64,000 bases of DNA from positions 74,073 through 138,072 of the forward strand of contig JBHIAE010000002.1 in assembly GCA_046758445.1 (NCBI GenBank). The letters run 5' to 3'. This stretch comes from Candidatus Thorarchaeota archaeon (GTDB lineage Archaea; Asgardarchaeota; Thorarchaeia; Thorarchaeales; Thorarchaeaceae). A program made the position numbers and the translations under genes. This document shows, piece after piece, positions 1 through 64,000 of the stretch (positions are counted from its first letter, which is position 1; each line of letters opens with the position of its first letter). The notes beneath the pieces were generated by a model. It was not told the DNA's origin, did not search any database, and was given only the letters and a program-made list of their open reading frames with translations.

Positions 1-20
1 TCGAGGACGACATCTGCAAT

Positions 21-455
21 ATGAGTCAGCTCTGGGGTTCCACATACACGCTCTACTGGACCAATGGGTCCAAAGTTCCGATACTAAGCCCCGTGAATTT
101 CGCACTTCGCCCTGTTGGAAACTGGAGTCTTATGACGGAATTGATATTGCAGTATCCCACCATCGTACCTGAATCGATTCTTGATACGTCTACTTTATGG
201 GGCTTCAACACAAGTGAGAGTTGGACCAACACCCGAATGCATGCTATGTATGAAATCTCAAAACACGATGGTATAGCACACCGATTGTTTGTGAACGTGA
301 CAGAGAGGGTGAATGCAAAGTGGGGCACCTCTACTTGGCTATTTACCCGCATGTTTGAGCCTAACGACGCATTTTCTGTAAGCTTGGTTTTAGGATTGGG
401 CCTTACTCTCTTGGTTGTGGTTCTGGCTTCAATATACCGTTGGAGCAGACCTTAG
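21..455 (+). CDS. C-terminal part of membrane-anchored hypothetical protein (probably starts before the window)
   Basis: ORF at window edge ending in a hydrophobic TM helix plus basic tail (LVLGLGLTLLVVVLASIYRWSRP). Confidence 0.55.
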   Translation: MSQLWGSTYTLYWTNGSKVPILSPVNFALRPVGNWSLMTELILQYPTIVPESILDTSTLWGFNTSESWTNTRMHAMYEISKHDGIAHRLFVNVTERVNAKWGTSTWLFTRMFEPNDAFSVSLVLGLGLTLLVVVLASIYRWSRP

Positions 456-582
456 CAAGCCTGTGAACATAGCACCCTCCTTGATGATCTCTGATAAGGC
501 GGATGTCGCGTGTTCAAATCACGCCGGGCCCACCATTGCTTCTTGCGCTTAGCTTTATCTTGTCCTTAGTCACTGCTGATGC

Positions 583-918
583 TTGGTGACTTCAATGAGT
601 TTCAATCCATGCGATGCCCGGTGTGAAGGCTGTCCTAGCTACTTGGGAAAAGGTGAGCCACCATGTGCTGGGTGCAGAGAGTCAGGTGAAAGACCATGGT
701 GGGGCACATGCAAGGTCTTTGATTGCACAACTGAGAAGAGTCTTAATCACTGTGGCCTCTGTGACGAGTTTCCAAGTGATCTCCTGATAGGTCACTATGA
801 CCCAGACAATCCCGAGGGGCAGCGAAACGCGGCAGTTCGGGCTGGGGTTCTTGCCTATCTCGTCAGGCACGGGGACGACAAGGCTCTCGAACTATACAAG
901 AAGATCAAGAAAGCCTAG
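583..918 (+). CDS. Cys-rich DUF3795-like protein
   Basis: CxxxCxxC...CxGC...C...C...HCGxC pattern. Confidence 0.7.
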   Translation: MVTSMSFNPCDARCEGCPSYLGKGEPPCAGCRESGERPWWGTCKVFDCTTEKSLNHCGLCDEFPSDLLIGHYDPDNPEGQRNAAVRAGVLAYLVRHGDDKALELYKKIKKA

Positions 919-940
919 AATCCCATAGTTTCTGATAGCA

Positions 941-2230
941 ATGGAATGGAGAGAAAAGGAAGAGAGCGCCGTGCGGCGGAATGAGCGTCTGTGCACGAAC
1001 TGTGGATTCTGTACAATATCTGTGGGTTGCCCAAGTCCAGAATATTGCGTTGGCTGTAGATCATGCTACATGGCATGTCCACAAGAGGCAATCTCTCTGA
1101 CACAGAATGAATCTCCAAACAGCATTATCATCACTATAGACGATCAGCCAGTACAGGTGCCTGACAACATCACCATCAAGGAAGCATTGCAGTCCTTTGG
1201 AATCGCCTTTACTCGCTATCCGAAAACAGCTCACTCCTTTGCCCCATGTGAAACTGGAGGCTGCTATGCATGTGCGGTTCTTGTGGATGGAGAGCTAAGT
1301 CCCAGCTGTCATACGGCCGTGAAACCTGGGCTGAACATACGTACAGAGGTTTCAGATCAGATACAGCCCCTTCGTATTGTCGGATGGTGTCAACCTCACT
1401 CCGTTGGAGGTGTTGGAACTCCCTGGTCGGAGAAGGCATTTGGTTTCGATTTCAGGGACTATGCCGAGGCTGCTTGCTTTGCGGCTGGATGTAATCTCCG
1501 ATGCCGAACATGTCAGAACTTCAGCGTTACGTACAACAGTGCCGCATCCGCAGTCACAGCAGAGCATGCCGCCCAGAAACTCCTTGGACTAGCCTTACGC
1601 GTCGGCGTCAAACGGCTGGCGATCTCTGGAGGCGAGGCCACACTCAACCGGCCGTGGCTCGAGGGCTTCTTCACATGGCTCAAAACACGCAGCCCTAGCG
1701 ATTTCCGTCTACATCTAGACACGAACGCCACGATTCTTACTCCAGACTACATAGATGCCTTGGTGGAAGCAGGCGTCACTGATATCGGTCCTGACCTCAA
1801 GTCCGCTCGCTTGGAAACCTTCCAGAATATCACCGGAATAACAGATTCGACCCTAGCAGAGACCTACTGGACCACAGCTTGGAACGCTGTTCGCTACTTG
1901 GCCGACAACTACTACCCAGAACAACTGTTCATGGGGGTCGGGCTACCTTTCAATCCTGCCTTCTACTCGTCATCAGAAGCCATGGATGCGGAGCTCCATG
2001 AGTGGGGTACACGAATTGCTGATATCGATGATAGAATCCAAGTGACAGTCTTAGACTACCGTCCCGAGTTCCAGCGTCATGACATCAGACGACCATCCAG
2101 TGCTAAGATGCGAAATGTCAAGGCCACTCTGGAAGGACTAGGTCTCCGGACAGTGTTAGCTCAGACAGCCATGGGTCATCTTGCACCTTCTCGACCTGCA
2201 CCAGATCGAGAAGTACAACGATCCTCCTGA
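941..2230 (+). CDS. Radical SAM protein (PFL-activase-like) with N-terminal 4Fe-4S and 2Fe-2S-type domains
   Basis: CTNCGFC and CVGCRSCYMACP ferredoxin motifs, CETGGCYAC, radical SAM CNLRCRTC, SGGE, HLDTN. Confidence 0.85.
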   Translation: MEWREKEESAVRRNERLCTNCGFCTISVGCPSPEYCVGCRSCYMACPQEAISLTQNESPNSIIITIDDQPVQVPDNITIKEALQSFGIAFTRYPKTAHSFAPCETGGCYACAVLVDGELSPSCHTAVKPGLNIRTEVSDQIQPLRIVGWCQPHSVGGVGTPWSEKAFGFDFRDYAEAACFAAGCNLRCRTCQNFSVTYNSAASAVTAEHAAQKLLGLALRVGVKRLAISGGEATLNRPWLEGFFTWLKTRSPSDFRLHLDTNATILTPDYIDALVEAGVTDIGPDLKSARLETFQNITGITDSTLAETYWTTAWNAVRYLADNYYPEQLFMGVGLPFNPAFYSSSEAMDAELHEWGTRIADIDDRIQVTVLDYRPEFQRHDIRRPSSAKMRNVKATLEGLGLRTVLAQTAMGHLAPSRPAPDREVQRSS

Positions 2231-2317
2231 TTCTGTCTTGCCGTGCCCAAAGACTATTCAGTGAAACTTCAGAACTTAATCGTTGAGGCCTTTTGTCGAT
2301 AGTTAAGAGGACTGGGA

Positions 2318-2797
2318 ATGTCAAAGAACGGGGAACGCATTGATGGCCAAATCAAAGGCATCGCAGAACGTCTAGAGGCCGCAATGACAAAGAATCCTGA
2401 TGAACCTCTGGCTAACGGCACTCTGAATGAACTATCTGACGAGAACTTCATGGATACTGTTCGACAGCCGAAGACTGCAATCGTCGAGTTCTACACCAAT
2501 ACCTGCCCATACTGCAAGCAGATGAAACCTGTTCTTGATGAGCTCGCGAGTGACTACAAGTCGAAGGTGTATTTTGCAAAGATCAATATCGATGAGCATG
2601 AAGAGGCCGCAACAACGTTTGATGTAGAGGGTGTACCTCTCATCATGGCTTTCAAGAAAGGCAACCCGGTGGCCAGGATAGAGGGTCTAAGGAGTATTCA
2701 TGAACTGGACGGGTGGATTGAGAGCATCCACAAAGGCCTACGACCAATGAGAATTGAGCCAGGTCCTGTCACAAAGGTCATTCTCGGTGACATATGA
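2318..2797 (+). CDS. Thioredoxin family protein
   Basis: VEFYTNTCPYCKQM CxxC motif and cis-Pro GVP. Confidence 0.85.
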   Translation: MSKNGERIDGQIKGIAERLEAAMTKNPDEPLANGTLNELSDENFMDTVRQPKTAIVEFYTNTCPYCKQMKPVLDELASDYKSKVYFAKINIDEHEEAATTFDVEGVPLIMAFKKGNPVARIEGLRSIHELDGWIESIHKGLRPMRIEPGPVTKVILGDI

Positions 2798-2819
2798 CCC
2801 AAAGCGCGACCCGGTGAAA

Positions 2820-4706
2820 CTATAGAGTGAGTCTGAAGATATACTCATCATCTTCCATCTTCAGCTTGCTCTCGATCACTTTCCCAGTCTTGTGAAGGAA
2901 CCTAATCATTGGCACGTTCTTCGGATGTACGTGTGCCACGAAGGCTCCCACTCCTTTACTCTTTGCGATACGCATTAGGTGATTGAGCATGTAAGTGCCA
3001 ATTCCCTTGTTTTGATAGTCATCTTGGACTAGGAGTGCGAATTCTGCCTCATTCTTATGCCAATCGAGCAGGTAGCGTCCTGCACCAATGATTTCCTCAG
3101 TTGATCCGTCATCGTTGGAGCAGATGGTTGCCACGATGCTGATGTCTCTGGACTGGTCCACATTGTAGAAGTCCTGCAGAGTCTGTCGCTGGAGGCTTGT
3201 GAGGGGCGTCAAGAATCTGAAGAAGATCGACTCCTCACTGAGTCCGTAGAACAGGCATTTGATTCTATCAGTGTCGTCGGGTCGTATTAGTCTGAAGTCC
3301 ACATCAATCGCCCCATCTGGCCCGTCGAAGGTTTCCTGTGCTTCGTATTCTATAGGGAAGTAGGTTCCCTTGGCTTGGAAGGGCACTTGGTCCTCGAAGA
3401 CGTAGCGCATCTCTTTCGCTACTTCGAGAAGATCATTTCGGAAGTCTGGATGTGCAATTGCTATGAGTGACAATACACGTTCGCGTATCGTTCTTCCTCG
3501 CAGTATTGCCTGACCATATTCTGTGATGACGACCTCAACGTCGCCTCTTGTAGTGACTACTCCTGCGCCTTCACTTAGCCGTGGAACAATCCTTGAAACA
3601 GTTCCGTCTAGGGCCGTAGACGGCATACAGATGATTGCCTTTCCGCCTTGAGACCGCGATGCGCCTCTAATGAAATCCACCTGGCCGCCTATTCCGCTGT
3701 AGAATCTGTGACCAATGGAATCCGAACAGACCTGACCTGTCAAGTCGACCTCAAGAGCAGAGTTGATAGCCACCATCTTGTAGTTCTGGGCGATGACATT
3801 TGGATCGTTTACATAGGCTGTATCTCTGAACTCAAACATGGGGTTGTTGTCAACGTAGTCGTATAGCTTCTTCGTGCCCATAGCAAAGCTTGCTGTCACT
3901 TTGTTTCTATTGATACTCTTCCTGCTATTTGTGACAACACCACTCTCGACAAGATCAATTATGCTGTCACCGAACCGTTCAGTATGAATCCCTAGGTCCC
4001 CAACCCCAGAAGTCAAGAGACTACTGGCTACTGACTGTGGGAGTGCTCCTATTCCGAGCTCAATTGTGGACTCATTCTCTATCAACCGTGCCACATAGCT
4101 GCCAATCAGATCACTCTTCTCGTCTACCTCAACTGCTTCGAATTCCCTCAGCGGTTCATTATGGCATACCAAGTAGTCGATGTCACGCAGATGTATGAAT
4201 GAATCGCCATGGGTGACGGGCATGCGTTCATTCACCTGGGCGATGACCAAGTCCGAACTCTCTGCGGCGCTTTTCGTGATGTCAACTGAGATTCCAAGAG
4301 AGGAATAACCATGCTCATCAGGTGGGCTTATTTGAATTAGAGCAACGTCAAGAGGTATTCTCTTAGTTCTGAAGAAGACTGGAATGTCAGAGAGATGTGC
4401 TGGTGTGTAGTCGGCCCTACCCTCGTAGACTGCTGTTCTAATGTTGTCAGACACAAAGAAGCTGTTGTGTCTGAACTGTTCCTGAAACTTCGGATCTGCT
4501 GAAGGGGTGTCTCCAAGTGTCAGGAGATGCACGATCTCATTGTCCGCCATCCGACTGGCGTTTCGTGCGAGCTCCTGCACTAAATGATAGGGCACACCAC
4601 AACCGGTTCCTAGAAAGATGCGTGTGCCTCTCTTGACTTTCTTGATGGCCTCTTCTGCAGTCAGTATCTTGTCCTTGTACTTGTCTTTCCATCCTGAATC
4701 GGCCAT
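2820..4706 (-). CDS. Acetyl-CoA hydrolase/4-hydroxybutyrate CoA-transferase fused to a C-terminal GNAT acetyltransferase
   Basis: ELGIG, GIHTE, SGIGGQVDF motifs; C-terminal EFALLVQDDYQNKGIGT GNAT motif. Confidence 0.9.
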   Translation of the reverse strand: MADSGWKDKYKDKILTAEEAIKKVKRGTRIFLGTGCGVPYHLVQELARNASRMADNEIVHLLTLGDTPSADPKFQEQFRHNSFFVSDNIRTAVYEGRADYTPAHLSDIPVFFRTKRIPLDVALIQISPPDEHGYSSLGISVDITKSAAESSDLVIAQVNERMPVTHGDSFIHLRDIDYLVCHNEPLREFEAVEVDEKSDLIGSYVARLIENESTIELGIGALPQSVASSLLTSGVGDLGIHTERFGDSIIDLVESGVVTNSRKSINRNKVTASFAMGTKKLYDYVDNNPMFEFRDTAYVNDPNVIAQNYKMVAINSALEVDLTGQVCSDSIGHRFYSGIGGQVDFIRGASRSQGGKAIICMPSTALDGTVSRIVPRLSEGAGVVTTRGDVEVVITEYGQAILRGRTIRERVLSLIAIAHPDFRNDLLEVAKEMRYVFEDQVPFQAKGTYFPIEYEAQETFDGPDGAIDVDFRLIRPDDTDRIKCLFYGLSEESIFFRFLTPLTSLQRQTLQDFYNVDQSRDISIVATICSNDDGSTEEIIGAGRYLLDWHKNEAEFALLVQDDYQNKGIGTYMLNHLMRIAKSKGVGAFVAHVHPKNVPMIRFLHKTGKVIESKLKMEDDEYIFRLTL

Positions 4707-4917
4707 CGCACGTTCCTCAGATTGCCAAATCGTGAGCTCTCTCGTTCATATAGGCGTTTCCTACTACAATTCAAGACTCTGTGAGAATATCACTATACCG
4801 ATGACTGTGTTCACGGTTTCACCTTGAAGCTGACACAAGTTCGGCGCGAGCTATCATAGAAGAAACCTTATCAGTAGGAGAGAGCGCGCCCCGGCGCAAG
4901 ACTCGGCAATCACTCAG

Positions 4918-6195
4918 GTGGATTACTCTATGTCTGAAGAGAAGGTCGGAAACCGGAATCTTGTCATTATCGGTGCTATTGTCGTTCAGCTTTGCCTGGG
5001 CTCAATCTACGCCTGGTCATTCTTCCAGACCGCCCTGAGAGGCGGTGTATACACATGGTCTGCTTTCTTCACGCAGCTTCCGTTTGCCGCTGGTCTGGCT
5101 TCGTTTGCTCTGTTCATGATCTTTGCAGGAAGATGGCAGGATCGAGTAGGCCCACGAAGAGTCGCCACAATAGGTGGAGTACTTCTCGGTCTGGGCTACA
5201 TACTCGCATATCTGGTCGACTTCGTAGCGTTTGGGGATGAGTTGATCGGAACTCTATGGCTTGTCATCACATATGGAATCATTGGCGGTGCCGGAATTGG
5301 TTTCGCGTATGTCTGTCCTATCGCGGCGCTAGTGAAGTGGTTCCCTGACAAGAAGGGGGCGATCACTGGAATCGCGGTCGCTGGATTTGGTGCTGGGGCA
5401 CTTGTCTTTGGCTATGTGGAACAGTTCTTGCTAGGCATGTTTAACGTGCCTACACTCTTACAGATCGGTACGCCTTTCCTAGTCTTGGGTGTCACATATC
5501 TCATCCTGGTTGTTCTCGGCTCCCAGGTGCTCACAAACCCACCAGAAGGTTGGGTACCAGCCGGCTATGTTCCACCCGTAACAACCGCTGATGGAAAAGG
5601 TGTTGATATCCTTCCGGGTCAGATGATACGAACCTCAAGCTTCTGGTTACTCTGGTTGATGTTCGTCTTCGCAGCGACTGCTGGTCTCATGACTCTGGGC
5701 AACGTTAAGTCCGCTGCATTGATCATTGATCCCCTAGCAGATGCAGTCATTATCGTTGGTGTGATGAGCATCCTGAATGCAGCAGGTCGAATTGTCTGGG
5801 GAGCAACTTCTGACAAGCTTGGGCGTGAGAACACGATGGCCCTGATGTTCATAGTCCTCGCACTGGCGATGTTCACGTTCGCATGGATGTCAACCATCAC
5901 AATCAGCTGGCTTGCAGTGATGGGGATCGCATCACTGATTGGCTTCTGTTTTGGTGGCAACTTTGCACTTTTCCCATCTGCCACTGCAGACTTCTTCGGC
6001 AGCAAGAACGTTGGGAAGAACTATGGAGTGATGTTTACAGCCTATGGTATTGCAGGCATCACTGGAGCCTTTGTTGCGGGTCCAATTGTTGATGCCACTG
6101 GGTCGTACTTCATGGCCTTCATTGTCACCGGCGTCCTTGCGATTATCGCTGTGATATTCACTGTCATTCTGAAGTCCATGCGCAAGAACGTGTAG
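4918..6195 (+). CDS. MFS transporter, oxalate/formate antiporter (OFA) family
   Basis: About 12 TM segments, GRWQDRVGPR, KWFPDKKG, GRIVWGATSDKLGR. Confidence 0.9.
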   Translation: MDYSMSEEKVGNRNLVIIGAIVVQLCLGSIYAWSFFQTALRGGVYTWSAFFTQLPFAAGLASFALFMIFAGRWQDRVGPRRVATIGGVLLGLGYILAYLVDFVAFGDELIGTLWLVITYGIIGGAGIGFAYVCPIAALVKWFPDKKGAITGIAVAGFGAGALVFGYVEQFLLGMFNVPTLLQIGTPFLVLGVTYLILVVLGSQVLTNPPEGWVPAGYVPPVTTADGKGVDILPGQMIRTSSFWLLWLMFVFAATAGLMTLGNVKSAALIIDPLADAVIIVGVMSILNAAGRIVWGATSDKLGRENTMALMFIVLALAMFTFAWMSTITISWLAVMGIASLIGFCFGGNFALFPSATADFFGSKNVGKNYGVMFTAYGIAGITGAFVAGPIVDATGSYFMAFIVTGVLAIIAVIFTVILKSMRKNV

Positions 6196-6369
6196 AAGCA
6201 AGAACTCGGTCAGAGGTCATAGACAATCCGTCTTTGGCCTCTCCTTGTTTCTTCCTGCAAGTCTTCCTATTCTTCCTCTTGATCTGAAATTGGCACTATT
6301 GGACAAGCTTCATAAGGAGGTGCTTTCGCGCCGTCGACCAAAGCATCGATGCTTATGGTGACAAGTCCC

Positions 6370-8361
6370 ATGTCTGATGAAAAGAAGATCACAGTCACGA
6401 GCCAGGAGGAGAGACGATTCGCACCCCCAAAGAGTTTCGTCGACAAGGCCTACATCAAGAGTCATGATGAGAGGATGAAACTCTGGAAGGAGTCTGTTGA
6501 GAATCCCGACGAGTTCTGGCTCAAGATCACAAAGGAAATGATCCATTGGAAGAAGGAGCCTACTAAGGGGTTCGATTTCAAGGATAAGGAGAAGATCCTC
6601 TTCACCTGGTTCGAGGATGGCATCACCAACATGGCCTACAACTGTCTGGACAAGCACGTCGAGGCCGGTAAGGGTGATCAGGTGGCCCTTATCTGGCAGG
6701 GTGATCCAATAGATGAGTCCAAGACCTACACCTACACGGAGCTACTCAGTGAGGTCAACAAGGCCGCCAATGTTCTGAGGAATCTCGGTGTGAACAAAGG
6801 CGACAGGATCACGATGTACATGCCCATGATCCCTGAACTCGCCATTATCATGCTAGCGAGTGTGAGGATCGGAGCAATTCACAGCATAGTCTTCGGTGGT
6901 TTCACAGCGGACTCTTTGAAGGACAGAATCCTCGATTGTGAGGGCAAAGTTCTGGTCACGGCTGATGGTTACTATCGTAACGGCAAGATAGTCCCCCAGA
7001 AGAAGAATGCTGACAGAGCTCTCGAGGAGACCCCGATTGTCGAGAAGGTCCTAGTGGTTCAGAGAATGGATATGGAGGACACTCCTTGGACCGAAGGCCG
7101 AGACCTCTGGTATCACGAGGAGTACGCGAAGGTCGATGACAAGTGCGAGCCCGAATGGTTGAACGCGGAAGACCCGCTCTTCATCCTCTACACCTCAGGC
7201 TCAACTGGAAAACCAAAGGGAGTCCTTCATACTACTGGAGGATACATGACATATACGACTTACACGTTCAAGACCATCTTCGACTGGCATCCTGGTGACG
7301 TCTACTGGTGCACTGCGGACATCGGTTGGATCACTGGACACTCCTACATTGTCTACGGTCCCCTGTCAGCTGGAGCCACTACAATGATGTTCGAAGGCAC
7401 TCCAACGTACCCCTCGAATGACCGGTTCTGGCTAGAAGTGGAACGTTGGAAGGTCACACAGTTCTACACTGCTCCTACCGCCATCAGGGCTCTGATGAGA
7501 TTCGGTGATGAGCCCGTGAAGAAACACGACCTTTCATCGTTGAACCTGCTCGGTACTGTCGGCGAGCCCATCAACCCCGAGGCGTGGATGTGGTATCATG
7601 AGGTTGTAGGAAATGAGAACTGCCCCATTGTTGACACGTGGTGGCAGACAGAAACAGGAGGGATAATGATAACCCCTCTCCCAGGTGCTACACACACGAT
7701 TCCGGGAAGCACCACTCATCCATTCTTCGGTATTGAGCCGATGATAGTTGACGAGGCGGGAGTCCCAGTCGGCCCGAATGAGGGTGGATACCTATGTATC
7801 CGTAAACCTTGGCCGGGGCTAATGCGAACAGTCTACGGTGACCATGAAAGGTTCATCAATACTTACTTCGTACAATACAAGGACCCTGAAACCGGCCTGC
7901 CTATGTACATGACGGGAGACGGCTCCCGCTACAACGAAGACGGGTACTATTTTGTCATGGGCAGGATAGATGATGTCCTAAAAGTATCAGGCCATCGTCT
8001 GGGCACGGCAGAGATAGAATCTGCGTTGGTGAAACACCCAGCGGTATCTGAGTGCGCAGTCGTCGGATTCCCACATGACATCAAGGGTGAGGACATCTAC
8101 GTGTTCGCCACGCTGAGGCTCGGCGTTGAGAAGACCGAAGACTTGAGGCAGGAGCTAAGACTACATGTACGCAGAGAGATTGGGCCAATCGCCACTCCTG
8201 CAAAAGTGCAGTTCGCCGACGCACTTCCAAAGACCCGTTCTGGCAAGATCATGCGACGGATTCTGAAGAGAATCGCAGCAGGTCAGATTGATGATATCGG
8301 TGACACTACGACATTGGCGGACCCGACGGTCGTTGAAACCCTCATCAAAGAGAGGTTGTAG
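6370..8361 (+). CDS. acs: Acetyl-CoA synthetase (AMP-forming)
   Basis: YTSGSTGKPKG, TADIGWITGH, DTWWQTETGG, LPKTRSGKIMRR. Confidence 0.97.
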   Translation: MSDEKKITVTSQEERRFAPPKSFVDKAYIKSHDERMKLWKESVENPDEFWLKITKEMIHWKKEPTKGFDFKDKEKILFTWFEDGITNMAYNCLDKHVEAGKGDQVALIWQGDPIDESKTYTYTELLSEVNKAANVLRNLGVNKGDRITMYMPMIPELAIIMLASVRIGAIHSIVFGGFTADSLKDRILDCEGKVLVTADGYYRNGKIVPQKKNADRALEETPIVEKVLVVQRMDMEDTPWTEGRDLWYHEEYAKVDDKCEPEWLNAEDPLFILYTSGSTGKPKGVLHTTGGYMTYTTYTFKTIFDWHPGDVYWCTADIGWITGHSYIVYGPLSAGATTMMFEGTPTYPSNDRFWLEVERWKVTQFYTAPTAIRALMRFGDEPVKKHDLSSLNLLGTVGEPINPEAWMWYHEVVGNENCPIVDTWWQTETGGIMITPLPGATHTIPGSTTHPFFGIEPMIVDEAGVPVGPNEGGYLCIRKPWPGLMRTVYGDHERFINTYFVQYKDPETGLPMYMTGDGSRYNEDGYYFVMGRIDDVLKVSGHRLGTAEIESALVKHPAVSECAVVGFPHDIKGEDIYVFATLRLGVEKTEDLRQELRLHVRREIGPIATPAKVQFADALPKTRSGKIMRRILKRIAAGQIDDIGDTTTLADPTVVETLIKERL

Positions 8362-8888
8362 AACTAACATTCCAAGGACGGGTTCAGCCCCGTCCTTCAA
8401 CCTCTTTCACAGGCTTCAGCAGAGGAAAGGCCTCTCTAGAGGCGATTTGTGCAGATATCTAAGAGTTTAATAGCCTAGAACACTTAACTATAGTTTAGCC
8501 GTCTGGGAAAGATGGTTCACATAGGTGTCTGGGCTCAACGTGTTGAGCAAAGCCATAAACCCAATCGGAAGTTGGCTGAGCGTTAAGACACGAAGGGCAG
8601 ATTGGAAATTGACATTGTGAGCAACGAAGTATCGGTTCGACGATATTAGTCGCGAAAAAGAACGCAATGTCGATTGGGAAGAATCGAAACCCTTTGCGAA
8701 CCTATCTCAGATGGCTATCTTGCGTTTTGGGATTATTGTCAGGCGGGCCATAACGCCGATTGTCTATTTCAGACTTCTCAAGATCACATGATCTCTTCGA
8801 CGTAGACTACTCGGCGATTATAACGGAGAACTAATATGGCTTGGCGGAGATGCTACTTAACTATAATTAACTGTCGGGTAAGATTACG

Positions 8889-10223
8889 ATGAACAGACTT
8901 GGTATCCGCAGGTTCACATATCTCTTGACCTTCTCTTTGATTGTTGTGTTAGGTCTTGTGGGCCCGTCAGTTGCCCCCGCTATTGAGGGCGCAGTGCTGT
9001 CTCAAGATGCATTCAATGTTGAGGTAGCGTTTCCAAATCTCCAGTTCAACAGCGCCGTTGATCTTCAGAATGCAGGTGATGGGACCAATCGGCTCTTTGT
9101 TGTGGAGAAGGATGGCATCATCCGCGTCTTCAATAACGACCGTGATACATCAGTCGCGTCGGTGTTCCTTGACATCAGCTCTGTGGTGAGTGCCATAGGA
9201 ACTGAGGAAGGACTCTTGGGTCTAGCGTTTCATCCGGACTACGCCGTAAATGGCTACTTCTACGTGAACTACATAGCCTCCGGTCCACGAAGAACGGTCA
9301 TTGAACGTTACAATGTGAGCGCTACAAACCCGGATCAAGCAGATGCTTCCAGTGCTCTTACAATTCTTGAGATTCCCCAACCCTATTCGAATCACAATGG
9401 TGGACAGATTGCCTTCGGTAGCGATGGGTACCTGTACATTGCAGTAGGAGATGGCGGAAGCTCAGGCGATCCTCAGGGGCATGGACAAGACAAGACCACG
9501 TTGCTTGGGTCTCTCTTGCGCATTGATGTTGACAATCCGGATGGTGGGTTAGACTACGGAATCCCGACCGACAATCCGTTCTACGGGAACCTTGATGGAT
9601 TTGCGGACGAGATATTCGCTTTCGGATTTCGCAATCCCTGGAGATTCAGCTTTGATCCTGTCACTGATTGGCTGTGGCTAGCTGACGTGGGACAGAGTTC
9701 GCTCGAAGAAATCGATATTGTAGAGTCCGGTCAGAACTACGGTTGGAATGTCAAGGAAGGTGAATTATGCTTCAATCCGTCGTCAGGGTGCAACGAAACT
9801 GGACTCATATCTCCAATCTGGAACTACACACGCACCCAAGGCATTTCTGTCACCGGGGGCTATGTGTTCCGTGGTTCGAGAAATCCTGAGCTCGTTGGGA
9901 AATACATCTATGGTGACTTCGGTTCAGGGCTGATTTGGTCCCTAGAGTATGACGGAATCAACCCCGCCATCAACTCCGAGCTTGCAGACACTTCAATCAA
10001 CATTGCATCATTTGGAGTCGATGAAGATGGCGAGCTTTACATAGTTGCATTGGCCGGTACCATCTATCGGTTCGAGAACACTGCAACCACGGCCACTACA
10101 ACCGGTACGACAACCACAGATACTACGACAACAACGCTGCCGTTTGACCCCACAACACTGCTCCTGGCAGGAGGAATTGCTGGAGTGGTTGCCGTTGTCG
10201 TGATCATAATCCGGAGAAGGTAG
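8889..10223 (+). CDS. Secreted PQQ-dependent glucose/sorbosone dehydrogenase family protein with C-terminal anchor
   Basis: Signal peptide, GLLGLAFHP, NHNGG, GFRNPWRFSFD, NYGW; Thr-rich linker plus TM. Confidence 0.88.
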   Translation: MNRLGIRRFTYLLTFSLIVVLGLVGPSVAPAIEGAVLSQDAFNVEVAFPNLQFNSAVDLQNAGDGTNRLFVVEKDGIIRVFNNDRDTSVASVFLDISSVVSAIGTEEGLLGLAFHPDYAVNGYFYVNYIASGPRRTVIERYNVSATNPDQADASSALTILEIPQPYSNHNGGQIAFGSDGYLYIAVGDGGSSGDPQGHGQDKTTLLGSLLRIDVDNPDGGLDYGIPTDNPFYGNLDGFADEIFAFGFRNPWRFSFDPVTDWLWLADVGQSSLEEIDIVESGQNYGWNVKEGELCFNPSSGCNETGLISPIWNYTRTQGISVTGGYVFRGSRNPELVGKYIYGDFGSGLIWSLEYDGINPAINSELADTSINIASFGVDEDGELYIVALAGTIYRFENTATTATTTGTTTTDTTTTTLPFDPTTLLLAGGIAGVVAVVVIIIRRR

Positions 10224-10269
10224 ACTAGTCAATTTCAATTTGGCATGTGAGAGTGCCCGCAAAGGCCTC

Positions 10270-10896
10270 TCATACCATTTCTTTCTCGGGTGAATTGTCC
10301 CCGAACTTAGACAAAGATGGTAGAAAACGACCAGTGTAATCCATGTAGTCCAAGTACTCACTCTCAAACTGATCAATGAGAATCCCTTCCTCTCTCCTAG
10401 CTATCCAATAGAAGGGAATCGCAACGAATATGGCGAATAGAACGAGTAACAAGTTGGCCGTGATTAGTGAAACGGACAAGGAGAACAGATTGAAGGTCGT
10501 GTACATTGGATGACGAACTCTACTGTAGGGTCCCACGGTTATTAGCTCGTGCTGCTCTTGAATCTCCCACTTTGCTGAATACTGTCTTCCTAATGTGTGA
10601 TGAATCCATACAAGAAGAGCTATGCCGACCACAGCCAATCCTACTCCAAACCAGCGAACAAATGAAGGCAGAGGCAGGTGAAACACCTGTATCCACTGAG
10701 GGACAACAATGTAGAGACCAATAGAAGCAAAGTACCCAAGAATAGCGAAACTGAGTGCAACTACGGCCTTGGTTCTCTGACTATACTCCTTCTCACTAGT
10801 TCTCCCAAGAGTCTGGCTCCTGTAATAGACTCTGACTCCTGCAAAGACAGCATAGGTGGCAATGAACACGATCTTAAACATCAGTTCATCATCCAT
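10270..10896 (-). CDS. Isoprenylcysteine carboxyl methyltransferase (ICMT/PEMT) family protein
   Basis: LITVGPYSRVRHPMY and REE...L..QF..EY motifs, TM helices. Confidence 0.85.
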   Translation of the reverse strand: MDDELMFKIVFIATYAVFAGVRVYYRSQTLGRTSEKEYSQRTKAVVALSFAILGYFASIGLYIVVPQWIQVFHLPLPSFVRWFGVGLAVVGIALLVWIHHTLGRQYSAKWEIQEQHELITVGPYSRVRHPMYTTFNLFSLSVSLITANLLLVLFAIFVAIPFYWIARREEGILIDQFESEYLDYMDYTGRFLPSLSKFGDNSPEKEMV

Positions 10897-11013
10897 GGAC
10901 GCACACCTCATGATGCAAGGTACCCAACAACATAAAAACATACCTTTGGGTCATTTTTGATTCTCTCGGGTCAGTTTATATACGAGAATGTGTAGGAATG
11001 ACTGTGATTCATT

Positions 11014-11622
11014 ATGCCCAAAGTCGTACCTGAGTATAAGGAAGAGGCAAAGAGGAGAATAATGAAACACGCGACGAAGCTATTCTCTGAGAGAGGGTAC
11101 TCCAAGACTAGGATGATCGACATCGCAAAGAGTATGGGTGTGAGCAAGGGAGCAATCTATCAGTACTTCAGAAGCAAACAAGACCTCCTCATGTCAGTAC
11201 TTCAAACACACACAGATACTAGGGGGAGAGAAGTGAGAAAGGTCTTAGACTCTGAAAACATCACCGCTATTTCCACTGGGGAGTTCTTCGATAGGATGCT
11301 AGCATTGCGGATGGGCTCACTTGCTCTTGGCCTAGACCTTCTCAGCGAAGCTGCCACGAACAGATCAGTCTTGCAGTGGATTCGGGGGAGTTACGAGTTG
11401 TGGGTGGAGGGCCTCTCCGGCATGATTGACGGGTTCATAACTAGTGGCGTCATTAGGAGAAGTGTTGATTCGGAATCTTTAGCTAGAGGAATCCTAGCTC
11501 TGCGGGATGGCCTATACAGCGCACTCGATCTGGGAAGTGACAAATCAAAGGCTCGAAGGGCTTGGGTCACTGTGATGAGTTCTCTAATGAAGGAGGTTCT
11601 TGTAGAATCCAAGACTCCTTGA
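11014..11622 (+). CDS. TetR/AcrR family regulator
   Basis: MPKVVPEYKEEA start and IAKSMGVSKGAIYQYFRSK HTH. Confidence 0.9.
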   Translation: MPKVVPEYKEEAKRRIMKHATKLFSERGYSKTRMIDIAKSMGVSKGAIYQYFRSKQDLLMSVLQTHTDTRGREVRKVLDSENITAISTGEFFDRMLALRMGSLALGLDLLSEAATNRSVLQWIRGSYELWVEGLSGMIDGFITSGVIRRSVDSESLARGILALRDGLYSALDLGSDKSKARRAWVTVMSSLMKEVLVESKTP

Positions 11623-11687
11623 TTCAAAGACAGTGAGTGCCATGTGGATAGCAATTTAAGACTGAGAAACTGAATAGGGACGATAGG

Positions 11688-12074
11688 ATGATAGAAATCA
11701 AGCCCTCCCTATGCACCGAATGCCGAATCTGTATGACGATCTGTTCTTGGACTCACTATAGCGAGTACAACATCAAACGCGCTCGCATAGCAGTCGAAGC
11801 TGAATGGCCGAAGACGCCTCAGATTGGAGTGTGCCAAGCCTGTGCGGGTCATGAATGTGTGCAGGCCTGCTCTCAAAATGCTTTGACGTGGGAGAGTTGG
11901 ATTCTGCTTGACAAGGAAAGATGTAACTCATGCAGAGAGTGCGTTGAAGCATGTCCGGTTGACGGCATCACCATGGACCCAATCACAAATCTGCCCCTAG
12001 TATGCGATACTTGCGAGGGCGACTTTCAATGCGTGGCATGGTGTCCCACTCAAGCTTTGCTGAAGGGCGTATGA
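11688..12074 (+). CDS. 4Fe-4S dicluster protein (AOR-associated)
   Basis: Four CxxC-based clusters; overlaps the AOR start. Confidence 0.9.
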   Translation: MIEIKPSLCTECRICMTICSWTHYSEYNIKRARIAVEAEWPKTPQIGVCQACAGHECVQACSQNALTWESWILLDKERCNSCRECVEACPVDGITMDPITNLPLVCDTCEGDFQCVAWCPTQALLKGV

Positions 12075-13897
12075 AGATGGAAGACTGGCGTGGCTACATC
12101 GGGAAGATCCTGGATATTGATCTTAGCGGCGGTACTGCCACCGAACTAGAGCTGGATAGGGGCATGGCCGAAAGGTTTTTGGGAGGCAAGGGTTTTGGCG
12201 CAAAAATCCTGTTTGAACAGTTACCACCCCAATGCGACCCTCTCTCACCCAAGAATATCTTGGTCTTTGCTACAGGACCGCTGACAGGAACGTTTGCACC
12301 CGCCAGTGGGCGATTTGAGGTCTGCACCAAAAGCCCGGCAACAGGCCTCTGGCTAGACTCCAATTGCGGCGGCTTCTTTGGACCAGAATTGAAACAAGCC
12401 GGATATGACAGCATCATTATTCGAGGGCGAGCATCAGATCCGGTACTTCTTGTCATTGAAGACGATTCCACAGATTCTCGGGATGCTGCCAACCTCTGGG
12501 GCAAGGATGCTCTGACAACTCATCAGCGGATAAAGGATGAACTCAGAACAGATTTCCGGATTGCTTGTATTGGGCCAGCAGGAGAAGAGGGAGTGAGGTA
12601 TGCGTCCATAATATCGGAATACCGTGCCCTAGGCAGAGGCGGAGCAGGAGCTGTGATGGGCTCCAAGAATCTCAAGGCCATTGCAGTCAAGGGCAGGAAG
12701 AGTATCTCTGTGCATGATCAAACGCGATTCATGAAGACCTGCCGTGAAGCCTTCAATGAACTGGCCATTCATCCGGACACTGGAGGGGGTCGGCAGAAAT
12801 ACGGCACCAATGTGATTCTATCACTAACAGAAGAAGTCGGAATACATCCAGTACGGAACTACCAGAAGGGACAGTTTGAGGGTGCTGACCGAGTCAATGA
12901 GCACACTATCGTAGACTTGTATGTTAGGAACAGAGCTTGTTTTGGCTGTCCAATCTATTGCAGCAAGATCGCCGAAGTAAAGGAAGGAACGTACAAGGGC
13001 AGTTTCACTGAAGGGCCGGAGTACGAGAACGTCTGGGCCTTTGGAGCCAATTGTGAGAACGCTGATCTGGGAGCCATTGTCCAAGCCGAGTATCTCTGCG
13101 ACTACTATGGCCTAGACGGTATCTCAACAGGTGGTGTCATCGCTTTCCTAATGGAATGTGTCGAGAAGGGCATACTCTCTGAGTCTGACATCGGATTCTC
13201 TCTGGACTTTGGCAATGCTGAATCAATCATAAAGGCCGTTCACCTGATTGGAAGGAGGGAGGGCCCTGGAATGCTCTGGGGTGAGGGCGTGAAACGGATG
13301 GCAGAGAAGCTCGAGGGCGCACAGGACCTAGCCATGCATGTGAAAGGATTGGAGCTCCCGGCCTATGATCCGAGAGGCTCCACGGGCATGGCTCTCGCCT
13401 ACGCAACCAGCGACCGCGGCGGCTGTCATCTTCGTTCTTGGCCCATTGGCGAGGAGCTGCTTGCCACTGAGAACAGACTGGATCTGGTGTCTGTAGAGCT
13501 GAAACCCGAACTGGTGAAGACACAACAGGACCTCTTCTGCTTGATCAACTCTACCGGGATGTGTCTCTTTGTAACCTTTGCACTGAATCTGAAACAGATC
13601 ACCGCCTTCCTCCATGAGGCCACAGGAATAGAGGCATTTGCATCATCTGCTGAACTGCTGAAGATCGGTGAACGTGTCAACAACCTTGTCAGGCTCTTCA
13701 ACATCAGGGAAGGACTGACCAAAGAACTGGACACACTGCCCAAGCGGTTCTTCGAACAACCCCTCAGAGAAGGTCCAAGCAAGGATCAAGTCGTCGAGTT
13801 GGAGCTATTGATGGAAGAATACTACACCGTACGAGGTTGGGATTCAGATGGCGTCCCAACTAAGGAGAAGTTAAAGGAACTCACCATTGAGCAATAG
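12071..13897 (+). CDS. aor: Tungsten aldehyde:ferredoxin oxidoreductase
   Basis: GRGGAGAVMGSKNLKA, CFGCPIYC, EGPEYE, DRGGCH, YYTVRGW. Confidence 0.93.
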   Translation: MKMEDWRGYIGKILDIDLSGGTATELELDRGMAERFLGGKGFGAKILFEQLPPQCDPLSPKNILVFATGPLTGTFAPASGRFEVCTKSPATGLWLDSNCGGFFGPELKQAGYDSIIIRGRASDPVLLVIEDDSTDSRDAANLWGKDALTTHQRIKDELRTDFRIACIGPAGEEGVRYASIISEYRALGRGGAGAVMGSKNLKAIAVKGRKSISVHDQTRFMKTCREAFNELAIHPDTGGGRQKYGTNVILSLTEEVGIHPVRNYQKGQFEGADRVNEHTIVDLYVRNRACFGCPIYCSKIAEVKEGTYKGSFTEGPEYENVWAFGANCENADLGAIVQAEYLCDYYGLDGISTGGVIAFLMECVEKGILSESDIGFSLDFGNAESIIKAVHLIGRREGPGMLWGEGVKRMAEKLEGAQDLAMHVKGLELPAYDPRGSTGMALAYATSDRGGCHLRSWPIGEELLATENRLDLVSVELKPELVKTQQDLFCLINSTGMCLFVTFALNLKQITAFLHEATGIEAFASSAELLKIGERVNNLVRLFNIREGLTKELDTLPKRFFEQPLREGPSKDQVVELELLMEEYYTVRGWDSDGVPTKEKLKELTIEQ

Positions 13898-14041
13898 TAG
13901 TCTTGCGTCTAGCATTGCTGCGATGAGTCTTGACGACTCAAGTCAAGCACCCCAGTTGAATAAGCTACTTTCAAATAACACACAGGATTGATATCCCCCA
14001 ATCATACAATGCTGACGTCTACGCAAGATTGAGGTCTTATC

Positions 14042-14953
14042 ATGTTCAAGCCCGAAGGCGTCTATGTGGCGATGCTCACACCGTTCAATGAAGATGGCTC
14101 CCTTAATGAGGCGGAATTGCGGAAGATTGTGGACTTTCTGATTGAATCTGGAGTACACGGGCTCTTTCCTATCAGCTCTGTTGGAGAATTCATCCACATG
14201 TCCACAGATGAGAAAATCCGGATGATGGAAGTCATTGTGAGTCAGAACAAAGGACGAATTCGGATTACTCCTGGTGTTGGTAGCAGCCATCCAGCTGAAT
14301 CAATTCATCTCGCTCAAAAGGCGAAGGAGATTGGCTGCGATGGAGTCGTTGTAGCACCACCTTACTTCTTTCAGCTCTCCCAAGAAAACATCGAGAAGTA
14401 TTACGAAACTATCTCGGATGCTGTTGATTTACCCATTATTCTCTACAATATCCCACTCTTCACTCAACCCTTGAATTATGATGTTGTCAAACGCCTTTCA
14501 AGAAGAGAGAATGTCGTGGCGATGAAGGACAGCAGCGGAAGCATGGTCGACTTCATGCACTTCATGGATAAGATCAGAGTCATCGGAGAGGACTTGAACA
14601 TTCTAGCTGGCAGAGAAGAAACGCTCTTTCCTACACTCATGGTCGGTGGCAAGGGATGCATGACAGCCACAGCCGGGATTCTGCCTGAGAAGATGCTAGG
14701 CATCTATGAGGCGTGGAAAGCAGGAGATTACGAGCGAGCCCTCGAACTTCAATACTCAATCTTGCTTCCTGTTCGGACAATGTTCTCTATCACATTTCCA
14801 TTGGGCTTCAAAGTTGCGATGGAGATGAGAGGGTTTCAGATGGGGCCACCAAAACAACCTCTCTCAGACGCGGAGCGCTTCAAGTTCAATACAACCAAGG
14901 TGCGAATCCAGAAGATTATGAAACCCATCTTGGAGAAACTCGACAGGACCTAG
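14042..14953 (+). CDS. Dihydrodipicolinate synthase family (DapA-like) aldolase
   Basis: LTPF, SSVGE, LYNIP, MKDSSG Schiff-base Lys. Confidence 0.9.
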   Translation: MFKPEGVYVAMLTPFNEDGSLNEAELRKIVDFLIESGVHGLFPISSVGEFIHMSTDEKIRMMEVIVSQNKGRIRITPGVGSSHPAESIHLAQKAKEIGCDGVVVAPPYFFQLSQENIEKYYETISDAVDLPIILYNIPLFTQPLNYDVVKRLSRRENVVAMKDSSGSMVDFMHFMDKIRVIGEDLNILAGREETLFPTLMVGGKGCMTATAGILPEKMLGIYEAWKAGDYERALELQYSILLPVRTMFSITFPLGFKVAMEMRGFQMGPPKQPLSDAERFKFNTTKVRIQKIMKPILEKLDRT

Positions 14954-15062
14954 CATGGCCAGGTAAAGCTGACTAACACGAGGATCTCAACACAGATGCA
15001 AAGTAGTATATACGAAGAACGTGTTAACAATAGTCAACCCTCGTTTGTAGGAGTCAAAGCCA

Positions 15063-15764
15063 GTGGATGACATTCAGGAATTCTCAGGCTTTCCTGAGGA
15101 GGCTCTAGATTTCTTCGGGGAGCTGAGGGAGAACAACTATAGAGATTGGTTCAACGAGAGAAAGAGCGACTATCAGGAGTATGTTCTGAAACCCGCTCAA
15201 GCATTCGTTGTAGCTCTTGGTGAACGCCTGACAGCTATCTCTGACAGCATTATCTCTGACACAAGGACGAATGGCAGAGGATCAATATTGCGGATCTATC
15301 GCGATATCCGGTTCAGCAAGGATAAGTCACCTTATCATACTAGGCTCAGAATCCGGTTCCGGGAGGGCTCTGGAGAGAAGAATACTCAACCGGGTTTCTT
15401 CTTCGCGATGGATGAAACAGGCGGGAGGCTAATGGGAGGGATGCACATGTTTCCAAAGCCCCTTCTTGAGGAATACAGGCAAGCAGTTCTCGATGACCGA
15501 GCTGGTCCCCTTCTGGTAAAGGCCATTGACGGCATCAAGAGCCTGCCTGGATATACCGTTGGAGGCGAGCACTACAAGCGAGTTCCAAGAGGCTTTGATC
15601 CAAATCATCCTCGGGCAGACCTTCTCCGCTATAACACACTGCACGTGAGTTCATCTAGGATTCCAGTCGGCCTCTTGAAGAAGCCTGATCTCATTGATGC
15701 CTGCTTTCAGCATGGTCTCAATATGGCGCCTATCCATCACTGGTTGGTCCAACTATCCCGGTAG
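15063..15764 (+). CDS. DUF2461 family protein
   Basis: NNYRDWF, RIYRDIRFSKDKSPY, KRVPRGF. Confidence 0.88.
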   Translation: MDDIQEFSGFPEEALDFFGELRENNYRDWFNERKSDYQEYVLKPAQAFVVALGERLTAISDSIISDTRTNGRGSILRIYRDIRFSKDKSPYHTRLRIRFREGSGEKNTQPGFFFAMDETGGRLMGGMHMFPKPLLEEYRQAVLDDRAGPLLVKAIDGIKSLPGYTVGGEHYKRVPRGFDPNHPRADLLRYNTLHVSSSRIPVGLLKKPDLIDACFQHGLNMAPIHHWLVQLSR

Positions 15765-15903
15765 TACTCGTTCCGCCCTCTTGAGAACGACATGATCCTG
15801 GCCAATCAGAGAGCCTCAGAAACCATGATCTAGGAACGACTCTAGTCACAGGTTGAAGAGCGTGCCTGAAAGGGCCGGAGGAATACATGTGCACGTCGAC
15901 TAA

Positions 15904-16284
15904 TCAGGAATCCAAGAAGAAATCCCCTAGCTCCACCATACCTCGAGGGAAATACGGGATGAAAGCACGAAATCTCTGTCCTTCAATGGTCAAGGTCAAC
16001 ACCTGACCCGATCTATAGCTTTGTCCCGCCCAAAATACCCCCTCAGCATCTGTGGTGACTATTTCGCTGATGAGCTCATCTGTTGCGAAGATGCGGACGT
16101 CGACATTAACAGCAGGAATCCAGTCCCCTGAGGTTTCGTCGGTCGCGTTCCAGCGATAGACATGACCTCTAACGACTGCTGGCCTCCCACCAATGACCAA
16201 CGCAGGTGCTGGTGAATACTCACCTAGAAGGACTGGCGCGGTGAACATCGAGCCGGACGTCACGATGATGACTAGCACTATCAA
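15904..16284 (-). CDS. Hypothetical exported protein
   Basis: Hydrophobic N-terminus and beta-rich body. Confidence 0.5.
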   Translation of the reverse strand: MIVLVIIVTSGSMFTAPVLLGEYSPAPALVIGGRPAVVRGHVYRWNATDETSGDWIPAVNVDVRIFATDELISEIVTTDAEGVFWAGQSYRSGQVLTLTIEGQRFRAFIPYFPRGMVELGDFFLDS

Positions 16285-16328
16285 CAGTAAGGCAATTCCT
16301 CGCTTTGGTAACCTGCCAATCCCGGGGA

Positions 16329-16613
16329 CTAATCGTCCCCCTCGGATTTTTTTGGGAGATTAGCATATAGGCGGTAGAGCCGATCAACCATTCTGTCAAC
16401 TATAGCGCTAGAAACGACGATTCCAAAGCCGATGACAATTGCGCCGACGCTAGACACGCGGACCCATTCGATACCCGCCCATATTATGTAGTCGGCAACG
16501 AGCTCACCAAAACCCCACCAGATGATGATGAAACCGACAAGCATCAATAGGCGGAACACTAGTTTGATTCTCCAAAATCCACCATTCTGGGTTTGTTCCT
16601 CACCCATTCCCAC
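16329..16613 (-). CDS. Small 2-TM membrane protein
   Basis: Two hydrophobic segments. Confidence 0.55.
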   Translation of the reverse strand: MGMGEEQTQNGGFWRIKLVFRLLMLVGFIIIWWGFGELVADYIIWAGIEWVRVSSVGAIVIGFGIVVSSAIVDRMVDRLYRLYANLPKKSEGDD

Positions 16614-16807
16614 ACCTCATTTCCCTAGACACCACACTTTCCTTTTAGAGTATCTGTTTGAGTAAGATTTGTACTGATGGAGAAGACATATCATCCCGCA
16701 GCTTTTCCTTGGGACTGCAGGTTGGGCATGCATGATGTTTCCACCGGTCCAATCACGTTGAGTCCAAACGTCAGAAGAAAGAGAGCCAGCCTCACCAAGA
16801 CGCATGG

Positions 16808-17929
16808 CTAGAGGAAGGGAGAAACCGTACTCAAGATCTTCTTGATGGTCCTGCGGTTGAATCTCACCACACCTTTCTCCTCCTTTCTCTTCTCCTGATC
16901 CTCAAGTTCAGGGCAAGGCCTGCCCTGCAGGCCTTCGAGAGTTGCTCTGATGCAAGGTCCCAGAGTCAACGGATTATAACCGCCCTCAAGGACCCAGAAT
17001 GACCCTTTCATTCCGCATGACTTGACAAGTTTCTCAATTGTGGATGCTATGAACCAGTATGTTTCGGAGTCCACCGCCATCTCCCCAATGGGATCGGCGA
17101 AGTGAGCGTCATACCCAGCTGAAACTGCAATCAAGTCAGGGTTGAAGCTCTCAATGGCCGGAATCGCTATCTTCTCAATGGCGGCCTTGTACGATGAATC
17201 TGGAGATTCCTGGTGGAGGGGTATGTTGATATTCGTGCCTTCCCCTCTTCCATGCCCGGTTTCTCTATAGTGCCCAATTCCATAGCTTATGTAGTCGTAT
17301 TCGTGGATGCTAATGAACTGAACTTTGGGGTCCTCATAGAAGATTTCTGACGTTCCGTTTCCAAAATGATCGTCTATGTCCAGTATGGAAACCCTTTGTG
17401 CCTGATTCTCAACTAGCAAATCTCTCACTGCAACTGCTACATTGTTGAAGAAGCAGAGCCCCATTGAAGAGGAGGTTGTGGCATGATGGCCCGGTGGACG
17501 TACCAAGGCAAAGGAATGTCTGCAGACCTCAGAAGCCGCAAGTTCCGCCGCAAAGAGCGCTCCTCCCAGTGCGTGCATTGCCGATGACCACAAGTCTTCG
17601 CTGGCCCAGGCAGACTCACCCAGTACTCCCCCACCTAGCTCCGACATCAGCTCCACTGACTGTACGAGGTACGGCTTATGAACACGCAGAGCCTCTTCCT
17701 TGGTTGCCTGAGCAGTCTTGAACTTCCTTATGCCCTCCAGTGCTCCAGATTCCTCGAGATACTGTAGACTCATCTGAATCCGTTCTGGATTCTCAAACGC
17801 CTCTAGATTGGGTTTTACGAATGGTGCAACATGTTGGTCAAATCCCGACTGCTCAATGAGAGTCAGCGTATTCTCTGGCAATTGAAACTCAACTCGACAA
17901 GATATGGCCACTTCCTTATACTCTTTCAT
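16808..17929 (-). CDS. Histone deacetylase family protein
   Basis: RPPGHHA, CFFNN, DIDDHFGNGT, SAGYDAH, LEGGY. Confidence 0.92.
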   Translation of the reverse strand: MKEYKEVAISCRVEFQLPENTLTLIEQSGFDQHVAPFVKPNLEAFENPERIQMSLQYLEESGALEGIRKFKTAQATKEEALRVHKPYLVQSVELMSELGGGVLGESAWASEDLWSSAMHALGGALFAAELAASEVCRHSFALVRPPGHHATTSSSMGLCFFNNVAVAVRDLLVENQAQRVSILDIDDHFGNGTSEIFYEDPKVQFISIHEYDYISYGIGHYRETGHGRGEGTNINIPLHQESPDSSYKAAIEKIAIPAIESFNPDLIAVSAGYDAHFADPIGEMAVDSETYWFIASTIEKLVKSCGMKGSFWVLEGGYNPLTLGPCIRATLEGLQGRPCPELEDQEKRKEEKGVVRFNRRTIKKILSTVSPFL

Positions 17930-17964
17930 TGGACGAGTTGCTCAGAAGTGCAGCTGTACTTCTA

Positions 17965-18435
17965 TCAAGCAGTAGCAATCCGGAACGGCACATAGTCAGT
18001 CATGAGGACCTTCTTCCCAAGCCCCCTGAGGCTGGCCACGATCTGTCCGCGGTGATACGTGGAGTGGTTCACCATATGGAACAGGAACTCACTGAATACC
18101 ACCCTAATCTTGTTGCCGTCCGCATCCAATTCTAGGGCATCGAAAGCTCTATTCTTGATTAGATCAACAAGCTTTCTCTCGTAGACGGCGATGCTCTCGA
18201 ACAGCTCGTCCCTTGGCATGTTCTCAAAGTCGGGCTCGTCCTCGGGGCTCTCACCAGTCCAGTCGTTGTACCATTGGTATATATCCAGAGCAAGATGGAC
18301 GTACCTTGCTCGTATACTTCTCATGCCTCCGCCTGATGATTGAGCGAATTCCTCATCAGTCAGGTTCTTCACTAGATTCCAAATCGCCTCATCGGCCCAT
18401 ATCAAGTATTGGCCCAGTTTCTCCAGCAGTTCCAT
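17965..18435 (-). CDS. DinB/YfiT family protein
   Basis: HMVNHSTYHRGQI motif. Confidence 0.88.
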   Translation of the reverse strand: MELLEKLGQYLIWADEAIWNLVKNLTDEEFAQSSGGGMRSIRARYVHLALDIYQWYNDWTGESPEDEPDFENMPRDELFESIAVYERKLVDLIKNRAFDALELDADGNKIRVVFSEFLFHMVNHSTYHRGQIVASLRGLGKKVLMTDYVPFRIATA

Positions 18436-18557
18436 GAACCTAGTTTGACTCTATCACTGAAAAAGAATCGGTATAGACGTATCACGATGACCCACGTCTT
18501 GAGATAGTACCAAGAGGATTACTTAAGAGCGGGCCGCTTCACCTCGGGCCCAAGAAA

Positions 18558-18785
18558 ATGAGCAGCCAGCGTAGCACTTCGAAGAAACTATTGGGCGTGA
18601 TTGTTGCAGCTGTGATCCTAGCAACTTGGGTCCTAGTGGACTTGTACTTTCTCTCTTCCATTGTAGGTGAATATAGCTACCCAATCTATGAGTTGGCGAC
18701 CTATGGTTCCTGGTTTGTAATCATTCTAGTTGTTCTCTTCGTATGCTCATGGGCCGGATGCATACCTGAACGTCAACAAGATTAG
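18558..18785 (+). CDS. Small 2-TM membrane protein
   Basis: Two hydrophobic helices. Confidence 0.55.
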   Translation: MSSQRSTSKKLLGVIVAAVILATWVLVDLYFLSSIVGEYSYPIYELATYGSWFVIILVVLFVCSWAGCIPERQQD

Positions 18786-18843
18786 CCCAAAGAAGGCTTC
18801 TAATACTTGCAGCACTGCCCTCTCAACCCAAGGGGTATCCAGA

Positions 18844-19680
18844 ATGAGATTCGCGATCGACCTTCCAACCCCTCCGATTGCCGGAGGAACTGCCGAGATG
18901 ATTGTCGACTGGGCTGTGATGGCTGAAGATGCTGGATGGGACTCATTCTGTCTATGGAACCATCTACTAATGTCCTATCCACAACCAAGTGAGTCGCTTG
19001 ATCCTTGGGTCCTCTATTCTGCAATTGCCACGAAGACAAAGAAAATCAAACTGGGTCCAACATATGCTCCTCTACCCAGATTGAGGCCTTGGAAACTGGC
19101 TCGCGCATTGGCTACGCTTGACCAGCTCTCGAGGGGGCGGGTGATCATGGGTGCAGTACTTGGCACGAGCGAGGACCATGAAGTCTTTGGTGAGGAAAGC
19201 AAAGACAGAATCCGTGCAGAGAAGTTGGAAGAAGGGCTAGCCATTCTAACTGGGCTCTGGTCTGGTAGACCGTTCTCTTTTGAAGGACGTCACTTCACCT
19301 TGAAAGAAGTCACTTTCATACCTACCCCTGTTCAGAAACCGAGAATCCCTATCTGGGTTGGAGGCATGTTCCCGAGCAAAGCGCCATTCAAGCGGGCCGC
19401 AAAATGGGACGGTGTCATGCCTGCACGCATGTGGCCAGAAGAGCTATCCCGGGATGACCTTCGTGATATTCTGCACTTGATTGAACTGCACCGTGGGGAT
19501 TTGAAAGACTTCGAGGTCATAGTCGGAGGTCGGACATCCGGCAGGCCAAGAGAAGATGATGAAACTCTCCAACCATGGATTGAGGCTGGAGCTACATGGT
19601 GGTCTGAAGGACTCAATGCCTGGAGAGGAAGACGTGAGGAGCTCGAGGAGCGAATACAGTTGGGTCCGCCGGAGATATAG
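18844..19680 (+). CDS. LLM-class flavin/F420-dependent oxidoreductase
   Basis: AEDAGWDS, DPWV, PWKLARALATLDQLSRGR, PVQKPRIPIWVGG. Confidence 0.9.
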   Translation: MRFAIDLPTPPIAGGTAEMIVDWAVMAEDAGWDSFCLWNHLLMSYPQPSESLDPWVLYSAIATKTKKIKLGPTYAPLPRLRPWKLARALATLDQLSRGRVIMGAVLGTSEDHEVFGEESKDRIRAEKLEEGLAILTGLWSGRPFSFEGRHFTLKEVTFIPTPVQKPRIPIWVGGMFPSKAPFKRAAKWDGVMPARMWPEELSRDDLRDILHLIELHRGDLKDFEVIVGGRTSGRPREDDETLQPWIEAGATWWSEGLNAWRGRREELEERIQLGPPEI

Positions 19681-19684
19681 CTCC

Positions 19685-20635
19685 CTACGGGAGATAGGAC
19701 TTGTCTAGGTCAAAACTCTTCAGAGCCTTTAGACAGTTGAGAGTGATCTTTCCAGCCCATTCCTTCTCAGCGACGGGCCAAACGTCCTCAAATTGGCCCC
19801 ATTTCCAAGTCGGCCACCAGCCACCATCCTCCGCTTGTTTCTCGATCTCTAGGTCGAGGAGATGGTATACATTGCCGGGATGAGTGCGAGCCAAGATTGA
19901 ATCAATGGATGGTGATAGCCAGAATACCCTGATCTCGCCTAGCACTTCTTGTGTGAGTGGTGCGATCTCACGAAAAGTACGTTCTATCTTCTCCATAGCT
20001 TGGGACTTTAGGGGCTCAGGCATGCTCTGATAGGCCCTCTCCCAACACATCACGTTATACAGTCCTTCGATGGTTTCAGAGCTCTCTAGGTTAGTCAGGG
20101 CGCGTTGGCTCATCTGTCTAAGCAGGCTGTCTGGAATGAGGTCCGCATATCTGTGGCAGTATCCAAGAAGCTCCGCACTCGGATTTGGCCAACTGGACTC
20201 TTTGGGCGGTGCAATCTCTTCAAGATGCCACCAAGGCGCATGAGGTTCTTCGTTGACATCCATGAATGTGAATGTCCAATAGTCATGCTCTCTATCGTAC
20301 GTAGAAACTAGATACTCCATGGCAGACTTGATGACAGGACTGTCTTCTCCAAGGCTTATCTCCACACAGTACTGAAGTCCCACAGAAGTCGCGAACGGGG
20401 AGGACGCTCTTGACCGCAGATCGGGTTCTATTGCATTTCCAAATCCGCCATCAGAGTTCTGATACTCTTCTAACTCTCCAAGAACCTCATCGGCATGGCC
20501 GTTCTCAAAGTGGTACTCAAACAGCGCACGATCAATATCCCTGGCATTCTTCCGGATGAATTCACATGCCCTTGAGAAAGATTCTGAGGTGAGTTTCAAT
20601 CGCATGGCCTCTTGTCTATCTGAGGCTTGTTTCAT
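19685..20635 (-). CDS. Hypothetical protein with prenyltransferase/squalene-cyclase-like repeats
   Basis: YQNSDGGFG and QAEDGGW motifs, HAPWW. Confidence 0.7.
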   Translation of the reverse strand: MKQASDRQEAMRLKLTSESFSRACEFIRKNARDIDRALFEYHFENGHADEVLGELEEYQNSDGGFGNAIEPDLRSRASSPFATSVGLQYCVEISLGEDSPVIKSAMEYLVSTYDREHDYWTFTFMDVNEEPHAPWWHLEEIAPPKESSWPNPSAELLGYCHRYADLIPDSLLRQMSQRALTNLESSETIEGLYNVMCWERAYQSMPEPLKSQAMEKIERTFREIAPLTQEVLGEIRVFWLSPSIDSILARTHPGNVYHLLDLEIEKQAEDGGWWPTWKWGQFEDVWPVAEKEWAGKITLNCLKALKSFDLDKSYLP

Positions 20636-20755
20636 TCAAGCCGTGTGTTTATGTGTTCGTGTATGCAAAGGTTTATATCAATAGCGATATCAATATTGAT
20701 ATCGGAAGCGATATCGAGAACGATATCTGCGCCGATATTGGAGAAAGAAGACGAA

Positions 20756-21331
20756 ATGTGTGATGAAGGATTTGGAATGAATAGGCGGAACCCACATGGC
20801 CATAGGTCGCGTGGACATTGGATGAGAAGAATGGCATCAGCGCCGAAGGGACTTCTGCGCCACTATGTATTGAATCTCTTGAAAGAGAAACCGATGTCGG
20901 GTGCTGAGTTGATTAGAGAGATTGCCGCAAAGACTGACAACCGCTGGAAGCCGAGCCCTGGTTCGGTGTATCCGCTGCTATCATGGCTTCTGGACTCCGG
21001 GTACACAGAGGAGATACCCGATCAAGAAGCTGGCGTCAAGCGGTATGCACTGACAGAAGAGGGCGAGAAGTTTCTGAAGGAACACGAAGAGCGAAGGAAA
21101 GACTTCCCAGGAGGTTTCCCTTTCCCTGGCCTGCCCTTTCCATGGTTCGGCTCATTCCCTGAGGGGGCCCGTGACGTCTTCGAGAGCTTTAGGAAGCTTC
21201 AACGTGCAGGCTGGACTCTCTTTGAGCGTCTGAGAGAAGACATGTCTGAGGACCTTCTCAAAGACGTGAAAAAGCTGATTGATGAAACCACAACCAGGCT
21301 CCAGATCATCCTTGACAAGAAGAGCACCTAG
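20756..21331 (+). CDS. PadR family regulator
   Basis: WKPSPGSVYPLL...Y.LTEEG. Confidence 0.9.
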   Translation: MCDEGFGMNRRNPHGHRSRGHWMRRMASAPKGLLRHYVLNLLKEKPMSGAELIREIAAKTDNRWKPSPGSVYPLLSWLLDSGYTEEIPDQEAGVKRYALTEEGEKFLKEHEERRKDFPGGFPFPGLPFPWFGSFPEGARDVFESFRKLQRAGWTLFERLREDMSEDLLKDVKKLIDETTTRLQIILDKKST

Positions 21332-21434
21332 CCCTCGCTTAGCTGGAGCATTCGGAGGGGGCTTCAGGCCTCCTCTTCTACGGAAGGCTTTTTACAACCT
21401 ACAACGGTGCATACCATATCTCTACCCGAGGTGA

Positions 21435-21665
21435 ATGGGGATGGTATCAGTCGTAATCCTGATCAAAGCCGAAGCCGGAACAATCTGGGACGCGTGCAAA
21501 TCCATCGAGGAGATTGACGGTATAACCAGAGTCGACGTCGTGACTGGCCCCTATGATGTGATTGCCTATGCTGAACTCCCTTCAGTAGAAGACCTGCGAA
21601 GGTTGATGAAGACAGTACATGAAGTGGAAGGCATCAACCGTACGGAAACTTGTGTTTCTATCTGA
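21435..21665 (+). CDS. Lrp/AsnC ligand-binding-domain protein
   Basis: VTGPYDVIA ... TET. Confidence 0.85.
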   Translation: MGMVSVVILIKAEAGTIWDACKSIEEIDGITRVDVVTGPYDVIAYAELPSVEDLRRLMKTVHEVEGINRTETCVSI

Positions 21666-21881
21666 GTTCCTTCATATCTACGTCGCTAGTGCATCTAGCG
21701 AATCCACTGCACACAACAATCGAATACAGTGAGTATGCTCGCTAGTAGGGCTCTGAACTACCAGTTCTGAAATGCCGTTCAGCAAAGATGTTAAGTGCAG
21801 GTCCATTGTGCGAAACAGTGGACCAGTGTAAAGGGTGATTGTGTGGAAACAAACGAGAGCCAGGCAAAAGATGTCAGTAAC

Positions 21882-22730
21882 ATGAACGGAAAGGTCTGCA
21901 TAGTAACTGGCAGCAACTCTGGAATCGGTAAGGAAACCGCCCTCGCATTGGCAGAGTTGGATGCAACTGTAGTCATGGTCGTTCGCAATGCGGAACGTGG
22001 AGAGGCGGCCCGGTCTGAGATTGTTGATGAGACTGGTAACAATCGGATTGATCTGATGCTGTGCGACCTATCCTCTATCGACTCAATACGTCAATTTGCC
22101 AAAGAATTCACAGCAAAGTATGACCGACTAGACGTTCTCATCAACAATGCCGGCGCTGCCTATCACAAACGTCAGGTAACAGTTGATGGATTTGAGCAGA
22201 CATTTGCTGTGAACTACATCGGACCATTCCTTCTGACCTATGAGCTTCTTCCAGTGCTGAAGGTGAGTGTACCGTCCAGAGTGATTAATCTCACATCAGG
22301 CATGCATTTCAGGGCGAAAGTAGACTTTGATAACTTGCAAAGGGAGAGAAGGTATCGGGGTATGAGTGCATACGGTGACGCAAAGCTAATGGTTGCAATG
22401 CACACCTATGAATTGGCCCGCCGTCTCGAGGGCACAGGAGTTTCAGTGAACGTAGTCCATCCCGGCTTTGTGGCCACAAACATGGGCAGCAGCATGGGAG
22501 GCCTATGGAACAAGATCATGTTCAAGATGGTCCGACCACTCCAAATCAGCCCGAAAGAGGGGGCTGAAACGTCGGTCTATGTTGCTTCTTCTCCAGAGTT
22601 GGAGGGTGTGACTGGGAAGTACTTTGCAAGGAAGCAGGAGCAGCGGTCCTCGGAAGCCTCGTATGATGAGGAGGCGCAGAAGCGTCTATGGCACGTAACT
22701 GAGCAACTGCTTGGACTCACATGGACCTAA
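21882..22730 (+). CDS. Short-chain dehydrogenase (retinol dehydrogenase-like)
   Basis: TGSNSGIG, NNAG, YGDAK. Confidence 0.9.
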   Translation: MNGKVCIVTGSNSGIGKETALALAELDATVVMVVRNAERGEAARSEIVDETGNNRIDLMLCDLSSIDSIRQFAKEFTAKYDRLDVLINNAGAAYHKRQVTVDGFEQTFAVNYIGPFLLTYELLPVLKVSVPSRVINLTSGMHFRAKVDFDNLQRERRYRGMSAYGDAKLMVAMHTYELARRLEGTGVSVNVVHPGFVATNMGSSMGGLWNKIMFKMVRPLQISPKEGAETSVYVASSPELEGVTGKYFARKQEQRSSEASYDEEAQKRLWHVTEQLLGLTWT

Positions 22731-22835
22731 TTTGACTGTGACCGCGTAGCGGTCCATATGAAATGAGCTCATATACCTTAGACGTTCTGAGTCCAATCGA
22801 GGCGTGTTTCCGACTGAACTTCACTTGGTGCCAGC

Positions 22836-23429
22836 ATGACTGACGGTAGCGATCTCCGAGAAGAAGCCGAGCGAATAGTCGAAACACTAGACATTCTAGA
22901 TCTTCTCAACGCATACGGTCATGCTCGTGTTGTTGGGAGTGTAGCCCTCGACTTGATAGTCAAAAGGAACATCGATATCCATGCGTTAATCCTGCTTGGA
23001 GATCTGATGGAAACAACACAACATCTCATTGCAGTGCTATTGCGCATGGAAGGAATCAAAGAGATCCGAGTGACGGATTTCCGCGAGCAGGACTCCATCA
23101 AGCTGGGGATTGATGAGTATCAGGGAGAATCGGGACCATGGAGCATTGATCTCTGGCTCACTACAAATGTGAGCACAACTGGGTTTGCCCTTGTGGAGGC
23201 CCTGGAGGGAGAGCTGGACGAAGCCCAACGGGCCGCTATCCTCAACATCAAGAGGCACTATCATATCCGCGGTCTTCTCCAGAACGGCATAAGCAATCTG
23301 ATCTATAGGGCAGTTGCAGAGGGCGGAGTTGAGGACTTGGCTGAGTTTGAACAATGGCTGTCCAAGACTCGAATAAGGAGGCTGGACAAAGACAACCTCC
23401 AATGGCTAGATGACCAAAGAGCTACCTAG
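22836..23429 (+). CDS. Hypothetical protein, nucleotidyltransferase-like fold
   Basis: VGSVALDL...NIDI and W.ID.W. Confidence 0.6.
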   Translation: MTDGSDLREEAERIVETLDILDLLNAYGHARVVGSVALDLIVKRNIDIHALILLGDLMETTQHLIAVLLRMEGIKEIRVTDFREQDSIKLGIDEYQGESGPWSIDLWLTTNVSTTGFALVEALEGELDEAQRAAILNIKRHYHIRGLLQNGISNLIYRAVAEGGVEDLAEFEQWLSKTRIRRLDKDNLQWLDDQRAT

Positions 23430-23525
23430 CGCAGTCCGGCCAAGTGTCATGTATCTCCTTTTGTTCCATCCGAACTACAATGAGCACAAGGCATATCATG
23501 AACATGCTAGCCGTCACTAACACAG

Positions 23526-24155
23526 ATGCCAGAATGGGACGACATCTTCGCGGAGAGGGGCAGGTACTTCACTGAGCCCCATGCAGATATAGAACGTGTT
23601 GTGAGAGTCTTTCGAGACCACGATGTAGAACGGGTTCTAGACTTGGGCTGCGGAACAGGCCGTCATCTTGTCTACTTGGCCAAATCGAACTTCGAGGTTC
23701 ACGGCTTTGACATTTCCCCGAAGGCGCTGTCTCTGGCACATGAATGGCTAGAAGAGGAGTGTTTGACGGCCCATCTCCTAAGACATAGAATGGAAGACCC
23801 GTTCCCCTTTGAGGATGATTTCTTTGACGCAGTGATATCAACTCAGGTCATCCACCACAATAGAATGGATGGCATTCTGTTCACTGTGAGTGAGATCGAA
23901 CGGGTCTTGAGACATGACGGAGTACTCTTCGTGACATTTCCGAAACTCTCACAGGTTCCAGATAACGGAAGTATGGACTGGAAGCTGGAGCCGATAGAGC
24001 CTGGCACGTACATCCCCAGAAGCGGACCTGAGGCAGGGATCCCACATCACTACTTCACTGTGGAAGAGGCCCATGAGGTCTTTCAAGGTTTCAAGATTCT
24101 CGACTTGTACGTGGGCCACACAGGCCACAGATGTCTGCTCGGTGTGAAGAGATAA
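23526..24155 (+). CDS. Class I SAM methyltransferase
   Basis: VLDLGCGTGRH, FDAVIS. Confidence 0.9.
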   Translation: MPEWDDIFAERGRYFTEPHADIERVVRVFRDHDVERVLDLGCGTGRHLVYLAKSNFEVHGFDISPKALSLAHEWLEEECLTAHLLRHRMEDPFPFEDDFFDAVISTQVIHHNRMDGILFTVSEIERVLRHDGVLFVTFPKLSQVPDNGSMDWKLEPIEPGTYIPRSGPEAGIPHHYFTVEEAHEVFQGFKILDLYVGHTGHRCLLGVKR

Positions 24156-24163
24156 CTCTGCAA

Positions 24164-25372
24164 TCACTCTAGTCCAAAGAATGGGAAGATGAGTTCTTTG
24201 ACCTGCTCTATGGTTTCATCCACAGCTCTCTTGACCTTGGCCTCATGTTCAGCATACATTCTCGTCGGCCGGTCTGTCCAGCCTCCCCGTTTCAGTTCCA
24301 GACCGTACTTGTGACATAGCTCTATCCAGGCTGCGGGTACAAGTGGGGGTAACGCAATGTCTGCAAGGTCTGCCAGAAGTACAGTCCATACTCTTGCTGC
24401 AGCCACAGGATTGTATCCTCCACCTCCGACCACAACCAGTTTCCTGTTCCCGAGATGAACAAGCTGACGGATTGTCTTTGACAATCGATGGTATGTGTCC
24501 AGATTGAGAAGGAGATCTGCAAGGGGGTCATCCATGTGGGCGTCCGCTCCGGCATTCCAGAAGACTAGGTCCGGCTTGTAGGCAAGCCAAATTGGCACTA
24601 CTAGCTCCTCGAAGGCCTTCCAGTATTCAAAGTCATCTGCTAGTGGTGGCAATGGAATGTTGACAGAGTAACCCTTGCCTTCCCCTGTTCCTATCTCCTC
24701 CGGACGGCCTGTTCCGGGGAAGAATCCCATGCTCAGCTCGTGAGTGGATATTGTAAGGACATTCGGGTCGTCATAGAAGGCTTGTTGAGTCGCATCACCA
24801 TGGTGGACGTCTGTGTCTAAGTAGAGTACTTTCTTCCTGGGATACTTCAATTTGAACTTCTTTATCGCAATGACTGTGTCGTTGTAGTAGCAGAACCCGC
24901 CTGCATTGGACGAATATGCATGATGAAACCCACCAAACAATGACATTGCATCTTCGAACTTGCCATCTGCGACGCCCATCACCGCGTCAATGCTTGCACC
25001 TACCGGGAAGCTAGCATACTTGTCTACCTGATAGAACACCGGACACTCATCTGTATCAAGTCCGAAACGCGAAGAGAATGCTGTCCCCATATTACCAAAC
25101 AGCTCAAGGGTCTCTATGTATGATGGATCATGATAGTATGCTAGTTCTTCTCGGGTTGCCAATCTCATCTGCTGGATGTTGATTCGCTCGCTCTCGAGAA
25201 GTCCTGACATCACAGGGAGACTCCATGTGATGTCTAGACGCGGCCTGTTCCAGAACGGGTTTGGCTCGACTCGCATTGCGTCCAGCTCGTCAATGCCCTC
25301 CAACTTGAGCAGTTCATCTGGGCTGAACACAGCGGTCTGGTGCGACAAGCCTTTTCCTCCAAGTAATGGCAA
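24164..25372 (-). CDS. AcuC-like histone deacetylase family protein
   Basis: GGFHHA, GFCYYND, DTDVHHGD, GADAH, GGGGY. Confidence 0.9.
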   Translation of the reverse strand: MPLLGGKGLSHQTAVFSPDELLKLEGIDELDAMRVEPNPFWNRPRLDITWSLPVMSGLLESERINIQQMRLATREELAYYHDPSYIETLELFGNMGTAFSSRFGLDTDECPVFYQVDKYASFPVGASIDAVMGVADGKFEDAMSLFGGFHHAYSSNAGGFCYYNDTVIAIKKFKLKYPRKKVLYLDTDVHHGDATQQAFYDDPNVLTISTHELSMGFFPGTGRPEEIGTGEGKGYSVNIPLPPLADDFEYWKAFEELVVPIWLAYKPDLVFWNAGADAHMDDPLADLLLNLDTYHRLSKTIRQLVHLGNRKLVVVGGGGYNPVAAARVWTVLLADLADIALPPLVPAAWIELCHKYGLELKRGGWTDRPTRMYAEHEAKVKRAVDETIEQVKELIFPFFGLE

Positions 25373-25579
25373 GTGATGGAGCTGAGTATGAAGTTGATAT
25401 TACTTCTGGTAGAGTGTTCTAGTTCTGAGGAACTTTTGTTCTTGGGTTTCTTGAACGCCTAACCTCCTCAAGCATATCTTTCTTAGAAGGCAGCTTGGAA
25501 CTCGTACAGGAACGGACATACCGATTCTGTGCTCGTGCTTCGAAACCCTCATTATCCGTTGTAAGGTCTTTCCATTACC

Positions 25580-26608
25580 ATGTCCAAGTTCAATCTCCTG
25601 AAACAGACCATTCTTGGAAACCTCGAAGATAGAATCCCAATATCGATTTGGAAACACCATCCAGAAAGAGACCGAACTCCAGAGGGGCTGGCCGCTGAGG
25701 AGATTGCATTCCATCGTAAGTACGATCACGACCTCCTGAAGATATCATTCCACGGTCGGTACCCCGTAGTCGACTGGGGATGCAAAGCAGTCTATGATGG
25801 TTCAATTTCTGGGTCCACGACTTGTGAGAGCTGCGTTGTCCAGAAGTCTAGCGATTGGGAAGTGCTGGAACCCATTGATGTTAATGACGGCGATTTTGGA
25901 AGACAACTTCAGGCTGTTGAGCTCATTCGAAGCTACGCTCAAGACAGGGTTCCGACTATGTCTACGGTATTCGATTCATCGATGGTGGCGGACAAGCTCA
26001 GCGACAGACCACTGACAGAGTACATGGAAGAGAGTCCTGAAGTACTAGAAACAGTCCTTGAGATGATAACTAACGTGATGATTGACTTTGCCAGAGCCAC
26101 GTTCGATGCAGGTGCTGACGGAGTCTTTGTAGCGACACAGCATGCAACACATTCAGCCGTCACAGATGAACAGTATGAAAGGTTTGTGCATCCATTCGAT
26201 GCCAAGCTCATCTCTAAGATACGTGGGAGGGCCAAATTCATAGTAATGCACCTACATGCCAAGGAGGAGGATGAGAAGATTCGTTTTGACAAGATTGCCC
26301 GTGACCCCGGCATAGATGCATTGAATTGGGAAGATCAGAGTGCAGACCTCACTCTGGCAGAGGGTAAGAGATTCTCTCGGAAGACAGTTTTGGGTGGCAT
26401 AGATCACAACGGCGTACTGAGAACCGGCACTGCCGATGACGTGAAGGAGCAGGTCTTGCAGGCTGCACGTGAGGCAGGTCTCAAGAACTTGATAATGGCC
26501 CCTGGCTGTGTGATCACCACGGACACTCCGGAGGAGAACCTGAATGCCGTTGTCGAAGCGATCAGGTCGATTGTACCTTGGGCTGCCGAGTGGGAGGCAT
26601 TCTCTTGA
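25580..26608 (+). CDS. Uroporphyrinogen decarboxylase/MtaA-like family protein
   Basis: AGADGVF, LGGID, IMAPGC. Confidence 0.82.
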   Translation: MSKFNLLKQTILGNLEDRIPISIWKHHPERDRTPEGLAAEEIAFHRKYDHDLLKISFHGRYPVVDWGCKAVYDGSISGSTTCESCVVQKSSDWEVLEPIDVNDGDFGRQLQAVELIRSYAQDRVPTMSTVFDSSMVADKLSDRPLTEYMEESPEVLETVLEMITNVMIDFARATFDAGADGVFVATQHATHSAVTDEQYERFVHPFDAKLISKIRGRAKFIVMHLHAKEEDEKIRFDKIARDPGIDALNWEDQSADLTLAEGKRFSRKTVLGGIDHNGVLRTGTADDVKEQVLQAAREAGLKNLIMAPGCVITTDTPEENLNAVVEAIRSIVPWAAEWEAFS

Positions 26609-28320
26609 CTAAGAACAAAGAGGTGGCAAAGGCCCTTCGAGAGATATCTCTACTCCTACAGGTTGAGGGGAAGGACAAGTTCAAGCATCTCTCCTATGCC
26701 AGAGCTGCCAGGGCCGTCACTGGTCTGGGGGAGGACATTGAGGCGATTCGTGGGAGAAACGAGTTGACAGAGATCCCAGGCATAGGAACGGCAATCGCCA
26801 AGAAGATTGAATCGTACCTAGATACCGGCACGATTAGACTCCTGGACGAGTTGAGAGAGCGGATTCCCGTGAGAGTTTGGGATCTGGAAGCAATTCCTGA
26901 TGTAGGCCCGAAGACGATCAAGTTGCTGTATCAGGAACTCGGAGTTACTGACCTCGATTCACTAGAAGCGGCAATTCGGGATGGCAAGCTCGAGGGACTC
27001 AAGGGCATGGGAAAGAAGACGATAGAGAACATCACGCAAGGAATCAGTATTGCTCGGTCTGGTCTGACTCGGACACTATTGGCCGATGCACTGATTGTCG
27101 CAGAAGATGTTGTGACGTATCTGAAACAGCTTCCCGAGGTCAAGCAGGTCACAATCGCTGGATCATTGCGTAGAAGAAGGGAAACCATTGGGGACATTGA
27201 CATTCTCGCTGACGCCAGCGATGAGGAAACTGTCATGGATGCATTTACCACAGCACCCGGAGTTGCTGACATCTTAGCAAGAGGTCCAACGAAGTCCTCA
27301 GTCCGAATGAGTAACGGCCTTCAAATTGATCTAAGAATTGTACCCACGAAGAGTTTTGGTGCTGGACTCCAATACTTCACAGGCAGCATAGATCACAACG
27401 TCAAGCTTCGGTCAATAGGTGTGAAGAAGGGCCTGAAACTGAACGAATATGGGCTCTTCAAAGGGCAGAAACAGATAGCGGGGAATGATGAAGAGGGAAT
27501 CTACAAGGCTCTGGGTCTTGACCTCATTCCTCCTGAGCTCAGAGAAGACATGGGAGAGATTGAGGCTGCACAGAAAGGCAAGCTACCAGACTTGCTTGAA
27601 CTGGAAGACATTCGCGGTGACCTGCACACGCATACCGATCAGTCAGATGGCAAGAACACAATTGACGAGATGCTTGCTACCGCAGCCGCCATGGGATACG
27701 AATACTACTGCATCTCAGACCACACAAAGAGCCTGACTATTGCCAATGGGATGGACGAGGCCAGAGTCCTGAAACGAATTGCAGAGATTGATGACATCAA
27801 CGCTTCTGGGAAATGGCGGATGCATGTGCTGAAGGGTGCTGAGGTAGACATTCTTGCCAACGGAGAGTTGGATCTAGAAGACTCTGTGCTTGATCAGCTC
27901 GACGTGATAACCCTTTCAATTCACTTCAGAATGAAAGACAGCAAGGAGAAGATGACTGAACGCGTCTGCCATGCTTTGGAGAGCAAGTATGCACACATCC
28001 TTGGTCACCCCACTGGACGCTTGCTCCTCAAGAGGCCAGAGTTCGAGATTGACCTTGAGAAGGTGTTTGAATCCGCCAAAAACAACAATGTCATCATGGA
28101 ACTGAACAGCCATCCTGAGAGGCTCGACCTGAATGTTGGCAACCTGAGAGCTGCGAAGAGAATGGGACTCAAGATTGCCATAAACACGGATGCCCATCGA
28201 ACCGCCGAGCTTGATTTCATGAAGTATGGAGTCTTCCAAGCCCGCCGGGGATGGCTCACCAGGGAGGATGTCGTGAACACTCTCACGCTCAATAATCTTC
28301 TGAAGCAAATTCGAGAATAG
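26605..28320 (+). CDS. polX: DNA polymerase X / PHP 3'-5' exonuclease
   Basis: HhH motifs, AGSLRR..ETIGDID, YFTGS, DLHTHT..SDG, NTDAH. Confidence 0.93.
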   Translation: MTKNKEVAKALREISLLLQVEGKDKFKHLSYARAARAVTGLGEDIEAIRGRNELTEIPGIGTAIAKKIESYLDTGTIRLLDELRERIPVRVWDLEAIPDVGPKTIKLLYQELGVTDLDSLEAAIRDGKLEGLKGMGKKTIENITQGISIARSGLTRTLLADALIVAEDVVTYLKQLPEVKQVTIAGSLRRRRETIGDIDILADASDEETVMDAFTTAPGVADILARGPTKSSVRMSNGLQIDLRIVPTKSFGAGLQYFTGSIDHNVKLRSIGVKKGLKLNEYGLFKGQKQIAGNDEEGIYKALGLDLIPPELREDMGEIEAAQKGKLPDLLELEDIRGDLHTHTDQSDGKNTIDEMLATAAAMGYEYYCISDHTKSLTIANGMDEARVLKRIAEIDDINASGKWRMHVLKGAEVDILANGELDLEDSVLDQLDVITLSIHFRMKDSKEKMTERVCHALESKYAHILGHPTGRLLLKRPEFEIDLEKVFESAKNNNVIMELNSHPERLDLNVGNLRAAKRMGLKIAINTDAHRTAELDFMKYGVFQARRGWLTREDVVNTLTLNNLLKQIRE

Positions 28321-28491
28321 CGACGTAATCGGTTCAAATCGCTCGAATCTTCACCGTTCCTTCGCTGTTCTCGAGAAGAGTGTCCTCCTCAAGACGACTT
28401 TCATAGTCACAAATTGTGACTCTAATAAGTGACCCTCTGTCGTGGCTCCGCATTATATACCCCTTGTGCGCGTTGTTCCTTGTGAAACATC

Positions 28492-28605
28492 ATGGCACAG
28501 GAAAAAAATACCCGATTGCTGAAGACAACTGAAACAGGTTGGAATCAGGCAAAGATGGACATGGAGCTTCTCAAGCTCTACGCTTACACATACTTCAGGA
28601 GGTAG
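28492..28605 (+). CDS. Putative 37-aa small protein (MAQEKNTRLL...YAYTYFRR), below the ORF-track cutoff
   Basis: TATA-like TTATATA at ~28453, ATG 28492 to TAG 28605, ending in the hairpin AGGAGGTAG/CTACCTCCT. Confidence 0.4.
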   Translation: MAQEKNTRLLKTTETGWNQAKMDMELLKLYAYTYFRR

Positions 28606-28836
28606 GGTCCTCTACCTCCTCATGCCATTTGGGCATCTGATTCTATGACTCTCTCAGACCAATGCTCAACGGCCACGCAAAGTCAGTACGCGCATTTGAC
28701 GCCGTGTGAACATCTCGATTTTCCCCTTCAGACGCTATCCGATACAGCTCTGATTCAACTAGAGCATAGTAAAAAAGAATGAGTGCCCCGTTCGATCCAG
28801 GACCGAAAGGGGCTCACATTTGTGTCTATGACACTA

Positions 28837-29409
28837 TTAGCTTGGATATGGCTTCATGTAGTTGGGCATGAATTCATAATCTACGCCAGGGGTCACGTAG
28901 TGTCCGAGATCCGGACGTGGACCTCCATCGAAGTTGAAGAATCCTACTGCAAAGTGCTTCAGCCAAACAATCTTGGTTGGATGCAGGGCACCGTCGCTCA
29001 CCCTGACAAGCTCATGATAGTGCACATAGCCTCGGCTTGAATACCGCTCAGCTTTCGCTGGACTCCATGTGTCAATGATGCCGAATACGATGAACAGAAG
29101 CCTGCCATCACCAGCATCAGATGACCACCAGCTGGGCGCACCGAATGGGCCTGTGTTGTAGTGCTTCCCAATCAGGAATCTATGTCCAGCAAGCACCCAG
29201 TCGTGACCCGGCACGTCTATTGCTCCTCCCGGTCCATCTGGGGCTCCGGCCAAGAAGTAGTCCTCGCCGTCAACGGGAATCACGATCCCGTGTACGAATC
29301 CTCTGTTTCGTCCGCTGCTCGATGTAGGTACTGTGGCTGCGGCTACCATTGGCACCAACAGTGCCACAACTGTCAGCACCACGAAGACTATGCTTGTTTT
29401 TCTCATCAT
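28837..29409 (-). CDS. Secreted His-rich hypothetical protein
   Basis: Signal peptide MMRKTSIVFVVL; PGHDW, GKHYNTGP, YVHYHE. Confidence 0.7.
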   Translation of the reverse strand: MMRKTSIVFVVLTVVALLVPMVAAATVPTSSSGRNRGFVHGIVIPVDGEDYFLAGAPDGPGGAIDVPGHDWVLAGHRFLIGKHYNTGPFGAPSWWSSDAGDGRLLFIVFGIIDTWSPAKAERYSSRGYVHYHELVRVSDGALHPTKIVWLKHFAVGFFNFDGGPRPDLGHYVTPGVDYEFMPNYMKPYPS

Positions 29410-29561
29410 TCTCCCTCCGGAGAAAGAGGTATTAACAATCGTTAAACTATTAAGTATCTGTAATAACATCTTCCTCGATTCGTTCGAGTTCATCCTGAAC
29501 CCTTCGGGCTATCTGCCATATCGAATATGCTTCGTCATGGCACAAACTGGAGGTCATACCT

Positions 29562-30233
29562 ATGCTGAGAACACACCAAATCGCAACGGTCGGCGAAGAC
29601 TCTGAAACCGTCTTAGTGGGGCTTAGAAACATACCGGCACACAGGTTGGACTTGATCTGTCTACCTCAAAACAGGGAATCGGTGGATCGTTTTGCTCTAA
29701 ATCTAGAAAGAACTCTAAAGATCGATGTTGATGTTCACACAATCAAAGGTAGCATTGTGGAAGGTGTTCTCGAGAAGGTCGCGAGCCTTCTGAAGGAGTA
29801 CGCCAATGAGTTTGACGACGTGGTCCTTAACGTTGCGGGTGGTGATAAGACTTTGACTTGCGCCGCAGTTTCGGCTGCGTTCTTCAATGGCGTAAAGGCC
29901 TTCCACCTAATGAATGAGAATCCCGTTCTCCTTCCCATTCTGAAAGTGAACTACAACACGGTCATCTCTAGAGCCAAGGTGAAGATACTTCAAGCCCTGC
30001 ACAGTGCAGGAGGTGTAACTAAGAGCCTCGGAGAGCTCAGCGATCTTTCAGGATACGGAAAGCCACTTCTCAGCTACCACGTCTGGGGAGATAATGAGTC
30101 TAGGGGACTGGTTGAGCTCGGACTGGTTGAAGCGGTACGCAAGCAAAGAGGGCGCCTTCGAGTCACATTGACAACTCTAGGGAAAGCAATGATTCTAGGA
30201 CAATCTGATAGTGGTGAAGAGAATCAGATGTAG
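29562..30233 (+). CDS. CARF-like + wHTH regulator (Csa3/HFX_2341-like)
   Basis: VLNVAGGDK Rossmann motif and C-terminal wHTH (LSYH...LTTLGK). Confidence 0.75.
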   Translation: MLRTHQIATVGEDSETVLVGLRNIPAHRLDLICLPQNRESVDRFALNLERTLKIDVDVHTIKGSIVEGVLEKVASLLKEYANEFDDVVLNVAGGDKTLTCAAVSAAFFNGVKAFHLMNENPVLLPILKVNYNTVISRAKVKILQALHSAGGVTKSLGELSDLSGYGKPLLSYHVWGDNESRGLVELGLVEAVRKQRGRLRVTLTTLGKAMILGQSDSGEENQM

Positions 30234-30305
30234 AATGGCGTCGAACTATTGAACCCTATGGGAGTGGACCATGGGTTTCAAGCATCAAATCAATGAAAAC
30301 CCGGG

Positions 30306-31160
30306 TCAGAGTTCTGGCGGGCCTGCAGAGATTCGCCTGCGGACGTCGTCTGTCTTCACGGACGAGAGAATGAGTTCTAGCCACCATGTTGCTCCTACTT
30401 TCTTGTACTCTGTCACTATCTCCCTCATCTTGGCTGGTTTCTGACCCGAAGTCATTCCCATTGCCACAACATCAAACGGAGTCTTAATGGTCCGGCTTTT
30501 CTCTATTAACTGGAGAATGTCTTTGAAGTCGTCCGGTGTCAGTCTTCTTCTGAATCCAGCACTCAACGGAAAGATGCCATCCATGGACGACGCCCTGAGG
30601 AAGGGTTTCTTGTTAGGCCACGTCCCCGCAATCCAGATCGGTATTCGTGGCGACTGGAGAGGCTTCGGAGAGAATCTTGCATTGTCTATCCTATAGTACT
30701 GCCCACTGTAACTGAAGGGTTTCCCACTCCAGAGGCCAACTAAGATTTCAATCCCCTCATCCAGCATCCTGCTCCAAGTCTTGACGTCAGATACCTCACC
30801 GAACACATCAAACTCCTCCTCCGGAGGGTATCCAAGTCCAAGACCCAATGTCAGTCTTCCCTGCGAAAGGTGGTCCAGAGAAACAGTTTCCCTAGCCAAC
30901 TTCCAGGGTCTTCTACGAGGCAATGGTGTGACTGTTGTACCTATTCTGATGCGATTAGTCGACACAGCCATAGCCGACAGACCGACCCATGGGTCCACCA
31001 TTGGCAGCGGTTTGGTCCTGTCTTGTTGGATGTGGTCCCAAACAAAGAAGCCATCCCACCCAGAGTCCTCAGCGACCTTTGCCAGCTCTCCCAAGGTCCT
31101 AGCATATCCGAAGACTTTGCCAAAGTTGGGAACGTATAGCCCGAAACTCATCTTACTCAT
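30306..31160 (-). CDS. LLM-class oxidoreductase (paralog of 18844-19680)
   Basis: GWDGFFVWDH, PWKLARETVSLDHLSQGR. Confidence 0.9.
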   Translation of the reverse strand: MSKMSFGLYVPNFGKVFGYARTLGELAKVAEDSGWDGFFVWDHIQQDRTKPLPMVDPWVGLSAMAVSTNRIRIGTTVTPLPRRRPWKLARETVSLDHLSQGRLTLGLGLGYPPEEEFDVFGEVSDVKTWSRMLDEGIEILVGLWSGKPFSYSGQYYRIDNARFSPKPLQSPRIPIWIAGTWPNKKPFLRASSMDGIFPLSAGFRRRLTPDDFKDILQLIEKSRTIKTPFDVVAMGMTSGQKPAKMREIVTEYKKVGATWWLELILSSVKTDDVRRRISAGPPEL

Positions 31161-31304
31161 GTTGATTCTCCCCTTAGACGTTTCTCCATCACGCTCTCGA
31201 AGACGATATGAAGTAAAGGTTGTGGTGGAGAAAAGAAACTCAGACCCCTGCTACATCATTCGCATCAACTAGGATTTCCTGTCAGAAGAAGGCATGTTAG
31301 TGCT

Positions 31305-32261
31305 TCATTCTGAGTTACTTCTGCTTCTTGAGATCTTTGACTTTAGGAGAATCATCTCTCCAAGGAGTCTAGTCTTGTCTACCTGGACTATTGGGTCCTG
31401 TTCTTCAGCGATTCTGGCGATCTCCATGTTGAGTGAATTCATCTCGGTTTCACGACGGTTTCGAATATCCTGCAGAGTCGAGATTAACTGTCCATCAGCT
31501 GCTCTACTAATAGTAAGCATCTGCTGTTGTAGTTCGTCAATATCCAGATTGATGCCGATTGCGGAGGCAACCGAAATGCATTCCTTCATTACCTCCAAAG
31601 CAATCTGAGCCACATCGCCATCCCGATGGAATATACCATTGTCCACTTCAAGAAGGGGGCAAATTGAGTTGAAGACAGAGTTTAGGATTGCTTTCTGCCA
31701 GATCTTCTCCTGAATCTGTGCCTCAGCTGAGAACTGAAAGCCTGGTGTATTCAGCGTATCCACTATCTTCTGCAGGTTTTGAGAATCTCCTCTAACAATT
31801 CCTATTGGTGAGGCAGTAACTGGCCTGAATTGAATCACAAATTCATCTAATCTCTGGCTCGTGGAAAAGAGAATGCATCTGTAGATCTCAGAAAAGCCTG
31901 CTTTGAGAAAGGGCTGTTCCACTCCCAACCCATTCTGCATGACAACCAACGGTGATGATAGCTTCTTTCTCGAGAGTTTCTTAGCAATCGGCTCATTGGC
32001 ATAGGCTTTGGACGCTATGACAACAATCCCATCCAGACTGTCTTTCTTCTCAAGCGAGACCATGGTTGCCGTTACTTTGGCCAGCTTGTCTTCCGCAGTC
32101 TTCATTGAGATTGTAATCGCCTCTTCGGCAACATCATCTCTACTGGTTCTGACAAGCAGAACATCTCGGTGTTCCAACTTCAGATGAGCAGCTAATGCCA
32201 ATCCTATTGCGCCCGCACCAAGAACATACACTCGGTCAGTCACAAGGGCTGAATACTGCAA
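31305..32261 (-). CDS. panE: Ketopantoate reductase
   Basis: GAGAIG, MQNG, W.K...N, STLQDI..RRETE. Confidence 0.85.
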   Translation of the reverse strand: MQYSALVTDRVYVLGAGAIGLALAAHLKLEHRDVLLVRTSRDDVAEEAITISMKTAEDKLAKVTATMVSLEKKDSLDGIVVIASKAYANEPIAKKLSRKKLSSPLVVMQNGLGVEQPFLKAGFSEIYRCILFSTSQRLDEFVIQFRPVTASPIGIVRGDSQNLQKIVDTLNTPGFQFSAEAQIQEKIWQKAILNSVFNSICPLLEVDNGIFHRDGDVAQIALEVMKECISVASAIGINLDIDELQQQMLTISRAADGQLISTLQDIRNRRETEMNSLNMEIARIAEEQDPIVQVDKTRLLGEMILLKSKISRSRSNSE

Positions 32262-32305
32262 CTTCGATATAAGAACCCTAAGAACAACGAAATCTCAGGG
32301 CATGA

Positions 32306-32350
32306 TGGTGCCGAGGAGATTCAAACTCCTGAGTCCCCATAGGAGTGGAT
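32306..32350 (-). repeat. Degenerate copy of the tRNA-Leu 3' exon (att-like relic)
   Basis: TGGTGCCGAGG-AGATTCAAACTCC...GAGTGGAT aligns with 33290-33337 and stops at the intron junction. Confidence 0.7.
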
Positions 32351-32396
32351 TTCCCATTGACGAATATTAAAATGTCCATCAAAAGACCCGTAGACT

Positions 32397-33185
32397 ATGA
32401 TGGACGAGTATCTGAATAGAGGCATTAAGGAGATTATCACTCAATTTCCGAGGATAGGAGAAATCCTTGACGAGTTCAATATTGGCTGTGGTCCCTGCAG
32501 CGTGGGAACGTGCCTATTGAAAGATATAGTGGAAATACATCACTTGATTCCTCAGGAAGAGGAGCAACTGATGGCTAGGATTGCAGGCGTCATTTTTCCT
32601 GAGGAGGGATCTGAAGTCCCGGAATTGAGAACACCTATTCAGACTTCGAAGGAAATATCGTACTCTCTTCCGATGAAGAAACTGGTAGATGAGCACAAGC
32701 TGATACTCCGGTGGGTATCTTTGATCCCTAAGGTCATTGAGTCCCTAGAAACTGAGATAGACTCGGAACTGATACTCGAAGGTACGGAATTCATGCAGTT
32801 CTACGCCGATAAGTTTCACCATGCAAAAGAGGAAGATGTGCTCTTCAAGTACTTTGATGAAGGAATAGAGATTATCAAAGTGATGCATGAAGACCATACG
32901 ACGGTGCGGGCTCTGAGAAAGGCCATCCGTGAGGCCCTAGAGAAGAAGGACAAGGATGCCATTGCAAGGGGCCTTGATTCATATCGGGAACTTCTCATCG
33001 AACATATACGGAAGGAGGATGAGATTCTGTACCCTTGGTTGGATGGCCAGATGTCTAATGTTCAAACGAACGAACTGCTATCCAAGTTCACTGAGATTGA
33101 TGAAGAATCAAAGAACACATCCACGAAATATGAGCAGTTCATCTCGAGAACCGAGAGGAGATTCGGTCTAGCTGATGACGATTGA
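32397..33185 (+). CDS. Hemerythrin-domain protein with N-terminal DUF1858-like domain
   Basis: DEH, HHAKEE, H..., EHIRKEDEILYP. Confidence 0.88.
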   Translation: MMDEYLNRGIKEIITQFPRIGEILDEFNIGCGPCSVGTCLLKDIVEIHHLIPQEEEQLMARIAGVIFPEEGSEVPELRTPIQTSKEISYSLPMKKLVDEHKLILRWVSLIPKVIESLETEIDSELILEGTEFMQFYADKFHHAKEEDVLFKYFDEGIEIIKVMHEDHTTVRALRKAIREALEKKDKDAIARGLDSYRELLIEHIRKEDEILYPWLDGQMSNVQTNELLSKFTEIDEESKNTSTKYEQFISRTERRFGLADDD

Positions 33186-33289
33186 GTTGTATCATTGTCA
33201 CACTCGCATATCATCTGAAATCTTCTGACGGCTTGGATTAGCGAACATCAACTTGCTATCCCTTTGTAGCTAAGAACAGAACCTGTAGA

Positions 33290-33407
33290 TGGTGCCGAGG
33301 GGGAGATTCGAACTCCCGAACTCCTACGAGAGTGGATATCTCATTGGAGTTAAGCGATGCTTATTTGATCTTGAGTCCACCGCCGTTGGCCGCTTGGCTA
33401 CCTCGGC
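33290..33407 (-). tRNA. tRNA-Leu(CAA) with 32-nt intron (33338-33369), CCA encoded
   Basis: GCCGAGG acceptor, GTGGA-CTCAAG|intron|A-TCCAC, long variable arm, GTTCGAAT. Confidence 0.93.
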
Positions 33408-33502
33408 ACACATGGGGCTTGATTTCGTACTGTTGCCATATAGCCGTTTTGGACTCTCCAACAGCTCGCGACTAGTGACACAGGTTATATGGGTTCGAGT
33501 GA

Positions 33503-34309
33503 ATGTGTTTCATGTACGAGGTATTGGGAAGGGATGTTTTGTCAGACTCGATAGACATCAGTACACAAAAGCTATCGAAGAGCTTCGGGAGTATCCGAGC
33601 ACTTGTCGACCTTGACTTGGAAGTCCGACGGGGCAGCACGTTCGGGTTCCTAGGTCCAAATGGCGCTGGAAAGACCACCACCGTCAGAATCCTGTCGGGC
33701 CTGTTGAAGCAGACGAGTGGGAGCGCCACCGTCTGTGGTTACAGTATAGACAGTCAAAGAGATGAGATTAAGGCTGCAACCGGTCTTCTACCTGAAACTC
33801 CCGGTCTCTACTCGAAGCTTTCAGCAGTGGAGTTCTTGGAATTCATCGGGGCCCTCAACGACATGAGCGGCGAAGCAGTCCACAGACGTATTGATAGTCT
33901 TCTGGAAATCCTCGGTCTTGAGGGTAGACAGAACGACTTGCTTGAGAGCTACAGCAGCGGGATGAAACAGAAGGTCCTCGTTGCATCAACTATCCTTCAT
34001 GAGCCGGAGCTTGTCTTCCTGGATGAACCCACGTCGAGGCTAGACCCATCGGCAAGCGCCCTTGTGAAAGAGATAATCCTAGCGTTGGCCAAGGAAACTA
34101 AAACAACGTTCTTCATCTGCACTCACATGACTGATTTTGCAGAGGATGTCTGTGAAATCATAGGAATACTGAACGAGGGAGTCCTGACTACACTGGGCCC
34201 TCCGAATGAGATTGTAAATAGAGTCGGAGCCCATGACCTAGAAGAGGCGTACCTCAAGATTGTGGGCGGTGAGGTGGACCGAACCAGACTCCTCACTTGG
34301 AGGGACTAG
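33503..34309 (+). CDS. ABC transporter ATP-binding protein
   Basis: GPNGAGKTT, YSSGMKQK, FLDEP. Confidence 0.93.
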   Translation: MCFMYEVLGRDVLSDSIDISTQKLSKSFGSIRALVDLDLEVRRGSTFGFLGPNGAGKTTTVRILSGLLKQTSGSATVCGYSIDSQRDEIKAATGLLPETPGLYSKLSAVEFLEFIGALNDMSGEAVHRRIDSLLEILGLEGRQNDLLESYSSGMKQKVLVASTILHEPELVFLDEPTSRLDPSASALVKEIILALAKETKTTFFICTHMTDFAEDVCEIIGILNEGVLTTLGPPNEIVNRVGAHDLEEAYLKIVGGEVDRTRLLTWRD

Positions 34310-35964
34310 GCTTGGCCAGGAAGTGGCTAGCAGTCGCAAAGGCCGAGTTGTTTGTACAGACGTCCAGATTTCGCCGCTGGCGCAAGGGAGTAAGTCTATT
34401 CTTCTTGTGCTTCGGTGTTCTCTGGGCTCTCTTCATAGTACCCACACTCATGTCAACTATTCTTGCAGGGCTTGGCTTGACAGTTGAGATGCTGTTCATG
34501 GCAAGTTTCCCGAGCTTGATGCGCTCTGCGATGCTCCTGCTATGGATCATCTTGCTAGTCTATCCTATCTCTTATGCGCTGCAAGAGATACGAATCGGCC
34601 AGTGGGAGATTATGCTCAGCAACAATGTGAGTACGCGCGACATGATGTTTGGGATGTTCGCGGGGAAAGTGCCGAGCTACGGGCTCCTTGTTCTCTACAT
34701 CGCACCAATCATGCTCTCGCCCTTCACACTCATCTTCGATGTCAATCCACTTGGCCAAGCCATTATGTATCTCGTCATCTTCTTCGTGGCACTTGGCACC
34801 TTATTCCTGTCCAACCTTCTGACTACCGCAATTCAGGCGAAGCTAGGCGAATCATCCCGAGGAAACGACATAGCGAAAGGGCTCGCCATGGTCGTTGCTG
34901 TTGTGGTTCTAGCCCCAATGTATGGACTCATGTATTTCGCCGATTCGATGTCTGCAATTCTCGGCATGGACGTCTTTCTTCTCTTTCCGTTTACCTGGGG
35001 AGCCGACATCATCTCATGGACCGTCATTGTCTTTAGTGGTCTGGGTCTGGCAGCAGATACCTTCTTGGGATTTCTAAAGCTGGATGCAATCACGAATCTG
35101 ACGCTGATAACCGCGTTCACCGGGTGCATTGTGGTCCTGGCTTTCATTTCTGCGGACAGGATCTTCAAATTCGGTTCAGGACCGAGAACAGAGAAGATCA
35201 CTACTGTCGGCCAGGAGAACTTCATTCTGAAGAGCATAAGGAGTGCTTGGCCGGGACCGTTTGGGGTCATGGTTGTAACCACTATCAAGGAGTTCAGCAG
35301 GAAGATGCAGAATGTTTCCAGGCTGATCTACGGTGTGGTACTCTCTATACTTCTTCCTGTAATCTTGAACTACTCCATCTCGTCTATTCCCGAGGAGCCT
35401 CCGGCTGGAGTGCATGAGCTCATCGTGATGATTACCATTATCATGTTGGGGATGATGCTCGCCATGATTAGTGGAGTCACATTCGGGGGAATCGGATTCC
35501 TTGAGTCCAAGAGCCAACTCTGGATAATCAAGTCCGCACCGGGCGGGGCCTGGAAGTTTGCCAAGGCTCGAGTCGCGGAGTCACTGCTACTTGCCATTCC
35601 GTTGGCGATAGTACCCTCAGTAGCTGTGTCAATTGTCTTTAGGTTTGGGGTGATCGAGTTCGTCGCCATGATGGCTTATACATGGTGGTCAATCTCTGTG
35701 GCCATCTTGCTCAGTACTGGCATCACTGCAAACAACCCTGCCTACGAGGACCAGAAGAGTAGTGCGTTTTACATGAACACCTTCGCATCTGTCTTCTCGA
35801 TAATGATCATTATGATGCTCTCGCTCTTTGCAGGATTTGCTGCGACGATGACTTTCGCGAGTCTGCCGCTCTTCCTGGTCGTAGCCAGCACGCCCCTTGT
35901 CGTCATTGGGTTCGGTGTCTACACCATTGGCATAGGAAGAATGTCGAGAACTGATATCACCTGA
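34297..35964 (+). CDS. ABC transporter permease
   Basis: Multi-TM protein overlapping the ABC ATPase gene. Confidence 0.8.
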   Translation: MEGLGLARKWLAVAKAELFVQTSRFRRWRKGVSLFFLCFGVLWALFIVPTLMSTILAGLGLTVEMLFMASFPSLMRSAMLLLWIILLVYPISYALQEIRIGQWEIMLSNNVSTRDMMFGMFAGKVPSYGLLVLYIAPIMLSPFTLIFDVNPLGQAIMYLVIFFVALGTLFLSNLLTTAIQAKLGESSRGNDIAKGLAMVVAVVVLAPMYGLMYFADSMSAILGMDVFLLFPFTWGADIISWTVIVFSGLGLAADTFLGFLKLDAITNLTLITAFTGCIVVLAFISADRIFKFGSGPRTEKITTVGQENFILKSIRSAWPGPFGVMVVTTIKEFSRKMQNVSRLIYGVVLSILLPVILNYSISSIPEEPPAGVHELIVMITIIMLGMMLAMISGVTFGGIGFLESKSQLWIIKSAPGGAWKFAKARVAESLLLAIPLAIVPSVAVSIVFRFGVIEFVAMMAYTWWSISVAILLSTGITANNPAYEDQKSSAFYMNTFASVFSIMIIMMLSLFAGFAATMTFASLPLFLVVASTPLVVIGFGVYTIGIGRMSRTDIT

Positions 35965-36029
35965 CTTGCACACCATAGACCCAGTCATCAGAAATACGAC
36001 ATACGAGAACTCCCGCCAAGACTCAGATA

Positions 36030-36362
36030 TCACTCTGCAAGATACGGTCTGATCTGGTCATAGAAGTCTGCGAGTATCTTGCTCTTGGTTTCCTCAGTTT
36101 CAAGAATGAAGAGGCGAATCTGTTGGCCAACCTTGATCTCCTTGACAAGGCCCATGTCAACAAGAGGCTGCATGACGCGATGAATGGTTGAGTGTGCCAA
36201 CCCAGTTTCCTTTGCAATCCTGCTTAGATTGAAGAACTCCTTGGGACGGTCCAGGAAGTGCTGAACTACCCTAGTCTGGGCACGGGATGCAAACACCTTC
36301 TCAAGTAGTCTCTTCAACTTATCAGTCTCCATTCTGGAATCATTTGTCCGGTTCATGTACAA
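36030..36362 (-). CDS. Winged-helix DNA-binding protein
   Basis: NLSRIAKETGLAHSTIHR HTH. Confidence 0.8.
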   Translation of the reverse strand: MYMNRTNDSRMETDKLKRLLEKVFASRAQTRVVQHFLDRPKEFFNLSRIAKETGLAHSTIHRVMQPLVDMGLVKEIKVGQQIRLFILETEETKSKILADFYDQIRPYLAE

Positions 36363-37035
36363 TCTCGCTTCCTATCTTCTCCCCTTTCACAATGCGAAGA
36401 AGATTCTCTGGCTCATTCCCATTGAATATCACAGTTGGAATTCTTGACCGTCCCACTACTCTAATTGCCACAGGATCGAATAGCTTGTACTCCCCGGCAC
36501 GGGTTCCGGTTCCTGAGAGTATCTTGCTGAGCTCGTCTACATTGACTTGGTCTAGCTTCTTGGCTCCAGACTCCTTCGGGTCCCTGTCGTATATGCCGTC
36601 AACGTTTGTAGCATTGAATAGCATGTCCGCCTGAACCGTTTCGGCTGCAAGTGCGGCCACGGCGTTGGTAGACTGACCAGGTGTCAGTCCTCCCATGAGC
36701 ACAACTTTACCAATGCAGATTGAGGTTTCAAGCTCATCAAGGGTTTCTACAATCTTGGGATATGCAATATTGCCGAGAGCGGCACCCAAGAGATCTGCAT
36801 TGTTTCTGGCAACTCTGATACCAAGCCAGTCGCACTGTGCTTCGCTGGCTCCAAGTTCTCGTGCTGCCGCGATGAAGGTTCTCGCGGGCTTGCCCCCACC
36901 GACCACAATCACCATGCTATTACCGTCCCTGACGAAGGAGTCCACTGCCTTGGCATAGGCTCTCATCCTGTCTGTGAGAATCTGGCCCTTGTCGTCGTAC
37001 AGGAGTGAACCTCCTAGTTTCAGAACGGCTCGCAT
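36340..37035 (-). CDS. pyrH: UMP kinase
   Basis: VLKLGGS, VVGGG, PGQSTNAVAA, TNVDGIYDRDP. Confidence 0.93.
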   Translation of the reverse strand: MRAVLKLGGSLLYDDKGQILTDRMRAYAKAVDSFVRDGNSMVIVVGGGKPARTFIAAARELGASEAQCDWLGIRVARNNADLLGAALGNIAYPKIVETLDELETSICIGKVVLMGGLTPGQSTNAVAALAAETVQADMLFNATNVDGIYDRDPKESGAKKLDQVNVDELSKILSGTGTRAGEYKLFDPVAIRVVGRSRIPTVIFNGNEPENLLRIVKGEKIGSEIVHEPDK

Positions 37036-37335
37036 TTGCTGTCCCCTGTGGCAATCTCCGAACAATTACCTTTCCTGATGTGGATTAAAGAAGCTTTCTT
37101 GAATGGACAGGTTTGCCGATATTTCGAAAGTCGATTGAGTTTACTAGATAGTGTGTTTCTTACATTCTATTGTGATTGAACACCAACAGGAAGAAACTTC
37201 TGTGGCGTGCCACCTTCCTGCCATTGTCACCAGCCCTCTTGCGGGAAACCATTCTATGGAAGTTTCTCAATGGGCTCAGTCTTCTTCGTGGGGCTCTTTG
37301 GAAACCTGCGAAATCTTCTTTCTTCAAGATTCGTG

Positions 37336-38337
37336 TCAGCGTGCTAGGAAATCCATTTCCTCCCAGTCTGAAGCTGTGTTCAATCGATTCAAATCGTCGT
37401 CAGAGATACTAATCTCGAGTGCGCCAAGATTCTCGTTGAGTTGTTCAACAGAGTTGACTCCAATGATTGGCGCTGTTATGGTGTTTCGGCTCAGAACCCA
37501 TGCCAGAGCAATCTGTACAATACTGGCATCGCTATTTGAGGCAATCTCCTTGAGAGTATCAACGATGCCAAAGTTTCTTTCCTTTGCATATCGAGTCTGT
37601 ATTGTTTCGGCTCGCTCAGACTCGGGAGCATTCTCTCTAGTGTATCTTCCCGTGAGAAATCCTCCACCAAGTGGACTATAGCTTATGACCCCAAGGTTGT
37701 ATCTCCTAATCACGGGTTCTAGGTGTTTCTCAAAGTCCCTTCTCCTAGCAAGACTATAGGGTGGCTGGAGAGACTCGTACCTGACAAGTCCATACCTATC
37801 GCTAATCCAAAAGGACTCCATGAGTTCCGCTGCAGTGAAATTTGAAGCCCCGACATAGTGAACCACTCCGTCGTCCACAAGCTTAGTGAATGCGTTCAAT
37901 GTTTCCTCTTGCGGAACTTCGTCGTCAAACCAATGACTCTGGTAGAGATCAATCCACTCCGTCTGCAGTCGGTTGAGGCTTCTGTCAGCTGAGTCAAGAA
38001 TATGTCTTCGTGAGAGGCCTACATCATTCGTTTTGCCACTCATCTCTCCTCTGACTTTGGTTGCCAGGACAAGGTCGTCCCTGACTCCACGATCCTGTAT
38101 CCATCGTCCAACGATTTCCTCTGACTTTCCTGGATGCGATTTGTCTGCCCACTTAGAATAGATATCTGCAGTGTCAATAGTCATTATGCCTGCCTCGAGT
38201 GCTGCATCAAGTATCTTGTGACTGCCCTCTTCATCGACTATCCATCCCATCTGCATCGTTCCTAACACCATACGCGATATACGTAGACCTGTCCGTCCGA
38301 GTTTCATGTACCTCATGAATGAACTATTGTTAATCAC
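37336..38337 (-). CDS. Aldo/keto reductase
   Basis: LGTM, DTADIY, ATK, IDLYQSH, YSPLGGG. Confidence 0.92.
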   Translation of the reverse strand: MINNSSFMRYMKLGRTGLRISRMVLGTMQMGWIVDEEGSHKILDAALEAGIMTIDTADIYSKWADKSHPGKSEEIVGRWIQDRGVRDDLVLATKVRGEMSGKTNDVGLSRRHILDSADRSLNRLQTEWIDLYQSHWFDDEVPQEETLNAFTKLVDDGVVHYVGASNFTAAELMESFWISDRYGLVRYESLQPPYSLARRRDFEKHLEPVIRRYNLGVISYSPLGGGFLTGRYTRENAPESERAETIQTRYAKERNFGIVDTLKEIASNSDASIVQIALAWVLSRNTITAPIIGVNSVEQLNENLGALEISISDDDLNRLNTASDWEEMDFLAR

Positions 38338-38623
38338 TTCGAGTTAAGTCTTTCTCCCGTTCCAGTTTCTGCTCCGAAACAGTGTTAGATGAATCCAGGC
38401 CGAATACAATTGCCAGGAGTAGACCAGACAATGCAAGAAGTCTTGGCACTCTCTTGAGTTGATTCACACACGTTTGAGCTGCAACGCAGCTCACGCAATG
38501 TCCTGATCGTAGCTGCTAGGTGTGTCTTCGAGAACAACAGACTAGATATTGGACCTGTGGCAACTCCATAGTGGTCTTTCAATAGACATAGAGCTGAAAG
38601 GCAACCGTGGAGGGTAGAAGGAC

Positions 38624-39196
38624 ATGGTGGAGAGTGAGATCGTGAGGAACCGTGTGGTTCTACTCCCTCCTCTCCTTCTACTCTTGCAAAATGGAGTAGT
38701 GCATGTTTCAGCCGTCACTCTGTCTGGAAATGCATCAGGGAGCATGCGCATTATGGAGTCAACCATTGACATACAAGATCTTCCAGTCCTGCTATCTCCT
38801 ATACTAGCAATCAACCTCGTGCTACTTGTTATCATTATCATTGGCTATCTCGGGTTGACTTGGGGGTCAAATGAGTCTAGGAAGAATACAATCAAACTTA
38901 GGACCTCGGTGCTCGTACTGTATTCGATAGTCCTCGTCTGCAACGCATTGATATACGCGCTAGGCATGCTTGTCGGGAGCTATCCTTGGGAATACGTTTG
39001 TCCAGATATCCTGAAGAATCCAGTCCACTTCATGGCCTTTCTCAGTCCTCCAGTGGTACTGATGTATCTTGATACGAGATCAAAGAAGTGGTCAGAAATC
39101 ATTGCTTCGCTCTCTGGCCCTGCGACGATTCTGTTAACGTGGCTGATTGTGATCATCATAGTTTCAGGAACTTGCACCATCTTCCTCTTCAGCTAG
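38624..39196 (+). CDS. Membrane hypothetical protein
   Basis: Several TM segments. Confidence 0.6.
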   Translation: MVESEIVRNRVVLLPPLLLLLQNGVVHVSAVTLSGNASGSMRIMESTIDIQDLPVLLSPILAINLVLLVIIIIGYLGLTWGSNESRKNTIKLRTSVLVLYSIVLVCNALIYALGMLVGSYPWEYVCPDILKNPVHFMAFLSPPVVLMYLDTRSKKWSEIIASLSGPATILLTWLIVIIIVSGTCTIFLFS

Positions 39197-39311
39197 TCTG
39201 TGGCACGGCGGCGTTTCACACAGTAATGGACACAAGAGCAATAGACAGCCCGCCAACTCTTTTATGGTTTGGTCTGGAGAGTTATCTGTAGAATCACGGT
39301 GGTGTAACCAG

Positions 39312-40175
39312 ATGACGCGAAAGAGAGCATGGTTTGTGTCAATCGCAATTGGTCTTCTAGCGTTTGCCTTTGTCACCCTACCTGCGAATGCATCAATTGT
39401 CGGAAACACATACTACTTTGCAGCCACCTGGATAGACCAGACATTTCAGGAGAACGGAGGCCCCATCTATCAATCAGAGGCCGGTGGAGTGTTTGAGGTC
39501 ACAGTATTCAACGTGACAGAGCAGGGTGGAGATGACGTCTATGTGTACAACTACAATGGCTTTGACTGGCTTACAGTATCCGTACCTGTAGACCATAATG
39601 ACACTGTTGATTTCCAAAACAACAAGGTCTACTTTGACCTCGCGACAACCGATGGTGACGCAGACAACCGCTCTGAGGCGACAGACGTCGAGATATATCC
39701 AACGAGATCCTTCACACATCACGGGCGTCACCTATTCGTTAATCCTGTATGGAGCACGCATGAAACAGACTGGGGCTCGGCCGCTTCCGATGTGACTGCT
39801 GATCCAACAGTATCCTCCTTTACCCATAACTCGGGCGATGGAAGTTTCTCATTCCGCATTGAGGTCGATATTGAAGACACTGCAGAAGTAGATGGCGACA
39901 CCCAAGACGTAAACGGTACAGCAGTATTCACCTTCTCCGCCTCATATGACTCTGATGGAGTCCTTTCCACATGGTCACTCTCTATGCACACGAGTCTACA
40001 CAACGAGAATTACACATCCGACCACACAATCAGCACTAGTCTCGCTAGGACCAGTGGGCTCGGAGGCGCTGTTATATTTGACCCTGCACTGGGTACAACT
40101 CTTGCAGTTGCTGGAGGAGCCGCGGTAGTGGCTCTGGCCGCTGGTCTTGCAGTCGGCAAGAAACGATGGGGATGA
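39312..40175 (+). CDS. Secreted acidic surface protein with C-terminal anchor
   Basis: Signal peptide, Asp/Thr-rich body, C-terminal TM plus KKRW. Confidence 0.7.
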   Translation: MTRKRAWFVSIAIGLLAFAFVTLPANASIVGNTYYFAATWIDQTFQENGGPIYQSEAGGVFEVTVFNVTEQGGDDVYVYNYNGFDWLTVSVPVDHNDTVDFQNNKVYFDLATTDGDADNRSEATDVEIYPTRSFTHHGRHLFVNPVWSTHETDWGSAASDVTADPTVSSFTHNSGDGSFSFRIEVDIEDTAEVDGDTQDVNGTAVFTFSASYDSDGVLSTWSLSMHTSLHNENYTSDHTISTSLARTSGLGGAVIFDPALGTTLAVAGGAAVVALAAGLAVGKKRWG

Positions 40176-40375
40176 AGTTTCGCCGCCGAAGTCCAAGAAA
40201 GGGAGCACGCGCGTCCCTTTCTCATTCCGAGATTGAAATCAGAGGCCCGCAGGGAGCGAGTCATCTAAAGCCAATAGAGAAGTCTTTCGAGTTCAGAGCG
40301 CTGGACAATTCTGCTTGTCCATAAGTCTTTTAGGACAATCAGATTTGGGTGCCGTGAGCGGATATAGTCCGCCCC

Positions 40376-42874
40376 TTGTTGACATCAAGGAGACTGAATG
40401 TTTTGTCGAAGTTTGAGCCCGCAATCAAGTCAAAACGATGGAAACCAGAGTCAGAAGAAGAGATACTTGCCCTCTGGTTCGATGAGGATGCGTATGCCTT
40501 CAATCCTGATACGAAGAAGACACTCTACACTGTGGACACGCCTCCTCCATACCTGTCAGGTCCCATACATATGGGGAATGTAATCCACTATACCCAGATT
40601 GATATCAACGCCCGATTTCGAAGAATGCAAGGCCTTGAGGTAAACTTCCCGTTGGGCATTGATCGTAATGGCCTACCAGTCGAAGTCAGAGTCGAGAGAA
40701 ACCTCGGTCTCAAGATGCATGACACACCCCGTGCCATCTTCCTTCAGAAATGCAAAGAAACTCTGGATAAGGATGAGGAGATACTTGTCAGTGGGTTCAG
40801 GCGTTTAGGAATTGGATTCAACACATACGAGGAAGAAGGGAGTTACCGAACCGACAGCCCTGAGTACAGGGCTGTTACACAGGCGACTTTCATCGACATA
40901 TGGAACAAAGGTCTTGTATACCGTGACTACCGACCGAACAATTGGTGCTTCGACTGCGGGACCACCATAGCGGATGCTGAGGTAGAGTACTCCGAGCGTC
41001 CAACCACCCTGAGCTATCTCTACTTCAATGTAGAAGGAATGGAACCAATCAAGATTGCCACATCACGTCCTGAACTTCTTTGTGCCTGTGGAGCAGTGTT
41101 CATCCATCCCGATGATGAACGATATCGTGGATATGCGGGCAAGAAGGCTAAGGTCCCACTCTTCGACTTGGAGGTGCCGATTATTGAGAGTCCAACCGCC
41201 CAGATGGACTTCGGTACTGGAGCCCTCATGGTGTGCAGCTATGGTGATCAAGCCGACGTGATGGCATTTCGTGACTTTGCTCTGAAACCCATCGCAGCAG
41301 TATCCCCTGATGGGACCATGACTGATGCTGCCGGGAAGTATGCTGGCATGAAGATCGAAGATGCGAGAAAGATGATTGTTGAGGACTTGAAGGAGGGAGA
41401 ACTACTCTATCATCAGGAATCATCTGTGCAAAGAGTTCCATTGTGTTGGCGCAGCAAGACCCCAATCGAGTTCATTGCCATGGAAGAGTACTATGTAAAG
41501 CAAGTTGAGTTCGTGAAACCTCTCCTTGAAATCGCTAGAAATGGGACCTTCTATCCTTCCCATCATCGTCAGATCCTCATCGATTGGCTGAACAGAGTAA
41601 CAGTGGACTGGCCTGTAAGCAGGCGTAGGTACTATGGCACCGAGCTCCCGATTTGGTACTGCAACTCATGCAAAGAACCAGTGTTGCCTGAAGCCGGAGA
41701 ACTTCGATACTACCAACCATGGAAGGACGATCCCCCGTTCTCCAAATGCCCCAATTGCAGCTCTGATGAGGGATTCACAGGTGAGGAACGCACGTTTGAC
41801 ACTTGGATGGACTCTTCAATAAGTGGGTTATACGTGGTCGGCTACTTACGCGATGACAAACTCTTCGAGAGGGCATTCAAGAATATCATGCGACCCCAGG
41901 GCAAGGACATAGTGAGAACGTGGCTCTACTACTCTCTCCTAAGAACTTACCAACTCCTTGAGAAACCCGCGTTCAGTGAGATGTGGATCTCGGGCCACGT
42001 GGTGGATGAAAAGGGTGAAACAATGAGCAAGTCAAAAGGCAACTCACCACCCCCAATGCCCTTTGTGGAGAAGTACGGCGCTGATGCAATGAGGCTCTTC
42101 GGCGTAATGGAGGCAGGTCTTGGGAGTGACATTCGGTTTGCCGAGGGTCGGCTTGCTGGAGTATCCAAGTTCATCACTAAACTATGGAACATCGCGCGAT
42201 TCGTGTCCATGTTTCCAATCCCTGAGAGCATCGACTTCAAGAAACTCACACAGGTTGATCAGTGGATTCTTGCAGAAGTCAACAAGGTCATTGAGCGCAT
42301 TCTTCCAGACAGTGACGTTCTTGACTTTCATAGGCCATCGATAGAGATTCGAGGCTTCACTTGGAATCTCTTTGCAGACCACATGGTCGAGATGCTGAAG
42401 GGACGATGCTTCAACACTGAAGGGACCTTCACCAAGGCCGAGCAAGAGTCTGCATGGTTTGCTCTTCATGAAACTCTCAGGGTGATTCTCAAGGCCCTGG
42501 CACCTATCACTCCGTTTCTCACGGACAAAGTGTACAGGGAGCTCTATGACAAAAGAGGTATTCATGGAGAACTCTATCCATCTCCACAAAAGGACTGGAA
42601 GTCGAAGCTTGTTGATCAAACAGACCTACTTCTCAGGACAAATGGAGGCTTCTGGAAGTTCAAGCGTGAGAACGGGCTTTCGCTTCGCCAGGGCCTTCCA
42701 GAGGCATGGATATCGAAGGACCTGGAATCGTGGGCAAGGGACCTTCAGGCCATGCATGGAATTGAGAAACTGAACTTTGGAGAACCTAGTGATGAGGGAC
42801 TTGTGGTAGTGACCCTCACAGAGTCGGAAGACATCATCTACATTCGAGCACCTGTTTCCTCTGAAGGCGTCTAG
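40376..42874 (+). CDS. valS: Valine--tRNA ligase (archaeal type)
   Basis: DTPPPY..HMGN, GTGALMVCSYGD, DTWMDSS, RPQGKDIVRTW, MSKSKGN. Confidence 0.92.
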   Translation: MLTSRRLNVLSKFEPAIKSKRWKPESEEEILALWFDEDAYAFNPDTKKTLYTVDTPPPYLSGPIHMGNVIHYTQIDINARFRRMQGLEVNFPLGIDRNGLPVEVRVERNLGLKMHDTPRAIFLQKCKETLDKDEEILVSGFRRLGIGFNTYEEEGSYRTDSPEYRAVTQATFIDIWNKGLVYRDYRPNNWCFDCGTTIADAEVEYSERPTTLSYLYFNVEGMEPIKIATSRPELLCACGAVFIHPDDERYRGYAGKKAKVPLFDLEVPIIESPTAQMDFGTGALMVCSYGDQADVMAFRDFALKPIAAVSPDGTMTDAAGKYAGMKIEDARKMIVEDLKEGELLYHQESSVQRVPLCWRSKTPIEFIAMEEYYVKQVEFVKPLLEIARNGTFYPSHHRQILIDWLNRVTVDWPVSRRRYYGTELPIWYCNSCKEPVLPEAGELRYYQPWKDDPPFSKCPNCSSDEGFTGEERTFDTWMDSSISGLYVVGYLRDDKLFERAFKNIMRPQGKDIVRTWLYYSLLRTYQLLEKPAFSEMWISGHVVDEKGETMSKSKGNSPPPMPFVEKYGADAMRLFGVMEAGLGSDIRFAEGRLAGVSKFITKLWNIARFVSMFPIPESIDFKKLTQVDQWILAEVNKVIERILPDSDVLDFHRPSIEIRGFTWNLFADHMVEMLKGRCFNTEGTFTKAEQESAWFALHETLRVILKALAPITPFLTDKVYRELYDKRGIHGELYPSPQKDWKSKLVDQTDLLLRTNGGFWKFKRENGLSLRQGLPEAWISKDLESWARDLQAMHGIEKLNFGEPSDEGLVVVTLTESEDIIYIRAPVSSEGV

Positions 42875-42921
42875 ACCCTAGGTCCTAGAAACCTGATTAA
42901 CCCCGCCTGTCCCCGTCCCGT

Positions 42922-43368
42922 CTATTTGACTAACACGTCATTCTCATGTTCCGTTGGGCACCTCATACTGTTTGACACTAGGCAGTATTTCTCTGCAAGC
43001 TCGAGGGCTCTCTCTGTCTTGTGCCGGAGTTCTTCCGACTCAATTATGACTGTAGTCTTCAAGTAAATCTTGGTGAATTGAAAGCCCTTTCCGACTCTCT
43101 CCAGAGTTCCCTTGCCCTCACAGCTGAATGACTTGAAGCTGAATCTCATCTTGTCTGTGAACGCGACGAATGTTGTCATGAAGCAGGCCGTTGCAGAACC
43201 TACAAAGAGATCCTCAGGTGAGATGATTCCCTCCGGCCCGCCAAACTCAGGTGGTGATGCAACCACCATCTCAGGTTTTCCTTGGACAATGAAGTTGCCT
43301 ACTCTCCCTTCATTCCAGTCCACTCTTACTTCGTATTCATGCAAGTCCTGACTCAATCTGCTCGCCAT
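42922..43368 (-). CDS. OsmC family protein
   Basis: PPEFGG, SPEDLF...ACF, KYCLVSNS. Confidence 0.88.
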   Translation of the reverse strand: MASRLSQDLHEYEVRVDWNEGRVGNFIVQGKPEMVVASPPEFGGPEGIISPEDLFVGSATACFMTTFVAFTDKMRFSFKSFSCEGKGTLERVGKGFQFTKIYLKTTVIIESEELRHKTERALELAEKYCLVSNSMRCPTEHENDVLVK

Positions 43369-43411
43369 GACCCCTCATCGAGGTCCATTGGAAAAGGGTT
43401 TGGGTCTATAC

Positions 43412-43846
43412 TCACTCTACAACAATCTCATTCTCATGTGCGATTGATGACTTCATGGAGTTTCCGACAAAGCAATACTTTGCACCCAAGTACAATGCTC
43501 TCTCAAACTTCGGTCTTAGCTTCTCTGAGTCAATCACCAACTTGGACTTAATCTCGATTCTTGTAATCTCGAAGCTCTTCCCAATCTGTTCTAGAGTACC
43601 TGACCCCATGCATTCGAACGACTGAAAGTCGATATGCATCTTTCTTGTGAAGTAGATGAAGGAGTTCATGAAGCAGACTGTGACTGATGCCACAAAGAGG
43701 TGTTCAGGAGTATAGAGGCCGGGAGTGCTCTCCTCCCCCTTCGGTCTTGATACCTTGATGCTCTGCCTCCCCTGAATTTGTACCTTCCCGCCCTCCTTAT
43801 GGTCCCAGAAAACATTGACATCGTAAAGCTTTAGCTCCTCACTCAT
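43412..43846 (-). CDS. OsmC family protein (tandem paralog)
   Basis: TPEHLF..VCF, KYCFVGNS. Confidence 0.85.
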   Translation of the reverse strand: MSEELKLYDVNVFWDHKEGGKVQIQGRQSIKVSRPKGEESTPGLYTPEHLFVASVTVCFMNSFIYFTRKMHIDFQSFECMGSGTLEQIGKSFEITRIEIKSKLVIDSEKLRPKFERALYLGAKYCFVGNSMKSSIAHENEIVVE

Positions 43847-43915
43847 TTACATCACAAGGTGCAGAATGACTTGAACCACAGGAAAAGGCTTTGGGAATGG
43901 GCCTGATTGAATCAT

Positions 43916-44806
43916 CTATAGCTCCAGCATCAGCTTCTTGAGCTTCTCAGTGATTCTCAACGCCTCTTTCCATTCTCTCTGCCACAAGTTCCGGCCAAAC
44001 AAGAGACCCGCCGCGCCCTGCTCAAGACAAGTCTTTGCTTTGTAGATTAGGTCATCGTCACCTAGCATGCTGCCACCAGAAAAGAGAACCAACGTCTTGC
44101 CAGCGGACTCTATGACCTTCTTGACTCTCTCTTCGTAGCTGAGTTCCAAGCTATCGTAGGGCTCCGGCTGCTGCGATTTTCTCTTCGGGTCGTCCTCAGG
44201 AACATTTAGCTTTACAGCATCAGCACCCAACTCATTGGCTATTCTGGCAGCGTAATCCACGGCATAGAGTGACTTCTTTCCTCCCTTCTCCTCAACGGCC
44301 TCGCCACGAGGATAGGACCAGAGGATGATAGGCATCCCAAAACGATCTGCTTCGGCCTTCACTCTTCTGAACTGATTAAAGTCTTCAACCTGCTTAGGAC
44401 TACCAACATAGAGCGTATATCCGATGGCATCTGCTCCAATTCTGACAGCATCTTCCACAGAGGCCGTCATAGGAGACAAGGCGTGAGCATCAGAGGGAAT
44501 CTTTGTCTTCCCGTTTAATTTCAGCACAATCGGGACTCTGCCGGCATACTTTGCGCCATATTTCTCTGCCAATCCGAGATGGAGTGCAATACCAGAGTAG
44601 CCACCCTCGTCAGCGAGTCTGAACTGAAACTCAGGGTCCTCGCTTGGAGGATTCGGAAAGAAGGACACAGGGCCATGTTCCATTCCCTGATCTATGGGCA
44701 GAATCAGTAGGCGGCCATTTCCCGGTCCATGCTTATACATCAGCCTGTGAAGCCTAGTTCTCTTACCCAGGCCTAGGTAGTCTAGGTCGTCAAGATTCAG
44801 TACCAT
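43916..44806 (-). CDS. fbaB: Class I fructose-bisphosphate aldolase (DhnA type)
   Basis: LPIDQGMEHGP, WSYPRG, ELGADAVK, FGRNLWQ. Confidence 0.9.
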   Translation of the reverse strand: MVLNLDDLDYLGLGKRTRLHRLMYKHGPGNGRLLILPIDQGMEHGPVSFFPNPPSEDPEFQFRLADEGGYSGIALHLGLAEKYGAKYAGRVPIVLKLNGKTKIPSDAHALSPMTASVEDAVRIGADAIGYTLYVGSPKQVEDFNQFRRVKAEADRFGMPIILWSYPRGEAVEEKGGKKSLYAVDYAARIANELGADAVKLNVPEDDPKRKSQQPEPYDSLELSYEERVKKVIESAGKTLVLFSGGSMLGDDDLIYKAKTCLEQGAAGLLFGRNLWQREWKEALRITEKLKKLMLEL

Positions 44807-44856
44807 CGTCCTTCAACCTCTTGTGTCGTGTGCGGAGTCATGTACACCCCTGGCTT

Positions 44857-45696
44857 TCAAGTCTTCCCACGATTTGGTTTCTCGGCTCTGAAGACCAGGA
44901 AGAATGGAATGCGTTTCTCGCGGTTGAAGAAGCTTTCCCTGCTGATTGGCTGCGGCTCTTCAATACTTGTGATTTGAAAACCAACTTCGACCAGTGTATT
45001 CACATAGGTAGAGATGGTTCTATGAAAGAAGATTATCGGCTGTGGAAACTTCTCCCCATTGCGAGTCTTCCAGTACCTTTCATACACCTTCTCATTGAAG
45101 TATTGATCGACCTTGAAGAAGAGCCCTTTCCTTCTCTGAGTATCAGGATCCTTCGGTCCCATCTCCCATGCGCCGGGCCCGTAGAAGTTGAAGGCTGGGT
45201 GAGCAATCGAGAAGACGAGGATGCCACCGGGATTTAGCACACGATAGAAACTCTGGAAGGCCTCTCTCAAGCAAGGCGAATTCAAGAGGACTAGATTACA
45301 GAGGACCTGATCAAACTCCTCCTCAGACACACCATCAAGACCACATATATCCCCAATACGATAGTCTATCCCGAGTGAGTCCTGGTCCGGATGTTCTCTA
45401 CAGATCTCAATCAGTTTAGCAGACACATCAATGCCTGTTACAATGGCTCCTCTTCTTGCGTAGTGCCGGGATAGGTACCCCTCTCCACAACCAGCATCAA
45501 GGAGCTTCTTTCCCTTTACTTGGCCCAACATTCCTTCTACACAAGGATTGAGGATAGACTGATGGTGTGGAGTTCCCTCGTCACCTATCAGCTCTGCATA
45601 TGCCTCTGCGTTACTCTCCCATTGCTTTCCTATATCGTCTTCCATAGGCAGTGTCCTGACCTCAAACCTTCTGAAACTTTCGTATGATATGCCCAT
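44857..45696 (-). CDS. Class I SAM methyltransferase
   Basis: LLDAGCGEG, FSIAHP. Confidence 0.88.
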   Translation of the reverse strand: MGISYESFRRFEVRTLPMEDDIGKQWESNAEAYAELIGDEGTPHHQSILNPCVEGMLGQVKGKKLLDAGCGEGYLSRHYARRGAIVTGIDVSAKLIEICREHPDQDSLGIDYRIGDICGLDGVSEEEFDQVLCNLVLLNSPCLREAFQSFYRVLNPGGILVFSIAHPAFNFYGPGAWEMGPKDPDTQRRKGLFFKVDQYFNEKVYERYWKTRNGEKFPQPIIFFHRTISTYVNTLVEVGFQITSIEEPQPISRESFFNREKRIPFFLVFRAEKPNRGKT

Positions 45697-45772
45697 CGGA
45701 CCATCTTGGTTTCGCGGGCGGAATGAATCTTCAAAAATGCCATCACGAAACTGATTGTTTCACAGAATAAGT

Positions 45773-45879
45773 TGGTGGACCGGGCGAGATTCGAACTCGC
45801 GACCTTTCGGACATTCGATCTACCGGGCAAACCAGCAGGCTTGCGAACCGAACGATCTACCAGGCTGATCTACCGGCCC
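45773..45879 (-). tRNA. tRNA-Ala(CGC) with 30-nt intron (45812-45841), CCA encoded
   Basis: GGGCCGG/CCGGTCC acceptor with G3:U70; TTCGG-TTCGCA|intron|T-CCGAA; GTTCGAAT. Confidence 0.92.
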
Positions 45880-45946
45880 ACGTCTTGCTCGAAAATCCAC
45901 GATGGATTTCTTAAAACCTTGTCTACTAAGTGGACTCGAAACTCAA

Positions 45947-46237
45947 TCAAATCTCTATTCCGAAAGCCTCAGAGAACTTCTCCATCTTGACGAACTCTCT
46001 TAGAAACTCCCGACCCTTTTCGGTCAGCACATATACTCTGTTCCCTCCAACGTCGATTTCACGGATTAGTTCCTTGTCTACGAGCTCCCCAAGATACTGG
46101 GTAAGTCTGTCGTGAGACAGATTGGCACTATAGAGGATCTTTGTCGGGCCTGCACCTTCCTCACTCTCACTCTGGATGGTGCGCATCATATCAGCAAGGA
46201 TGCGCATCTTTGAGCGATACGCCCGTTTCCTGCTCAT
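45947..46237 (-). CDS. Archaeal winged-helix regulator
   Basis: RSKMRILADM, TKILYSANLS, Y.LTEKG. Confidence 0.85.
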   Translation of the reverse strand: MSRKRAYRSKMRILADMMRTIQSESEEGAGPTKILYSANLSHDRLTQYLGELVDKELIREIDVGGNRVYVLTEKGREFLREFVKMEKFSEAFGIEI

Positions 46238-46857
46238 TCCTCACGGCCTACCTTGATTAGCATGACCAAGAGCGCGAGAAATCCGAGAAGCTGGAGTATT
46301 TGGCTAATGAGGTAGCCCTGCCCCACTTCCCCGAATATTGCCGCCACATGACTCAGCAAAAGTAGGAAGAAGCCCACCAAAACATACAGTCCAAAACGGC
46401 TTCTAGTTGATGCATAGTTCATCAGTGACTGAAGGACGACAACGACTAGTATGATCAATGCCACTATCTCGAGGCTTGGGTCCAGAAGTATGGGAACTTG
46501 CATTAGCAAGACCATCTCAGGCACTGACCTTACCGTGTGATGAGTGGAAACAGCGAACAGGAGGTATGCCATGATCCGCATGAAACCATGTGCCAGCGTC
46601 ACCACCAGAATCAGGGTCTGAGTCTGCCCAGTTGCGCCTTGAGACCCTAGTAGAACAAAGAAGTAGAGCGTTCCAATCACTCGGCCGAATAACCCTGCAG
46701 ACAGCACCATGAAGCCTGTTGAGAGGTCCGCCAATCTCTTCTGTTCTGTCAGTCTATATGCCTTGTTAGCATAGTGAGAAATCAATAGTGCGATTATTCC
46801 GCTAACGGTCTCGAAGAGGAGATCAAGCCTGATTAGCGCTGGAGTAAGGCCCTGCAT
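46234..46857 (-). CDS. Multi-TM membrane protein, coupled to the wHTH gene
   Basis: 6-7 hydrophobic segments; 4-bp overlap with the wHTH gene. Confidence 0.75.
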   Translation of the reverse strand: MQGLTPALIRLDLLFETVSGIIALLISHYANKAYRLTEQKRLADLSTGFMVLSAGLFGRVIGTLYFFVLLGSQGATGQTQTLILVVTLAHGFMRIMAYLLFAVSTHHTVRSVPEMVLLMQVPILLDPSLEIVALIILVVVVLQSLMNYASTRSRFGLYVLVGFFLLLLSHVAAIFGEVGQGYLISQILQLLGFLALLVMLIKVGREE

Positions 46858-47226
46858 CTATGAACCTCTTTTTCGGATTTCTCCGTCTTGTTCTTTATTG
46901 CAAGTGGATGAATCGTCTATGACATTTGGCTGATTTGGTGATTAATCCGACTGCAATCTACACTCTTGGCGCCCAATTCGGCGCCGAATCCGCGGAGAAT
47001 CTTGCTAGACGAATGATACAGAGTCATCGTTCATTCACTCTTTATAATCAGAATTCGTAGTTTCGGTTACATAGATGGAAGAATCCGACAGCTGCGCGCA
47101 GTGGACAGATATCTCCTGCCTCTGCGAATGAATGGCGGGGTTTCCACCCCGTCCTTCCATCACCTTCTTCTCACGTCATAGTTGCAACAGCTTAATACAG
47201 AATGATAGTCTAGGAATCAATGGTTC

Positions 47227-47718
47227 GTGGTATTGTCGCAATGTGTTCGGTGTGGTGCACAAGTGGGTGATTCAGCAGAGAGAGTCTTCCGTAGAGGTGA
47301 AGGCAGATACCCATTGCTATGCGAACCTTGCATGCTGCGGGAGATGATTCGGCGGTCAGCAGAGCGCGTCTTGTGCGAATCATGTGGTCGACGGATTGAA
47401 TCCATCCGTCGAATTGCCATCAGGGACATGGAGGGACACGGGCAAAGCCCTTCGCGTCTATGTCTTGCCTGTTTGAGGAAGCAACTTGATGAGTCGGCCA
47501 CCGCCCCCTATGTTCATCCTAGGCACGGCACAAAGCGTGGCTTGTACAGAGATGATAGGCCGCCGGATGGGTCGCCATTCATTCAACGGACCAAACACAA
47601 GGTTCTCTGTCCATGGTGTTTCTTCTCGCTCTCATCCAAAGACATTACGCAACTCGTGGAGGAAGGAGAGATTCACTGCCACGACTGCGGAGCCACACTG
47701 ACACCTGACATTCTGTAG
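47227..47718 (+). CDS. Multi zinc-finger hypothetical protein
   Basis: Six CxxC pairs. Confidence 0.65.
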   Translation: MVLSQCVRCGAQVGDSAERVFRRGEGRYPLLCEPCMLREMIRRSAERVLCESCGRRIESIRRIAIRDMEGHGQSPSRLCLACLRKQLDESATAPYVHPRHGTKRGLYRDDRPPDGSPFIQRTKHKVLCPWCFFSLSSKDITQLVEEGEIHCHDCGATLTPDIL

Positions 47719-47805
47719 AATCTAATACCTAGAGAGATGAGTCGCATTCTATCGAATCAAATGCATCAGAACTGCCCCTCTGAGTGGGTGTGTTCCGGTC
47801 CCTTG

Positions 47806-47820
47806 GAAAGCTTTTTATCG
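47806..47820 (+). promoter_or_regulatory. Putative rRNA promoter (BRE + TATA)
   Basis: GAAAGCTTTTTATCG about 320 bp upstream of the 16S gene. Confidence 0.5.
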
Positions 47821-47984
47821 GAATTGCTCGGGATTCATTCAGCCTTCGCGCCCTAACGGTGTCAGACCTGATGCTGTCGGCGAGTGCCAAGCGATGATGG
47901 TCCGTGATTTCCAGGCGCGAGAATAAGATGCGGACGTGAGATAGACCGGTGCAATTGTGCCGGAATCCCCTCGTGTCTAAGATA

Positions 47985-48056
47985 TGCTCAACAGTGTGCA
48001 GGTTAATTGGGTAAGTTCACCAACTATCCCCGTTACGCCTGTACTTCATCAAGCTA
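47985..48056 (+). other. 5' strand of the pre-16S processing stem
   Basis: TGCTCAACAGTG (47985-96) pairs with CACTGTTGAGCA (49927-38); GGGTAAGTTC (48009-18) pairs with GAACTTGCCC (49909-18); TCCCCGT/ACGGGGA; CCTGTACTTC/GAAGTACGGG. Confidence 0.8.
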
Positions 48057-49008
48057 AGTTCAAGTGTGTATGAAGGTCATGCGCTGGACCGATACTACTC
48101 CGGTCTACCTTGCCAATGTGCATGATTGAGATCAACTCTAGTTGATCCTGCTAGAGGACACTGCTATCGGCTTGGGGTTAAGACATGCAAGTGGAACGGG
48201 CTCGCATCCGAGTCCGTCGCGAACGGCTCAGTAGTGTCGCTAACCTACCCTGTGGAGGTGGACACCGCCGGGAAACTGGCGTTAATCCACCGTAGGAGCA
48301 TTGTTCTGGAAATGATGTTGCTCTGATATGGGGGCCCTAGGTATGTTGGGCTCTCCGCCGCAGGACGGGGCGGCACCGGATCATACTTGTAAGTGGGGTA
48401 ATTGCCCACTTAGGTTGTGACCCGAACGGGCGATGTAAGTCGTGGCCCGGAGAAGGGCACTGAGACAAGGGCCCTAGCCCCACGGGGTGCAGCAGTTACG
48501 AAACCTCACCAATGCGCGAAAGCGTGAGTGGGCCAAGCCGAGTGATGGGGGATAACTCCATCTGTGGCGAATCCGTATGATGGATTGCTAGAAAGGAGAG
48601 GGCAAGGCTGGTGCCAGCCGCCGCGGTAAAACCAGCTCTTCGAGTTGTGTCCATGATTATTGAGCTTAAAGCGTTCGTAGCCTGTTTGGTAGGTTCCTGC
48701 TTAAATCCGGCCGCCCAACGGTCGGCCTGGTAGGAATACCGCCTTACTTGGGAGCGGGAGACGGCGACGGTATTTCACAGGTAAGGGTGAAATCTAATGA
48801 TCTGTGGAGGACCACCAGTGGCGAAGGCGGTCGCCGAGAACGCGTCCGACGGTGAGGGACGAAACCCAGGGGAGCGAATCGGATTAGATACCCGAGTAGT
48901 CCTGGGCGTAAACGATGCCCGTTAAGTGTTGCATTGGCCACGAGCCACTGCGGTGCTGTAGCGAAAGCGATAAACGGGCCGCTTGGGAAGTACGGTCGCA
49001 AGACTGAA

Positions 49009-49038
49009 TTTGAGAGCCGCTCCGACTCTCGACAGGTC
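49009..49038 (+). other. 16S mini-intron 1 (30 nt, ~E. coli 908)
   Basis: Splits GACTGAA|ACTTAAAGG; GAGAG/CTCTC hairpin, relaxed BHB. Confidence 0.88.
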
Positions 49039-49077
<39 letters not shown>

Positions 49078-49482
49078 GCTTGCGGTTTAATTGGACTCAA
49101 CGCCGGAAAACTTACCCGCCCAGACAGCCGGATGAGAGCCAGACTGATGATCTTGCTCGACGAGCTGAGAGCTGGTGCATGGCCATCGTAAATTCGTGCC
49201 GTGAGGTATCAGCTTAAGTGCTGCAACGAATGAGATCCCTGCCACCTAGTTGCCAGCCGGGGGCTTCGGCCCTGTCGGGGCACACTAGGGGGACCGCCAG
49301 CGAAAAGCTGGAGGAAGGTGGGGGCCACGGTAGGTCCGTATGCCGCGATATGGGCGGGGCCACACGCGTGCTACAATGGCAAGGACAATGCGTTACGACA
49401 CCGAGAGGTGAAGTCAATCGCGAAACCTTGTCGTAGTTGGGATCGGGGGTTGGAACTCACCCCCGTGAACCTGGAATCCCTA

Positions 49483-49512
49483 TCGACTGCAGACTCCCTG
49501 TAGTCGGGGAAA
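49483..49512 (+). other. 16S mini-intron 2 (30 nt, ~E. coli 1346)
   Basis: Splits GGAATCCCTA|GTATCCG; BHB with UCCC/GGGA helix, CGACTGCAG/CTGTAGTCG stem. Confidence 0.9.
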
Positions 49513-49552
49513 GTATCCGCGTGTCACTATCGCGCGGAGAATACGTCCCTGC

Positions 49553-49582
49553 AGGGGACGTGAATCCCACGTACCCGGGGAA
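49553..49582 (+). other. 16S mini-intron 3 (30 nt, ~E. coli 1386)
   Basis: Splits GTCCCTGC|TTCTTGCACAC; CCCU/GGGG helix, ACGTG/CACGT stem. Confidence 0.88.
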
Positions 49583-49686
49583 TTCTTGCACACACCGCCC
49601 GTCGCTCCATGCGAGCGGCTTCTGGGTGAGGCGTTATCCTTTGGGTGATTACGAATCTGGGGGTCGCAAGTAGGGAGAAGTCGTAA

Positions 49687-49716
49687 CTGCGTCACACTTC
49701 GTGGCGTGGCGGAACA
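49687..49716 (+). other. 16S mini-intron 4 (30 nt, ~E. coli 1500)
   Basis: Splits AAGTCGTAA|CAAGG (junction ambiguous by +/-1); TGCGTCAC/GTGGCGTG stem. Confidence 0.88.
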
Positions 49717-49747
49717 CAAGGTATCCGTAGCGGAAGCTGCGGATGGA

Positions 49748-49778
49748 AGAAGTAGAGAGTCACTCTCGCTTCCATCAA
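49748..49778 (+). other. 16S mini-intron 5 (31 nt, just before the anti-Shine-Dalgarno)
   Basis: Splits CGGATGGA|TCACCTCCT; BHB GAUG/CAUC with GAA and AAU bulges, GAAG/CUUC and GAGAG/CUCUC stems. Confidence 0.9.
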
Positions 49779-49946
49779 TCACCTCCTATGTTTTCTACTT
49801 CATAGAGGTAGAAGCAGCTTGCTTGCAGTCCCTCGGGACTGCGAGAGAAGTACGGGCCTTCGACGACGGGGAATGCGGTGCAATCGTGACAGGTTGCCCA
49901 AGGCACGGGAACTTGCCCTAGCCGCTCACTGTTGAGCACCCTTTTC
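49769..49946 (+). repeat. 16S 3' end + processing trailer, copy A (resident)
   Basis: Homologous to 55094-55272; pairs with the 5' leader. Confidence 0.9.
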
Positions 49947-49989
49947 ATTTTGCATTAGATATTCCAAGATGAGATGACACTCCGTTCGA

Positions 49990-50727
49990 TCAACGCAGAG
50001 GCAATCCCTTCTTGAGCCTCTTCAGTTTGAACCTCAGGTCATCCAGCATCTCTTGGTAGTCGATGATATGCTCCTCAGGTCTCTCATCATTTTCAAAATA
50101 TGACTGAAGGAATTCCTCAGTCTCGGCGACAAAGCCCTCTATGATTTCATCTATGTCCCACTTCTTTCCCTCCGGAGGGATGAGGGCACCTGAGCTCACT
50201 CTCTCGCCAGTGATGGATGAAAAGACGCTGACCTGAATGCCACCATAGTCACTGGTGAGTACAACCTGTAGCTGCTCTGAGTCCAGACTGAGAAACGTTC
50301 CTAGGTTCACGGGTCTCAGGTTGAGAGCCCTGGCAATTCGCTTGCTCTCCCTGAATACGATGCCCTTTCTCTCCTTTGGGTCAGTCTCAAACGAGATGTT
50401 GAGCCTACATCTTCGACCCTCAAGGAAGACCTCTTTGGAGCTGATGAGACTGGACACATCGACATCAGAGAGGGGGGAGTTCTCTAGTGCTGACAGGTCT
50501 GAGGCGTCACTCTCTATCCTCCAACAATGACCATGAGCCGAGGCGGTCCCATCAACAAGTGGACAGACACTCTCATCATGTGAGACTGAAACATCTGTTT
50601 CGATTGGAGGTTGATCGAGCAACGCGCTGCAAGTCAGAGGAAAGGGTACATTCACCAGTACAAATGGGGTCTTTCGTTCGATATATGGTCTGAGTAGTTG
50701 AAGCTCCCCATACTCTATATGACTGTA
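49990..50727 (-). pseudogene. 5'-truncated paralog of the 1717-aa protein (C-terminal ~245 aa)
   Basis: IEYGELQLLRPYIERKTPFV..VPFPLT...HDESVCPLVDG...HGHCW aligns with IEYAELQLLRPYVERKTPFV..VPLPLT...HDENRCPLVDG...HGTCW. Confidence 0.88.
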
Positions 50728-50786
50728 ACTTCAGTCATGAAGTTACAAGTGAAACTTTATCAGAATATATGACAAACTTATCATAT
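50724..50786 (+). promoter_or_regulatory. Palindromes upstream of the mer cassette (putative operator sites)
   Basis: TGTAACTTCA-N4-TGAAGTTACA (50724-47), TTTAT box, ATATGA-N8-TCATAT (50767-86). Confidence 0.6.
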
Positions 50787-51111
50787 GATATCTTTGTCAT
50801 TAGATACCAATCCAATGGTCCTGTTCTTCAAGGGCTTAGCCAACGAAACAAGACTGTCACTCCTAAGGACACTCAGCAATAGACCAATGTCTGTTTCAGA
50901 GCTCTGTGCAGAGCTCGACTACGAGCAGAGCCGCGTTTCCCACAACTTGACATGTCTTGAGTTCTGTGGGTTCGTAAATAGTGAGAGGGATGGAAAGAAC
51001 AAGATCTATTCACTGAATGAAGAAACGATTGGACCACTCATGGGTATTGTTGACAATCATATCAGACAGCACGGTCAGAATCTCTTGCAGTGCAAGGTAC
51101 TGAAGAGATGA
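50785..51111 (+). CDS. ArsR/SmtB family regulator (probable Hg-responsive)
   Basis: FKGLANETRL, VSHNLTCLEFCG; adjacent to merA. Confidence 0.88.
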   Translation: MISLSLDTNPMVLFFKGLANETRLSLLRTLSNRPMSVSELCAELDYEQSRVSHNLTCLEFCGFVNSERDGKNKIYSLNEETIGPLMGIVDNHIRQHGQNLLQCKVLKR

Positions 51112-51166
51112 AAGAGGTCCGTTACAGAATGATGATGCTCAGTAACTATAGAAATGGATTGAAAAA

Positions 51167-52873
51167 TTGAGGTTGAACAAGATGGAAGATGAAGAGAGGA
51201 AACACGAGATTAGATTGAGAGTCAAAGGGATGACATGTGACAGCTGCGCTGTACATGTCCAACGAGCTCTTGAGAATGTTGATGGAGTGAACTTGGTCGA
51301 TTTACCAAGTTGGAAGTCCGAGTCAGTACGAGTCATTGCAAGATCAACAATTCCAGATAAGGAACTAACAGATGCTGTCAAAAATGCAGGATATAGTGCT
51401 GAAACAGACAGCAGGTCTGAAACTCACTTGGAACCAGTACTTCCAGTCACACCGAAGACTACAGGATATGACCTTGCTGTGATAGGAACAGGTGGAGCAG
51501 GAGTTGCTGCAGCCATAAAGGGCGCGGAGCTCGGCTACAGAGTCGCTCTAATTGAACGCGGAGAAATCGGAGGAACCTGCGTGAATGTCGGTTGCATTCC
51601 GTCAAAGACACTCATTCGAGCTGCAGAGTCATTTCACAATGCCAAGCACAACCCATTTCGAGGCGTGACAACCACATCAGGAGACCTCGTATGGAAGGAA
51701 GTGATTCTCCAAAAAGACTCACTGATAGAAACATTGCGACGAGAGAAGTACATCGACGTAATCGATGCCTACAAGGACAAGATCTCTGTTTTCAAGAGTC
51801 AAGCTCGACTTACTCATGATGGTGGTGTACAGCTAGAAAATGGGCAAACGATACAGCCTTCCAAGATTGTGATTGCGACAGGAGCAAGACCTCGAATTCT
51901 CTCAGTTGAAGGAGTGTCGGACACAAGTGTGCTTACTAGCACAAGTCTGATGGAAATCAACCAGCTGCCGAAATCGCTCATTGTTATTGGAGGACGGTCA
52001 GTCGCTTTGGAGCTAGGTCAAGCATTCTCGAGGTTTGGGACGAAAGTTACGATTCTTCAACGTAGTAACACGATAATCCCTGCACATGAACCGGAGATTG
52101 CTGAAGCACTTATGGGCTATCTTGAAGAAGAGGGGATAGAGATTATCACTAATGTCAGAGTATTATCGATCGCTGACTCCGGGGAGAAGATTGTTACAGC
52201 ACAAGTCAATGGCGACACGAGAGAGTTCAAGGCTGAGCATGTTCTAATGGCTGTAGGTCGAAAACCAAATACTGAGGACATGGGGCTCTCTGAGGCTAAC
52301 GTCGAACTTGATGAACATGGCTTCATTAAGGTGGACTCTCAAATGCGGACCAGTAATGAGCATGTGTTTGCCGCTGGTGATGTCGCAATCCTACCTAAGT
52401 TTGTCTACGTTGCTGCTGCATCTGGTGGACTAGCAGCTGAAAACGCACTTAGGAACAAAAGAAAGGAACTCGACCTTTCAATCATGCCCGGTATCATCTT
52501 CACCTCGCCTCAAGTTGCGGTTGTAGGTCTTACTGAAGACAAGGCAAAGGATGCTGGATACGAGGTAAAAGTGAGCATATTACCTTTAGAATATGTCCCA
52601 AGAGCATTGGCGGCTCACGACGTACGGGGTCTCATTAAGCTCGTTGCCGATGCAGAATCCAATTGTCTTCTTGGTGCGCATGTTCTTGCAGAAGACGCTG
52701 GCGAGATAATTCAAACAGCGGTCATGGCCATTCTAATGGGGCAGAAATATGGTTTCACAGTATCAGACTTCCAGAGTTTATTGTTCCCCTATCTCGTACA
52801 GGTTGAGGGATTGAAACTTGCGGCTCTGGCATTTTATAAGGATGTTTCTAAGCTATCTTGCTGTGCAAGCTAA
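51167..52873 (+). CDS. merA: Mercuric reductase
   Basis: N-terminal HMA GMTCDSC, GGTCVNVGCIPSK, FVYVAA, FPYL, C-terminal LSCCA. Confidence 0.95.
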   Translation: MRLNKMEDEERKHEIRLRVKGMTCDSCAVHVQRALENVDGVNLVDLPSWKSESVRVIARSTIPDKELTDAVKNAGYSAETDSRSETHLEPVLPVTPKTTGYDLAVIGTGGAGVAAAIKGAELGYRVALIERGEIGGTCVNVGCIPSKTLIRAAESFHNAKHNPFRGVTTTSGDLVWKEVILQKDSLIETLRREKYIDVIDAYKDKISVFKSQARLTHDGGVQLENGQTIQPSKIVIATGARPRILSVEGVSDTSVLTSTSLMEINQLPKSLIVIGGRSVALELGQAFSRFGTKVTILQRSNTIIPAHEPEIAEALMGYLEEEGIEIITNVRVLSIADSGEKIVTAQVNGDTREFKAEHVLMAVGRKPNTEDMGLSEANVELDEHGFIKVDSQMRTSNEHVFAAGDVAILPKFVYVAAASGGLAAENALRNKRKELDLSIMPGIIFTSPQVAVVGLTEDKAKDAGYEVKVSILPLEYVPRALAAHDVRGLIKLVADAESNCLLGAHVLAEDAGEIIQTAVMAILMGQKYGFTVSDFQSLLFPYLVQVEGLKLAALAFYKDVSKLSCCAS

Positions 52874-53020
52874 ACAAATGGCTCTTTCAGTAAAAGCGGG
52901 TCTTAGTACAAACATCTCAAAACAGCTTAGCGCTTCAGCGGGGCTTTCAGCTCACCACGATTGATGCCTTACTTATGCAGCTAAAGCAATGCTCTTTTCT
53001 CCTGATACAGTGAGAGTCAT

Positions 53021-53581
53021 TTGGGAATGCTGATGAGAGAAGTGAAATTCGAACCAGATTTGAGCAAACGCTTGCAGAAACAGTATGGGATGGAGAACCC
53101 CCCCGCCACCCTATCTGAGGTCATCAAGTTTGTCAAGGCACAGGTGCTTGCAACAGCTGGGGGTCGAGAATGGGTAGCATCGATTCGGAAAGGCAAGGTC
53201 ACAATCGGAGAAACGGACTTAGAGCGTGGGCTGTCCATCGTTTCGCCGGACGGGCGCGAGATAAAGGTCATGTGCGGCTACGATTCCCTGGGGACGGCTC
53301 TGCTACGCGGGGAAGGCCTAGTCAAGGCCACATGCTTCCACTGCGGTGAGAAGATGGAACTCGAGATTGAGGACAGCAAACTCGTTCATGCCTCCCACCC
53401 CTCAATCGTTTTTTGGATAGGAGACGGCCCTAAGGGCATACCATTCTGTGACCACTACAACTTTTTCCCGGATCAGAAACACCTAGATGGCTGGCTGGAT
53501 ACGAACCCTGAGGAGCTTGGTGTTGTACTATCTTTGGATGAAACGATTGAATTCCTGAATCTTTCGCACAAAGGATTGTGA
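53021..53581 (+). CDS. merB: Organomercurial lyase MerB-like protein
   Basis: MCGYDSL (cf. WCAxD), CFHCGE, C..YNFF; downstream of merA. Confidence 0.75.
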   Translation: MGMLMREVKFEPDLSKRLQKQYGMENPPATLSEVIKFVKAQVLATAGGREWVASIRKGKVTIGETDLERGLSIVSPDGREIKVMCGYDSLGTALLRGEGLVKATCFHCGEKMELEIEDSKLVHASHPSIVFWIGDGPKGIPFCDHYNFFPDQKHLDGWLDTNPEELGVVLSLDETIEFLNLSHKGL

Positions 53582-53605
53582 GTCAGATTTCGTATCTTCT
53601 TGTTT

Positions 53606-53705
53606 GATGTCTTCCCTCTGAGGTAAAGAGAATAAGAGGCTAACGGGGCTGGGTGTACAGGTAACCTGCCCCAGCACACAACGCTGAGCATTCTTTCATT
53701 TTGCA
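53606..53705 (+). repeat. Degenerate 16S trailer, copy C
   Basis: ACGGGG..GGTG..CTGCCCCAGC..CTGAGCATTCTTTCATTTTGCA resembles 49866-49954. Confidence 0.6.
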
Positions 53706-54203
53706 ATGCTCATACATTTCGGATATCCAAAATGTCTAGCCGGGATGAGATCGAAAAGTCCAGGTGGGCTGATTGTTACGAGCAAAGGCCATCCGATTAC
53801 AAGTGAAAGTCCGAGGACTTAAGATAGAGTATCTCAGGTCAGAAAGTACTCGACATTGATACCTATGGATGTTTTTTTGCTGTTTTCTGTGCCATCTTTC
53901 TCACTCCACCAAGACCCGCTCTTTCGTATATTGAAGATAGTAATTTACATAGCAATCATTGTATAATTATAGTATTCTATTGATTTTTTGATTATATTTA
54001 TAAGCGAGTCACAATCCGCCCAATCGTGCCTATCTATTATATAGACACGTAATGGTACACAGGTACAGAAGAAGACCGCTGCCGACATGATGATTGGTGC
54101 CTGCATTGGATTGCCTATGATGTGTAGAGCATGCGTAAACTCTTGGCTGAAGTGAATTCCCATCACTGTGGAGCATTCCTCTTAATATTGAGAAGGGATT
54201 AGA

Positions 54204-54509
54204 TTGGAGAAGGAAGGACAAATCCAGATATTGGAGAACGCATTGAAGCGTCTTAGAAGTGATGCACTGCTTATTCTATCAAAGATTGACCTCCCAGCAG
54301 ATTTGGAGGAGGTTGATGAGATCCTCAGAGAGGAGGAGTGGCTGGCAGGTCCTGATGAGCATGCAGTCATTGATTTGATCCGTAGCTTGGCCATCATAGC
54401 TACAGCCCTCAGACCAGACGTCTTTGGAGAAGCTATAAGACTGTTGATTCGTGTACTGAAGGACGATTTTGGAGAAGATGAATGGGAGGTTAATGACCAT
54501 GAGGATTAA
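54204..54509 (+). CDS. Hypothetical acidic protein
   Basis: ORF with a helical acidic profile; no motif recognised. Confidence 0.5.
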   Translation: MEKEGQIQILENALKRLRSDALLILSKIDLPADLEEVDEILREEEWLAGPDEHAVIDLIRSLAIIATALRPDVFGEAIRLLIRVLKDDFGEDEWEVNDHED

Positions 54510-54615
54510 TCTGTCTGCATTCATCTTCACTGGTCAGATCTCTAACGGAGATGCAACGGTTTGTTTAGCAGGTTTCTTTGAACGGTTTTATGCCAAAGGA
54601 GATGAGTTGTGAAAG

Positions 54616-55032
54616 TTGCAGTTTCTCCAAATACTTCTGGACCGGTTTGATAGTGATAGTGGAAATCCGCTGAAGAGGGCAATCGATGCACTTGATATGA
54701 TCGAATACTCAATCACCTATCCAGTGTGCAATACCATCACAAAGGAAGAGATAGAGGAAATCGAAGTACGTGTGAAGAAGCTGCTCACTGAGTTGAATAA
54801 TGATCCGGTTCTTGCCAGCAGAATTGAAAAGTGGTGGAATAAGCGTAGTCACTGTCAGGACACGGCCAAAAAGATGCATGTAAATGAACATGAGCACATT
54901 GACTTCCTTCGCTATCATGAGAGGATAATCAGCATCAGAAAGGCAAAGGTGGCTTTGATGAAGCATCTCAGAAACGAGGAATTGTCATTAGAGGAGCATG
55001 GCCTCTTAGGAAGCAAGTATCATCATTCATAA
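54616..55032 (+). CDS. Hypothetical protein
   Basis: ORF only. Confidence 0.5.
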   Translation: MQFLQILLDRFDSDSGNPLKRAIDALDMIEYSITYPVCNTITKEEIEEIEVRVKKLLTELNNDPVLASRIEKWWNKRSHCQDTAKKMHVNEHEHIDFLRYHERIISIRKAKVALMKHLRNEELSLEEHGLLGSKYHHS

Positions 55033-55093
55033 TCTGTCCGTGATTGCCTCCAGCCAATTAGACAACAGAGGCGCGTCATCGAGAATACATCAT

Positions 55094-55272
55094 CTTCCAT
55101 CAATCACCTCCTAAGTTTTCTACTTCTTAGAGGTAGAAGCAGCTTGTTTGTGGTCCCTTTGGGACTGCAAAAGAGGTACGGGTCCTAACGACGGGATAGC
55201 GGTGCAAAAGGAACTAGATTCCTCAGCGCCAGATTGGCACTTGCCCTGGTGTACGCTGTTGAGCACCCTTTC
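55094..55272 (+). repeat. 16S 3' end + trailer, copy B (starts inside intron 5)
   Basis: CTTCCATCAATCACCTCCTA.GTTTTCTACTTC.TAGAGGTAGAAGCAGCTTG...CTGTTGAGCACCCTTT. Confidence 0.92.
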
Positions 55273-55314
55273 TTTCTTCAATGGATGGGAAATCAGTACT
55301 AACGAGTGACGGTG

Positions 55315-58300
55315 CTACATCTTCTTCTCTATCCTTCTCTTCAGAGCCTCGACCCTCTTGAATCGTTCCTTATCACTATCCGCTTTCCATCTTCGAAGAC
55401 GTTCTTCAAGAATCTCAAGACTGTCTACCACAGCCGAGTGAGCAGCTTGAAGGTTTCTCTTTTTCAGATGAAACTTGGTCAGTTCTTCTAGAATGTCTGC
55501 AATCTCCTCCGAGAGCTCGGGGTCGTCCAAGGTCTTCTTCTTCAGTTCGAGTAATGCCTCAAGGTCACCCTCACTGTCATGTTCTCCCTTGGCAGTTGTC
55601 AGATGTTCAGTGTGAATAGCAACTAGAATGGACTCCATGTCATCAATCAACGAGTCGTAGTTCCGAACCCTCTCTTCCGGTTCTTCTCCTTCCCCAAAAT
55701 ACCCTGTGACAATGTTCTCAATATCATTAATTGCATTGCTGAGGGCAGTCTGCACATCCATCTCAATGCTCAAAGATGTGATCAGCCATGAGTAGACCTG
55801 CTCGCCAGTAGCATCAGAGATAGCTGATAAGACAACTCCGATACCATCCCTATCCCTTCTGACTGAACACTCGAGTTTCTCATGATCCATCCAAAGAAAG
55901 GTACCAGGGAGCAATCGTTTCAGACCAAGCTGTCTGGCAATACGGCTGCTCTCTCTATAGACCCCACCCTCACGTGATGCAAGGTCGTTCTCAAACTCTA
56001 GATCTAGTGCATATCGTGATCCTTCGAGAAACACTTCTCGTGCCGCGAGAAGACTTGATACATCTTGGTCATTGAGAGGCTTATCAAAGAGTGCGTTGAA
56101 GTCAGCAGGTCTTGTACTGCTTTCAGGTCTAAGCACCCAACATGTGCCGTGAGTTTCTGCTGAGCCATCCACGAGAGGGCATCTATTCTCATCATGTGCT
56201 ATTATGACAGACATCTTTCTAGGCACTTGTTCTGCCAACTCCTGACTGGTCAGGGGAAGAGGAACACTTGCGTGGACAAATGGTGTCTTTCTCTCTACAT
56301 AGGGTCTGAGTAGCTGCAGTTCAGCATATTCGATATCCCTGTAAGGATCCCATGTGAAGTAGACATTTGGACTCTTTGTGCTCTGCAGTGGTATACCATC
56401 AACCAACGGTCTACGTAGAATGCGAAGCAAGTCTGAGGTTTGCTCAGAATATCTGATGTCAAGTTTTTCCCCATTAGACTTGATGTTGATAGAATATGTC
56501 CCAGAGTCAATACCGAGTTCACACTGAACACTAATGATGTGTTGTTTCATTTGACCAATTTCCAGGAACTCGTTTTCAATCCTGTTTGGCAAGTCCGTTG
56601 GAATAGTCACTCCTGCAGGGACTTCTGGAATTCTGGATGAAGACATTGGTACTACCTGCAAACCTCTGATGTTCGTTATTGCACTCTTCTTTCTCGGAAT
56701 GATCACAAGCTCACCCAAAAGGTTCCAATTCCCCTCTGCAAAGAACCATACATACTCTGTCCCCTCCATCTTGCAGGTCAATAGACTATGGACTTCTTGA
56801 GGTTCCACAGTTGAAGCATGGTCCGCAATCTCACTGGCGTTCGACTCTGACCAACGAATTGATGAACCTGGATCCAATGGGTTCATACCAATCCAGAGAC
56901 CTGAACGAAGACGGTTCTGGTCATAGTGGTCCTCGAGGAATACCCAGTGTTCGTAGCCATCCCCACTTGGAGCCACCAGAAGCTGACCATACCTGACTGC
57001 TGACTGTACAGGCAGAGGTATTTGAGATAGGACTGAGGCTCTCTTGCAGAGGTTAGACCAAACAGCTCTGACATCGAACTTCGGTCTTGCAACTTCTGAC
57101 ACATCTCTCAGATAGAACCCGACCTGTCTTAGGTGCCAAGACTTCATCGTCATCCAAAGACTCTGAATCTGTTCAACCGGAAGGTCCGGATATTTCCTTG
57201 TCAGTGCCGCTAGCAGGAGAATCAAGTAGTTCCCATACAGGCTCGTGACATATGGTCTACTCTCAAGAAGCATCTCCAGCTGGTCCTGCTCATTCAATCG
57301 AAGACAAACGCCGAGTCTTCTCTCTCGAAACCATTGCATCGAGCCCCAGAGGTCAGAGGTCGCAGCATGGACCATAAACAGCTCTGAAACCCTGTTCAGG
57401 TCATCCAAAGCAGGCTGGACTCCCTTTGCAGGAATGATGCGCTCCAGCTGTTTGAGAAGGTCCAGCCAAGACACATCTGTCGCCCAAGACTCTTTTTGTC
57501 TGACAAGAAGTTTCAGAACCTGTCTGAGCCGTCGAAGCTCCACATTTCGGGCAGTCTGTTCCCTCAGGCTTCTGAACTCAAGGTGTGACTCATCAGGTGC
57601 TCTATAGGTCTGAGTGTTCAGAGTCCTCCGTTTCATTCGACGATATCGCCTGTAGTGCCGAGGGTGAGTGATTGTTTCATTGGGTATCAGTTGTTGATGA
57701 GAAACATAACCTCTCTTCCCCTTTGCTCTCGTTACTCTAGCACGATACCTCACCCTCGCCATGATACTCTTTGGCTTCATGGGTTTTCCATAGAGTGGTA
57801 TGACCTGGGAAGAGAGTGTGATACCATCTCTTTCCATCATCTTCTTACAGATGTTTGGATGAAGGACACAGAGCCAAGGAATGAGGTCGATTGAATCCTT
57901 GATCAGTTCTTCCCCAAGCTCGTTCATCCTGATGATGTCCTCAGCAGAGAGAGCATCACGCCCTCGATCTCCAGTGTGTCCCTTCTTCCTGCCTGTTCGC
58001 TTACTCTTCTTACTCCAGAAGCGTGCTGACCAGTTCTCAAGTATAGGCACTTCAATCAACTCTGTTTTGACTGACTCTCTTGTTTGTTTGACAATCACTC
58101 TCAGGTCATCGAGCATTGGTGTGGTCTGGACTGAGGTGTAAGGTCTGACTGGAAGATTCCAGACAATGTCCGTGACATGTAACCTGTGTTTAGATGAGTT
58201 CCAGAATGGGAGTAAGCAACGACTATGATACTTCTCTGACGTCCGCTCATCAGGTCTTGGCTGAAGGAACCAGACAGATGTGCTTCCTGTCTTGCTGATT

Positions 58301-60468
58301 TCCTGAATCATGTACCTCTCAAGCTCCTCCAACACTGGTCTGAGCCTTGGAGGGAGAGAGTCCTCAATCCACTGCCATCCACTGATAACGACAATACCCT
58401 TGGTAGATAGTGACTCAATCTCTGGGTGGTTTCCTCCTTGGAACAGGAACTGTTCAATGCTATGTGACATATCAATAATCTTGATGTTATCAAAGAAGGA
58501 TTGGACACCCTTTTCATGGCATGAGAGTCTGAGTCGCTTCTTGACTAGCTCATCATGACTGAATTCTCCAGAGAGATCCAGCCAAGTGATTGGTGTATTG
58601 TCACGCCATGAACTCAACTTCTGAAGATAGTGTAATCCATGCCAGTATCTAGCCAACCAAGCCGCTGTGAATCCTGAATTAGATGCTGATTTTGCACTTA
58701 GATACAGGATATGCCTTGTAGCGGTGTCCTGAACCTCTGAGAAGGGATCGAACTTGTCTTCGGTTTCCTGCGGGTTTTTCTCTGACTCCAATACTGTGAA
58801 CTGGTCCTCTGATAGTGAGTGGATGACCAAAGCCGCCCTCTGAGCAATAGGGTCCTTGGACCGGATGAGTAGCCTGTCACATCCTTTCAGCTTGCTCTTC
58901 AAAGAATGATCTTCTACCAAGATGTCCAGAAGCGAACGAACAACAGTCCGATTCAGTCCTATATCGAACTGAGTGTCTAGTAGGACAATCCCCTTGAGGA
59001 TATCTGGGAGCGACTCATCTCCTGTGAGTCTACGATACTCCTCCACAAGTCCGCCTGCATATAGACTCAATTGCTGAACGTCATCATCCTCAGGGACTTC
59101 AACAAGGGCATCATTCCACTCCTCATCTGTCATTCCTCTCTTCCTGACAATAAATCTTGGGACAGTCTTGTTTCTCTTCCCCTTCGATTTCTCGGTCCGA
59201 ATCTCCCAATCGAAGCTGGTCCGTGTCTTCATGTCAAAGACAGCAACCGGTTTCATTACAACCAGTTGCCCCGGTTTCTTTGGATTTGTAATCATAGTCC
59301 TGACAAACAGACCGAGGTCTATTCGACCAGGTCCCTCACCTGTTCCTAGTCGTGACTCGCCCACAAGAAGGTAGTCTTCGCCGGGCTGGAGAAAACGATC
59401 TCCTCTCAGGACTACTGACTCTGCAGTGTAAGTCTGTGGCAGTCCATCCGTGATGAGTCTGTGATACCTGATTCCCTCATATCGAGCTTTGTTCCTCACG
59501 ATTTTATACAGGTGTCTAGCATCCTGCGCCTTCAGCTTTGGATTCTTCTTTGGTGTGAGTTCCTTGAGAAACCGCGTCCATGTCTGTAGTTTTCGAGCTT
59601 CCTCCTTGGGCACTTTTCTGCTGGCTTGTTGAAGCTCTGTTATCTGATATTGAAAGAACTTCTCATCTAGAGGTTTATCATCACCTGTTCTAGTCCTTGA
59701 TGGGAAGACCTGCTTAGACGAACCTGTAACATACAGACCGTTCAGCTCGTCAACAAGTTCTCTAAGAATCTCATCAGCACACTTCTCCTTGACACTCGCT
59801 CTGGGACGCAGAAAATGACTGCTCCCAAGTTTGGTGTCTGCATAGATGTAGTCGACAAAAGGGGCAAGACGACGGATGAGTAGGAGTGCATATGAATCAA
59901 AGTCATTGGGGGGAACACCAAAGATTAAGGACTTGCGACACAACTCACGCCCATGAGACCGTATCATATCTGCAAGATCAAGCTCTGCCAAGTCCGCCCC
60001 ATGTGCAACGGGCACAGGACCAACTTCGTCGCTGGTGTATCCCCAGATGGTCTTTCTCTTCTGTTGTCCAATCTTTACTGGGGTTTCAAGTGGATACATC
60101 AGCAGGAAGTAATCTCTAAGTTTGGCTCCAAAGATGTTGATGAGCTTGTTTAACGGTCCAACAATTCCCTCTCTCTCGTTTCTCACTCGTTTGGTTTCGG
60201 TGTTTCCATAACTGGCTGTTGTTTCCCATATGTTCTCTAATTCTAGATCTCGAAGTCGTTTCTCTCTATCAGCAACAGGTGAGAAGTCAGGTTGTCCTTG
60301 TCTAAGACTTGTGTTCCACTTCTTGAGAGCAGCATCCAGTCGATTTTGCGCCTTTGAATACAGATGCTTTGTATCTTTGTTTGTACGTTCACGTAGCAAA
60401 CTCACTAGTGCTTTCAAACCAATGGTGTGTGCCTGAACCACTGTTTTTCCAGGATCTTCTGGAAACAC
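55315..60468 (-). CDS. 1717-aa unknown protein with a RecB/Cas4-like PD-(D/E)XK nuclease motif
   Basis: GRIDLG...VFDMKT...QQLSLY motif order; long intact ORF; paralog remnant nearby. Confidence 0.75.
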   Translation of the reverse strand: MFPEDPGKTVVQAHTIGLKALVSLLRERTNKDTKHLYSKAQNRLDAALKKWNTSLRQGQPDFSPVADREKRLRDLELENIWETTASYGNTETKRVRNEREGIVGPLNKLINIFGAKLRDYFLLMYPLETPVKIGQQKRKTIWGYTSDEVGPVPVAHGADLAELDLADMIRSHGRELCRKSLIFGVPPNDFDSYALLLIRRLAPFVDYIYADTKLGSSHFLRPRASVKEKCADEILRELVDELNGLYVTGSSKQVFPSRTRTGDDKPLDEKFFQYQITELQQASRKVPKEEARKLQTWTRFLKELTPKKNPKLKAQDARHLYKIVRNKARYEGIRYHRLITDGLPQTYTAESVVLRGDRFLQPGEDYLLVGESRLGTGEGPGRIDLGLFVRTMITNPKKPGQLVVMKPVAVFDMKTRTSFDWEIRTEKSKGKRNKTVPRFIVRKRGMTDEEWNDALVEVPEDDDVQQLSLYAGGLVEEYRRLTGDESLPDILKGIVLLDTQFDIGLNRTVVRSLLDILVEDHSLKSKLKGCDRLLIRSKDPIAQRAALVIHSLSEDQFTVLESEKNPQETEDKFDPFSEVQDTATRHILYLSAKSASNSGFTAAWLARYWHGLHYLQKLSSWRDNTPITWLDLSGEFSHDELVKKRLRLSCHEKGVQSFFDNIKIIDMSHSIEQFLFQGGNHPEIESLSTKGIVVISGWQWIEDSLPPRLRPVLEELERYMIQEISKTGSTSVWFLQPRPDERTSEKYHSRCLLPFWNSSKHRLHVTDIVWNLPVRPYTSVQTTPMLDDLRVIVKQTRESVKTELIEVPILENWSARFWSKKSKRTGRKKGHTGDRGRDALSAEDIIRMNELGEELIKDSIDLIPWLCVLHPNICKKMMERDGITLSSQVIPLYGKPMKPKSIMARVRYRARVTRAKGKRGYVSHQQLIPNETITHPRHYRRYRRMKRRTLNTQTYRAPDESHLEFRSLREQTARNVELRRLRQVLKLLVRQKESWATDVSWLDLLKQLERIIPAKGVQPALDDLNRVSELFMVHAATSDLWGSMQWFRERRLGVCLRLNEQDQLEMLLESRPYVTSLYGNYLILLLAALTRKYPDLPVEQIQSLWMTMKSWHLRQVGFYLRDVSEVARPKFDVRAVWSNLCKRASVLSQIPLPVQSAVRYGQLLVAPSGDGYEHWVFLEDHYDQNRLRSGLWIGMNPLDPGSSIRWSESNASEIADHASTVEPQEVHSLLTCKMEGTEYVWFFAEGNWNLLGELVIIPRKKSAITNIRGLQVVPMSSSRIPEVPAGVTIPTDLPNRIENEFLEIGQMKQHIISVQCELGIDSGTYSINIKSNGEKLDIRYSEQTSDLLRILRRPLVDGIPLQSTKSPNVYFTWDPYRDIEYAELQLLRPYVERKTPFVHASVPLPLTSQELAEQVPRKMSVIIAHDENRCPLVDGSAETHGTCWVLRPESSTRPADFNALFDKPLNDQDVSSLLAAREVFLEGSRYALDLEFENDLASREGGVYRESSRIARQLGLKRLLPGTFLWMDHEKLECSVRRDRDGIGVVLSAISDATGEQVYSWLITSLSIEMDVQTALSNAINDIENIVTGYFGEGEEPEERVRNYDSLIDDMESILVAIHTEHLTTAKGEHDSEGDLEALLELKKKTLDDPELSEEIADILEELTKFHLKKRNLQAAHSAVVDSLEILEERLRRWKADSDKERFKRVEALKRRIEKKM

Positions 60469-60718
60469 CAGACTAACTCCTGAATCAAACTAAGCGGGTT
60501 TTTCCCTTTTCTATTTTGCTTGAAACCTGAAACTTCCACATTTTGAACCTCAAATTAGAAATACGTTTAATAAATTTAAATATGATTCTGTATCAAATAA
60601 AGTGTGGAGAATATCAAGCAACCTCCGAGAAATGAGGTTGAGTGAAACTCCCCGACCGGAAACGGGTCGGAAATTTAAATATGTGAGGTTAAATCTCGTG
60701 GGTCGCTCCAGTGGCGTG

Positions 60719-62368
60719 ATGATAACGGTCAAGGTCCCTGTGAAATGGGATGTGATGACAGACAGACAGAAGACACGTCTGTCCAGAATCACAAGTCGGG
60801 ATACCAGAGTCATCAAGGCCTATCTTGGAGTGATTGAGAAACACGAGAGAAACCTCCTTGTTGGAAAGAACAAGAAACGACTTGATGCAGGGAAGATAGA
60901 CGAACTAACATTATGCACGGATACAAGAACAGTTCTTCACGATTTCAAAGACAGATTCCCGAACATCTCAACGAACGAACTGCAGGAGTGTAGAGAGACT
61001 GCCATCGGAATGTGGAGGGTGTATCTCGCACTTGGTAGAAACAAACCACTACAGGGTACAGGGTACAGGTCAAAGAAGTTACCCCGTCACATGTTCACCC
61101 GGATGTTCAAGTTCACCTATACTCCTGAGAAAGAGATCAAACACTGGCTGATTTTTCGTGACTCGCTAGATTCAGTGAGAGAAGGAAGAAAGACTCATGA
61201 CAGGTTGGCAACACCTCTGAGTCCTTCATCATATCATCTCAATCGTCTGAAGTCTGGTGAGGTCAAATCTATCCAGATTGTGAAAGACAGGAATCGGAAG
61301 TGGTGGGTTCTTTTCAAGGTGAAGGTGAACTCAGAGTCTTTAGACGACGAATCAAAACCGTTCGCAGTGATTGGTATTGACTTGGGAATAAAGAAGGCAG
61401 TCTGTTCAGTAGTGCTGACCAAGAAAGGACTTCGACATGTAAGATATTGGACTGATAGAGAGAAGGCAAAACACATCGAAGGCTATGATAGGATGGTGGC
61501 CAGTCTTCAACAGAAGAGGGACTCTTCTCTCCATTCTGACGATGTCACAAGACGACTCCGAACAATCAGTTCAAGACGTGAGAACATCAGTTTTGACTAT
61601 GACCGTGTCCTTGTGAAAAGACTCGCTGAGCATATTCTCGAACTATCGCAAGAGTTTGACCTCTATGTTTCGATTGGCAAGTTGAAGGGAATCCGTAATC
61701 GTGCTAGGAAAGGTGATGGAAAAGGTCGTCGGTTTCGCGGCATGATAAACAGATGGTCTTTTGCTCGAATCACTAACTCTCTTCAGCACAAGCTCAGTAT
61801 GAGTGGATTCGACCCGAAGAGAGTCCATGCAGTATCAGAGGCATGGACAAGCATCAAGTGTCACAAGTGTGGGTCAAAAGGATACAGACCAAAACAGAGC
61901 TACTTTCTCTGTCACACCTGTGGATATCGCGACAACGCAGACAAGAACGCTGCAATCAACATTGCTCTGCGTTTGATTAGGCTCATTCCCTCCTTGAGGG
62001 GTGAGAAAGGACTAGGGACTTGGTTCTCTAGATGGAAGACCTCCCCGAAGACCCAAAGGACTCGTTCTAAAGGGATGTCCTTAGCTCCTGAGAGTTCACT
62101 AGACTCGTCTGTAGGGAGCACCGTGGCTGACTGTCATGACCAGGCTTCTCTTGAGGAGTTTGCGAGCAGTACCGACCTAGCCATGGAAAAGACCATGGAA
62201 ACACCGCCTGCCATCACGGAATCTAGTGACCATGATAGTATAGTGCAGCGGACAGAAACTCAGTCTGTGAAGAGGAGTCATATTCCAGTGACTCACAGCA
62301 AAACTCGTGCACACCCAACAGGAGAGGTCCTGCTGGTCGCTGGTGACAGCAGTCATGAGGAGGGTTGA
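60719..62368 (+). CDS. tnpB: TnpB/Cas12f-like RNA-guided nuclease with rearranged RuvC-II and a C-terminal extension
   Basis: RuvC-I VIGIDLG, SIGKL, SEAWTS, CHKC/CHTC Zn ribbon, RuvC-III NADKNAAINI; start moved to the ATG after the TTTAAATA box. Confidence 0.9.
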   Translation: MITVKVPVKWDVMTDRQKTRLSRITSRDTRVIKAYLGVIEKHERNLLVGKNKKRLDAGKIDELTLCTDTRTVLHDFKDRFPNISTNELQECRETAIGMWRVYLALGRNKPLQGTGYRSKKLPRHMFTRMFKFTYTPEKEIKHWLIFRDSLDSVREGRKTHDRLATPLSPSSYHLNRLKSGEVKSIQIVKDRNRKWWVLFKVKVNSESLDDESKPFAVIGIDLGIKKAVCSVVLTKKGLRHVRYWTDREKAKHIEGYDRMVASLQQKRDSSLHSDDVTRRLRTISSRRENISFDYDRVLVKRLAEHILELSQEFDLYVSIGKLKGIRNRARKGDGKGRRFRGMINRWSFARITNSLQHKLSMSGFDPKRVHAVSEAWTSIKCHKCGSKGYRPKQSYFLCHTCGYRDNADKNAAINIALRLIRLIPSLRGEKGLGTWFSRWKTSPKTQRTRSKGMSLAPESSLDSSVGSTVADCHDQASLEEFASSTDLAMEKTMETPPAITESSDHDSIVQRTETQSVKRSHIPVTHSKTRAHPTGEVLLVAGDSSHEEG

Positions 62369-62415
62369 ACATGGAAGTTGATGGTGGAGAGATTTCACTC
62401 GCCTTTTCAGGTCGG
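62160..62415 (+). ncRNA. Putative omegaRNA/tracr-like scaffold overlapping the tnpB 3' end (5' boundary uncertain)
   Basis: CCGACCTA (62172-79) is complementary to the repeat TAGGTCGG; TnpB omegaRNAs typically overlap the gene 3' end. Confidence 0.55.
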
Positions 62416-62544
62416 ACTAGGGATTCCGGGTTTGACTTGATTTCCAATAGGTCGGACCTTGTTACGACTCTATTCGTGTTAGGTAAGCCTTTCGCAAGCA
62501 GGAGAATATCACCAATCCACACACGTCGGGGATCACCTCCTAAG
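62408..62544 (+). CRISPR. Non-canonical mini guide array: (AG)GTCGG repeats plus three 16S-matching spacers
   Basis: GTCGG at 62411, 62451 and 62525, followed by ACTAGGGATTCCGGGTT, ACCTTGTTACGACT and GGATCACCTCCTAAG. Confidence 0.8.
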
Positions 62545-62634
62545 ACAGAATATCTCTCAAGGATTCTGAGAGTTGGATATATAGCCATTAAATCATGAAG
62601 TATAGATGATTTCCTAGAAGATGAGGGAAATAGA

Positions 62635-63651
62635 ATGAATCGTAAGAATAGGATGGGATTAATCAAGAAGCTTGAAAATAACAGAGGCTCCAAGGTACTG
62701 GCGTATATTACTGGTGATAGGAGGGGGCTAGAAACCAAGATTGCTATGGATGTCTTTCCAATGTTTCACGAGCATCTTAGCCAGATTGGGAAACAGGATA
62801 GGATTGATCTCTTCATCTATAGTCCTGGCGGATTGACGATTGCAGGATATGCTCTAGTGAATCTCATTCGTGAGTTCTGCAATGACTTCAATGTCATCAT
62901 CCCATTCAAGGCTCTGAGCACAGCAACTATCATCGCTCTTGGGGCTAATGAGGTTCTAATGACACCTATGGGACAACTAAGTCCTATAGATCCATCAGTT
63001 GAGCATCCATTGGGTCCTATTGTCCAGATTCCTGGTCAAGCCCGTGGTGGAATAGCCCCGGTAAATGTAGAAGATGTAAATGCATTCGTTGACTTGGCTA
63101 GAAAGGAAATCGGGCTAAGGGAAGAAGAATCCATGAAGAAGGTCTTTGAGCTTTTGGCTGAGAAGATACACCCTCTAGTTCTAGGAGCAGTTCATAGATC
63201 ACGTGAGCAGATTGGTTTCTTGGCTTCAAACCTGATGAAGTACCACTGCAATGATGAAAATCAAATTGAAAATGTAGTCAACGTTCTGACAAGAGAGCGT
63301 TTCTCTCACAATTACATCATAAGTCGTAGAGAGGCTAAAGAGAATCTATGTTTGAACATAATCGAACCAGATGAAGAACAGACTGAGATTATTGTTGACT
63401 TGTTCAATGCATATGAACAGATACTCAAGCTGAGTGTTCCTTATCATCCCGAAACTACCTTAGGTGATCAAGAGGTCGGTTCAGCTGTGTTCAACAGAGG
63501 AATTATAGAATCAGCAAATATGACACATGTATTTAGGACCAACAAAGAGATAAGAAGAGCTGAGGTAAGACAACCAGGAATTCCAGTTCCAGTCTATGCG
63601 TATCCTGAGCGGCTCATTCAAGAAGGATGGCTTGTCGATAACGAATTATAA
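62635..63651 (+). CDS. SDH family ClpP-fold serine protease
   Basis: IDLFIYSPGG, KALSTAT, LSPIDP, SHNYII. Confidence 0.85.
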   Translation: MNRKNRMGLIKKLENNRGSKVLAYITGDRRGLETKIAMDVFPMFHEHLSQIGKQDRIDLFIYSPGGLTIAGYALVNLIREFCNDFNVIIPFKALSTATIIALGANEVLMTPMGQLSPIDPSVEHPLGPIVQIPGQARGGIAPVNVEDVNAFVDLARKEIGLREEESMKKVFELLAEKIHPLVLGAVHRSREQIGFLASNLMKYHCNDENQIENVVNVLTRERFSHNYIISRREAKENLCLNIIEPDEEQTEIIVDLFNAYEQILKLSVPYHPETTLGDQEVGSAVFNRGIIESANMTHVFRTNKEIRRAEVRQPGIPVPVYAYPERLIQEGWLVDNEL

Positions 63652-63662
63652 GGTGTGGTTCG

Positions 63663-63857
63663 TTGGAAGAAGAGAAGAAGAAACTCCCCGTGTTTGAAAC
63701 CTCAAATACGAGTGGGCTCACTTCCATTCAACAACTAACAGATGACACTCCGAATGAAGTCTTTACAATCAGGCATAGCACATCCGGGACAGAAACTGTG
63801 CTTTTAGTGGAGCCTCCTGAAGAGGCAGAGGAGCAAGAAGAAACAGATGAAGAATGA
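63663..63857 (+). CDS. Small acidic hypothetical protein
   Basis: ORF after a GGTG RBS-like motif; Glu-rich tail. Confidence 0.45.
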   Translation: MEEEKKKLPVFETSNTSGLTSIQQLTDDTPNEVFTIRHSTSGTETVLLVEPPEEAEEQEETDEE

Positions 63858-63892
63858 ATTCCATCTTCATTAAATGACATTTCAACAATGTA

Positions 63893-63971
63893 GAGAGAAG
63901 TGTAGGCGGCGGTGATAGAGAGATTGGGGATCTGCCCTTCTGTCACTGTTGAGCACCCTTTCTCTTTTGCA
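63893..63971 (+). repeat. Partial 16S trailer, copy D
   Basis: GAGAGAAGT...GCGGTG...TGCCCT...TCACTGTTGAGCACCCTTT matches copy A. Confidence 0.8.
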
Positions 63972-64000
63972 CTCATCTATCCGTACTAGCATAATCATTA

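What the first reader, a model, noticed from the sequence alone, without database searches (positions are those of the whole stretch)
49466..49790. All three protospacers share an identical 5' CGGAT motif (predicted TAM), on both strands
Target 1 reads (antisense) gCGGAT|ACTAGGGATTCC. Target 2 reads (antisense) aCGGAT|ACCTTGTTACGAC. Target 3 reads (sense) gCGGAT|GGATCACCTCC. The same 5-mer abuts the first guide base three times, on the 5' side as expected for TnpB/Cas12 (cf. the ISDra2 TnpB TAM TTGAT). Mixed strandedness argues for dsDNA rather than rRNA targeting. In the array the guides follow GTCGG rather than CGGAT, so the array itself would not be cut.
Basis: partly seen in the sequence, partly recalled or inferred. 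Interest (0 to 1): 0.9.

Follow-up and report, generated by a model that had tools for sequence, protein, structure and literature searches.

The report
Flank motif of 16S-targeting TnpB guides
In this Asgard (Thorarchaeota) archaeon an RNA-guided nuclease gene (TnpB) behind the 16S rRNA gene carries three guides that match the 16S only as it reads without its tiny introns. The three target sites do share the flank CGGAT, though relatives narrow the likely recognition motif to about G-R-A-T.

Summary
**Observation: partly confirmed.** CGGAT sits at 49515-19 (-), 49723-27 (-) and 49740-44 (+), each touching the first guide-matching base.
- None of the three protospacers is contiguous here. A 30-31 nt bulge-helix-bulge (BHB) intron splits each one 2, 7 and 3 nt from the motif.
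- Two of the CGGATs are the two arms of one rRNA hairpin (helix 45), so they are not independent.

**Interpretation: partly supported.**
- The guides lie at 62416, 62456 and 62530, behind a TnpB gene (60698-62368). This TnpB has a Gly at the RuvC-II position and a conserved alternative Glu.
- In about 25 related Thorarchaeota arrays every 16S-matching guide starts right after GGTCGG.
- GGTCGG is the 3' strand of the helix that closes the guide-RNA scaffold. It pairs with CCGACC at 62172, and the two covary across the family.
- In the main clade the target flanks are CGGAT (three guide types) and AGAAT (a fourth), giving about GRAT. A divergent subclade has unrelated flanks.
- On shared contigs, 11 of 13 intact guide-target pairs are intron-interrupted, against a background of about 29%.

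**Best reading (about 0.55):** a TAM-dependent RNA-guided nuclease aimed at intron-less 16S rDNA, with introns and the GTCGG flank giving self-immunity.

The scan has noted the same system in other Thorarchaeota genomes. No cleavage or RNA data exist.

The parts
48135..49788 (+). The single 16S rRNA gene, carrying five BHB mini-introns
   Evidence: Rfam RF01959, 1191 bits. Rfam's match stops at 49722 because of the introns. The 3' end CCTCCT was read. It is the only 16S in the genome.
49009..49038 (+). BHB intron A (30 nt, GAA^ACTT site). No guide against it was found in this genome.
   Evidence: (central helix ACTG/CAGG, 3 of 4 pairs).
49483..49512 (+). BHB intron 1 (30 nt). It splits the guide-1 protospacer (GGAATCCCTA 49473-82 plus GT 49513-14).
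   Evidence: central helix TCCC/GGGA 4 of 4 pairs, 9-bp inner stem. Compensatory changes against G017 and G092.
49515..49519 (-). CGGAT flank of target 1
49553..49582 (+). BHB intron 5 (30 nt). It splits the site targeted by guide g5 (ACGTCCCTGC^TTCTTGC) in relatives. The flank here is GGAGAAT.
49686..49715 (+). BHB intron 2 (30 nt). It splits the guide-2 protospacer (GTCGTA 49680-85 plus ACAAGGT 49716-22).
   Evidence: central helix GTCG/CGGA 3 of 4 pairs; relatives have 4 of 4, with CGAT, CGGT, CGGC or CGAC.
49723..49744 (.). Helix-45 hairpin atccgtagc-ggaa-gctgcggat. Its two arms supply the CGGAT of target 2 (- strand, 49723-27) and of target 3 (+ strand, 49740-44).
   Evidence: Sequence
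49748..49778 (+). BHB intron 3 (31 nt). It splits the guide-3 protospacer (GGA 49745-47 plus TCACCTCCT 49779-87).
   Evidence: central helix GATG/CATC 4 of 4 pairs
60698..62368 (+). tnpB (556 aa from GTG 60698; the mechanical ORF starts at 60602)
   Evidence: NCBIfam guided_TnpB 1.3e-26; Pfam Cas12f1-like_TNB 3e-13. PDB Cas12f/TnpB hits. D228, G327, E381 and D415 invariant in 120 homologs.
62172..62179 (+). Anti-repeat CCGACCTA inside the tnpB 3' coding tail; 5' strand of the helix that closes the guide-RNA scaffold
   Evidence: RNAfold pairs it with AGGUCGG at the 3' end (z -2.0). It covaries with the terminal hexamer across the family.
62410..62432 (+). Unit 1: GGTCGG plus guide 1 (12 nt exact, 16 of 17 to the antisense strand of spliced 16S)
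62450..62469 (+). Unit 2: GGTCGG plus guide 2 (14 nt exact, antisense)
62525..62544 (+). Unit 3: GTCGG plus guide 3 (GGATCACCTCCT plus AAG, sense). This is the displaced ancestral 16S 3' end.
63893..63971 (+). Distal part of the ancestral 16S trailer, resembling the trailer of intron-less G011

Best explanation
**What the motif is.** The CGGAT flanks are real. Most likely they are instances of a degenerate target-adjacent motif, about 5'-(N)GRAT, read by a chromosomally fixed TnpB RNA-guided nuclease of Thorarchaeota.

**How the guide RNA is built.** The guide-RNA scaffold (about 62172-62415) is closed by a helix between CCGACC, in the tnpB 3' coding tail, and GGTCGG. That 3' strand is repeated three times. 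Each copy is followed by a 12-17 nt guide.

**What the guides match.** They match conserved sites in the last 200 nt of the 16S rRNA gene, on either DNA strand, but only in its intron-less form.

**How the host gene is spared.** In this genome every such site is broken by a 30-nt bulge-helix-bulge intron. The intron is cut out of the rRNA, so the ribosome is unaffected while the DNA target is destroyed. The only uninterrupted copies of the guide sequences lie in the array itself, behind GTCGG instead of the motif.

**Inferred action.** The enzyme cuts intron-less 16S rDNA, whether in sister chromosome copies or in incoming DNA. Repair from the intron-bearing locus then copies the introns and the adjacent cargo.

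**Shown versus inferred.** Shown: the anatomy, its conservation, the BHB geometry and the guide-intron association. Inferred: nuclease activity, the TAM requirement, use of guides 2 and 3, and homing.
For: **1. Protein**
- It is a TnpB.
- The RuvC-I Asp and RuvC-III Asp are invariant.
- The canonical RuvC-II Glu position is an invariant Gly, with an invariant Glu 54 residues later, in all 120 homologs.
- This matches the 'rearranged catalytic site' clades that Altae-Tran et al. 2023 predict to be active (PMC10691335).
- The orthologs are intact at 55-86% identity in at least eight loci.

**2. Guide boundary**
- In 25+ unique related arrays every 16S match of 10 nt or more starts exactly after GGTCGG.
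- The hexamer covaries with an upstream anti-repeat: CCGACC:GGTCGG, ATGACC:GGTCAT, ATGACCC:GGGTTAT.
- RNAfold closes the scaffold with this helix.

**3. Flanks**
- Main-clade guide types have CGGAT, CGGAT, CGGAT and AGAAT.
- A 45%-identity paralog whose right end abuts a 23S 3' fragment has AAAAT in the intact 23S.
- CGGAT fills 11 and GRAT 26 of 3004 positions in the reference 16S.

**4. Self versus non-self**
- In this genome GGATCACCTCC is contiguous only behind GTCGG.
- All five copies of GCTGCGGATGGA (C2 plus four on C14) run into intron 3.
- A contiguous GGAATCCCTAGT without the motif exists at C1:48793.

**5. The inserts are introns**
- 46 of 47 mini-inserts in 28 family 16S genes have the 4-bp central helix and 3-nt bulges.
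- 39 of them have all four pairs, against 3% of shuffles. Cutting by the EndA rule restores the canonical 16S.

**6. Association**
- On shared contigs 11 of 13 intact guide-target pairs are intron-interrupted (window, L104, L127, G018, G093, G078, G057).
- The background is 33 of 112 site-genome combinations.
- Two different intron positions (1311 and 1317) break the same guide-1 site. One intron (1347) breaks the g5 flank.

**7. Linkage**
- tnpB lies 0.5-11 kb downstream of the 16S on the same contig in at least seven genomes of six genera.
Against: - There is no biochemical or expression evidence.
- Only G-R-A-T, not CGGAT, is shared by the four main-clade guide types. Two of the three CGGATs are one hairpin.
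- Subclade-2 guides have the flanks GTAAC and GGGAG.
- Exceptions to immunity:
  - G078 has guide 1 (12 nt, mismatch at position 13) and an uninterrupted, CGGAT-flanked target on the same contig.
  - The 19-nt guide 'x' of G057 has a contiguous target. The nearby intron alters only flank position -5.
  - G046 has guide 3 and an uninterrupted 16S 3' end, though on different contigs.
- Exact guide matches are short (10-17 nt, up to 27). They are nearer to those of nuclease-dead TnpB relatives than to the usual 16-20 nt.
- Introns A and 5 in this genome have no guide.
- No transposase (Y1 TnpA or Cas1) was found in the genome.
- The kin are not independent, so the association statistics overstate.
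Confidence: 0.55

Rival explanations
1. Fossil record, not a working TAM. The units are leftovers of successive right-end/flank junctions or segmental duplications of an element that lives at the 16S 3' end. CGGAT recurs because of the helix-45 palindrome and this lineage's rRNA sequence. Nothing is targeted today.
For: - Unit 3 is demonstrably a right-end/flank junction with the displaced 16S tail.
- Arrays gain, lose and reorder units, and many units are decayed.
- Relic arrays persist behind a destroyed tnpB in G057 and L108.
- Two of the CGGATs are one hairpin.
Against: - Guides 1, 2 and 5 lie inside the gene body, where an element insertion would be lethal.
- They span intron sites rather than starting at them.
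- tnpB is intact and conserved across six genera.
- The first 10-12 guide bases are kept while the inter-guide segments diverge.
- The 11 of 13 association with introns is unexplained by decay.
Confidence: 0.17
2. RNA-guided DNA binding without cutting, like the nuclease-dead TnpB relatives (TldR). The short guides let the protein sit on rDNA for regulation or another non-destructive role. The flank is still a recognition motif.
For: - The canonical RuvC-II Glu is absent.
- Guides match over only 10-17 nt.
- The self-matching pairs in G078, G057 and G046 are tolerated.
Against: - In most genomes the cell's own sites are interrupted, so there is nothing in cis to bind.
- RuvC-I and RuvC-III Asp and an alternative Glu are invariant, including in multi-copy paralogs. 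That matches clades predicted active (PMC10691335).
- Selection for intron interruption implies that binding is costly.
Confidence: 0.13
3. The guides act on RNA. They pair with mature spliced 16S rRNA or with pre-rRNA, for example to help splicing or processing. CGGAT is then irrelevant.
For: Guides 1 and 2 are antisense to the spliced exon junctions.
Against: - Guides 3, 5, x and g2s have the same sense as the rRNA and cannot pair with it.
- The BHB geometry needs no trans factor.
- The protein is of the DNA-targeting TnpB/Cas12f type.
Confidence: 0.03

Closest known systems
TnpB with right-end guide RNA (omegaRNA) of IS200/IS605 elements (ISDra2, Geobacillus IS605): TAM-dependent cleavage of the empty site to retain the element (Karvelis 2021, PMC8612924; Meers 2023; review PMC13565253)
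   Same: - A TnpB protein, with the guide RNA overlapping the 3' end of the gene.
- A sharp scaffold/guide boundary.
- The last guide equals the DNA flanking the right end.
- A 5' flank motif is present at the target and absent at the guide locus.
- The guide matches the uninterrupted ('empty') allele.
   Different: - Several guides sit on one scaffold.
- Guides 1, 2 and 5 are not right-end flanks.
- The locus is fixed next to the 16S across genera, with no transposase found.
- Self-protection is by spliceable introns inside the protospacers, 2-10 nt from the flank, rather than by the element sitting between TAM and target.
- RuvC-II is rearranged.
Asgard-linked TnpB groups (Cas1H-Asgard-1/-2) and RuvC-II-rearranged clades such as RIIr-5 (Altae-Tran et al. 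2023, PMC10691335)
   Same: - An Asgard host.
- The GTTCACTCA motif downstream of tnpB (here TTCACTCGCC at about 62390).
- Glu replaced by Gly at RuvC-II, with a compensating Glu.
   Different: - No Cas1 domain was detectable in this genome or in the tested parts of the neighbouring 1717-aa protein.
- The paper left the guide unresolved. Here the guide boundary lies 3' of GGTCGG, and the targets are in the 16S rDNA.
Trans or collaborative homing: a free-standing homing endonuclease that cuts the intron-less allele of a neighbouring gene whose intron has no endonuclease of its own (phage T4 mobE / nrdB intron, PMC2790892); LAGLIDADG endonucleases in archaeal rRNA BHB introns (Dalgaard 1993, cited in PMC13565253)
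   Same: - The nuclease gene is linked to, but outside, ORF-less introns.
- The recognition sites span intron insertion sites in a conserved essential gene.
- The intron confers immunity.
   Different: - Recognition is by RNA guides, so several sites are served by one protein.
- The introns are 30-nt BHB introns.
- Homing itself is not shown.
CRISPR-Cas12 arrays, and the proposed origin of arrays by serial duplication of omegaRNA segments (PMC10691335)
   Same: - Repeat-guide-repeat-guide layout downstream of a TnpB/Cas12-type gene.
- An anti-repeat that pairs with each repeat, as a tracrRNA does.
- Units are gained, lost and reshuffled between relatives.
   Different: - The conserved repeat core is only 6-8 nt, within about 27-nt degenerate units.
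- Spacing is irregular (40 and 74 nt).
- There is no Cas1/Cas2.
- The guides target a host gene family, not invaders.

Membership tests
TnpB (OMEGA RNA-guided nuclease) | RuvC-like domain with catalytic D-E-D and a C4 zinc finger between RuvC-II and RuvC-III | tested here: inconclusive
   - The Asp in IGIDLG and the Asp in NADKN are invariant. CxxC...CxxC is invariant.
- The canonical Glu position is an invariant Gly, with an invariant Glu in VSEAWTS.
- This fits published rearranged-site clades (PMC10691335).
- The spatial position of that Glu was not checked.
TnpB (OMEGA RNA-guided nuclease) | Sequence-profile membership | tested here: met
   - Pfam PF07282: 50 bits, cut-off 26.3.
- NCBIfam guided_TnpB: 93.8 bits, just under its cut-off of 100.
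- Cas12f and TnpB structures are hit by sequence.
TnpB (OMEGA RNA-guided nuclease) | Structured guide RNA overlapping the 3' end of the gene, with a sharp scaffold/guide boundary | tested here: met
   - The scaffold is conserved in orthologs and paralogs.
- 16S matches always begin after GGTCGG.
- A covarying closing helix is present.
TnpB (OMEGA RNA-guided nuclease) | A 5' target-adjacent motif required for cleavage | not testable with these tools
   Flank comparison only: CGGAT three times, AGAAT, and AAAAT in a paralog; GTAAC and GGGAG in a subclade.
IS200/IS605 or IS607 transposon | An associated TnpA (Y1 or serine recombinase), multiple mobile copies, and the element sitting between TAM and guide target | tested here: not met
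   - No Y1_Tnp or Cas1 hit in the genome, which is 92.7% complete.
- The 16S-linked copy is syntenic across six genera.
- The introns, not the element, interrupt the targets.
CRISPR array | Regular direct repeats of about 23-40 nt with similar-sized spacers, and an adaptation module | tested here: not met
   - The repeat core is 6-8 nt inside degenerate units of about 27 nt.
- Unit spacing is 40 and 74 nt.
- No Cas1 was found.
Archaeal bulge-helix-bulge introns | A 4-bp central helix flanked by two 3-nt bulges, with cuts 2 nt 3' of the helix on each strand that restore the mature sequence | tested here: met
   - 46 of 47 inserts have 3-4 pairs in the central helix, 39 with all four. Shuffled controls reach four pairs in 3%.
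- All five window introns comply.
- Splicing itself was not observed.
TldR (nuclease-dead TnpB repressors) | Loss of RuvC catalytic residues or truncation, with a guide aimed at a neighbouring promoter | tested here: not met
   - Two Asp and an alternative Glu are conserved.
- The targets lie in the 16S coding body and are mostly interrupted in cis.

The most novel reading that the evidence does not exclude
RNA-guided nucleases aimed at immutable rDNA sequences may be what selects for archaeal BHB mini-introns, and drives their spread.
- A spliceable intron is the only way to destroy such a DNA target without changing the rRNA.
- The same locus would be a living intermediate between a single-guide TnpB and a CRISPR array: one scaffold, one anti-repeat, and several short repeat-guide units chosen next to a GRAT-type motif.
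- It may also drive the pile-up of gene cassettes behind the 16S gene.
Probability: 0.4. Interest if true: 0.95.

Novelty: new variant of a known kind. Interest (0 to 1): 0.8.

Why it matters
- **A testable rule.** If the flank is a true TAM, it is the rule that tells this nuclease's targets (intron-less 16S genes of related Thorarchaeota) from its own guide locus. The system can then be tested directly with a TAM library and two DNA substrates, one with and one without the intron.
- **An old question about introns.** The wider system gives a concrete, checkable answer to why tiny protein-free introns sit in the most conserved parts of archaeal rRNA genes, and how they could spread.
- **An evolutionary intermediate.** It offers a natural multi-guide TnpB that bears on how CRISPR arrays arose.
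- **Who is at risk.** CGGAT/GRAT next to these sites is specific to this lineage. That points to competition or drive within Thorarchaeota rather than a broad anti-microbial weapon.
- **Literature.** I found no paper describing this in the searchable library.

Tried and rejected
- **Guides for introns A and 5.** None was found elsewhere in this genome: only chance 11-mers turned up.
- **TAM from mobile paralogs.** Upstream regions of 49 family members align only from a promoter-like TTAATAAATTTATATA onward. No sharp left end could be set, so no TAM could be read.
- **The 1717-aa neighbour as Cas1-like** (suggested by earlier scan notes):
  - No Pfam, NCBIfam or PDB sequence hit, and no named Atlas cluster.
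  - The AF2 model of residues 1118-1717 (pLDDT 75) gave no significant Foldseek match in the PDB.
  - The AF2 model of residues 1-620 (pLDDT 52) gave no significant Foldseek match in the PDB either.
  - Residues 621-1117 were not folded, so the claim is neither confirmed nor excluded.
- **Similarity between intron sequences and array repeats.** None was seen by eye.
- **Chance 23S matches.** A 10-nt match of the scaffold (CTGGTGACAG) to 23S position 2954 recurs in all scaffolds and was set aside as scaffold sequence. GTCGGACCTTGT inside the coding tails of distant paralogs was treated as coincidental 7-9 nt 'g2' hits and left out of the counts.

Full report
**1. What is at the coordinates**

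The stretch 49466-49790 is the 3' minor domain of the genome's only 16S rRNA gene. Rfam RF01959 matches 48135-49722, and the true 3' end, CCTCCT, is at about 49788. Homolog names place the organism in Candidatus Thorarchaeota, an Asgard group. The genome is 3.25 Mb with 49% GC.

The three CGGAT 5-mers are at 49515-19 (-), 49723-27 (-) and 49740-44 (+). The three 'guides' occur once each, 12.7 kb downstream, at 62416, 62456 and 62530. Each follows GTCGG and lies just 3' of a 556-aa TnpB gene.

**2. Corrections to the observation**

- **The protospacers are split.** Alignment with 13 and then 28 related 16S genes shows five inserts of 30-31 nt in this gene. Three of them split the quoted targets after protospacer positions 2, 7 and 3. 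The quoted 'protospacers' therefore exist only in the intron-less reading.
- **Two CGGATs are one hairpin.** The CGGATs of targets 2 and 3 are the two arms of the perfect hairpin atccgtagc-ggaa-gctgcggat (helix 45), so one implies the other.
- **No general enrichment.** CGGAT is not enriched in the window (111 seen, 109.6 expected). It fills 11 of 3004 strand-positions of an intron-less reference 16S. Two independent abutments are still unlikely by chance, at about 1e-5.
- **The motif is lineage-typical.** This family reads ATCCG/CGGAT at all three places. More distant archaea read AACCG or AATCG and AGCCG/CGGCT.

**3. The inserts are bulge-helix-bulge introns**

I applied the splicing-endonuclease rule: a 4-bp central helix between the last exon bases and intron bases -6 to -3, 3-nt bulges, and cuts 2 nt 3' of the helix on each strand.
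- 46 of 47 mini-inserts (29-33 nt) in 28 family 16S genes have 3-4 pairs in the central helix.
- 39 have all four pairs, against 3% of shuffled controls.
- The predicted cuts restore the canonical 16S exactly.
- The inner hairpins keep pairing through compensatory changes, for example cgac/gtcg against catc/gatg at site 1.

By this rule the window introns are 49009-38, 49483-512, 49553-82, 49686-715 and 49748-78.

**4. The protein**

- Profile and structure-sequence searches identify a TnpB/Cas12f-type protein.
- In 120 homologs the RuvC-I Asp, the RuvC-III Asp and the zinc-finger cysteines are invariant.
- The canonical RuvC-II Glu position is an invariant Gly. An invariant Glu lies 54 residues later.
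- Altae-Tran et al. 2023 describe such Gly-substituted clades with a compensating Glu and predict them to be active and mobile. They also report a GTTCACTCA motif downstream of Asgard tnpB genes, which is present here (PMC10691335).
- The genome holds about nine paralogs at 43-57% identity.
- It has no detectable Y1 transposase or Cas1.

**5. GTCGG is the end of the guide-RNA scaffold**

- An unbiased scan of the 3' regions of all family members found rRNA matches of 12 nt or more only in the 16S-linked ortholog clade. They always start right after GGTCGG.
- The hexamer covaries with an anti-repeat in the tnpB 3' coding tail: CCGACC:GGTCGG in orthologs, ATGACC:GGTCAT and ATGACCC:GGGTTAT in paralogs.
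- RNAfold closes the 250-nt scaffold with exactly this helix.
- The three pre-guide segments in the window are degenerate copies of the last 27 or so scaffold bases.

**6.

About 25 unique related arrays carry these guide types (counts are for guides of 10 nt or more):

| Guide | Strand | Position on the G011 reference | Arrays | 5' flank |
|---|---|---|---|---|
| g1 | antisense | 1320 | 9 | CGGAT |
| g2 | antisense | 1468 | 8 | CGGAT |
| g3 | sense | 1491 | 8 | CGGAT |
| g5 (10-27 nt) | sense | 1349 | 8 | AGAAT |
| x (55%-identity subclade) | sense | 1464 | 3 | GTAAC |
| g2s (55%-identity subclade) | sense | 1453 | 3 | GGGAG |

- A 45%-identity paralog whose right end abuts a displaced 23S 3' fragment gives AAAAT in the intact 23S.
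- The conserved part in the main clade is therefore G-R-A-T, or only R-A-T, not CGGAT.
- An earlier scan note on another genome proposed GRATA (e1-5526479). Three of my four main-clade guide types also begin with A.

**7. Guide 3 is a true right-end junction**

- After GTCGG the window reads GGATCACCTCCTAAG. After a 1.3-kb insert it reads the distal trailer (63893-63971). Both resemble the 16S tail of the intron-less relative G011, whose empty site reads CGGAT|GGATCACCTCC.
- In G075 the same unit runs on into more than 100 nt of trailer.
- The working 16S tail upstream (GGA-intron 3-TCACCTCCT plus trailer) is a second copy. A third copy starts at 55094.
- At least four more copies lie on contig C14.

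Within this genome every motif-flanked copy carries intron 3. The only contiguous copy sits behind GTCGG. This is the pattern expected if the flank licenses attack.

**8. Guides and introns go together**

- Same-contig pairs with an intact cognate tnpB and a guide of 10 nt or more:

| Locus | Pairs interrupted by an intron |
|---|---|
| window | 3 of 3 |
| L104 | 2 of 2 |
| L127 | 2 of 2 |
| G018 | 1 of 1 |
| G093 | 1 of 1 |
| G078 | 1 of 2 |
| G057 | 1 of 2 |
| total | 11 of 13 |

  The background is 33 of 112 site-genome combinations. Related genomes are not independent, so this is indicative only.
- Two intron positions (1311 and 1317) break the same g1 site. One intron (1347) splits the g5 flank.
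- All guide targets lie in the last 200 nt of the gene, next to the tnpB cassette.
- Of six genomes with no tnpB within 20 kb downstream of the 16S, three have no introns at all.
- Exceptions: g1 in G078, x in G057 and, on separate contigs, g3 in G046. Relic units in G057 and L108 lie behind a tnpB destroyed by insertion of a second TnpB.

**9. Reading**

The most economical account is a TAM-dependent RNA-guided nuclease aimed at intron-less 16S rDNA. Spliceable introns are the only escape open to sequences that cannot mutate, and the scaffold end protects the array.

I do not know whether the introns came first and merely permitted the guides, or were selected by them. Nuclease activity, the TAM, use of the second and third units, and homing are all inferences.

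The closest functional analogues are TnpB empty-site cleavage and trans homing by free-standing endonucleases (PMC2790892; PMC13565253). I found no description of this arrangement in the searchable literature.

Other agents of this scan have reported the same system in other Thorarchaeota genomes.

Noticed in passing
window 49769-55271, with genes at 50785-53581: A mercury-resistance cargo (ArsR-type regulator, MerA with an HMA domain, MerB) lies between two copies of the 16S 3' end plus trailer (49769-49944 and 55094-55271, 78% identical). It looks like a cassette inserted at the 16S tail.
   Followed up: partly
own genome contig C14, about 37.3-48.1 kb and 65.1 kb (minus strand): At least four more copies of the module 'helix-45 3' arm + intron 3 + 16S 3' end + about 170-nt trailer' (79-83% identical) separate further DNA blocks. 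This is a cassette array anchored on 16S tails. Contig C2 ends in such a repeat.
   Followed up: partly
window 55315-60468 (-): A 1717-aa ORF divergent from tnpB is conserved (37-83% identity) on the same contigs as the TnpB orthologs in relatives. It has no family, PDB or fold match. An invariant GRIDL...FDIKT pattern near residues 380-415 resembles a PD-(D/E)xK nuclease motif. The Cas1-likeness proposed by earlier notes could not be confirmed.
   Followed up: partly
own genome C24:28508-30343 and about 200 nt downstream; loci L040, L042, L043, L048, L137, L138: A paralogous TnpB clade (about 50% identity) carries one or two units, G(G)TCGG or GATCGG followed by TGCATGCA(T/G)CC. It sits just upstream of an mvhD-like gene whose 5' end contains TGCATGCA. 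This may be another fixed, host-gene-directed guide.
   Followed up: no
locus L146:11630-11980; own genome C67:12328-12389: A 45%-identity TnpB paralog is followed directly by a displaced 23S rRNA 3' fragment (from about position 2908), with no 23S body within 10 kb upstream. This genome also holds an orphan 62-nt copy of the 23S 3' end. The family may use 23S tails as well.
   Followed up: partly
own genome C53:12049-15379 (L001): The single 23S gene has a 31-nt insert and a 216-nt insert near reference positions 2701 and 2731. G018 has 429-nt and 30-nt inserts nearby, and G077 has a 30-nt insert at 2948.
   Followed up: no
window about 60602-60660: The tnpB 5' leader, downstream of a TTTAAATA-type promoter, contains GAGTGAAAC and CCGACC. 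These are complementary to the 3' scaffold's GTTTCACTC and GGTCGG, in an order that could only pair as a pseudoknot or in trans. The feature is conserved across the family.
   Followed up: no
loci L093 (G057), L108, L032 (G067): A second TnpB subclade, with its own guides x and g2s, is inserted into an older 16S-linked tnpB just before that gene's anti-repeat. The old guide array is left as a relic.
   Followed up: partly
window 45776-45879 (-) and 33293-33407 (-): Two tRNA genes of 104 and 115 nt are long enough to carry introns. Earlier notes report BHB introns in protein-coding genes of this genome as well.
   Followed up: no
16S genes of G024, G091, G089 (L015, L076, L077), reference position 871-873: Introns of 740-900 nt occupy the same site as the window's 30-nt intron A. 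In G024 the insert looks like coding sequence, but it was not searched against any family. The mini-intron may be a shrunken relative.
   Followed up: no

Follow-up and report, generated by a model that had tools for sequence, protein, structure and literature searches.

A candidate gene-capture array behind the single 16S rRNA gene of a Thorarchaeota archaeon

Within prokaryotic genomes, the genes for ribosomal RNA count as the most stable and as vertically inherited, and they serve as the yardstick of taxonomy. Stable RNA genes are also known as landing places for foreign DNA: integrative elements reportedly settle at the 3' ends of tRNA and tmRNA genes and leave rows of "gene capture" in archaeal chromosomes. 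The R2 element and other rDNA-specific retrotransposons, which are eukaryotic, aim at the rRNA gene. Homology-facilitated illegitimate recombination, said to operate in naturally transformable bacteria, is known from their laboratory transformation and, to our knowledge, not to build standing arrays. For clusters of integron-type attC sites that lack an integrase, an enrichment among Asgard archaea has been reported (Ghaly et al. 2022, PMC9668308). In the Asgard archaeon Heimdallarchaeum, HeimM2 and HeimV2 are inserted with the only 16S gene on one side and a gene for tRNA-Arg on the other (Wu et al. 2022, PMC8813620); a co-opted homing endonuclease was proposed there, and the paper describes neither duplicated 16S tails or trailers nor cassette rows.

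The window analysed here, a stretch of 64,000 nucleotides, comes from a Candidatus Thorarchaeota metagenome bin (G000; 113 contigs, 3.25 Mb, 92.7% complete) and holds the single 16S gene of that genome, behind which an accessory-gene row extends for at least 45 kb. The end of the window is the end of its contig (C2), which overlaps contig C14 by 55 bases, and on C14 the array goes on; the join is based on this 55-nt assembly overlap and on synteny with G015:C15. C14 adds five copies of the 16S tail with its trailer and about nine shorter trailer modules, giving the joined contigs, over 49.8-94.6 kb, seven tail-plus-trailer copies and about nine shorter modules, every one on the strand of the 16S gene. 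The remainder of the genome holds one stray copy. The view of the initial annotation that units at the 16S end are bounded by copies of its tail and trailer is thereby borne out on both contigs. Pfam assigns the contents to mercury resistance, toxin-antitoxin pairs, metal pumps, a P-type ATPase, GNAT proteins and transporters, and the cargo has a G+C content of 0.44-0.475 against 0.494; it is typical accessory DNA. The array is one-directional, starts at one fixed site and consists of small cassettes, each closed by the repeat. Since each block is closed by a cast-off 16S end and trailer, it looks as if new DNA has landed repeatedly at the end of an essential gene. The cassettes have promoter-like regions of their own, and their genes lie in both orientations.

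The 16S gene (48135..49787, + strand; Rfam RF01959, 1191 bits, with the 3' end read from the sequence) carries short inserts. Insert 4 occupies ~49688-49715 and insert 5, 31 nt long, 49748-49778 (both +), the latter preceding the terminal exon TCACCTCCT, which is read from the sequence at 49779-49787 (+); both inserts are missing in the related genome G018. The working trailer follows at 49788..49954 (+) and makes up, with the tail, copy A (49769-49954). It has two hairpins, three segments complementary to the leader, a core, GAGCACCC, and a T-rich end. The leader (47986..48056, +) provides the 5' strand of the pre-16S processing stem, and its 11-mer GCTCAACAGTG (47986-47996) is the partner of the core; in G018 this pair shows a compensatory change (A>G in one strand, T>C in the other), and core pairing is compensated in G011 too. 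The long leader-trailer helix appears in cofolds of four genomes, and leader and trailer covary between genera, in line with the initial reading of the repeat as the 3' strand of this stem. The compensatory change claimed for one hairpin was likewise upheld in an alignment of 28 tails, where the pair in question is AU in 11, UA in 10, GU in three and CG in one; 90% of the cells of this alignment are paired, as against 46-52% when the partners are slid. Relic trailers are paired as well as working ones, their hairpins covary, and the three leader-complementary segments are kept in all three trailer types. For these reasons, and because one of the relic types is at work in G011, the relics derive from functional trailers.

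Copy B (55090..55281, +) begins, as had been stated for the ~180-bp repeat, inside insert 5, 10 nt into its 31 nt. A repeat search of the window aligns A with B over 65 nt at 92% identity, and BLAST against the whole 3.25 Mb genome over 181 nt at 78% (E ~1e-31); judged by these alignments, the two are true homologues. Stop codons stand within ~45 bp of both, that of a giant-gene fragment at 49990, 35 nt past A, and that of the giant gene at 55315, 33 nt past B. The partial copies noted at ~53606 and ~63893 are real, but they belong to trailer types III and II, and what they have in common with A and B is mainly the last ~35 nt. Sequence comparison makes copy C (53611..53706, +) a decayed type III module closing the merB cassette, and copy D (63893..63971, +) a type II module, 29 nt short of the end of window and contig; type II is the working trailer of the 16S gene in the relative G011. 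Most modules of the row are short copies of the trailer, truncated on the 5' side, and form the borders of single cassettes. The 16-nt core occurs in the window three times exactly and four times at up to three mismatches, where 0.5 is expected by chance. The idea that each cassette has a processing stem of its own was set aside, as the arrays lack a reverse-strand core, the sole one being the true leader. A simple single crossover inside trailer A/B was also dropped: B is collinear with the relative G007 from its first base, and its middle has merely diverged.

What lies beyond copy B is a conserved neighbourhood. The giant gene (55315..60468, - strand, 1717 aa), whose product has no match in Pfam, PADLOC or the ESM Atlas, is followed by a Cas12f-like TnpB (60602..62368, +; Pfam PF07282 and PADLOC Cas12f models), by a tnpB 3' flank in which short segments, set apart by a repeat, match the 3' region of an insert-free 16S gene (62430..62545, +; conserved in G007 and G018), and by an SDH-type ClpP-like serine protease (62635..63651, +; Pfam) that is syntenic with G018 at 86% amino acid identity. 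G007 and G018 have an orthologue of the giant gene straight behind the trailer, and G017 has one at a further 4 kb; in L035 and L076, too, the giant gene follows the trailer. Counted from the 16S gene, the TnpB orthologue comes first or second in G007, G018, G017, L171 and L178. The stretch 55090-62474 is collinear with the working trailer, giant gene and TnpB of G007 (85.6% over 7.4 kb), and L167 holds a tail and trailer of the B type with the giant gene, at 91%. The giant-TnpB-protease unit is a conserved resident that heads the row in at least three genera, and not an incoming element. The synteny of TnpB across genera fits a resident gene, and an IS200/IS605 test found the TnpB alone, with no Y1 (HUH) TnpA (PF01797) anywhere in the genome. 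The initial annotation had let its reading hang on whether giant-gene and TnpB loci are tied to 16S ends; the tie is present in relatives, and the reading survived. HeimM2 and HeimV2 are similar in being Asgard mobile DNA right behind a single 16S gene, at a reused site and in some cases with giant genes; those encode 3000-6000 aa and lie in tandem.

The block between A and B has a different standing. It opens with the 3' fragment of a giant-gene paralogue (49990..50727, -), whose ORF (49990-50655) matches giant residues 1401-1611 at 42% amino acid identity; tblastn widens the match to residues 1376-1611 at 46%, with similarity reaching 50727, so that the proposed paralogy holds, at 42-46% over the 3' part of the giant gene. 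Mercury-resistance genes follow (50785..53581, +), identified by Pfam: an ArsR-type HTH regulator (50785-51111), MerA with Pyr_redox_2, dimerisation and HMA domains (51167-52873) and MerB (53021-53581). A mercuric reductase with a metal-binding domain, an organomercurial lyase and a regulator are thus all there, as expected of a mer operon. The merB cassette is common to G015:C15 at 88.5% nucleotide identity, from position 52842 onwards, which falls within the last part of merA. The cargo of the unit closes with two small ORFs of 101 and 138 aa (54204..55032, +) with no match in Pfam or PADLOC, the shorter of which has paralogues within the arrays of G005 and G015.

A direct repeat of the 16S 3' part, formed by A and B, brackets this mercury unit, and the 16S gene keeps a complete tail. 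In G007 and G018 the unit is absent and the order is 16S, trailer, giant gene, TnpB, that is, an empty site; this marks B and its flank as the trailer formerly resident here and the mercury unit as the latest insertion. Copy A is closest to the working trailer of another MAG (83.6%, against 78% to B), and the giant-gene fragment beside it has 71% amino acid identity to L055 and 51% to L035, both other Thorarchaeota, versus 45% to the giant gene of its own genome. These comparisons support the view that the mercury unit brought a foreign trailer and a foreign giant-gene fragment and displaced B downstream. The suggestion that incoming elements push out the old tail is thus good for the mercury unit and not for the giant-TnpB-protease unit, which is resident. 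The resemblance to elements at tRNA and tmRNA gene ends is clear: a stable RNA gene is the target, its 3' end is restored by the incomer, the displaced 3' part forms a direct repeat, and repeated events stack in tandem and leave decaying remnants. Unlike those elements, however, the present units use an rRNA target, duplicate a trailer of ~170 nt that pairs with the leader, lack an integrase, intact or split, within them or nearby, show relic edges that cluster over ~16 nt and may not fall at one point, and are in many cases single cassettes.

The same kind of row is found across the family, in at least ten relatives, and in independent metagenome contigs, long contigs among them. The 3' end of the 23S gene is followed by similar copies, so the effect is not specific to 16S. 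Cassette order varies among genomes, as seen in L207, L213 and L178, mosaic modules are observed, and modules are alike within a genome or genus. The F unit is ~97.5% identical between G000 and G007, with a diverged patch inside the copy, and its homology stops abruptly just past the T-rich end of the module. Such conversion patches, the mosaics and the reshuffled cassettes speak for recombination among the copies. Toxin-antitoxin cassettes are single, 0.8-1.5 kb long, and have a module each; a ParDE cassette is common to G001 at 85% identity, with non-coding flanks too diverged to place the joint. The 5' edges of ~28 tail-bearing relics fall, with outliers, in a ~16-nt zone whose start is marked by the insert-4 site and helix 45 (its left arm); no relic extends deeper into the 16S gene. 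The 3' edges of modules are constant in nearly all.

Could a dedicated enzyme or carrier be responsible? Among the ORFs lying at 49.9-100 kb, Pfam detected no integrase, and the two tyrosine recombinases of the genome (PF00589) lie on contigs C34 and C52, neither an array contig; in eight of the 11 array-bearing relatives PF00589 has no match. Genome searches returned no serine recombinase, no Y1 transposase and, at 92.7% completeness, no reverse transcriptase (PF00078). The IS110-family transposases of the genome include one located 1.5 kb downstream of the 23S gene and none in the 16S array. The remark that no integrase or reverse transcriptase is visible thus withstood profile searches, which linked none to the rows. 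When viral contigs were scanned for exact occurrences of the 16S-tail motif and the trailer core, the matches were all chance ones inside unrelated genes, and no extrachromosomal carrier emerged; no autonomous element equipped with an att site and a recombinase of its own was found, nor did a literature search on genomic islands at 16S ends return any. The earlier comparison with tRNA-att islands fits less well than one with a cassette array. R2, the other comparison made, shares with the locus its aim at rRNA genes, its 5'-truncated copies and their common 3' end; however, the absence of a reverse transcriptase from the genome, insertions behind the gene and a cargo of ordinary cellular genes set the two apart, and an RNA-mediated route has no support.

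Our preferred explanation, which we rate as somewhat better than even, is a gene-capture array that adjoins the only 16S gene at its 3' end, built by serial capture through recombination anchored in conserved rRNA sequence. New DNA, at least part of it from other Thorarchaeota, would enter within the last 30-75 nt of the 16S gene and would carry its own 16S tail and its own trailer, the part needed for leader pairing in rRNA processing. These would take over as the working tail and trailer, while the old ones would be pushed downstream as a relic with the earlier cargo behind them; repeated rounds would give the row of at least 45 kb, with a trailer relic ending each cassette. Gene conversion, deletion, excision and re-insertion among the relics, and between them and the working trailer, would then shuffle single cassettes among positions and genomes. 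The engine is most likely host recombination, with one anchor in conserved rRNA and an untidy joint in the resident tail or trailer, by a route that may resemble homology-facilitated illegitimate recombination or break-induced copying and that a break would presumably start. The former is alike in its one conserved anchor, its untidy second joint nearby and its integration of foreign DNA. On this evidence the locus resembles a cassette array driven by recombination more closely than it does stacked discrete islands. Against host recombination, plain homologous recombination does not predict clustered 5' relic edges, which point to a preferred break or a site-specific step. Constant 3' edges would be expected of a defined crossover site, although repeat-mediated recombination gives the same picture. 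The first entry of a wholly new cassette falls outside the account of this model.

Under gene capture anchored in rRNA sequence, the end of the only 16S gene, and apparently that of the 23S gene too, would be a standing entry point for foreign genes across one Asgard family, with the last part of the 16S gene, a mini-insert and the processing trailer swapped between lineages. It would account for 16S genes often lying at contig ends in these bins, and the 3' end of a 16S gene may have another history than the rest. It would also be a cassette system without an integron integrase, and it might cover some of the integrase-less "integrons" of Asgard archaea.

An integron-like system, in which a recombinase encoded elsewhere swaps cassettes at the trailer core and T-rich end, so that the working trailer plays attI and the relics attC, would explain the constant 3' edges, the homology that stops exactly after a module, the toxin-antitoxin cassettes with one module each and the cassettes found in differing order. 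The one-directional rows of accessory cassettes rich in toxin-antitoxin and resistance genes, with shuffled order and a fixed start, do look like integrons; the likeness of modules from one genome or genus recalls chromosomal integrons, and the enrichment reported for Asgard archaea in attC clusters that lack an integrase (PMC9668308) fits as well. Unlike integrons, the rows have no IntI, are anchored on an rRNA gene, and combine a promoter-like region per cassette with both gene orientations; the repeats are copies of an rRNA trailer without attC-type hairpins. Folded as DNA on both strands, two module types did no better than shuffles (z-scores of -1.0 to +1.1), and modules contain no internal inverse core site. 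Array contigs have no tyrosine recombinase, and most array-bearing relatives have none detected. A crossover at the trailer end cannot make downstream copies of the 16S tail, and the core motif does not occur in the portion consulted of the supplementary tables of PMC9668308, which list Thorarchaeia genomes. We consider this explanation unlikely. We are more doubtful of RNA-guided break-and-repair, in which the TnpB at the head of the row would cut 16S alleles without protecting inserts, and repair, first by copying from a template that has an array and then by joining of ends, would leave the old tail and trailer as a relic. The 16S-matching segments after tnpB are 12-15 nt long, are separated by a short repeat and match on both sides of helix 45, and among 13 TnpB loci in the genome this one alone has them; the orthologue keeps its place behind 16S in the five relatives named above, and relic 5' edges start just inside the predicted target beside helix 45, never past it. 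Yet no such TnpB is near the 23S arrays, and the arrays of G011, G005 and G024 have no adjacent orthologue. The 16S gene of G018, which lacks inserts 4 and 5, matches one segment over 13 nt, and this would expose G018 to its own nuclease if that were active. The matches are just 12-15 nt, and the scheme presumes cleavage, a TAM and guide processing. A broader version, more doubtful again, sees a new gene-acquisition platform in which the rRNA tail and trailer would replace attI and attC and a putative 16S-guided TnpB would replace the integrase, its breaks starting each capture and the mini-inserts protecting the host. This conserved TnpB, with its 16S-matching segments at the head of the row, opens a possible connection of gene capture with RNA-guided nucleases to direct test.

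If the row arose by tandem duplication on the spot, or if strain variants were fused during assembly, no DNA need have been imported. The source is a metagenome bin of 113 contigs with a contig break at the repeat, and such repeats can confuse assemblers. However, A and B differ by 22% and the giant-gene pieces next to them by 55% in protein, which far exceeds strain variation and is also above the species distance between G000 and G007. Mis-assembly, which had been put forward as a way for the tandem reading to fail, is unlikely because the same architecture recurs in many independent assemblies, long contigs included, and we give duplication or artefact hardly any weight.

The Thorarchaeota bin G000 (3.25 Mb, 113 contigs, 92.7% complete) has one archaeal 16S rRNA gene in the window, the final 64 kb of contig C2, and its 23S gene on a different contig. 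Rfam places the 16S gene at 48135-49722 with a model that mis-aligns the 3' end; sequence reading puts the true end at 49787. After GTCGTAAC comes a 28-30 nt insert (insert 4, ~49688-49715), and a 31-nt insert (insert 5, 49748-49778) separates GGATGGA from the terminal TCACCTCCT. Both are present in the relatives G007 and G017, with differing insert-4 sequences; insert 5 alone occurs in other Thorarchaeota 16S genes, and G018 has neither (C9, or L095, ~15480-15530, compared with window 49680-49787). Two tRNA genes of the window, at 45776-45879 (104 nt) and 33293-33407 (115 nt), are evidently intron-bearing.

The end of the 16S gene is repeated downstream. Copies A (from 49769) and B (from 55094; 55090 by BLAST) are true repeats, homologous over ~185 nt, sharing 78% identity over that length and 92% over its first 65 nt. 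Each takes in the last 10 nt of insert 5, the 16S terminal exon and the entire trailer, whose 3' part is a conserved GAGCACCC core followed by a T-rich end. The initial annotation described the trailer as the 3' strand of the processing stem, and it does pair with the leader at 47986-48056; core pairing covaries in G018, where leader A becomes G and trailer T becomes C. In 28 tails from many Thorarchaeota, compensatory changes support two trailer hairpins as well as the pairing proposed earlier; 90% of cells are paired, compared with 46-52% when partners are slid, and the variable pair singled out earlier reads AU in 11, UA in 10, GU in 3 and CG in 1. Copies C (53611-53706) and D (63893-63971), taken earlier for degenerate versions of the same repeat, are real trailer copies of two further types, distinct from that of A and B. 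Type II is the working 16S trailer of G011, of the same genus; all three types retain three leader-complementary segments, and modules (trailer copies closing a cassette) resemble the working trailer of their own genome or genus.

The data show that insertions succeed one another at the 3' end of 16S, displacing the former tail and trailer, whose relics then recombine. An incomer has to supply a trailer able to pair with the host leader, which explains why every relic retains leader complementarity.

The row continues beyond the window. The final 55 nt of C2 are the reverse complement of the start of contig C14 and match no other contig end, from which we infer that the two join; contig C15 of G015, which unites an array with the same chloride-channel flank, also supports this. 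Further tail and trailer copies lie at 66.7, 83.9, 85.8, 88.3 and 94.5 kb of the joined scaffold, with shorter modules at ~9 more sites, all on the 16S strand, and none past 94.6 kb. A stray trailer module sits inside a 179-kb contig, distant from both rRNA genes (C1:134581-134628; L125 4581-4628).

Among the relatives, all metagenome bins, the order 16S, working trailer and co-oriented modules recurs in G018:C9, G011:C94, G005:C21 and G007:C162, and similar rows lie on contigs without a 16S gene in G015:C15, G001:C51, G020:C39 and G024:C9. Independent metagenome contigs share the architecture, among them L207, where five full copies fit into 5.7 kb, and L155, which has five copies. In G007, a member of the same genus, and in G018, from a different one, the trailer is followed by the giant gene and TnpB without the mercury unit that separates A from B in G000; the protease comes next after TnpB in G018, and these genes occur in G017 as well, with 4 kb intervening. 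One 1333-nt metagenome contig (L171) carries 16S and an A-type trailer, then ~95 nt and tnpB, without the giant gene.

Which trailer is the newcomer? From 55090 to 62474, G000 runs collinear with G007 (85.6% identity), and L167 has a B-type tail, trailer and giant-gene end at 91%. Because of this collinearity, and since relatives lack the mercury unit, B is the displaced resident, the earlier working trailer of this lineage. Other Thorarchaeota hold fragments that match the giant-gene piece next to A at 71% identity in one bin and 51% in a third, whereas G000's own giant gene, 5 kb away, matches it at only 45%, and the nearest match of trailer A is the working trailer of another bin; the A side is therefore of external origin. 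Protein identities between G000 and G018 (upstream housekeeping 49-75%, giant 42%, TnpB 69%, protease 86%) fit a giant/TnpB/protease trio long resident beside 16S rather than recently arrived. Five G000 loci (C37, C85, C102, C38 and window 55315-62368) combine a giant-gene paralogue (~26-35% amino acid identity) with a TnpB gene.

Between modules lie the mercury genes and the giant gene, TnpB and ClpP-like protease of the window, and elsewhere toxin-antitoxin pairs (ParE, PIN, HicA, VapB, UPF0175/DUF3368), GNAT acetyltransferases, a racemase, radical-SAM enzymes, a metal P-type ATPase, an HNH nuclease and ABC transporter genes. G+C is lower in the units (0.44-0.475) than in the genome as a whole (0.494) or in the two flanks (0.485-0.49). 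Cassettes are reshuffled units: ParDE, VapBC and others differ in order in L207, L213 and L178, with borders imprecise where identity is <90%, and the merB cassette, flanked by a module on each side in G015, is joined to the end of merA in G000. The last 10 merA codons (52842-52873) derive from sequence that in G015 forms the 5' region of the merB cassette, so merA is fused to this cassette with no module between. The ATPase unit and its copy F are 97.5% identical between G000 and G007; F holds an internal lower-identity patch, read as gene conversion, and homology ends abruptly just past its T-rich end, with different cassettes beyond. Both ends of L103 (G007:C335, 7433 nt) map to G000 only 300 nt apart (scaffold 81076 and 81381, on C14), one on each side of a type II module, with other genes (4 kb) in between; this circular permutation could reflect excision as a circle or a tandem layout.

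Nearly all of ~55 modules in relatives share the position of their 3' end, and their 5' ends vary. In the ~28 copies that retain the 16S tail, 5' edges are mostly confined to a 16-nt zone that begins at the insert-4 site and includes the left arm of helix 45; a few are close to insert 5 or within it, and none extends further into 16S. This clustering suggests that breaks occur preferentially near helix 45; a palindrome, the end of a strongly transcribed gene or TnpB could be the cause. The most likely route is host recombination anchored in conserved rRNA sequence.

Could a dedicated enzyme do the work instead? An integron-like enzyme acting on the array in trans is unlikely. G000 encodes two tyrosine recombinases, both off the array contigs; the array ORFs include no recombinase, and Y1 transposase, serine recombinase and reverse transcriptase are all absent from the genome, in line with the earlier statement that no integrase or reverse transcriptase is visible. 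PF00589 finds no match in 8 of 11 array-bearing relatives (G001, G005, G007, G011, G015, G017, G020 and G024, three of them 93-97% complete), which would thus be without a recognisable Xer-type recombinase. Modules show no attC-like folding and are absent from the viral contigs scanned.

The only conserved candidate enzyme is the TnpB heading the row, and a TnpB-initiated break as the start of capture is quite unlikely. Its appeal is the tnpB 3' flank (62430-62545), where three 12-15 nt segments, two antisense and one sense with a GGTCGG-like repeat between, match the insert-free form of 16S on either side of helix 45 and are kept in G007 and G018; the flanks of 12 other G000 TnpB loci, four shortened by contig ends, have none. 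Against TnpB as a general engine, some arrays have no copy of it nearby, the 23S arrays have none, and one segment matches the 16S of G018 itself, which lacks the inserts.

Copies of an rRNA 3' end are not confined to the 16S gene; the 23S gene has them too. The gene of an IS110-family transposase is found 1.5 kb downstream of 23S (C53:16864-18000; L124 1864-3000), and the remaining IS110-family matches of G000 (C6, C86, an upstream part of C2) have no connection with the 16S array. The last ~70 nt of 23S and its trailer (C53:15301-15480) are copied twice on C67 (12323-12475, 14198-14227) and once each on C97 (4273-4349) and C8 (65273-65365), one copy adjoining an AbiE toxin-antitoxin pair. 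Twelve same-genus genomes carry tandem 5'-truncated copies behind 23S, with a common 3' end and a spacing of ~0.4-1.5 kb.

Follow-up and report, generated by a model that had tools for sequence, protein, structure and literature searches.

Cas1 and casposases join 3'-OH DNA ends by transesterification, and Cas4 trims prespacers. Among Asgard archaea, a Cas1 homolog termed aCas1 has been found beside TnpB, and the associated TnpBs were classified as groups Cas1H-Asgard-1 and -2 (Altae-Tran 2023, PMC10691335, citing Makarova 2020). The section of that paper on aCas1 proposes that aCas1-TnpB loci are transposons and describes GTTCACTCA downstream of tnpB, repeats near the locus, and a hypervariable spacer-like stretch after tnpB; that section mentions neither a position at the 16S trailer nor segments matching 16S rDNA.

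The window analyzed here, a 64,000-nucleotide stretch of contig JBHIAE010000002.1 from a Candidatus Thorarchaeota archaeon, contains one such locus (Table 1). Its giant gene (P0001) begins with GTG and encodes 1717 aa in a single frame with no internal stop. The product, called unknown in the initial annotation, is a Thorarchaeota member of the giants already catalogued as Asgard Cas1 (aCas1), the giant and its TnpB being described in the literature as aCas1-TnpB, and we assign P0001 to that kind of locus with high confidence. As far as the aCas1 section describes those loci, P0001 shares with them an Asgard host, a Cas1 homolog adjoining TnpB, and a GTTCACTCA-type motif after tnpB. New with this copy are its place at the 16S 3' trailer, which three genomes share, and guide-like segments after tnpB that match 16S. 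For the whole protein, no match was found in Pfam, NCBIfam, PADLOC, or PDB sequences, and a 24-sequence profile gave nothing usable. The 21 close homologs are all Thorarchaeota-type, and the family comprises 186 cluster representatives, most of them 1400-2350 aa long. The first of two AF2 models covered residues 1-830 (pLDDT 80). The linker has pLDDT values under 50 in both models (residues 819-830 of model 1; residues 43-49, 70-88, and 96-109 of model 2). Conservation of the Cas1-type and nuclease residues was counted over 55 family members with 21-60% identity.

Table 1. Features of the aCas1-TnpB locus in the window
Feature	Positions	Strand	Basis or remark
C-terminal fragment of diverged aCas1 paralog, 246 aa	49993..50730	-	just past trailer unit 1
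16S-3'-end/trailer unit, copy 2	55094..55281	+	ends about 35 nt from the giant's stop codon
aCas1 giant gene (P0001)	55315..60468	-	single open frame
Helical charged tail, residues 1626-1717	55318..55593	-	alignment; only in a subset of close relatives
C-terminal module, residues 961-1625	55594..57588	-	confidently folded, pLDDT 88
Lys/Arg-rich, poorly ordered linker, residues 820-960	57589..58011	-	low pLDDT, basic sequence
RecA/KaiC/DnaB-like domain, residues 580-810	58039..58731	-	VIA-align, Foldseek, Atlas shape search
Putative RecB/Cas4-type PD-(D/E)XK nuclease, residues ~340-500	58969..59451	-	conserved motifs, model element order
Predicted Cas1-type alpha-helical catalytic domain, residues 1-236	59761..60468	-	AF2 model and VIA-align
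Divergent intergenic region, 133 bp	60469..60601	.	ORF coordinates
TnpB, 588 aa, with C-terminal extension of about 130 aa	60602..62368	+	Pfam and NCBIfam
Region after tnpB: scaffold end, then three GTCGG-led segments	62369..62545	+	ten-flank alignment

The N terminus is predicted by the model to be a Cas1-type catalytic domain that retains the complete E-H-D-D set. Comparison by VIA-align matched it to the Cas1 structure 8flj_A (Z 12.9, rmsd 3.6, 177 aligned residues), as well as to 4n06_B (Z 12.2), 4w8k_A (11.8), 7kft_D (11.8), 2yzs_B (10.9), 6qxf_I (10.9), the casposase 6opm_A (10.7), 8d3p_A (9.8), and 5vvk_A (9.7). All nine of these Cas1 and casposase entries (Z 9.7-12.9, rmsd 3.3-3.9 A, 153-193 residues) were matched on the Cas1 C-terminal catalytic domain, and no non-Cas1 chain in the top 50 matched residues 1-236, with the caveat that helical domains can reach such Z values by chance. 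E69 and H156 are present in all 55 family members, D164 in 53, and D167 in 52; R94, N107, G114, and R170 are also invariant. The conserved residues are colinear with the E, R, N, H, and LDLxE of Cas1; thus the giant shares with Cas1 and casposases (PF01867; PDB 8flj, 4n06, and 6opm) both the alpha-helical catalytic fold and the order of the E, N, H, and D/E residues. In the Cas1 alignment, E69, H156, D164, and D167 appear to correspond to E152, H218, D230, and E233, and E and R are 25 residues apart, just as in Asgard Cas1. The hhalign comparison with Asgard Cas1 placed E69 on the Cas1 E, N107 on its N, and LDxxD on LDLxE (probability 1.9%, P 0.026). Pfam Cas_Cas1 matched 1 of the 55 members, below the cutoff (E 0.0027), and did not match P0001.

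The giant differs from Cas1 and casposases in several respects. The N-terminal beta-strand domain that forms the Cas1 dimer interface is absent from the P0001 model and its VIA-align matches, the protein starting directly with helices that match Cas1 residues from about 85-115 onward. The domain scores below the Pfam threshold and is fused into a chain of 1717 aa, with neither a CRISPR array nor a casposon PolB. A repeat scan of 47500-64000 found no CRISPR array, and this genome has no canonical Cas1 or Cas4. Large Cas1-containing ORFs (1323-1363 aa) in two other Asgard genomes proved to be helicase-Cas1 fusions beside RAMP genes; they have no similarity to P0001 and are therefore not intermediates.

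The initial annotation had read GRID, FDMK, and QQLSLY as the motif order of RecB/Cas4-type nucleases, and the motifs are present as described. They occupy residues 381-384, 411-414, and 465-470 (about 59060-59330) in the order E371, G381xxD384, (D/E)412xK414, Q466xxxY470. D384, K414, Q466, and Y470 are invariant in the 55 relatives and E371 is kept in 54, while 28 have D and 27 have E at position 412. Judged from the alignment, this conservation lies far beyond chance, and the domain is a putative RecB/Cas4-type PD-(D/E)XK nuclease in which every motif is intact. RecA and Cas1 domains took up the structure-search lists, and the nuclease fold was judged from the secondary-structure order of the model: an initial helix is followed by three strands, a hairpin, the helix bearing QxxxY, and a strand, which fits the alpha-beta-beta-beta-alpha-beta arrangement of restriction endonuclease-like folds. 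The nearest named ESM-Atlas feature clusters were all PD-(D/E)XK families (scores 0.83-0.87, a lead only). With Asgard Cas4, hhalign put the D and ExK motifs in register (probability 1.8%, P 0.028). Because its Cas1 and Cas4 comparisons combine the right register with such low probabilities, they are not evidence on their own.

The E, GxxD, (D/E)xK, and QxxxY motifs are shared with the Cas4/RecB family, and the union of nuclease and Cas1 in one chain is shared with the Cas4-Cas1 fusions of types I-U and V-B, but the giant has Cas1 before the nuclease, the reverse of the known fusions. Whereas Asgard Cas4 (PF01930) has four invariant Fe-S cysteines (C10, C148, C151, and C157), none has a conserved counterpart in the giant, and the nuclease-domain alignment contains no conserved Cys.

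A possible degenerate P-loop domain had also been noted after the nuclease, and the model bears this out as a RecA/KaiC-like fold that has lost the Walker A lysine. VIA-align matched KaiC (8dba_A, Z 12.1), XRCC2 (8faz_X, 11.8), Twinkle (8e2l_C, 11.3), and Elp456 (11.0); Foldseek matched DnaB/RAD51 (E 1e-4), and the Atlas shape search returned KaiC and XRCC2. The sequences ILYLSAKSASNSGFT (residues 587-601) and IVVISG (692-697) were confirmed. The P-loop position reads S594-A-S-N-S598-G599-F-T601 (loop SAKSASNSGFT), with S598 and G599 conserved, and Walker A GxxxxGK[ST] is absent, the family alignments showing no lysine in place of its K; canonical ATP binding is predicted to be impossible. Inactive RecA-fold paralogs (XRCC2, Elp4/5/6, and KaiC-like domains) likewise combine the core fold (Z 11-12) with loss of this lysine, but the domain of the giant has no sequence similarity to them and is embedded in an integrase/nuclease protein.

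The last ~780 residues are modeled at pLDDT 88 but match no known structure. For the C-terminal module, Foldseek gave no match at E 0.001 or better, which is not proof of a new fold, and the best VIA-align match (Z 7.0) fell on a small terminal alpha/beta domain. Conservation of 90% or more among 60 relatives is confined to L862, I933, G1161, W1248, L1351, R1352, W1373, and P1405, and the last ~780 residues contain no catalytic-looking conserved residues. A C..H.C motif had been described here as conserved in the paralog. The motif (H1425-C1430-H1440-C1443) is indeed kept in the in-window fragment and in close relatives, but the distant paralogs on C85 and C37 no longer have it, and its positions do not reach 90% conservation in the 60 relatives. 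A second Cas1-like domain, considered for residues 961-1135, was dropped: four Cas1 entries reached only Z 4.2-5.1, and hhalign comparisons with Cas1 and with the N-terminal domain had a probability of 0.3%. A shared YGN-L motif is all that is left of the idea.

The divergent pairing with TnpB that had been proposed is real. TnpB lies divergently upstream of the giant in all 16 loci with an assembled flank, that is, in 4/4 in-genome copies with an assembled 5' flank and in 12/12 loci from other genomes; the spacing is wider in loci L016-L018 (about 230-270 bp) than in the window. The TnpB of the window matched Pfam Cas12f1-like_TNB (3.3e-13) and NCBIfam guided_TnpB (1.3e-26). D260, E413, the NAD(K/R)N motif, and the CxxC pairs are shared by 8 copies in this genome, and the enzyme is predicted to be catalytically intact, with the RuvC D/E/D residues and the zinc finger.

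When ten tnpB 3' flanks are aligned, GTTCACTCA or a close variant of it falls in a single column. The motif is exact in C37, C24, C15, and L017 and carries one or two changes in C102, C70, C4, L016, L018, and the window (TTTCACTCG, 62393-62401). As a plain pattern it is no more frequent in the whole window than expected by chance, and only the positional alignment is informative. Downstream of it, GTCGG-led segments at 62411, 62451, and 62525 match 16S rDNA at 49468-49482, at 49679-49687 plus 49716-49722, and at 49778-49788; the targets of these guide-like segments are interrupted in the resident gene. Three 16S-matching segments are present in the window and L016, and two in L018. The right end is indicated by C37 and C102, whose similarity (87% identity over 4.4 kb) ends about 144 nt past the tnpB stop. 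IS607 and IS200-IS605 elements resemble this arrangement in their TnpB, their guide RNA region at the right end, a boundary about 140 nt after tnpB, and scattered solo TnpBs.

Copies of the ~230-nt 16S-3'-end/trailer unit lie at 49723-49954 and immediately beyond the 3' end of the giant gene. The initial annotation had placed the giant twice at the same position relative to the 16S trailer; both occurrences do lie past a trailer unit, but the second copy is only a fragment, 46% identical over 237 aa to P0001 residues 1376-1612. The giant is also found beside a real 16S gene in L018 (Rfam SSU match) and in L016, and the 16S 3' trailer position is conserved in three genomes for the orthogroup of P0001. 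Divergent paralogs elsewhere lack any trailer sequence. The genes adjoining the giant-TnpB pair differ among L016, L017, L018, and the window. Trailer units form arrays on C2 and C14. Kilobase cassettes with trailer copies between them were observed; they comprise the aCas1-TnpB element itself, genes for mercury resistance and PIN toxins, and a metal ATPase.

This genome contains at least 4 full or partial giant copies, 2 fragments, and 1 pseudogene, and relatives have up to six or more giant copies per genome. The giant, TnpB, and a protease gene lie between the two copies of a 29-nt direct repeat (55253-55281 and 63943-63971), both of which belong to a multicopy repeat family. The paralogs at C37, C85, and L017 have no flanking repeats and no convincing terminal inverted repeats or target duplications. 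Since the copies are old (87% identity or less), recent movement in this genome cannot be claimed. Logan contigs from three runs, which probably represent the source samples, contain joints from 55271/55276 to 63890 that skip 8.6 kb; these were rejected as an empty site, the short side being only 30-40 nt and 63890-63945 being a multicopy repeat also present on C14.

Judging from its motifs and model, the giant is most likely the integrase/end-processing enzyme of a TnpB-carrying mobile element. The initial annotation had suggested that it might drive insertion or acquire guides, and these guesses point the right way because the N terminus, which that annotation had missed, is a predicted Cas1-type integrase domain. 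Like Cas1 and casposases, the Cas1 domain would use transesterification to link 3'-OH DNA ends to the target, and it would place the element, or segments of DNA, at a site that it prefers. Ends may be trimmed or exposed by the nuclease domain, like prespacers by Cas4. Oligomerization and DNA or target-site binding may fall to the C-terminal module and the dead RecA-like domain. TnpB, with a guide RNA from the region after tnpB, would cut unoccupied or uninterrupted target DNA, here 16S rDNA, and repair of this cut would copy or retain the element. We consider it probable that the aCas1 giant and its distinct TnpB clade are the core of a mobile-element family restricted to Thorarchaeia and having such a mechanism; for the narrower claim that the element is moved by the giant itself, the chances fall slightly short of even.

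A less probable, though serious, explanation is that the giant is cargo or an accessory of an element that moves by an IS607 or IS200/605 mechanism and whose copies here have lost the corresponding gene. The giant would then do other work, such as processing or repairing TnpB breaks or resolving homing intermediates. TnpBs of the aCas1-linked clade do occur solo five times in the genome, beside ordinary genes, and the lack of terminal inverted repeats and target duplications typical of Cas1-type insertion at C37, C85, and L017 points the same way. However, in contrast to IS607, no serine recombinase (PF00239) was found in the whole 92.7%-complete genome, despite its at least 4 giant-TnpB pairs, and none is annotated or found beside the pair in L016-L018 or in the flanking ORFs. 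Additionally, both catalytic centers of the giant are strictly conserved over the 186 clusters, which fits an element-essential enzyme better than dispensable cargo. The initial annotation had taken the giant for a core gene from its repeated position at the 16S trailer. A role as a host core gene tied to rRNA biology, which the trailer position conserved in the three genomes would favor, is very improbable. The family is present in 17 of 26 genomes of its own taxonomic family (f1; absent from 9), in 1 of 4 of one other, and in 0 of ~120 other Asgard genomes; being patchy, multicopy, and almost limited to one Asgard family, with divergent paralogs away from any trailer and with fragments and a pseudogene left behind, the giant is not a core gene.

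The combination of Cas1 with a Cas4-type nuclease, a known prespacer-processing and integration pair, raises another explanation, namely, that the giant is an adaptation-like module of TnpB that installs or exchanges guide segments after tnpB, as a CRISPR-less precursor of type V adaptation. The number of GTCGG-led segments varies among orthologous loci, and the aCas1 section of Altae-Tran 2023 notes its hypervariable stretch at the same place. However, the locus as mapped lacks both Cas2 and a regular repeat array, a "repeat" of 5 nt cannot be distinguished from chance at that length, all segments target the same gene with no sign of open-ended acquisition, and a deletion explains the L018 difference equally well. 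We regard this explanation as improbable. Just as speculative is the idea that the giant duplicates the 16S-trailer unit on inserting DNA, producing cassette arrays, or installs 16S-directed TnpB guides, which would amount to a Cas1-plus-TnpB integration-based memory outside CRISPR.

To our knowledge, aCas1-TnpB is the only natural pairing of a Cas1-family integrase with a Cas12 ancestor outside CRISPR, and we know of no test of the function of aCas1 giants and no measurement of any activity. The domain map provides handles for such tests in the putative catalytic residues (E69, H156, D164, and D167; E371, D384, D412, and K414), as do a candidate target, the 16S 3' trailer unit, and the guide-like segments with their interrupted resident 16S targets. 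If the giant is the cargo of an IS607-type element, the published transposon guess must be revised. If it is an integrase, it would represent a new kind of Cas1-driven mobility and might serve as a model for the way in which type V adaptation modules and TnpB came together.

The open reading frame divergent from tnpB runs through 1717 codons without interruption, and all strings that the initial annotation had cited for its product (here called the giant) were found where it placed them. No match to the giant was detected in Pfam, NCBIfam, PADLOC, or PDB sequences, even with a 24-sequence profile. A word-indexed search yielded 21 relatives, the named ones being Thorarchaeota MAG proteins, and an exhaustive profile search with residues 1 to 830 returned 186 cluster representatives, most of them 1400 to 2350 aa long and matching end to end. 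The genome carrying the window is of the Thorarchaeota-type Asgard kind (3.25 Mb, 113 contigs). Among 151 Asgard genomes searched, the giant family was present in 17 of the 26 from the window's own taxonomic family and in 1 of 4 from one further family, and was found in none of the remaining ~120; copy number went up to six or more in a single genome. Because this distribution is patchy and multicopy, with fragments and a pseudogene, the giant is not the core gene it had been taken for; the pattern is that of a mobile-element gene.

Locations of giant copies and associated features
Feature	Location	Strand	Size or remark
Giant, full copy	window 55315-60468	-	1717 aa
Giant paralog, full	contig C85		1616 aa
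Giant paralog, full	contig C37		1857 aa
Giant, partial copies	contigs C102 and C36		at contig ends
Giant pseudogene, N-terminal	contig C38		
Giant paralog fragment, C-terminal	window 49993-50730		246 aa
TnpB	window 60602-62368	+	588 aa
Motif TTTCACTCG	window 62393-62401		
GTCGG-led segments	window 62411-62545		after tnpB
Archaeal 16S gene (Rfam)	window 48135-49722		
Trailer unit 1	window 49723-49954		
Trailer unit 2	window 55094-55281		directly past the giant's stop codon
Trailer unit, partial	window 63943-63971		at contig end
Shorter related unit	window 63890-63945		multicopy
ArsR-type regulator, MerA-like reductase with HMA domain, MerB	window 50785-53581		between trailer units 1 and 2
ClpP-like SDH-type serine protease gene	window 62635-63651		between TnpB guide region and next repeat unit
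tRNA gene	window 33293-33407		115 nt
tRNA gene	window 45776-45879		104 nt

The neighboring TnpB, whose activity is predicted from intact RuvC and zinc-finger residues, carries a ~130-aa tail and belongs to a clade with about ten copies in this genome. A TnpB lies divergently upstream of every giant copy with an assembled 5' flank (contigs C2, which carries the window, C85, C37, and C102) and in 12 of 12 loci of other genomes, and the identities of giant and TnpB to the window pair drop broadly in parallel across loci, with some exceptions. The pairing reported initially is thus an obligate linkage within a mobile-looking family.

Such pairs have a precedent in the Asgard Cas1s (aCas1s), which reportedly go back to Makarova in 2020. 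In an alignment of ten tnpB 3' flanks from our loci, GTTCACTCA, in some loci altered at one or two positions, fell in a single column, the window version being TTTCACTCG. Altae-Tran et al. (2023, PMC10691335) describe this motif after tnpB in aCas1 loci, where aCas1s replace the usual transposases beside TnpB and are considered likely transposases, and divide the linked TnpBs into two groups, Cas1H-Asgard-1 and -2. On the strength of the Asgard aCas1-TnpB pairing and the motif, we place the giant, initially called unknown, in this catalogued kind as a further member; roles within the kind are predicted.

An AlphaFold2 model of residues 1 to 830, built with 22 homologs, had a pLDDT of 80. In an exhaustive structural comparison of the model, residues 1 to 236 matched the catalytic alpha-helical domain of Cas1 (Z, 9.7 to 12.9) and, among the top 50 hits, no other fold, the matches coming from nine separate sequence clusters, a casposase and a Cas4-Cas1 complex included. 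Since helical domains can reach such Z values by chance, residue conservation was checked: across 55 relatives with identities as low as 21%, E69, R94, N107, G114, H156, and R170 were invariant, and D164 and D167 were almost so. Their order is that of Asgard Cas1 (E, R, PPxDPxNALLSxG, H, LxLDLxE), with the same E-to-R spacing of 25 residues. Profile-profile alignment with Asgard Cas1 gave exactly this register, but with a probability of only 1.9%, and one family member gave a sub-threshold hit to Pfam Cas_Cas1 (E, 0.0027). By model and conserved residues, the region is a predicted Cas1 catalytic domain that, compared with Cas1, lacks the N-terminal beta domain. Two loci in other Asgard genomes (L068:7038-11126 and L069:4973-8941) encode 1323- to 1363-aa fusions in which a DEAD/Helicase_C helicase is followed by a Cas1 domain at the C terminus (Pfam E, 4e-9 and 7e-6); they adjoin RAMP-family genes, fit the 'ARAMP' systems of the literature, and are unrelated to the giant.

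The initial reading of the giant was partly right, in its nuclease motifs, degenerate P-loop, and TnpB pairing, though not as a core gene. Residues ~340 to 500 form a predicted PD-(D/E)XK nuclease: E371, G381xxD384, (D/E)412xK414, and Q466xxxY470 are invariant or nearly so in the 55 relatives, the modeled secondary-structure order is that expected for a RecB/Cas4-type nuclease, and the language-model neighbors are all PD-(D/E)XK families (scores usable only as leads). Unlike Cas4, the domain lacks the four cysteines. Residues 580 to 810 are modeled as a RecA/KaiC/DnaB-like domain (structural comparison Z, 12.1; Foldseek, 1e-4), apparently dead, as its P-loop has no lysine. A basic, disordered linker leads to residues 840 to 1625, which fold confidently (pLDDT 88 with 60 homologs), had no convincing match in structure searches, and keep only eight conserved positions (hydrophobic, Gly, Pro, or Arg); its appearance is that of a structural or DNA-binding module, not of an enzyme. 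The C..H.C motif is conserved in close relatives and the C-terminal paralog fragment, not across the family.

After tnpB, three segments, each preceded by GTCGG, match 16S rDNA at 49468-49482, at 49679-49687 plus 49716-49722, and at 49778-49788; three and two such segments occur at loci L016 and L018 of other genomes. At each matched site of the resident gene, an insert of ~26 to 31 nt splits or shortens the match (e.g., GTCGTAAC[28 nt]ACAAGGT), a pattern suggesting that the TnpB targets 16S rDNA free of such interruptions. The actual 16S 3' end lies near 49790, beyond the Rfam match, which is cut off early by short inserts in the terminal region. Both tRNA genes in the table were found by Rfam and missed by ARAGORN, and probably contain introns.

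The trailer unit (~230 nt) joins the last ~45 nt of 16S to the trailer as far as CTGTTGAGCACCC, a motif of the processing stem. Orthologs in two other genomes (83% and 64% identical) likewise end against the 16S 3' end, so this orthogroup has a conserved arrangement of 16S, then trailer, then the convergent giant, then TnpB; more distant paralogs showed no trailer sequence. Contig C14 (37361-65270) has at least eight units, all on one strand, despite having no 16S gene; between them lie small cassettes whose products include four PIN-domain proteins and a heavy-metal P-type ATPase. In the window, the cassette between units 1 and 2 holds the giant paralog fragment and the ArsR-MerA-MerB set. 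This layout resembles a cassette array separated by attachment-site-like repeats. Assembly-graph joints skip the giant-TnpB element, and the right side of these joints is a repeat, so they can be read in more than one way.

Several neighboring observations concern cassettes. The protease gene, inside a stretch bracketed by 29-nt direct repeats, may be cargo. A second MerB gene (L009:9348-9896) directly follows the TnpB of the C37 copy. A 9-kb Logan contig (run X1) extends 114 nt beyond window position 63922, and the extension is ~85% identical to the ArsR-gene region (50749-51021), so the array apparently extends past the contig end, where a related cassette would follow. At L017:6080-7509, in another genome, a VapB-VapC pair adjoining the TnpB 3' end is enclosed by a direct repeat of 300 nt that is 89% identical and comprises two flpD copies; this is another cassette between long direct repeats beside a giant-TnpB element.

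The Cas1-type and RecB-type active sites are intact and strongly conserved, and activity is predicted. For the Cas1 domain, the proposed role is linking 3' ends of DNA to a target, and for the nuclease domain, preparing those ends. Assembly of the complex on DNA would fall to the dead RecA-like domain together with the C-terminal module, and TnpB, by cutting unoccupied targets, would favor retention or homing. The main rival treats the giant as cargo carried by an IS607-type element: its copies in this genome are old (at most 87% identical) and could be relics, but no serine recombinase was found anywhere in this 92.7%-complete genome or flanking the giant-TnpB pairs examined. A guide-acquisition role is possible, if thinly supported. 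The window copy brings to the aCas1-TnpB kind a useful map of domains and residues, and its location at the 16S trailer is unusual as well as conserved.

Follow-up and report, generated by a model that had tools for sequence, protein, structure and literature searches.

The window, by which we mean the whole analysed stretch of 64,000 nucleotides, carries near its downstream end a tnpB gene of 549 aa (60719..62368). This and all other features described below lie on the forward (+) strand. The assignment was based on a Cas12f1-like TNB domain (Pfam PF07282, E 3e-13 in a profile search), on matches to TnpB/Cas12f chains in PDB (E 3e-9) and on alignments with paralogs and orthologs. The protein combines the RuvC fold with the zinc finger (TNB), as is characteristic of nucleases of TnpB/omegaRNA systems. 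Aligned members of the family retain the aspartates of RuvC-I and RuvC-III, but the canonical D-E-D triad is incomplete, as the RuvC-II glutamate is replaced by glycine in 10 of 10 aligned members. A conserved glutamate in a PEAWTS motif is a candidate for an alternative RuvC glutamate of the family; clades with a “rearranged” RuvC-II and a presumed alternative glutamate are mentioned in the part of PMC10691335 consulted here (Altae-Tran et al., 2023).

About ten tnpB paralogs with 45–59% amino acid identity were found in the genome of the window (3.25 Mb, 92.7% complete). Throughout this genome, no match was obtained for the Pfam families PF01797 (Y1 transposase), PF00239 (serine recombinase) and PF01867 (Cas1); for the window, the lack of cas1/cas2 and tnpA had been remarked in an earlier note on this DNA. 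There is also no sign of mobility: the tnpB locus is syntenic with the 16S rRNA gene across genera. Both genes share one contig in G000, G007, G018, G019, G042 and G043, and their distance ranges from approximately 380 nt (tnpB behind the 16S gene on the metagenome contig L170) to approximately 11 kb. A neighboring SDH-protease gene, tried as a synteny anchor, was not found in 15 genomes of the same genus. Upstream of tnpB, in a conserved element (60565..60683), two TATA-like boxes surround a structured stretch of about 85 nt ending in a local hairpin; this element also contains a 13-nt direct repeat (D11). An Rfam scan of positions 59500–64000 gave no relevant match.

At the 3′ end of tnpB, nucleotide conservation among the paralogs begins about 250 nt ahead of the end of the gene region and continues beyond the stop codon. 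Based on this conservation and on the RNAalifold consensus, an omegaRNA scaffold is inferred at 62170..62415, covering the final ~65 tnpB codons and extending 47 nt past the stop codon. Conservation and covarying helices together point to the arrangement of an omegaRNA, namely a structured RNA that overlaps tnpB at its 3′ end and carries the guide at its own 3′ terminus. Four short motifs had been noticed in this region before, and all were found again at the same positions and with the same spacing: CCGACCTA (62172–79), CAGGTCGG (62408–15), TAGGTCGG (62448–55) and ACGTCGG (62523–29), the latter three, referred to as repeats 1 to 3, being 40 and 74–75 nt apart from start to start.

The first of these motifs had been proposed to act as an anti-repeat, and a comparison of homologous loci had been suggested as a check. 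In 67 homologous scaffolds, the anti-repeat (CCGACC plus T, 62172..62178) and repeat 1 (62408..62415), which is the last scaffold element, were indeed recovered as the 5′ and 3′ strands of a covarying long-range helix. CCGACC (62172–77) pairs with GGTCGG (62410–15), forming a closing helix of 6–7 bp whose 3′ strand directly abuts the guide. The general layout is a terminal hairpin, followed by A-A-Y and GGTC plus two bases, with the partner strand (two bases plus GACC) about 230 nt upstream. Both strands change in concert from clade to clade: CCGACC is found with GGTCGG, AAGACC with GGTCTT, and ATGACC with GGTCAT or GGTTAT. The variable positions are accordingly CC/GG in the clade of the window and in one other, AA/TT, or AT with AT or AG. 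Position 2 is a C-G pair in 17, an A-T pair in 11 and a T-A pair in 32 of the 67 scaffolds, and C-to-T plus G-to-A double changes occurred independently within the helix. Overall, 371 of 402 cells are paired compared to 321 ± 5 after shuffling, and none of 5000 shuffles of the 3′ strands attained the observed number. The same helix was returned by RNAalifold on an alignment trimmed to the helix span, and an unconstrained fold of 62168–62550 also pairs 62172–77 with 62415–10. From these comparative data, we conclude that the CCGACC/GGTCGG pairing is a true conserved feature closing the scaffold. We take its position to be equivalent to the one which the repeat:anti-repeat duplex occupies in Cas12f guides and the guide-adjacent pairing in the ISDra2 omegaRNA. 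A pairing of the tracrRNA type, i.e., between anti-repeat and repeat, was thus found for repeat 1 in 67 loci, whereas repeats 2 and 3 are connected to it only by their sequence identity to repeat 1.

Immediately ahead of the 3′ strand, a conserved TTCACTC(A/G) motif (62394..62401) occupies the loop of the terminal scaffold hairpin. The strands of this hairpin are the seven bases after a conserved GAAGTT and the seven bases before the next conserved block. In the paralog clades, 277 of 343 cells of the arms are paired (249.5 ± 5.3 in shuffled controls), while neighboring registers reach only 42–45%. TTCACTC(A/G)CC was also considered as the scaffold end; this candidate was dropped, as wider alignments including 80 more loci placed it in the hairpin loop. 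The consulted part of PMC10691335 describes an Asgard group in which tnpB is followed by the conserved motif GTTCACTCA, and proposes the variable stretch ahead of the motif as a possible guide. In our alignments, this stretch pairs with the sequence after the motif, and the suspected guide is therefore a helix strand. In the array alignment, conservation ceases behind GGTCGG, where matches to the presumed target start. These matches, together with a CGGAT at three target sites (see below), indicate that the guide begins directly behind GGTCGG.

The presumed target is the 16S rRNA gene of the window (48135..~49790; Rfam SSU_rRNA_archaea, 1191 bits). Its 3′ domain contains four hairpin inserts of about 30 nt, recognized by sequence and by their polymorphism: I_A (49483–49512), I_B (49553–49582), I_C (49686–49715) and I_D (49747–49777), each of which is present in some and absent from other related genomes. 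In minimum-energy folds, a bulge-helix-bulge-like junction is clear only at I_A. The three stretches following the repeats match the 16S sequence from which the inserts have been removed. Guide 1 (type A, 62416..62432) is the reverse complement of the insert-free 16S across I_A in 16 of 17 bases, and guide 2 (type C, 62456..62472) that across I_C, with its first 14 nt (62456–69) matching completely (14/14). Guide 3 (type D, 62530..62542) is a sense copy of the 16S 3′ end across I_D (13/13). All three targets lie behind CGGAT, a pentamer with only nine occurrences on both strands of the insert-free 16S (~3.1 kb in total), three of which adjoin the guide targets. Orthologous loci also contain type B units, which span the I_B site and whose target lies behind AGAAT. 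Thus, in silico, CGGAT is found 5′ of three targets and AGAAT 5′ of the fourth. CGGAT behaves as a TAM would, and the stretches behind the repeats resemble TnpB guides. Upstream of tnpB, where it was searched for as a left-end TAM, CGGAT was not found. The inserts I_A, I_C and I_D begin 2, 7 and 2 nt into their respective target sites. Since the sites are split at 2–7 nt from the TAM, the cell’s own 16S gene offers no match to the guides. When the guides of eight other paralogs were compared with their own genome, only chance-level matches of 12–14 nt were obtained. An origin of the repeats as target-site duplications or as copies of the 3′ arm of the upstream hairpin was rejected; the resemblance is real, but the 16S matches would be left unexplained.

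A simple recurrence of short G+C-rich words near tnpB might be suspected, as the 64-kb window as a whole is not enriched in GGTCGG: 27 copies were counted versus 21 ± 4 expected, and 10 of 100 shuffles reach 27. The number of motifs is, therefore, no proof by itself, and any significance rests on the context. The covariation, a 16S match behind every copy, the shared CGGAT and the recurrence in 15 loci make an explanation by chance hardly credible.

These 15 loci, from genomes and metagenomes, belong to the clade of the window and contain one to four units each. Four main types (A–D) occur in varying order, namely A-C-D, B-D, A-D, A-B-D, B-C-D, A-C, B-A-C, C-A-D and single units. The type C unit, for instance, leads the array in L057 and L178 and takes the second place in the window, L049 and L169. 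A count of downstream repeats in other clades, using a crude regular expression, yielded a weak enrichment (0.83 vs. 0.33 per kb), and judging from the sequences, multi-unit arrays are obvious only in the 16S-directed clade. The repeats stand at the head of guide-like units, which are conserved and shuffled among relatives. One point has to be corrected: the scaffold does not end before the repeats, but with repeat 1.

The type-A units were used to compare the parts of a unit. All eight are exactly 40 nt long; bases 1–12 are conserved to 98%, the linker bases 21–32 to 72% and the last 8 nt, which form the repeat of the next guide (repeat 2 of the window, 62448..62455), to 97%, although these figures overstate the independent support because related loci share ancestry. 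Among the 20 non-first repeats of the 15 arrays, 14 are a perfect GGTCGG. Repeat 3 of the window (ACGTCGG, 62523..62529) is imperfect and could form only 5 bp with the anti-repeat; its orthologous copy in L049 reads GGTCGG. We interpret the conservation of repeat and seed relative to the linkers as comparative signs of selection on the array.

The main rival interpretation is that only the closing helix and unit 1 work, and that units 2 and 3 are decaying relics of former guides, displaced downstream as tandem duplication or recombination between tnpB copies inserted a new scaffold end together with its guide. In each of the 14 loci examined, the guide in the first position is intact, one of them having a single mismatch in the seed. 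Of the downstream guides, about half are intact; the others have lost the seed or keep 8–10 matching bases. Degenerate downstream units were seen in L053, L058, L170, L050, L056 and L178. This distribution fits weaker or absent selection downstream, and the imperfect repeat 3 of the window adds to the picture. Furthermore, L178 and L058 contain partial duplicated scaffolds between their units, a hint that guide units may arise by tandem duplication or recombination. On the other hand, relics should not be preserved in such a selective manner: the repeat before the second guide is nearly as conserved as the seed of the first guide, in contrast to the linker in between. Likewise, the window and L049 agree in guide 2, repeat 3 and guide 3 (apart from the difference in repeat 3 described above), despite linkers rearranged by substitutions and indels. 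Scaffold duplicates eroding neutrally would be unlikely to retain the same 8 nt in the majority of some 20 cases. Altogether, we consider a sole function of unit 1 to be possible, but we doubt it.

The repeats could also be signals at the DNA level, with GGTCGG being the right-end site that a putative transposase cleaves or recognizes (e.g., an Asgard Cas1-like enzyme). The units would then be flanks captured after cleavage skipped to a downstream look-alike, and RNA pairing would be secondary. The hairpin at 60652–70 in the upstream element has the same arms as the closing helix (CCGACC/GGTCGG) and covaries by clade with the right end; in the paralog alignment, it shows compensatory changes between CCGACC/GGTCGG and CTGACC/GGTCAG. 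Type D is always the last unit; in L050, it extends into the 16S trailer by more than 80 nt, as a true flank would. In addition, PMC10691335, as far as consulted, ties the Asgard TnpB group to a Cas1-like putative transposase. However, Pfam matches to Y1 transposase, serine recombinase and Cas1 are all absent from the 92.7%-complete genome, and the 5′ partner of GGTCGG is located about 230 nt upstream inside the scaffold, where it covaries as RNA helices do. The rDNA matches of types A–C are only 14–27 nt long and extend across the insert sites; such units could hardly have been captured as flanks of the present, insert-bearing gene. A pure DNA signal is, for these reasons, improbable.

We next consider the guides in relation to the inserts of the same cell. 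In the genome of the window, the four inserts are all present, along with three intact guides. G018 possesses an intact type-B guide in the first position, and I_B is the only insert of its 16S gene; in its units of types C and D, the repeat is altered and the seed contains mismatches, and I_C and I_D are missing from its 16S gene. In G042 and G045, a type-A guide with a perfect 12-nt seed is present, yet their own 16S gene is without I_A. This contradicts a strict rule that a guide implies the corresponding insert in the same genome, unless the mismatches of these two guides, which start at position 13, prevent cutting.

Taken together, our preferred reading, for which we see about even chances of being right or wrong, is that 62170–62544 constitutes the 3′ part of a TnpB omegaRNA gene with an array of three guides, in which any of the repeats is able to close the scaffold and which serves a homing-type drive. 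A long primary transcript would close its scaffold with any one of the three repeat copies, with earlier units being looped out, and a single type of TnpB-scaffold complex could, in this way, present guide 1, 2 or 3. TnpB would cut 16S alleles devoid of inserts, and repair from the linked, insert-bearing copy would spread or retain the inserts together with the neighboring tnpB. When closure was forced, the predicted energies were similar, with −119.9 kcal/mol for repeat 1, −118.9 kcal/mol for repeat 2 and −117.2 kcal/mol for repeat 3. That the one scaffold also loads guides 2 and 3 is plausible, and the predicted energies would permit it; the indirect evidence consists of these near-equal energies and of the conservation of repeat and guide seed relative to the linkers. 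Besides the decay of downstream guides and the type-A guides of G042 and G045, observations counting against the mechanism are the missing RuvC-II glutamate, the mere 5 bp available to repeat 3, and the linkers of the units, which show no significant likeness to the scaffold end beyond the repeat itself.

In its most far-reaching form, which we put forward tentatively and with somewhat less assurance, the hypothesis describes a natural multiplexed omegaRNA whose anti-repeat of 6–7 nt pairs with one or another of the minimal repeats and thereby selects the guide. The array would aim at the insert-free 16S sites of the host, so that an RNA-guided homing nuclease drives or polices small rRNA introns as well as its own linked gene, and an array of repeats and guides would have arisen without adaptation machinery.

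TnpB, with its single guide, is considered the ancestor of Cas12. To our knowledge, the only described intermediates are the TranC systems, which already have full CRISPR repeats. From its sequence, the locus examined here gives the impression of a small, naturally occurring array of guides that share one scaffold. With minimal repeats of 7–8 nt, it makes the question of how guide arrays sharing one scaffold originated testable. If the interpretation is true, an array of repeats and guides could arise from the single-guide RNA of a transposon without adaptation machinery. Further, an RNA-guided nuclease would be tied to the puzzling small inserts of archaeal rRNA genes, which would suggest how they spread or are retained and why they are located in the most conserved parts of the 16S rRNA. 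In tool development, a closing helix of 6 bp tolerating looped-out inserts suggests a compact way of multiplexing TnpB guides. New in this work are the covariation of the closing helix, the arrays across genomes and the polymorphism of the inserts.

Among the closest known systems are the IS200/IS605-type TnpB elements with their omegaRNA, such as ISDra2 (Karvelis et al., 2021; PMC8612924). Shared with the latter are a RuvC/zinc-finger nuclease, a guide RNA overlapping the 3′ end of its own gene, a 3′ guide directly behind the scaffold, a TAM 5′ of the target, and a target which corresponds to the insertion-free sequence (PMC8612924). In contrast to IS200/IS605 elements, the genome of the window has no TnpA match and the locus is fixed beside the 16S gene across genera. 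Instead of one guide unit there are up to four, each headed by a 7–8 nt copy of the last helix strand of the scaffold, and the target sites are insert-free positions of a host rRNA gene rather than the empty donor site of a transposon.

Also close is the Cas1-associated TnpB group of Asgard archaea (Altae-Tran et al., 2023; PMC10691335): as far as the consulted part of that study goes, it has in common with our locus the occurrence in Thorarchaeota, the GTTCACTCA motif and the exchange of the RuvC-II glutamate for glycine. Different from the description given there, the guide follows a further helix strand in our locus, and no Cas1 Pfam match exists in the genome. The consulted part of PMC10691335 mentions neither multi-unit arrays nor 16S targets. 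We assign the locus to the TnpB/omegaRNA systems of this Asgard group; it is not a CRISPR array.

TranC (Jin et al., Cell 2025, as cited in PMC13565253) is, according to the portion of the citing article consulted, a TnpB-derived nuclease using full CRISPR repeats. Like TranC and type V Cas12 as they appear in that portion, our locus has a guide-adjacent repeat which pairs with an anti-repeat of the scaffold, and several guides per locus. Unlike those systems, it has repeats of 7–8 nt instead of more than 20 nt, with irregular spacing (40 and 74 nt), its scaffold and first guide still form one continuous RNA gene, adaptation genes were not found, and its guides are a closed set of about four that are self-derived.

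CRISPR arrays proper have regular repeats of ~23–50 nt, which the 7–8 nt motifs at spacings of 40 and 74 nt are not. They further combine cas1/cas2 with foreign spacers, but here a PF01867 match is missing and all units match host 16S rDNA. The CRISPR-like status as an evolutionary intermediate, which the earlier note had proposed, could not be upheld, given the missing Cas1 match and “spacers” that represent a closed set of about four 16S rDNA sites instead of foreign DNA. In our literature search, we found no report of TnpB guide arrays or of a TnpB aimed at rRNA insert sites.

Homing endonucleases, which occur in archaeal rRNA introns and as free-standing genes in phages, are directed against a conserved gene in its insert-free form. 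The insert shields the cell’s own allele, and linkage of the nuclease gene to the target leads to its co-conversion upon repair. The locus of the window resembles them in the insert-free target, in an own allele protected by inserts and in the linked nuclease gene. In contrast to homing endonucleases, recognition would be RNA-guided and multiplexed here, the nuclease is encoded outside the inserts, which are themselves noncoding and only about 30 nt long.

Upstream of tnpB (60719-62368, + strand) lies a conserved element, 60565-60683, that is common to the tnpB paralogs. It contains a structured stretch with a TATA-like box on either side; the boxes, at 60572 and 60671, are the two copies of a 13-nt direct repeat. 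The terminal hairpin of this structured stretch covaries, and its arms are the same as those of the closing helix (CCGACC/GGTCGG) which ends the omegaRNA scaffold. Further, the element carries GAGTGAA, the complement of the TTCACTC motif in the loop of the terminal scaffold hairpin (62394-62401). The upstream element might encode a small RNA, or it might be the left end of a transposon.

An 11-nt word of the same element, GGAGAATATCA (60606-60616), recurs as an exact copy at 62501-62511, within the linker which joins guide 2 (62456-62472) to repeat 3 (62523-62529). This linker may derive by decay from a copied scaffold or left-end module, but local alignment gave no significance.

The genes on both sides of tnpB were also compared with related genomes. 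Downstream of the guide array, a gene for a ClpP-like serine protease of the SDH type (62635-63651) was not found in the 15 genomes of the same genus searched, yet it is syntenic in G018, a genome of another genus, which suggests that tnpB and its neighbors move as an island. On the other side, a 1717-aa ORF (55315-60468, - strand) diverges from tnpB and is conserved to its left in G007 and G023. No family scored above threshold for this ORF in a Pfam search.

The last approx. 75 nt of the 16S gene (49726-49800), including its fourth insert (49747-49777), are copied with 85–90% identity at five places on contig C14 of the same genome and at one further place inside the window, near 55094. Similar copies of this 3′-end stretch were detected in G023, G043 and G045. 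In two Thorarchaeota-related genomes, G024 (locus L134) and G036 (L139), the 16S genes have small inserts at positions unlike those of the four in the window: one follows GTGTCACTA, another follows TTGCACAC or GCCGTA. Sites of small inserts in the 3′ domain therefore number more than four. A tRNA gene of the window (45776-45879, - strand) probably contains an intron of about 30 nt, since its Rfam tRNA match spans 104 nt compared to 71 model positions.

Behind the closing helix, TnpB loci from other clades of the family have a stretch that resembles parts of tRNA genes (T-arm/acceptor or D-arm-like) or, in one further clade, a conserved word starting with TGCATGCA, which is common to many genomes (loci L104, L112, L124; L061, L064, L070, L072; L011, L069, L071, L076-L081). 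ARAGORN recognized no whole tRNA in the stretches behind the helix. The tRNA-like and TGCATGCA stretches may represent guides directed against other conserved RNA genes.
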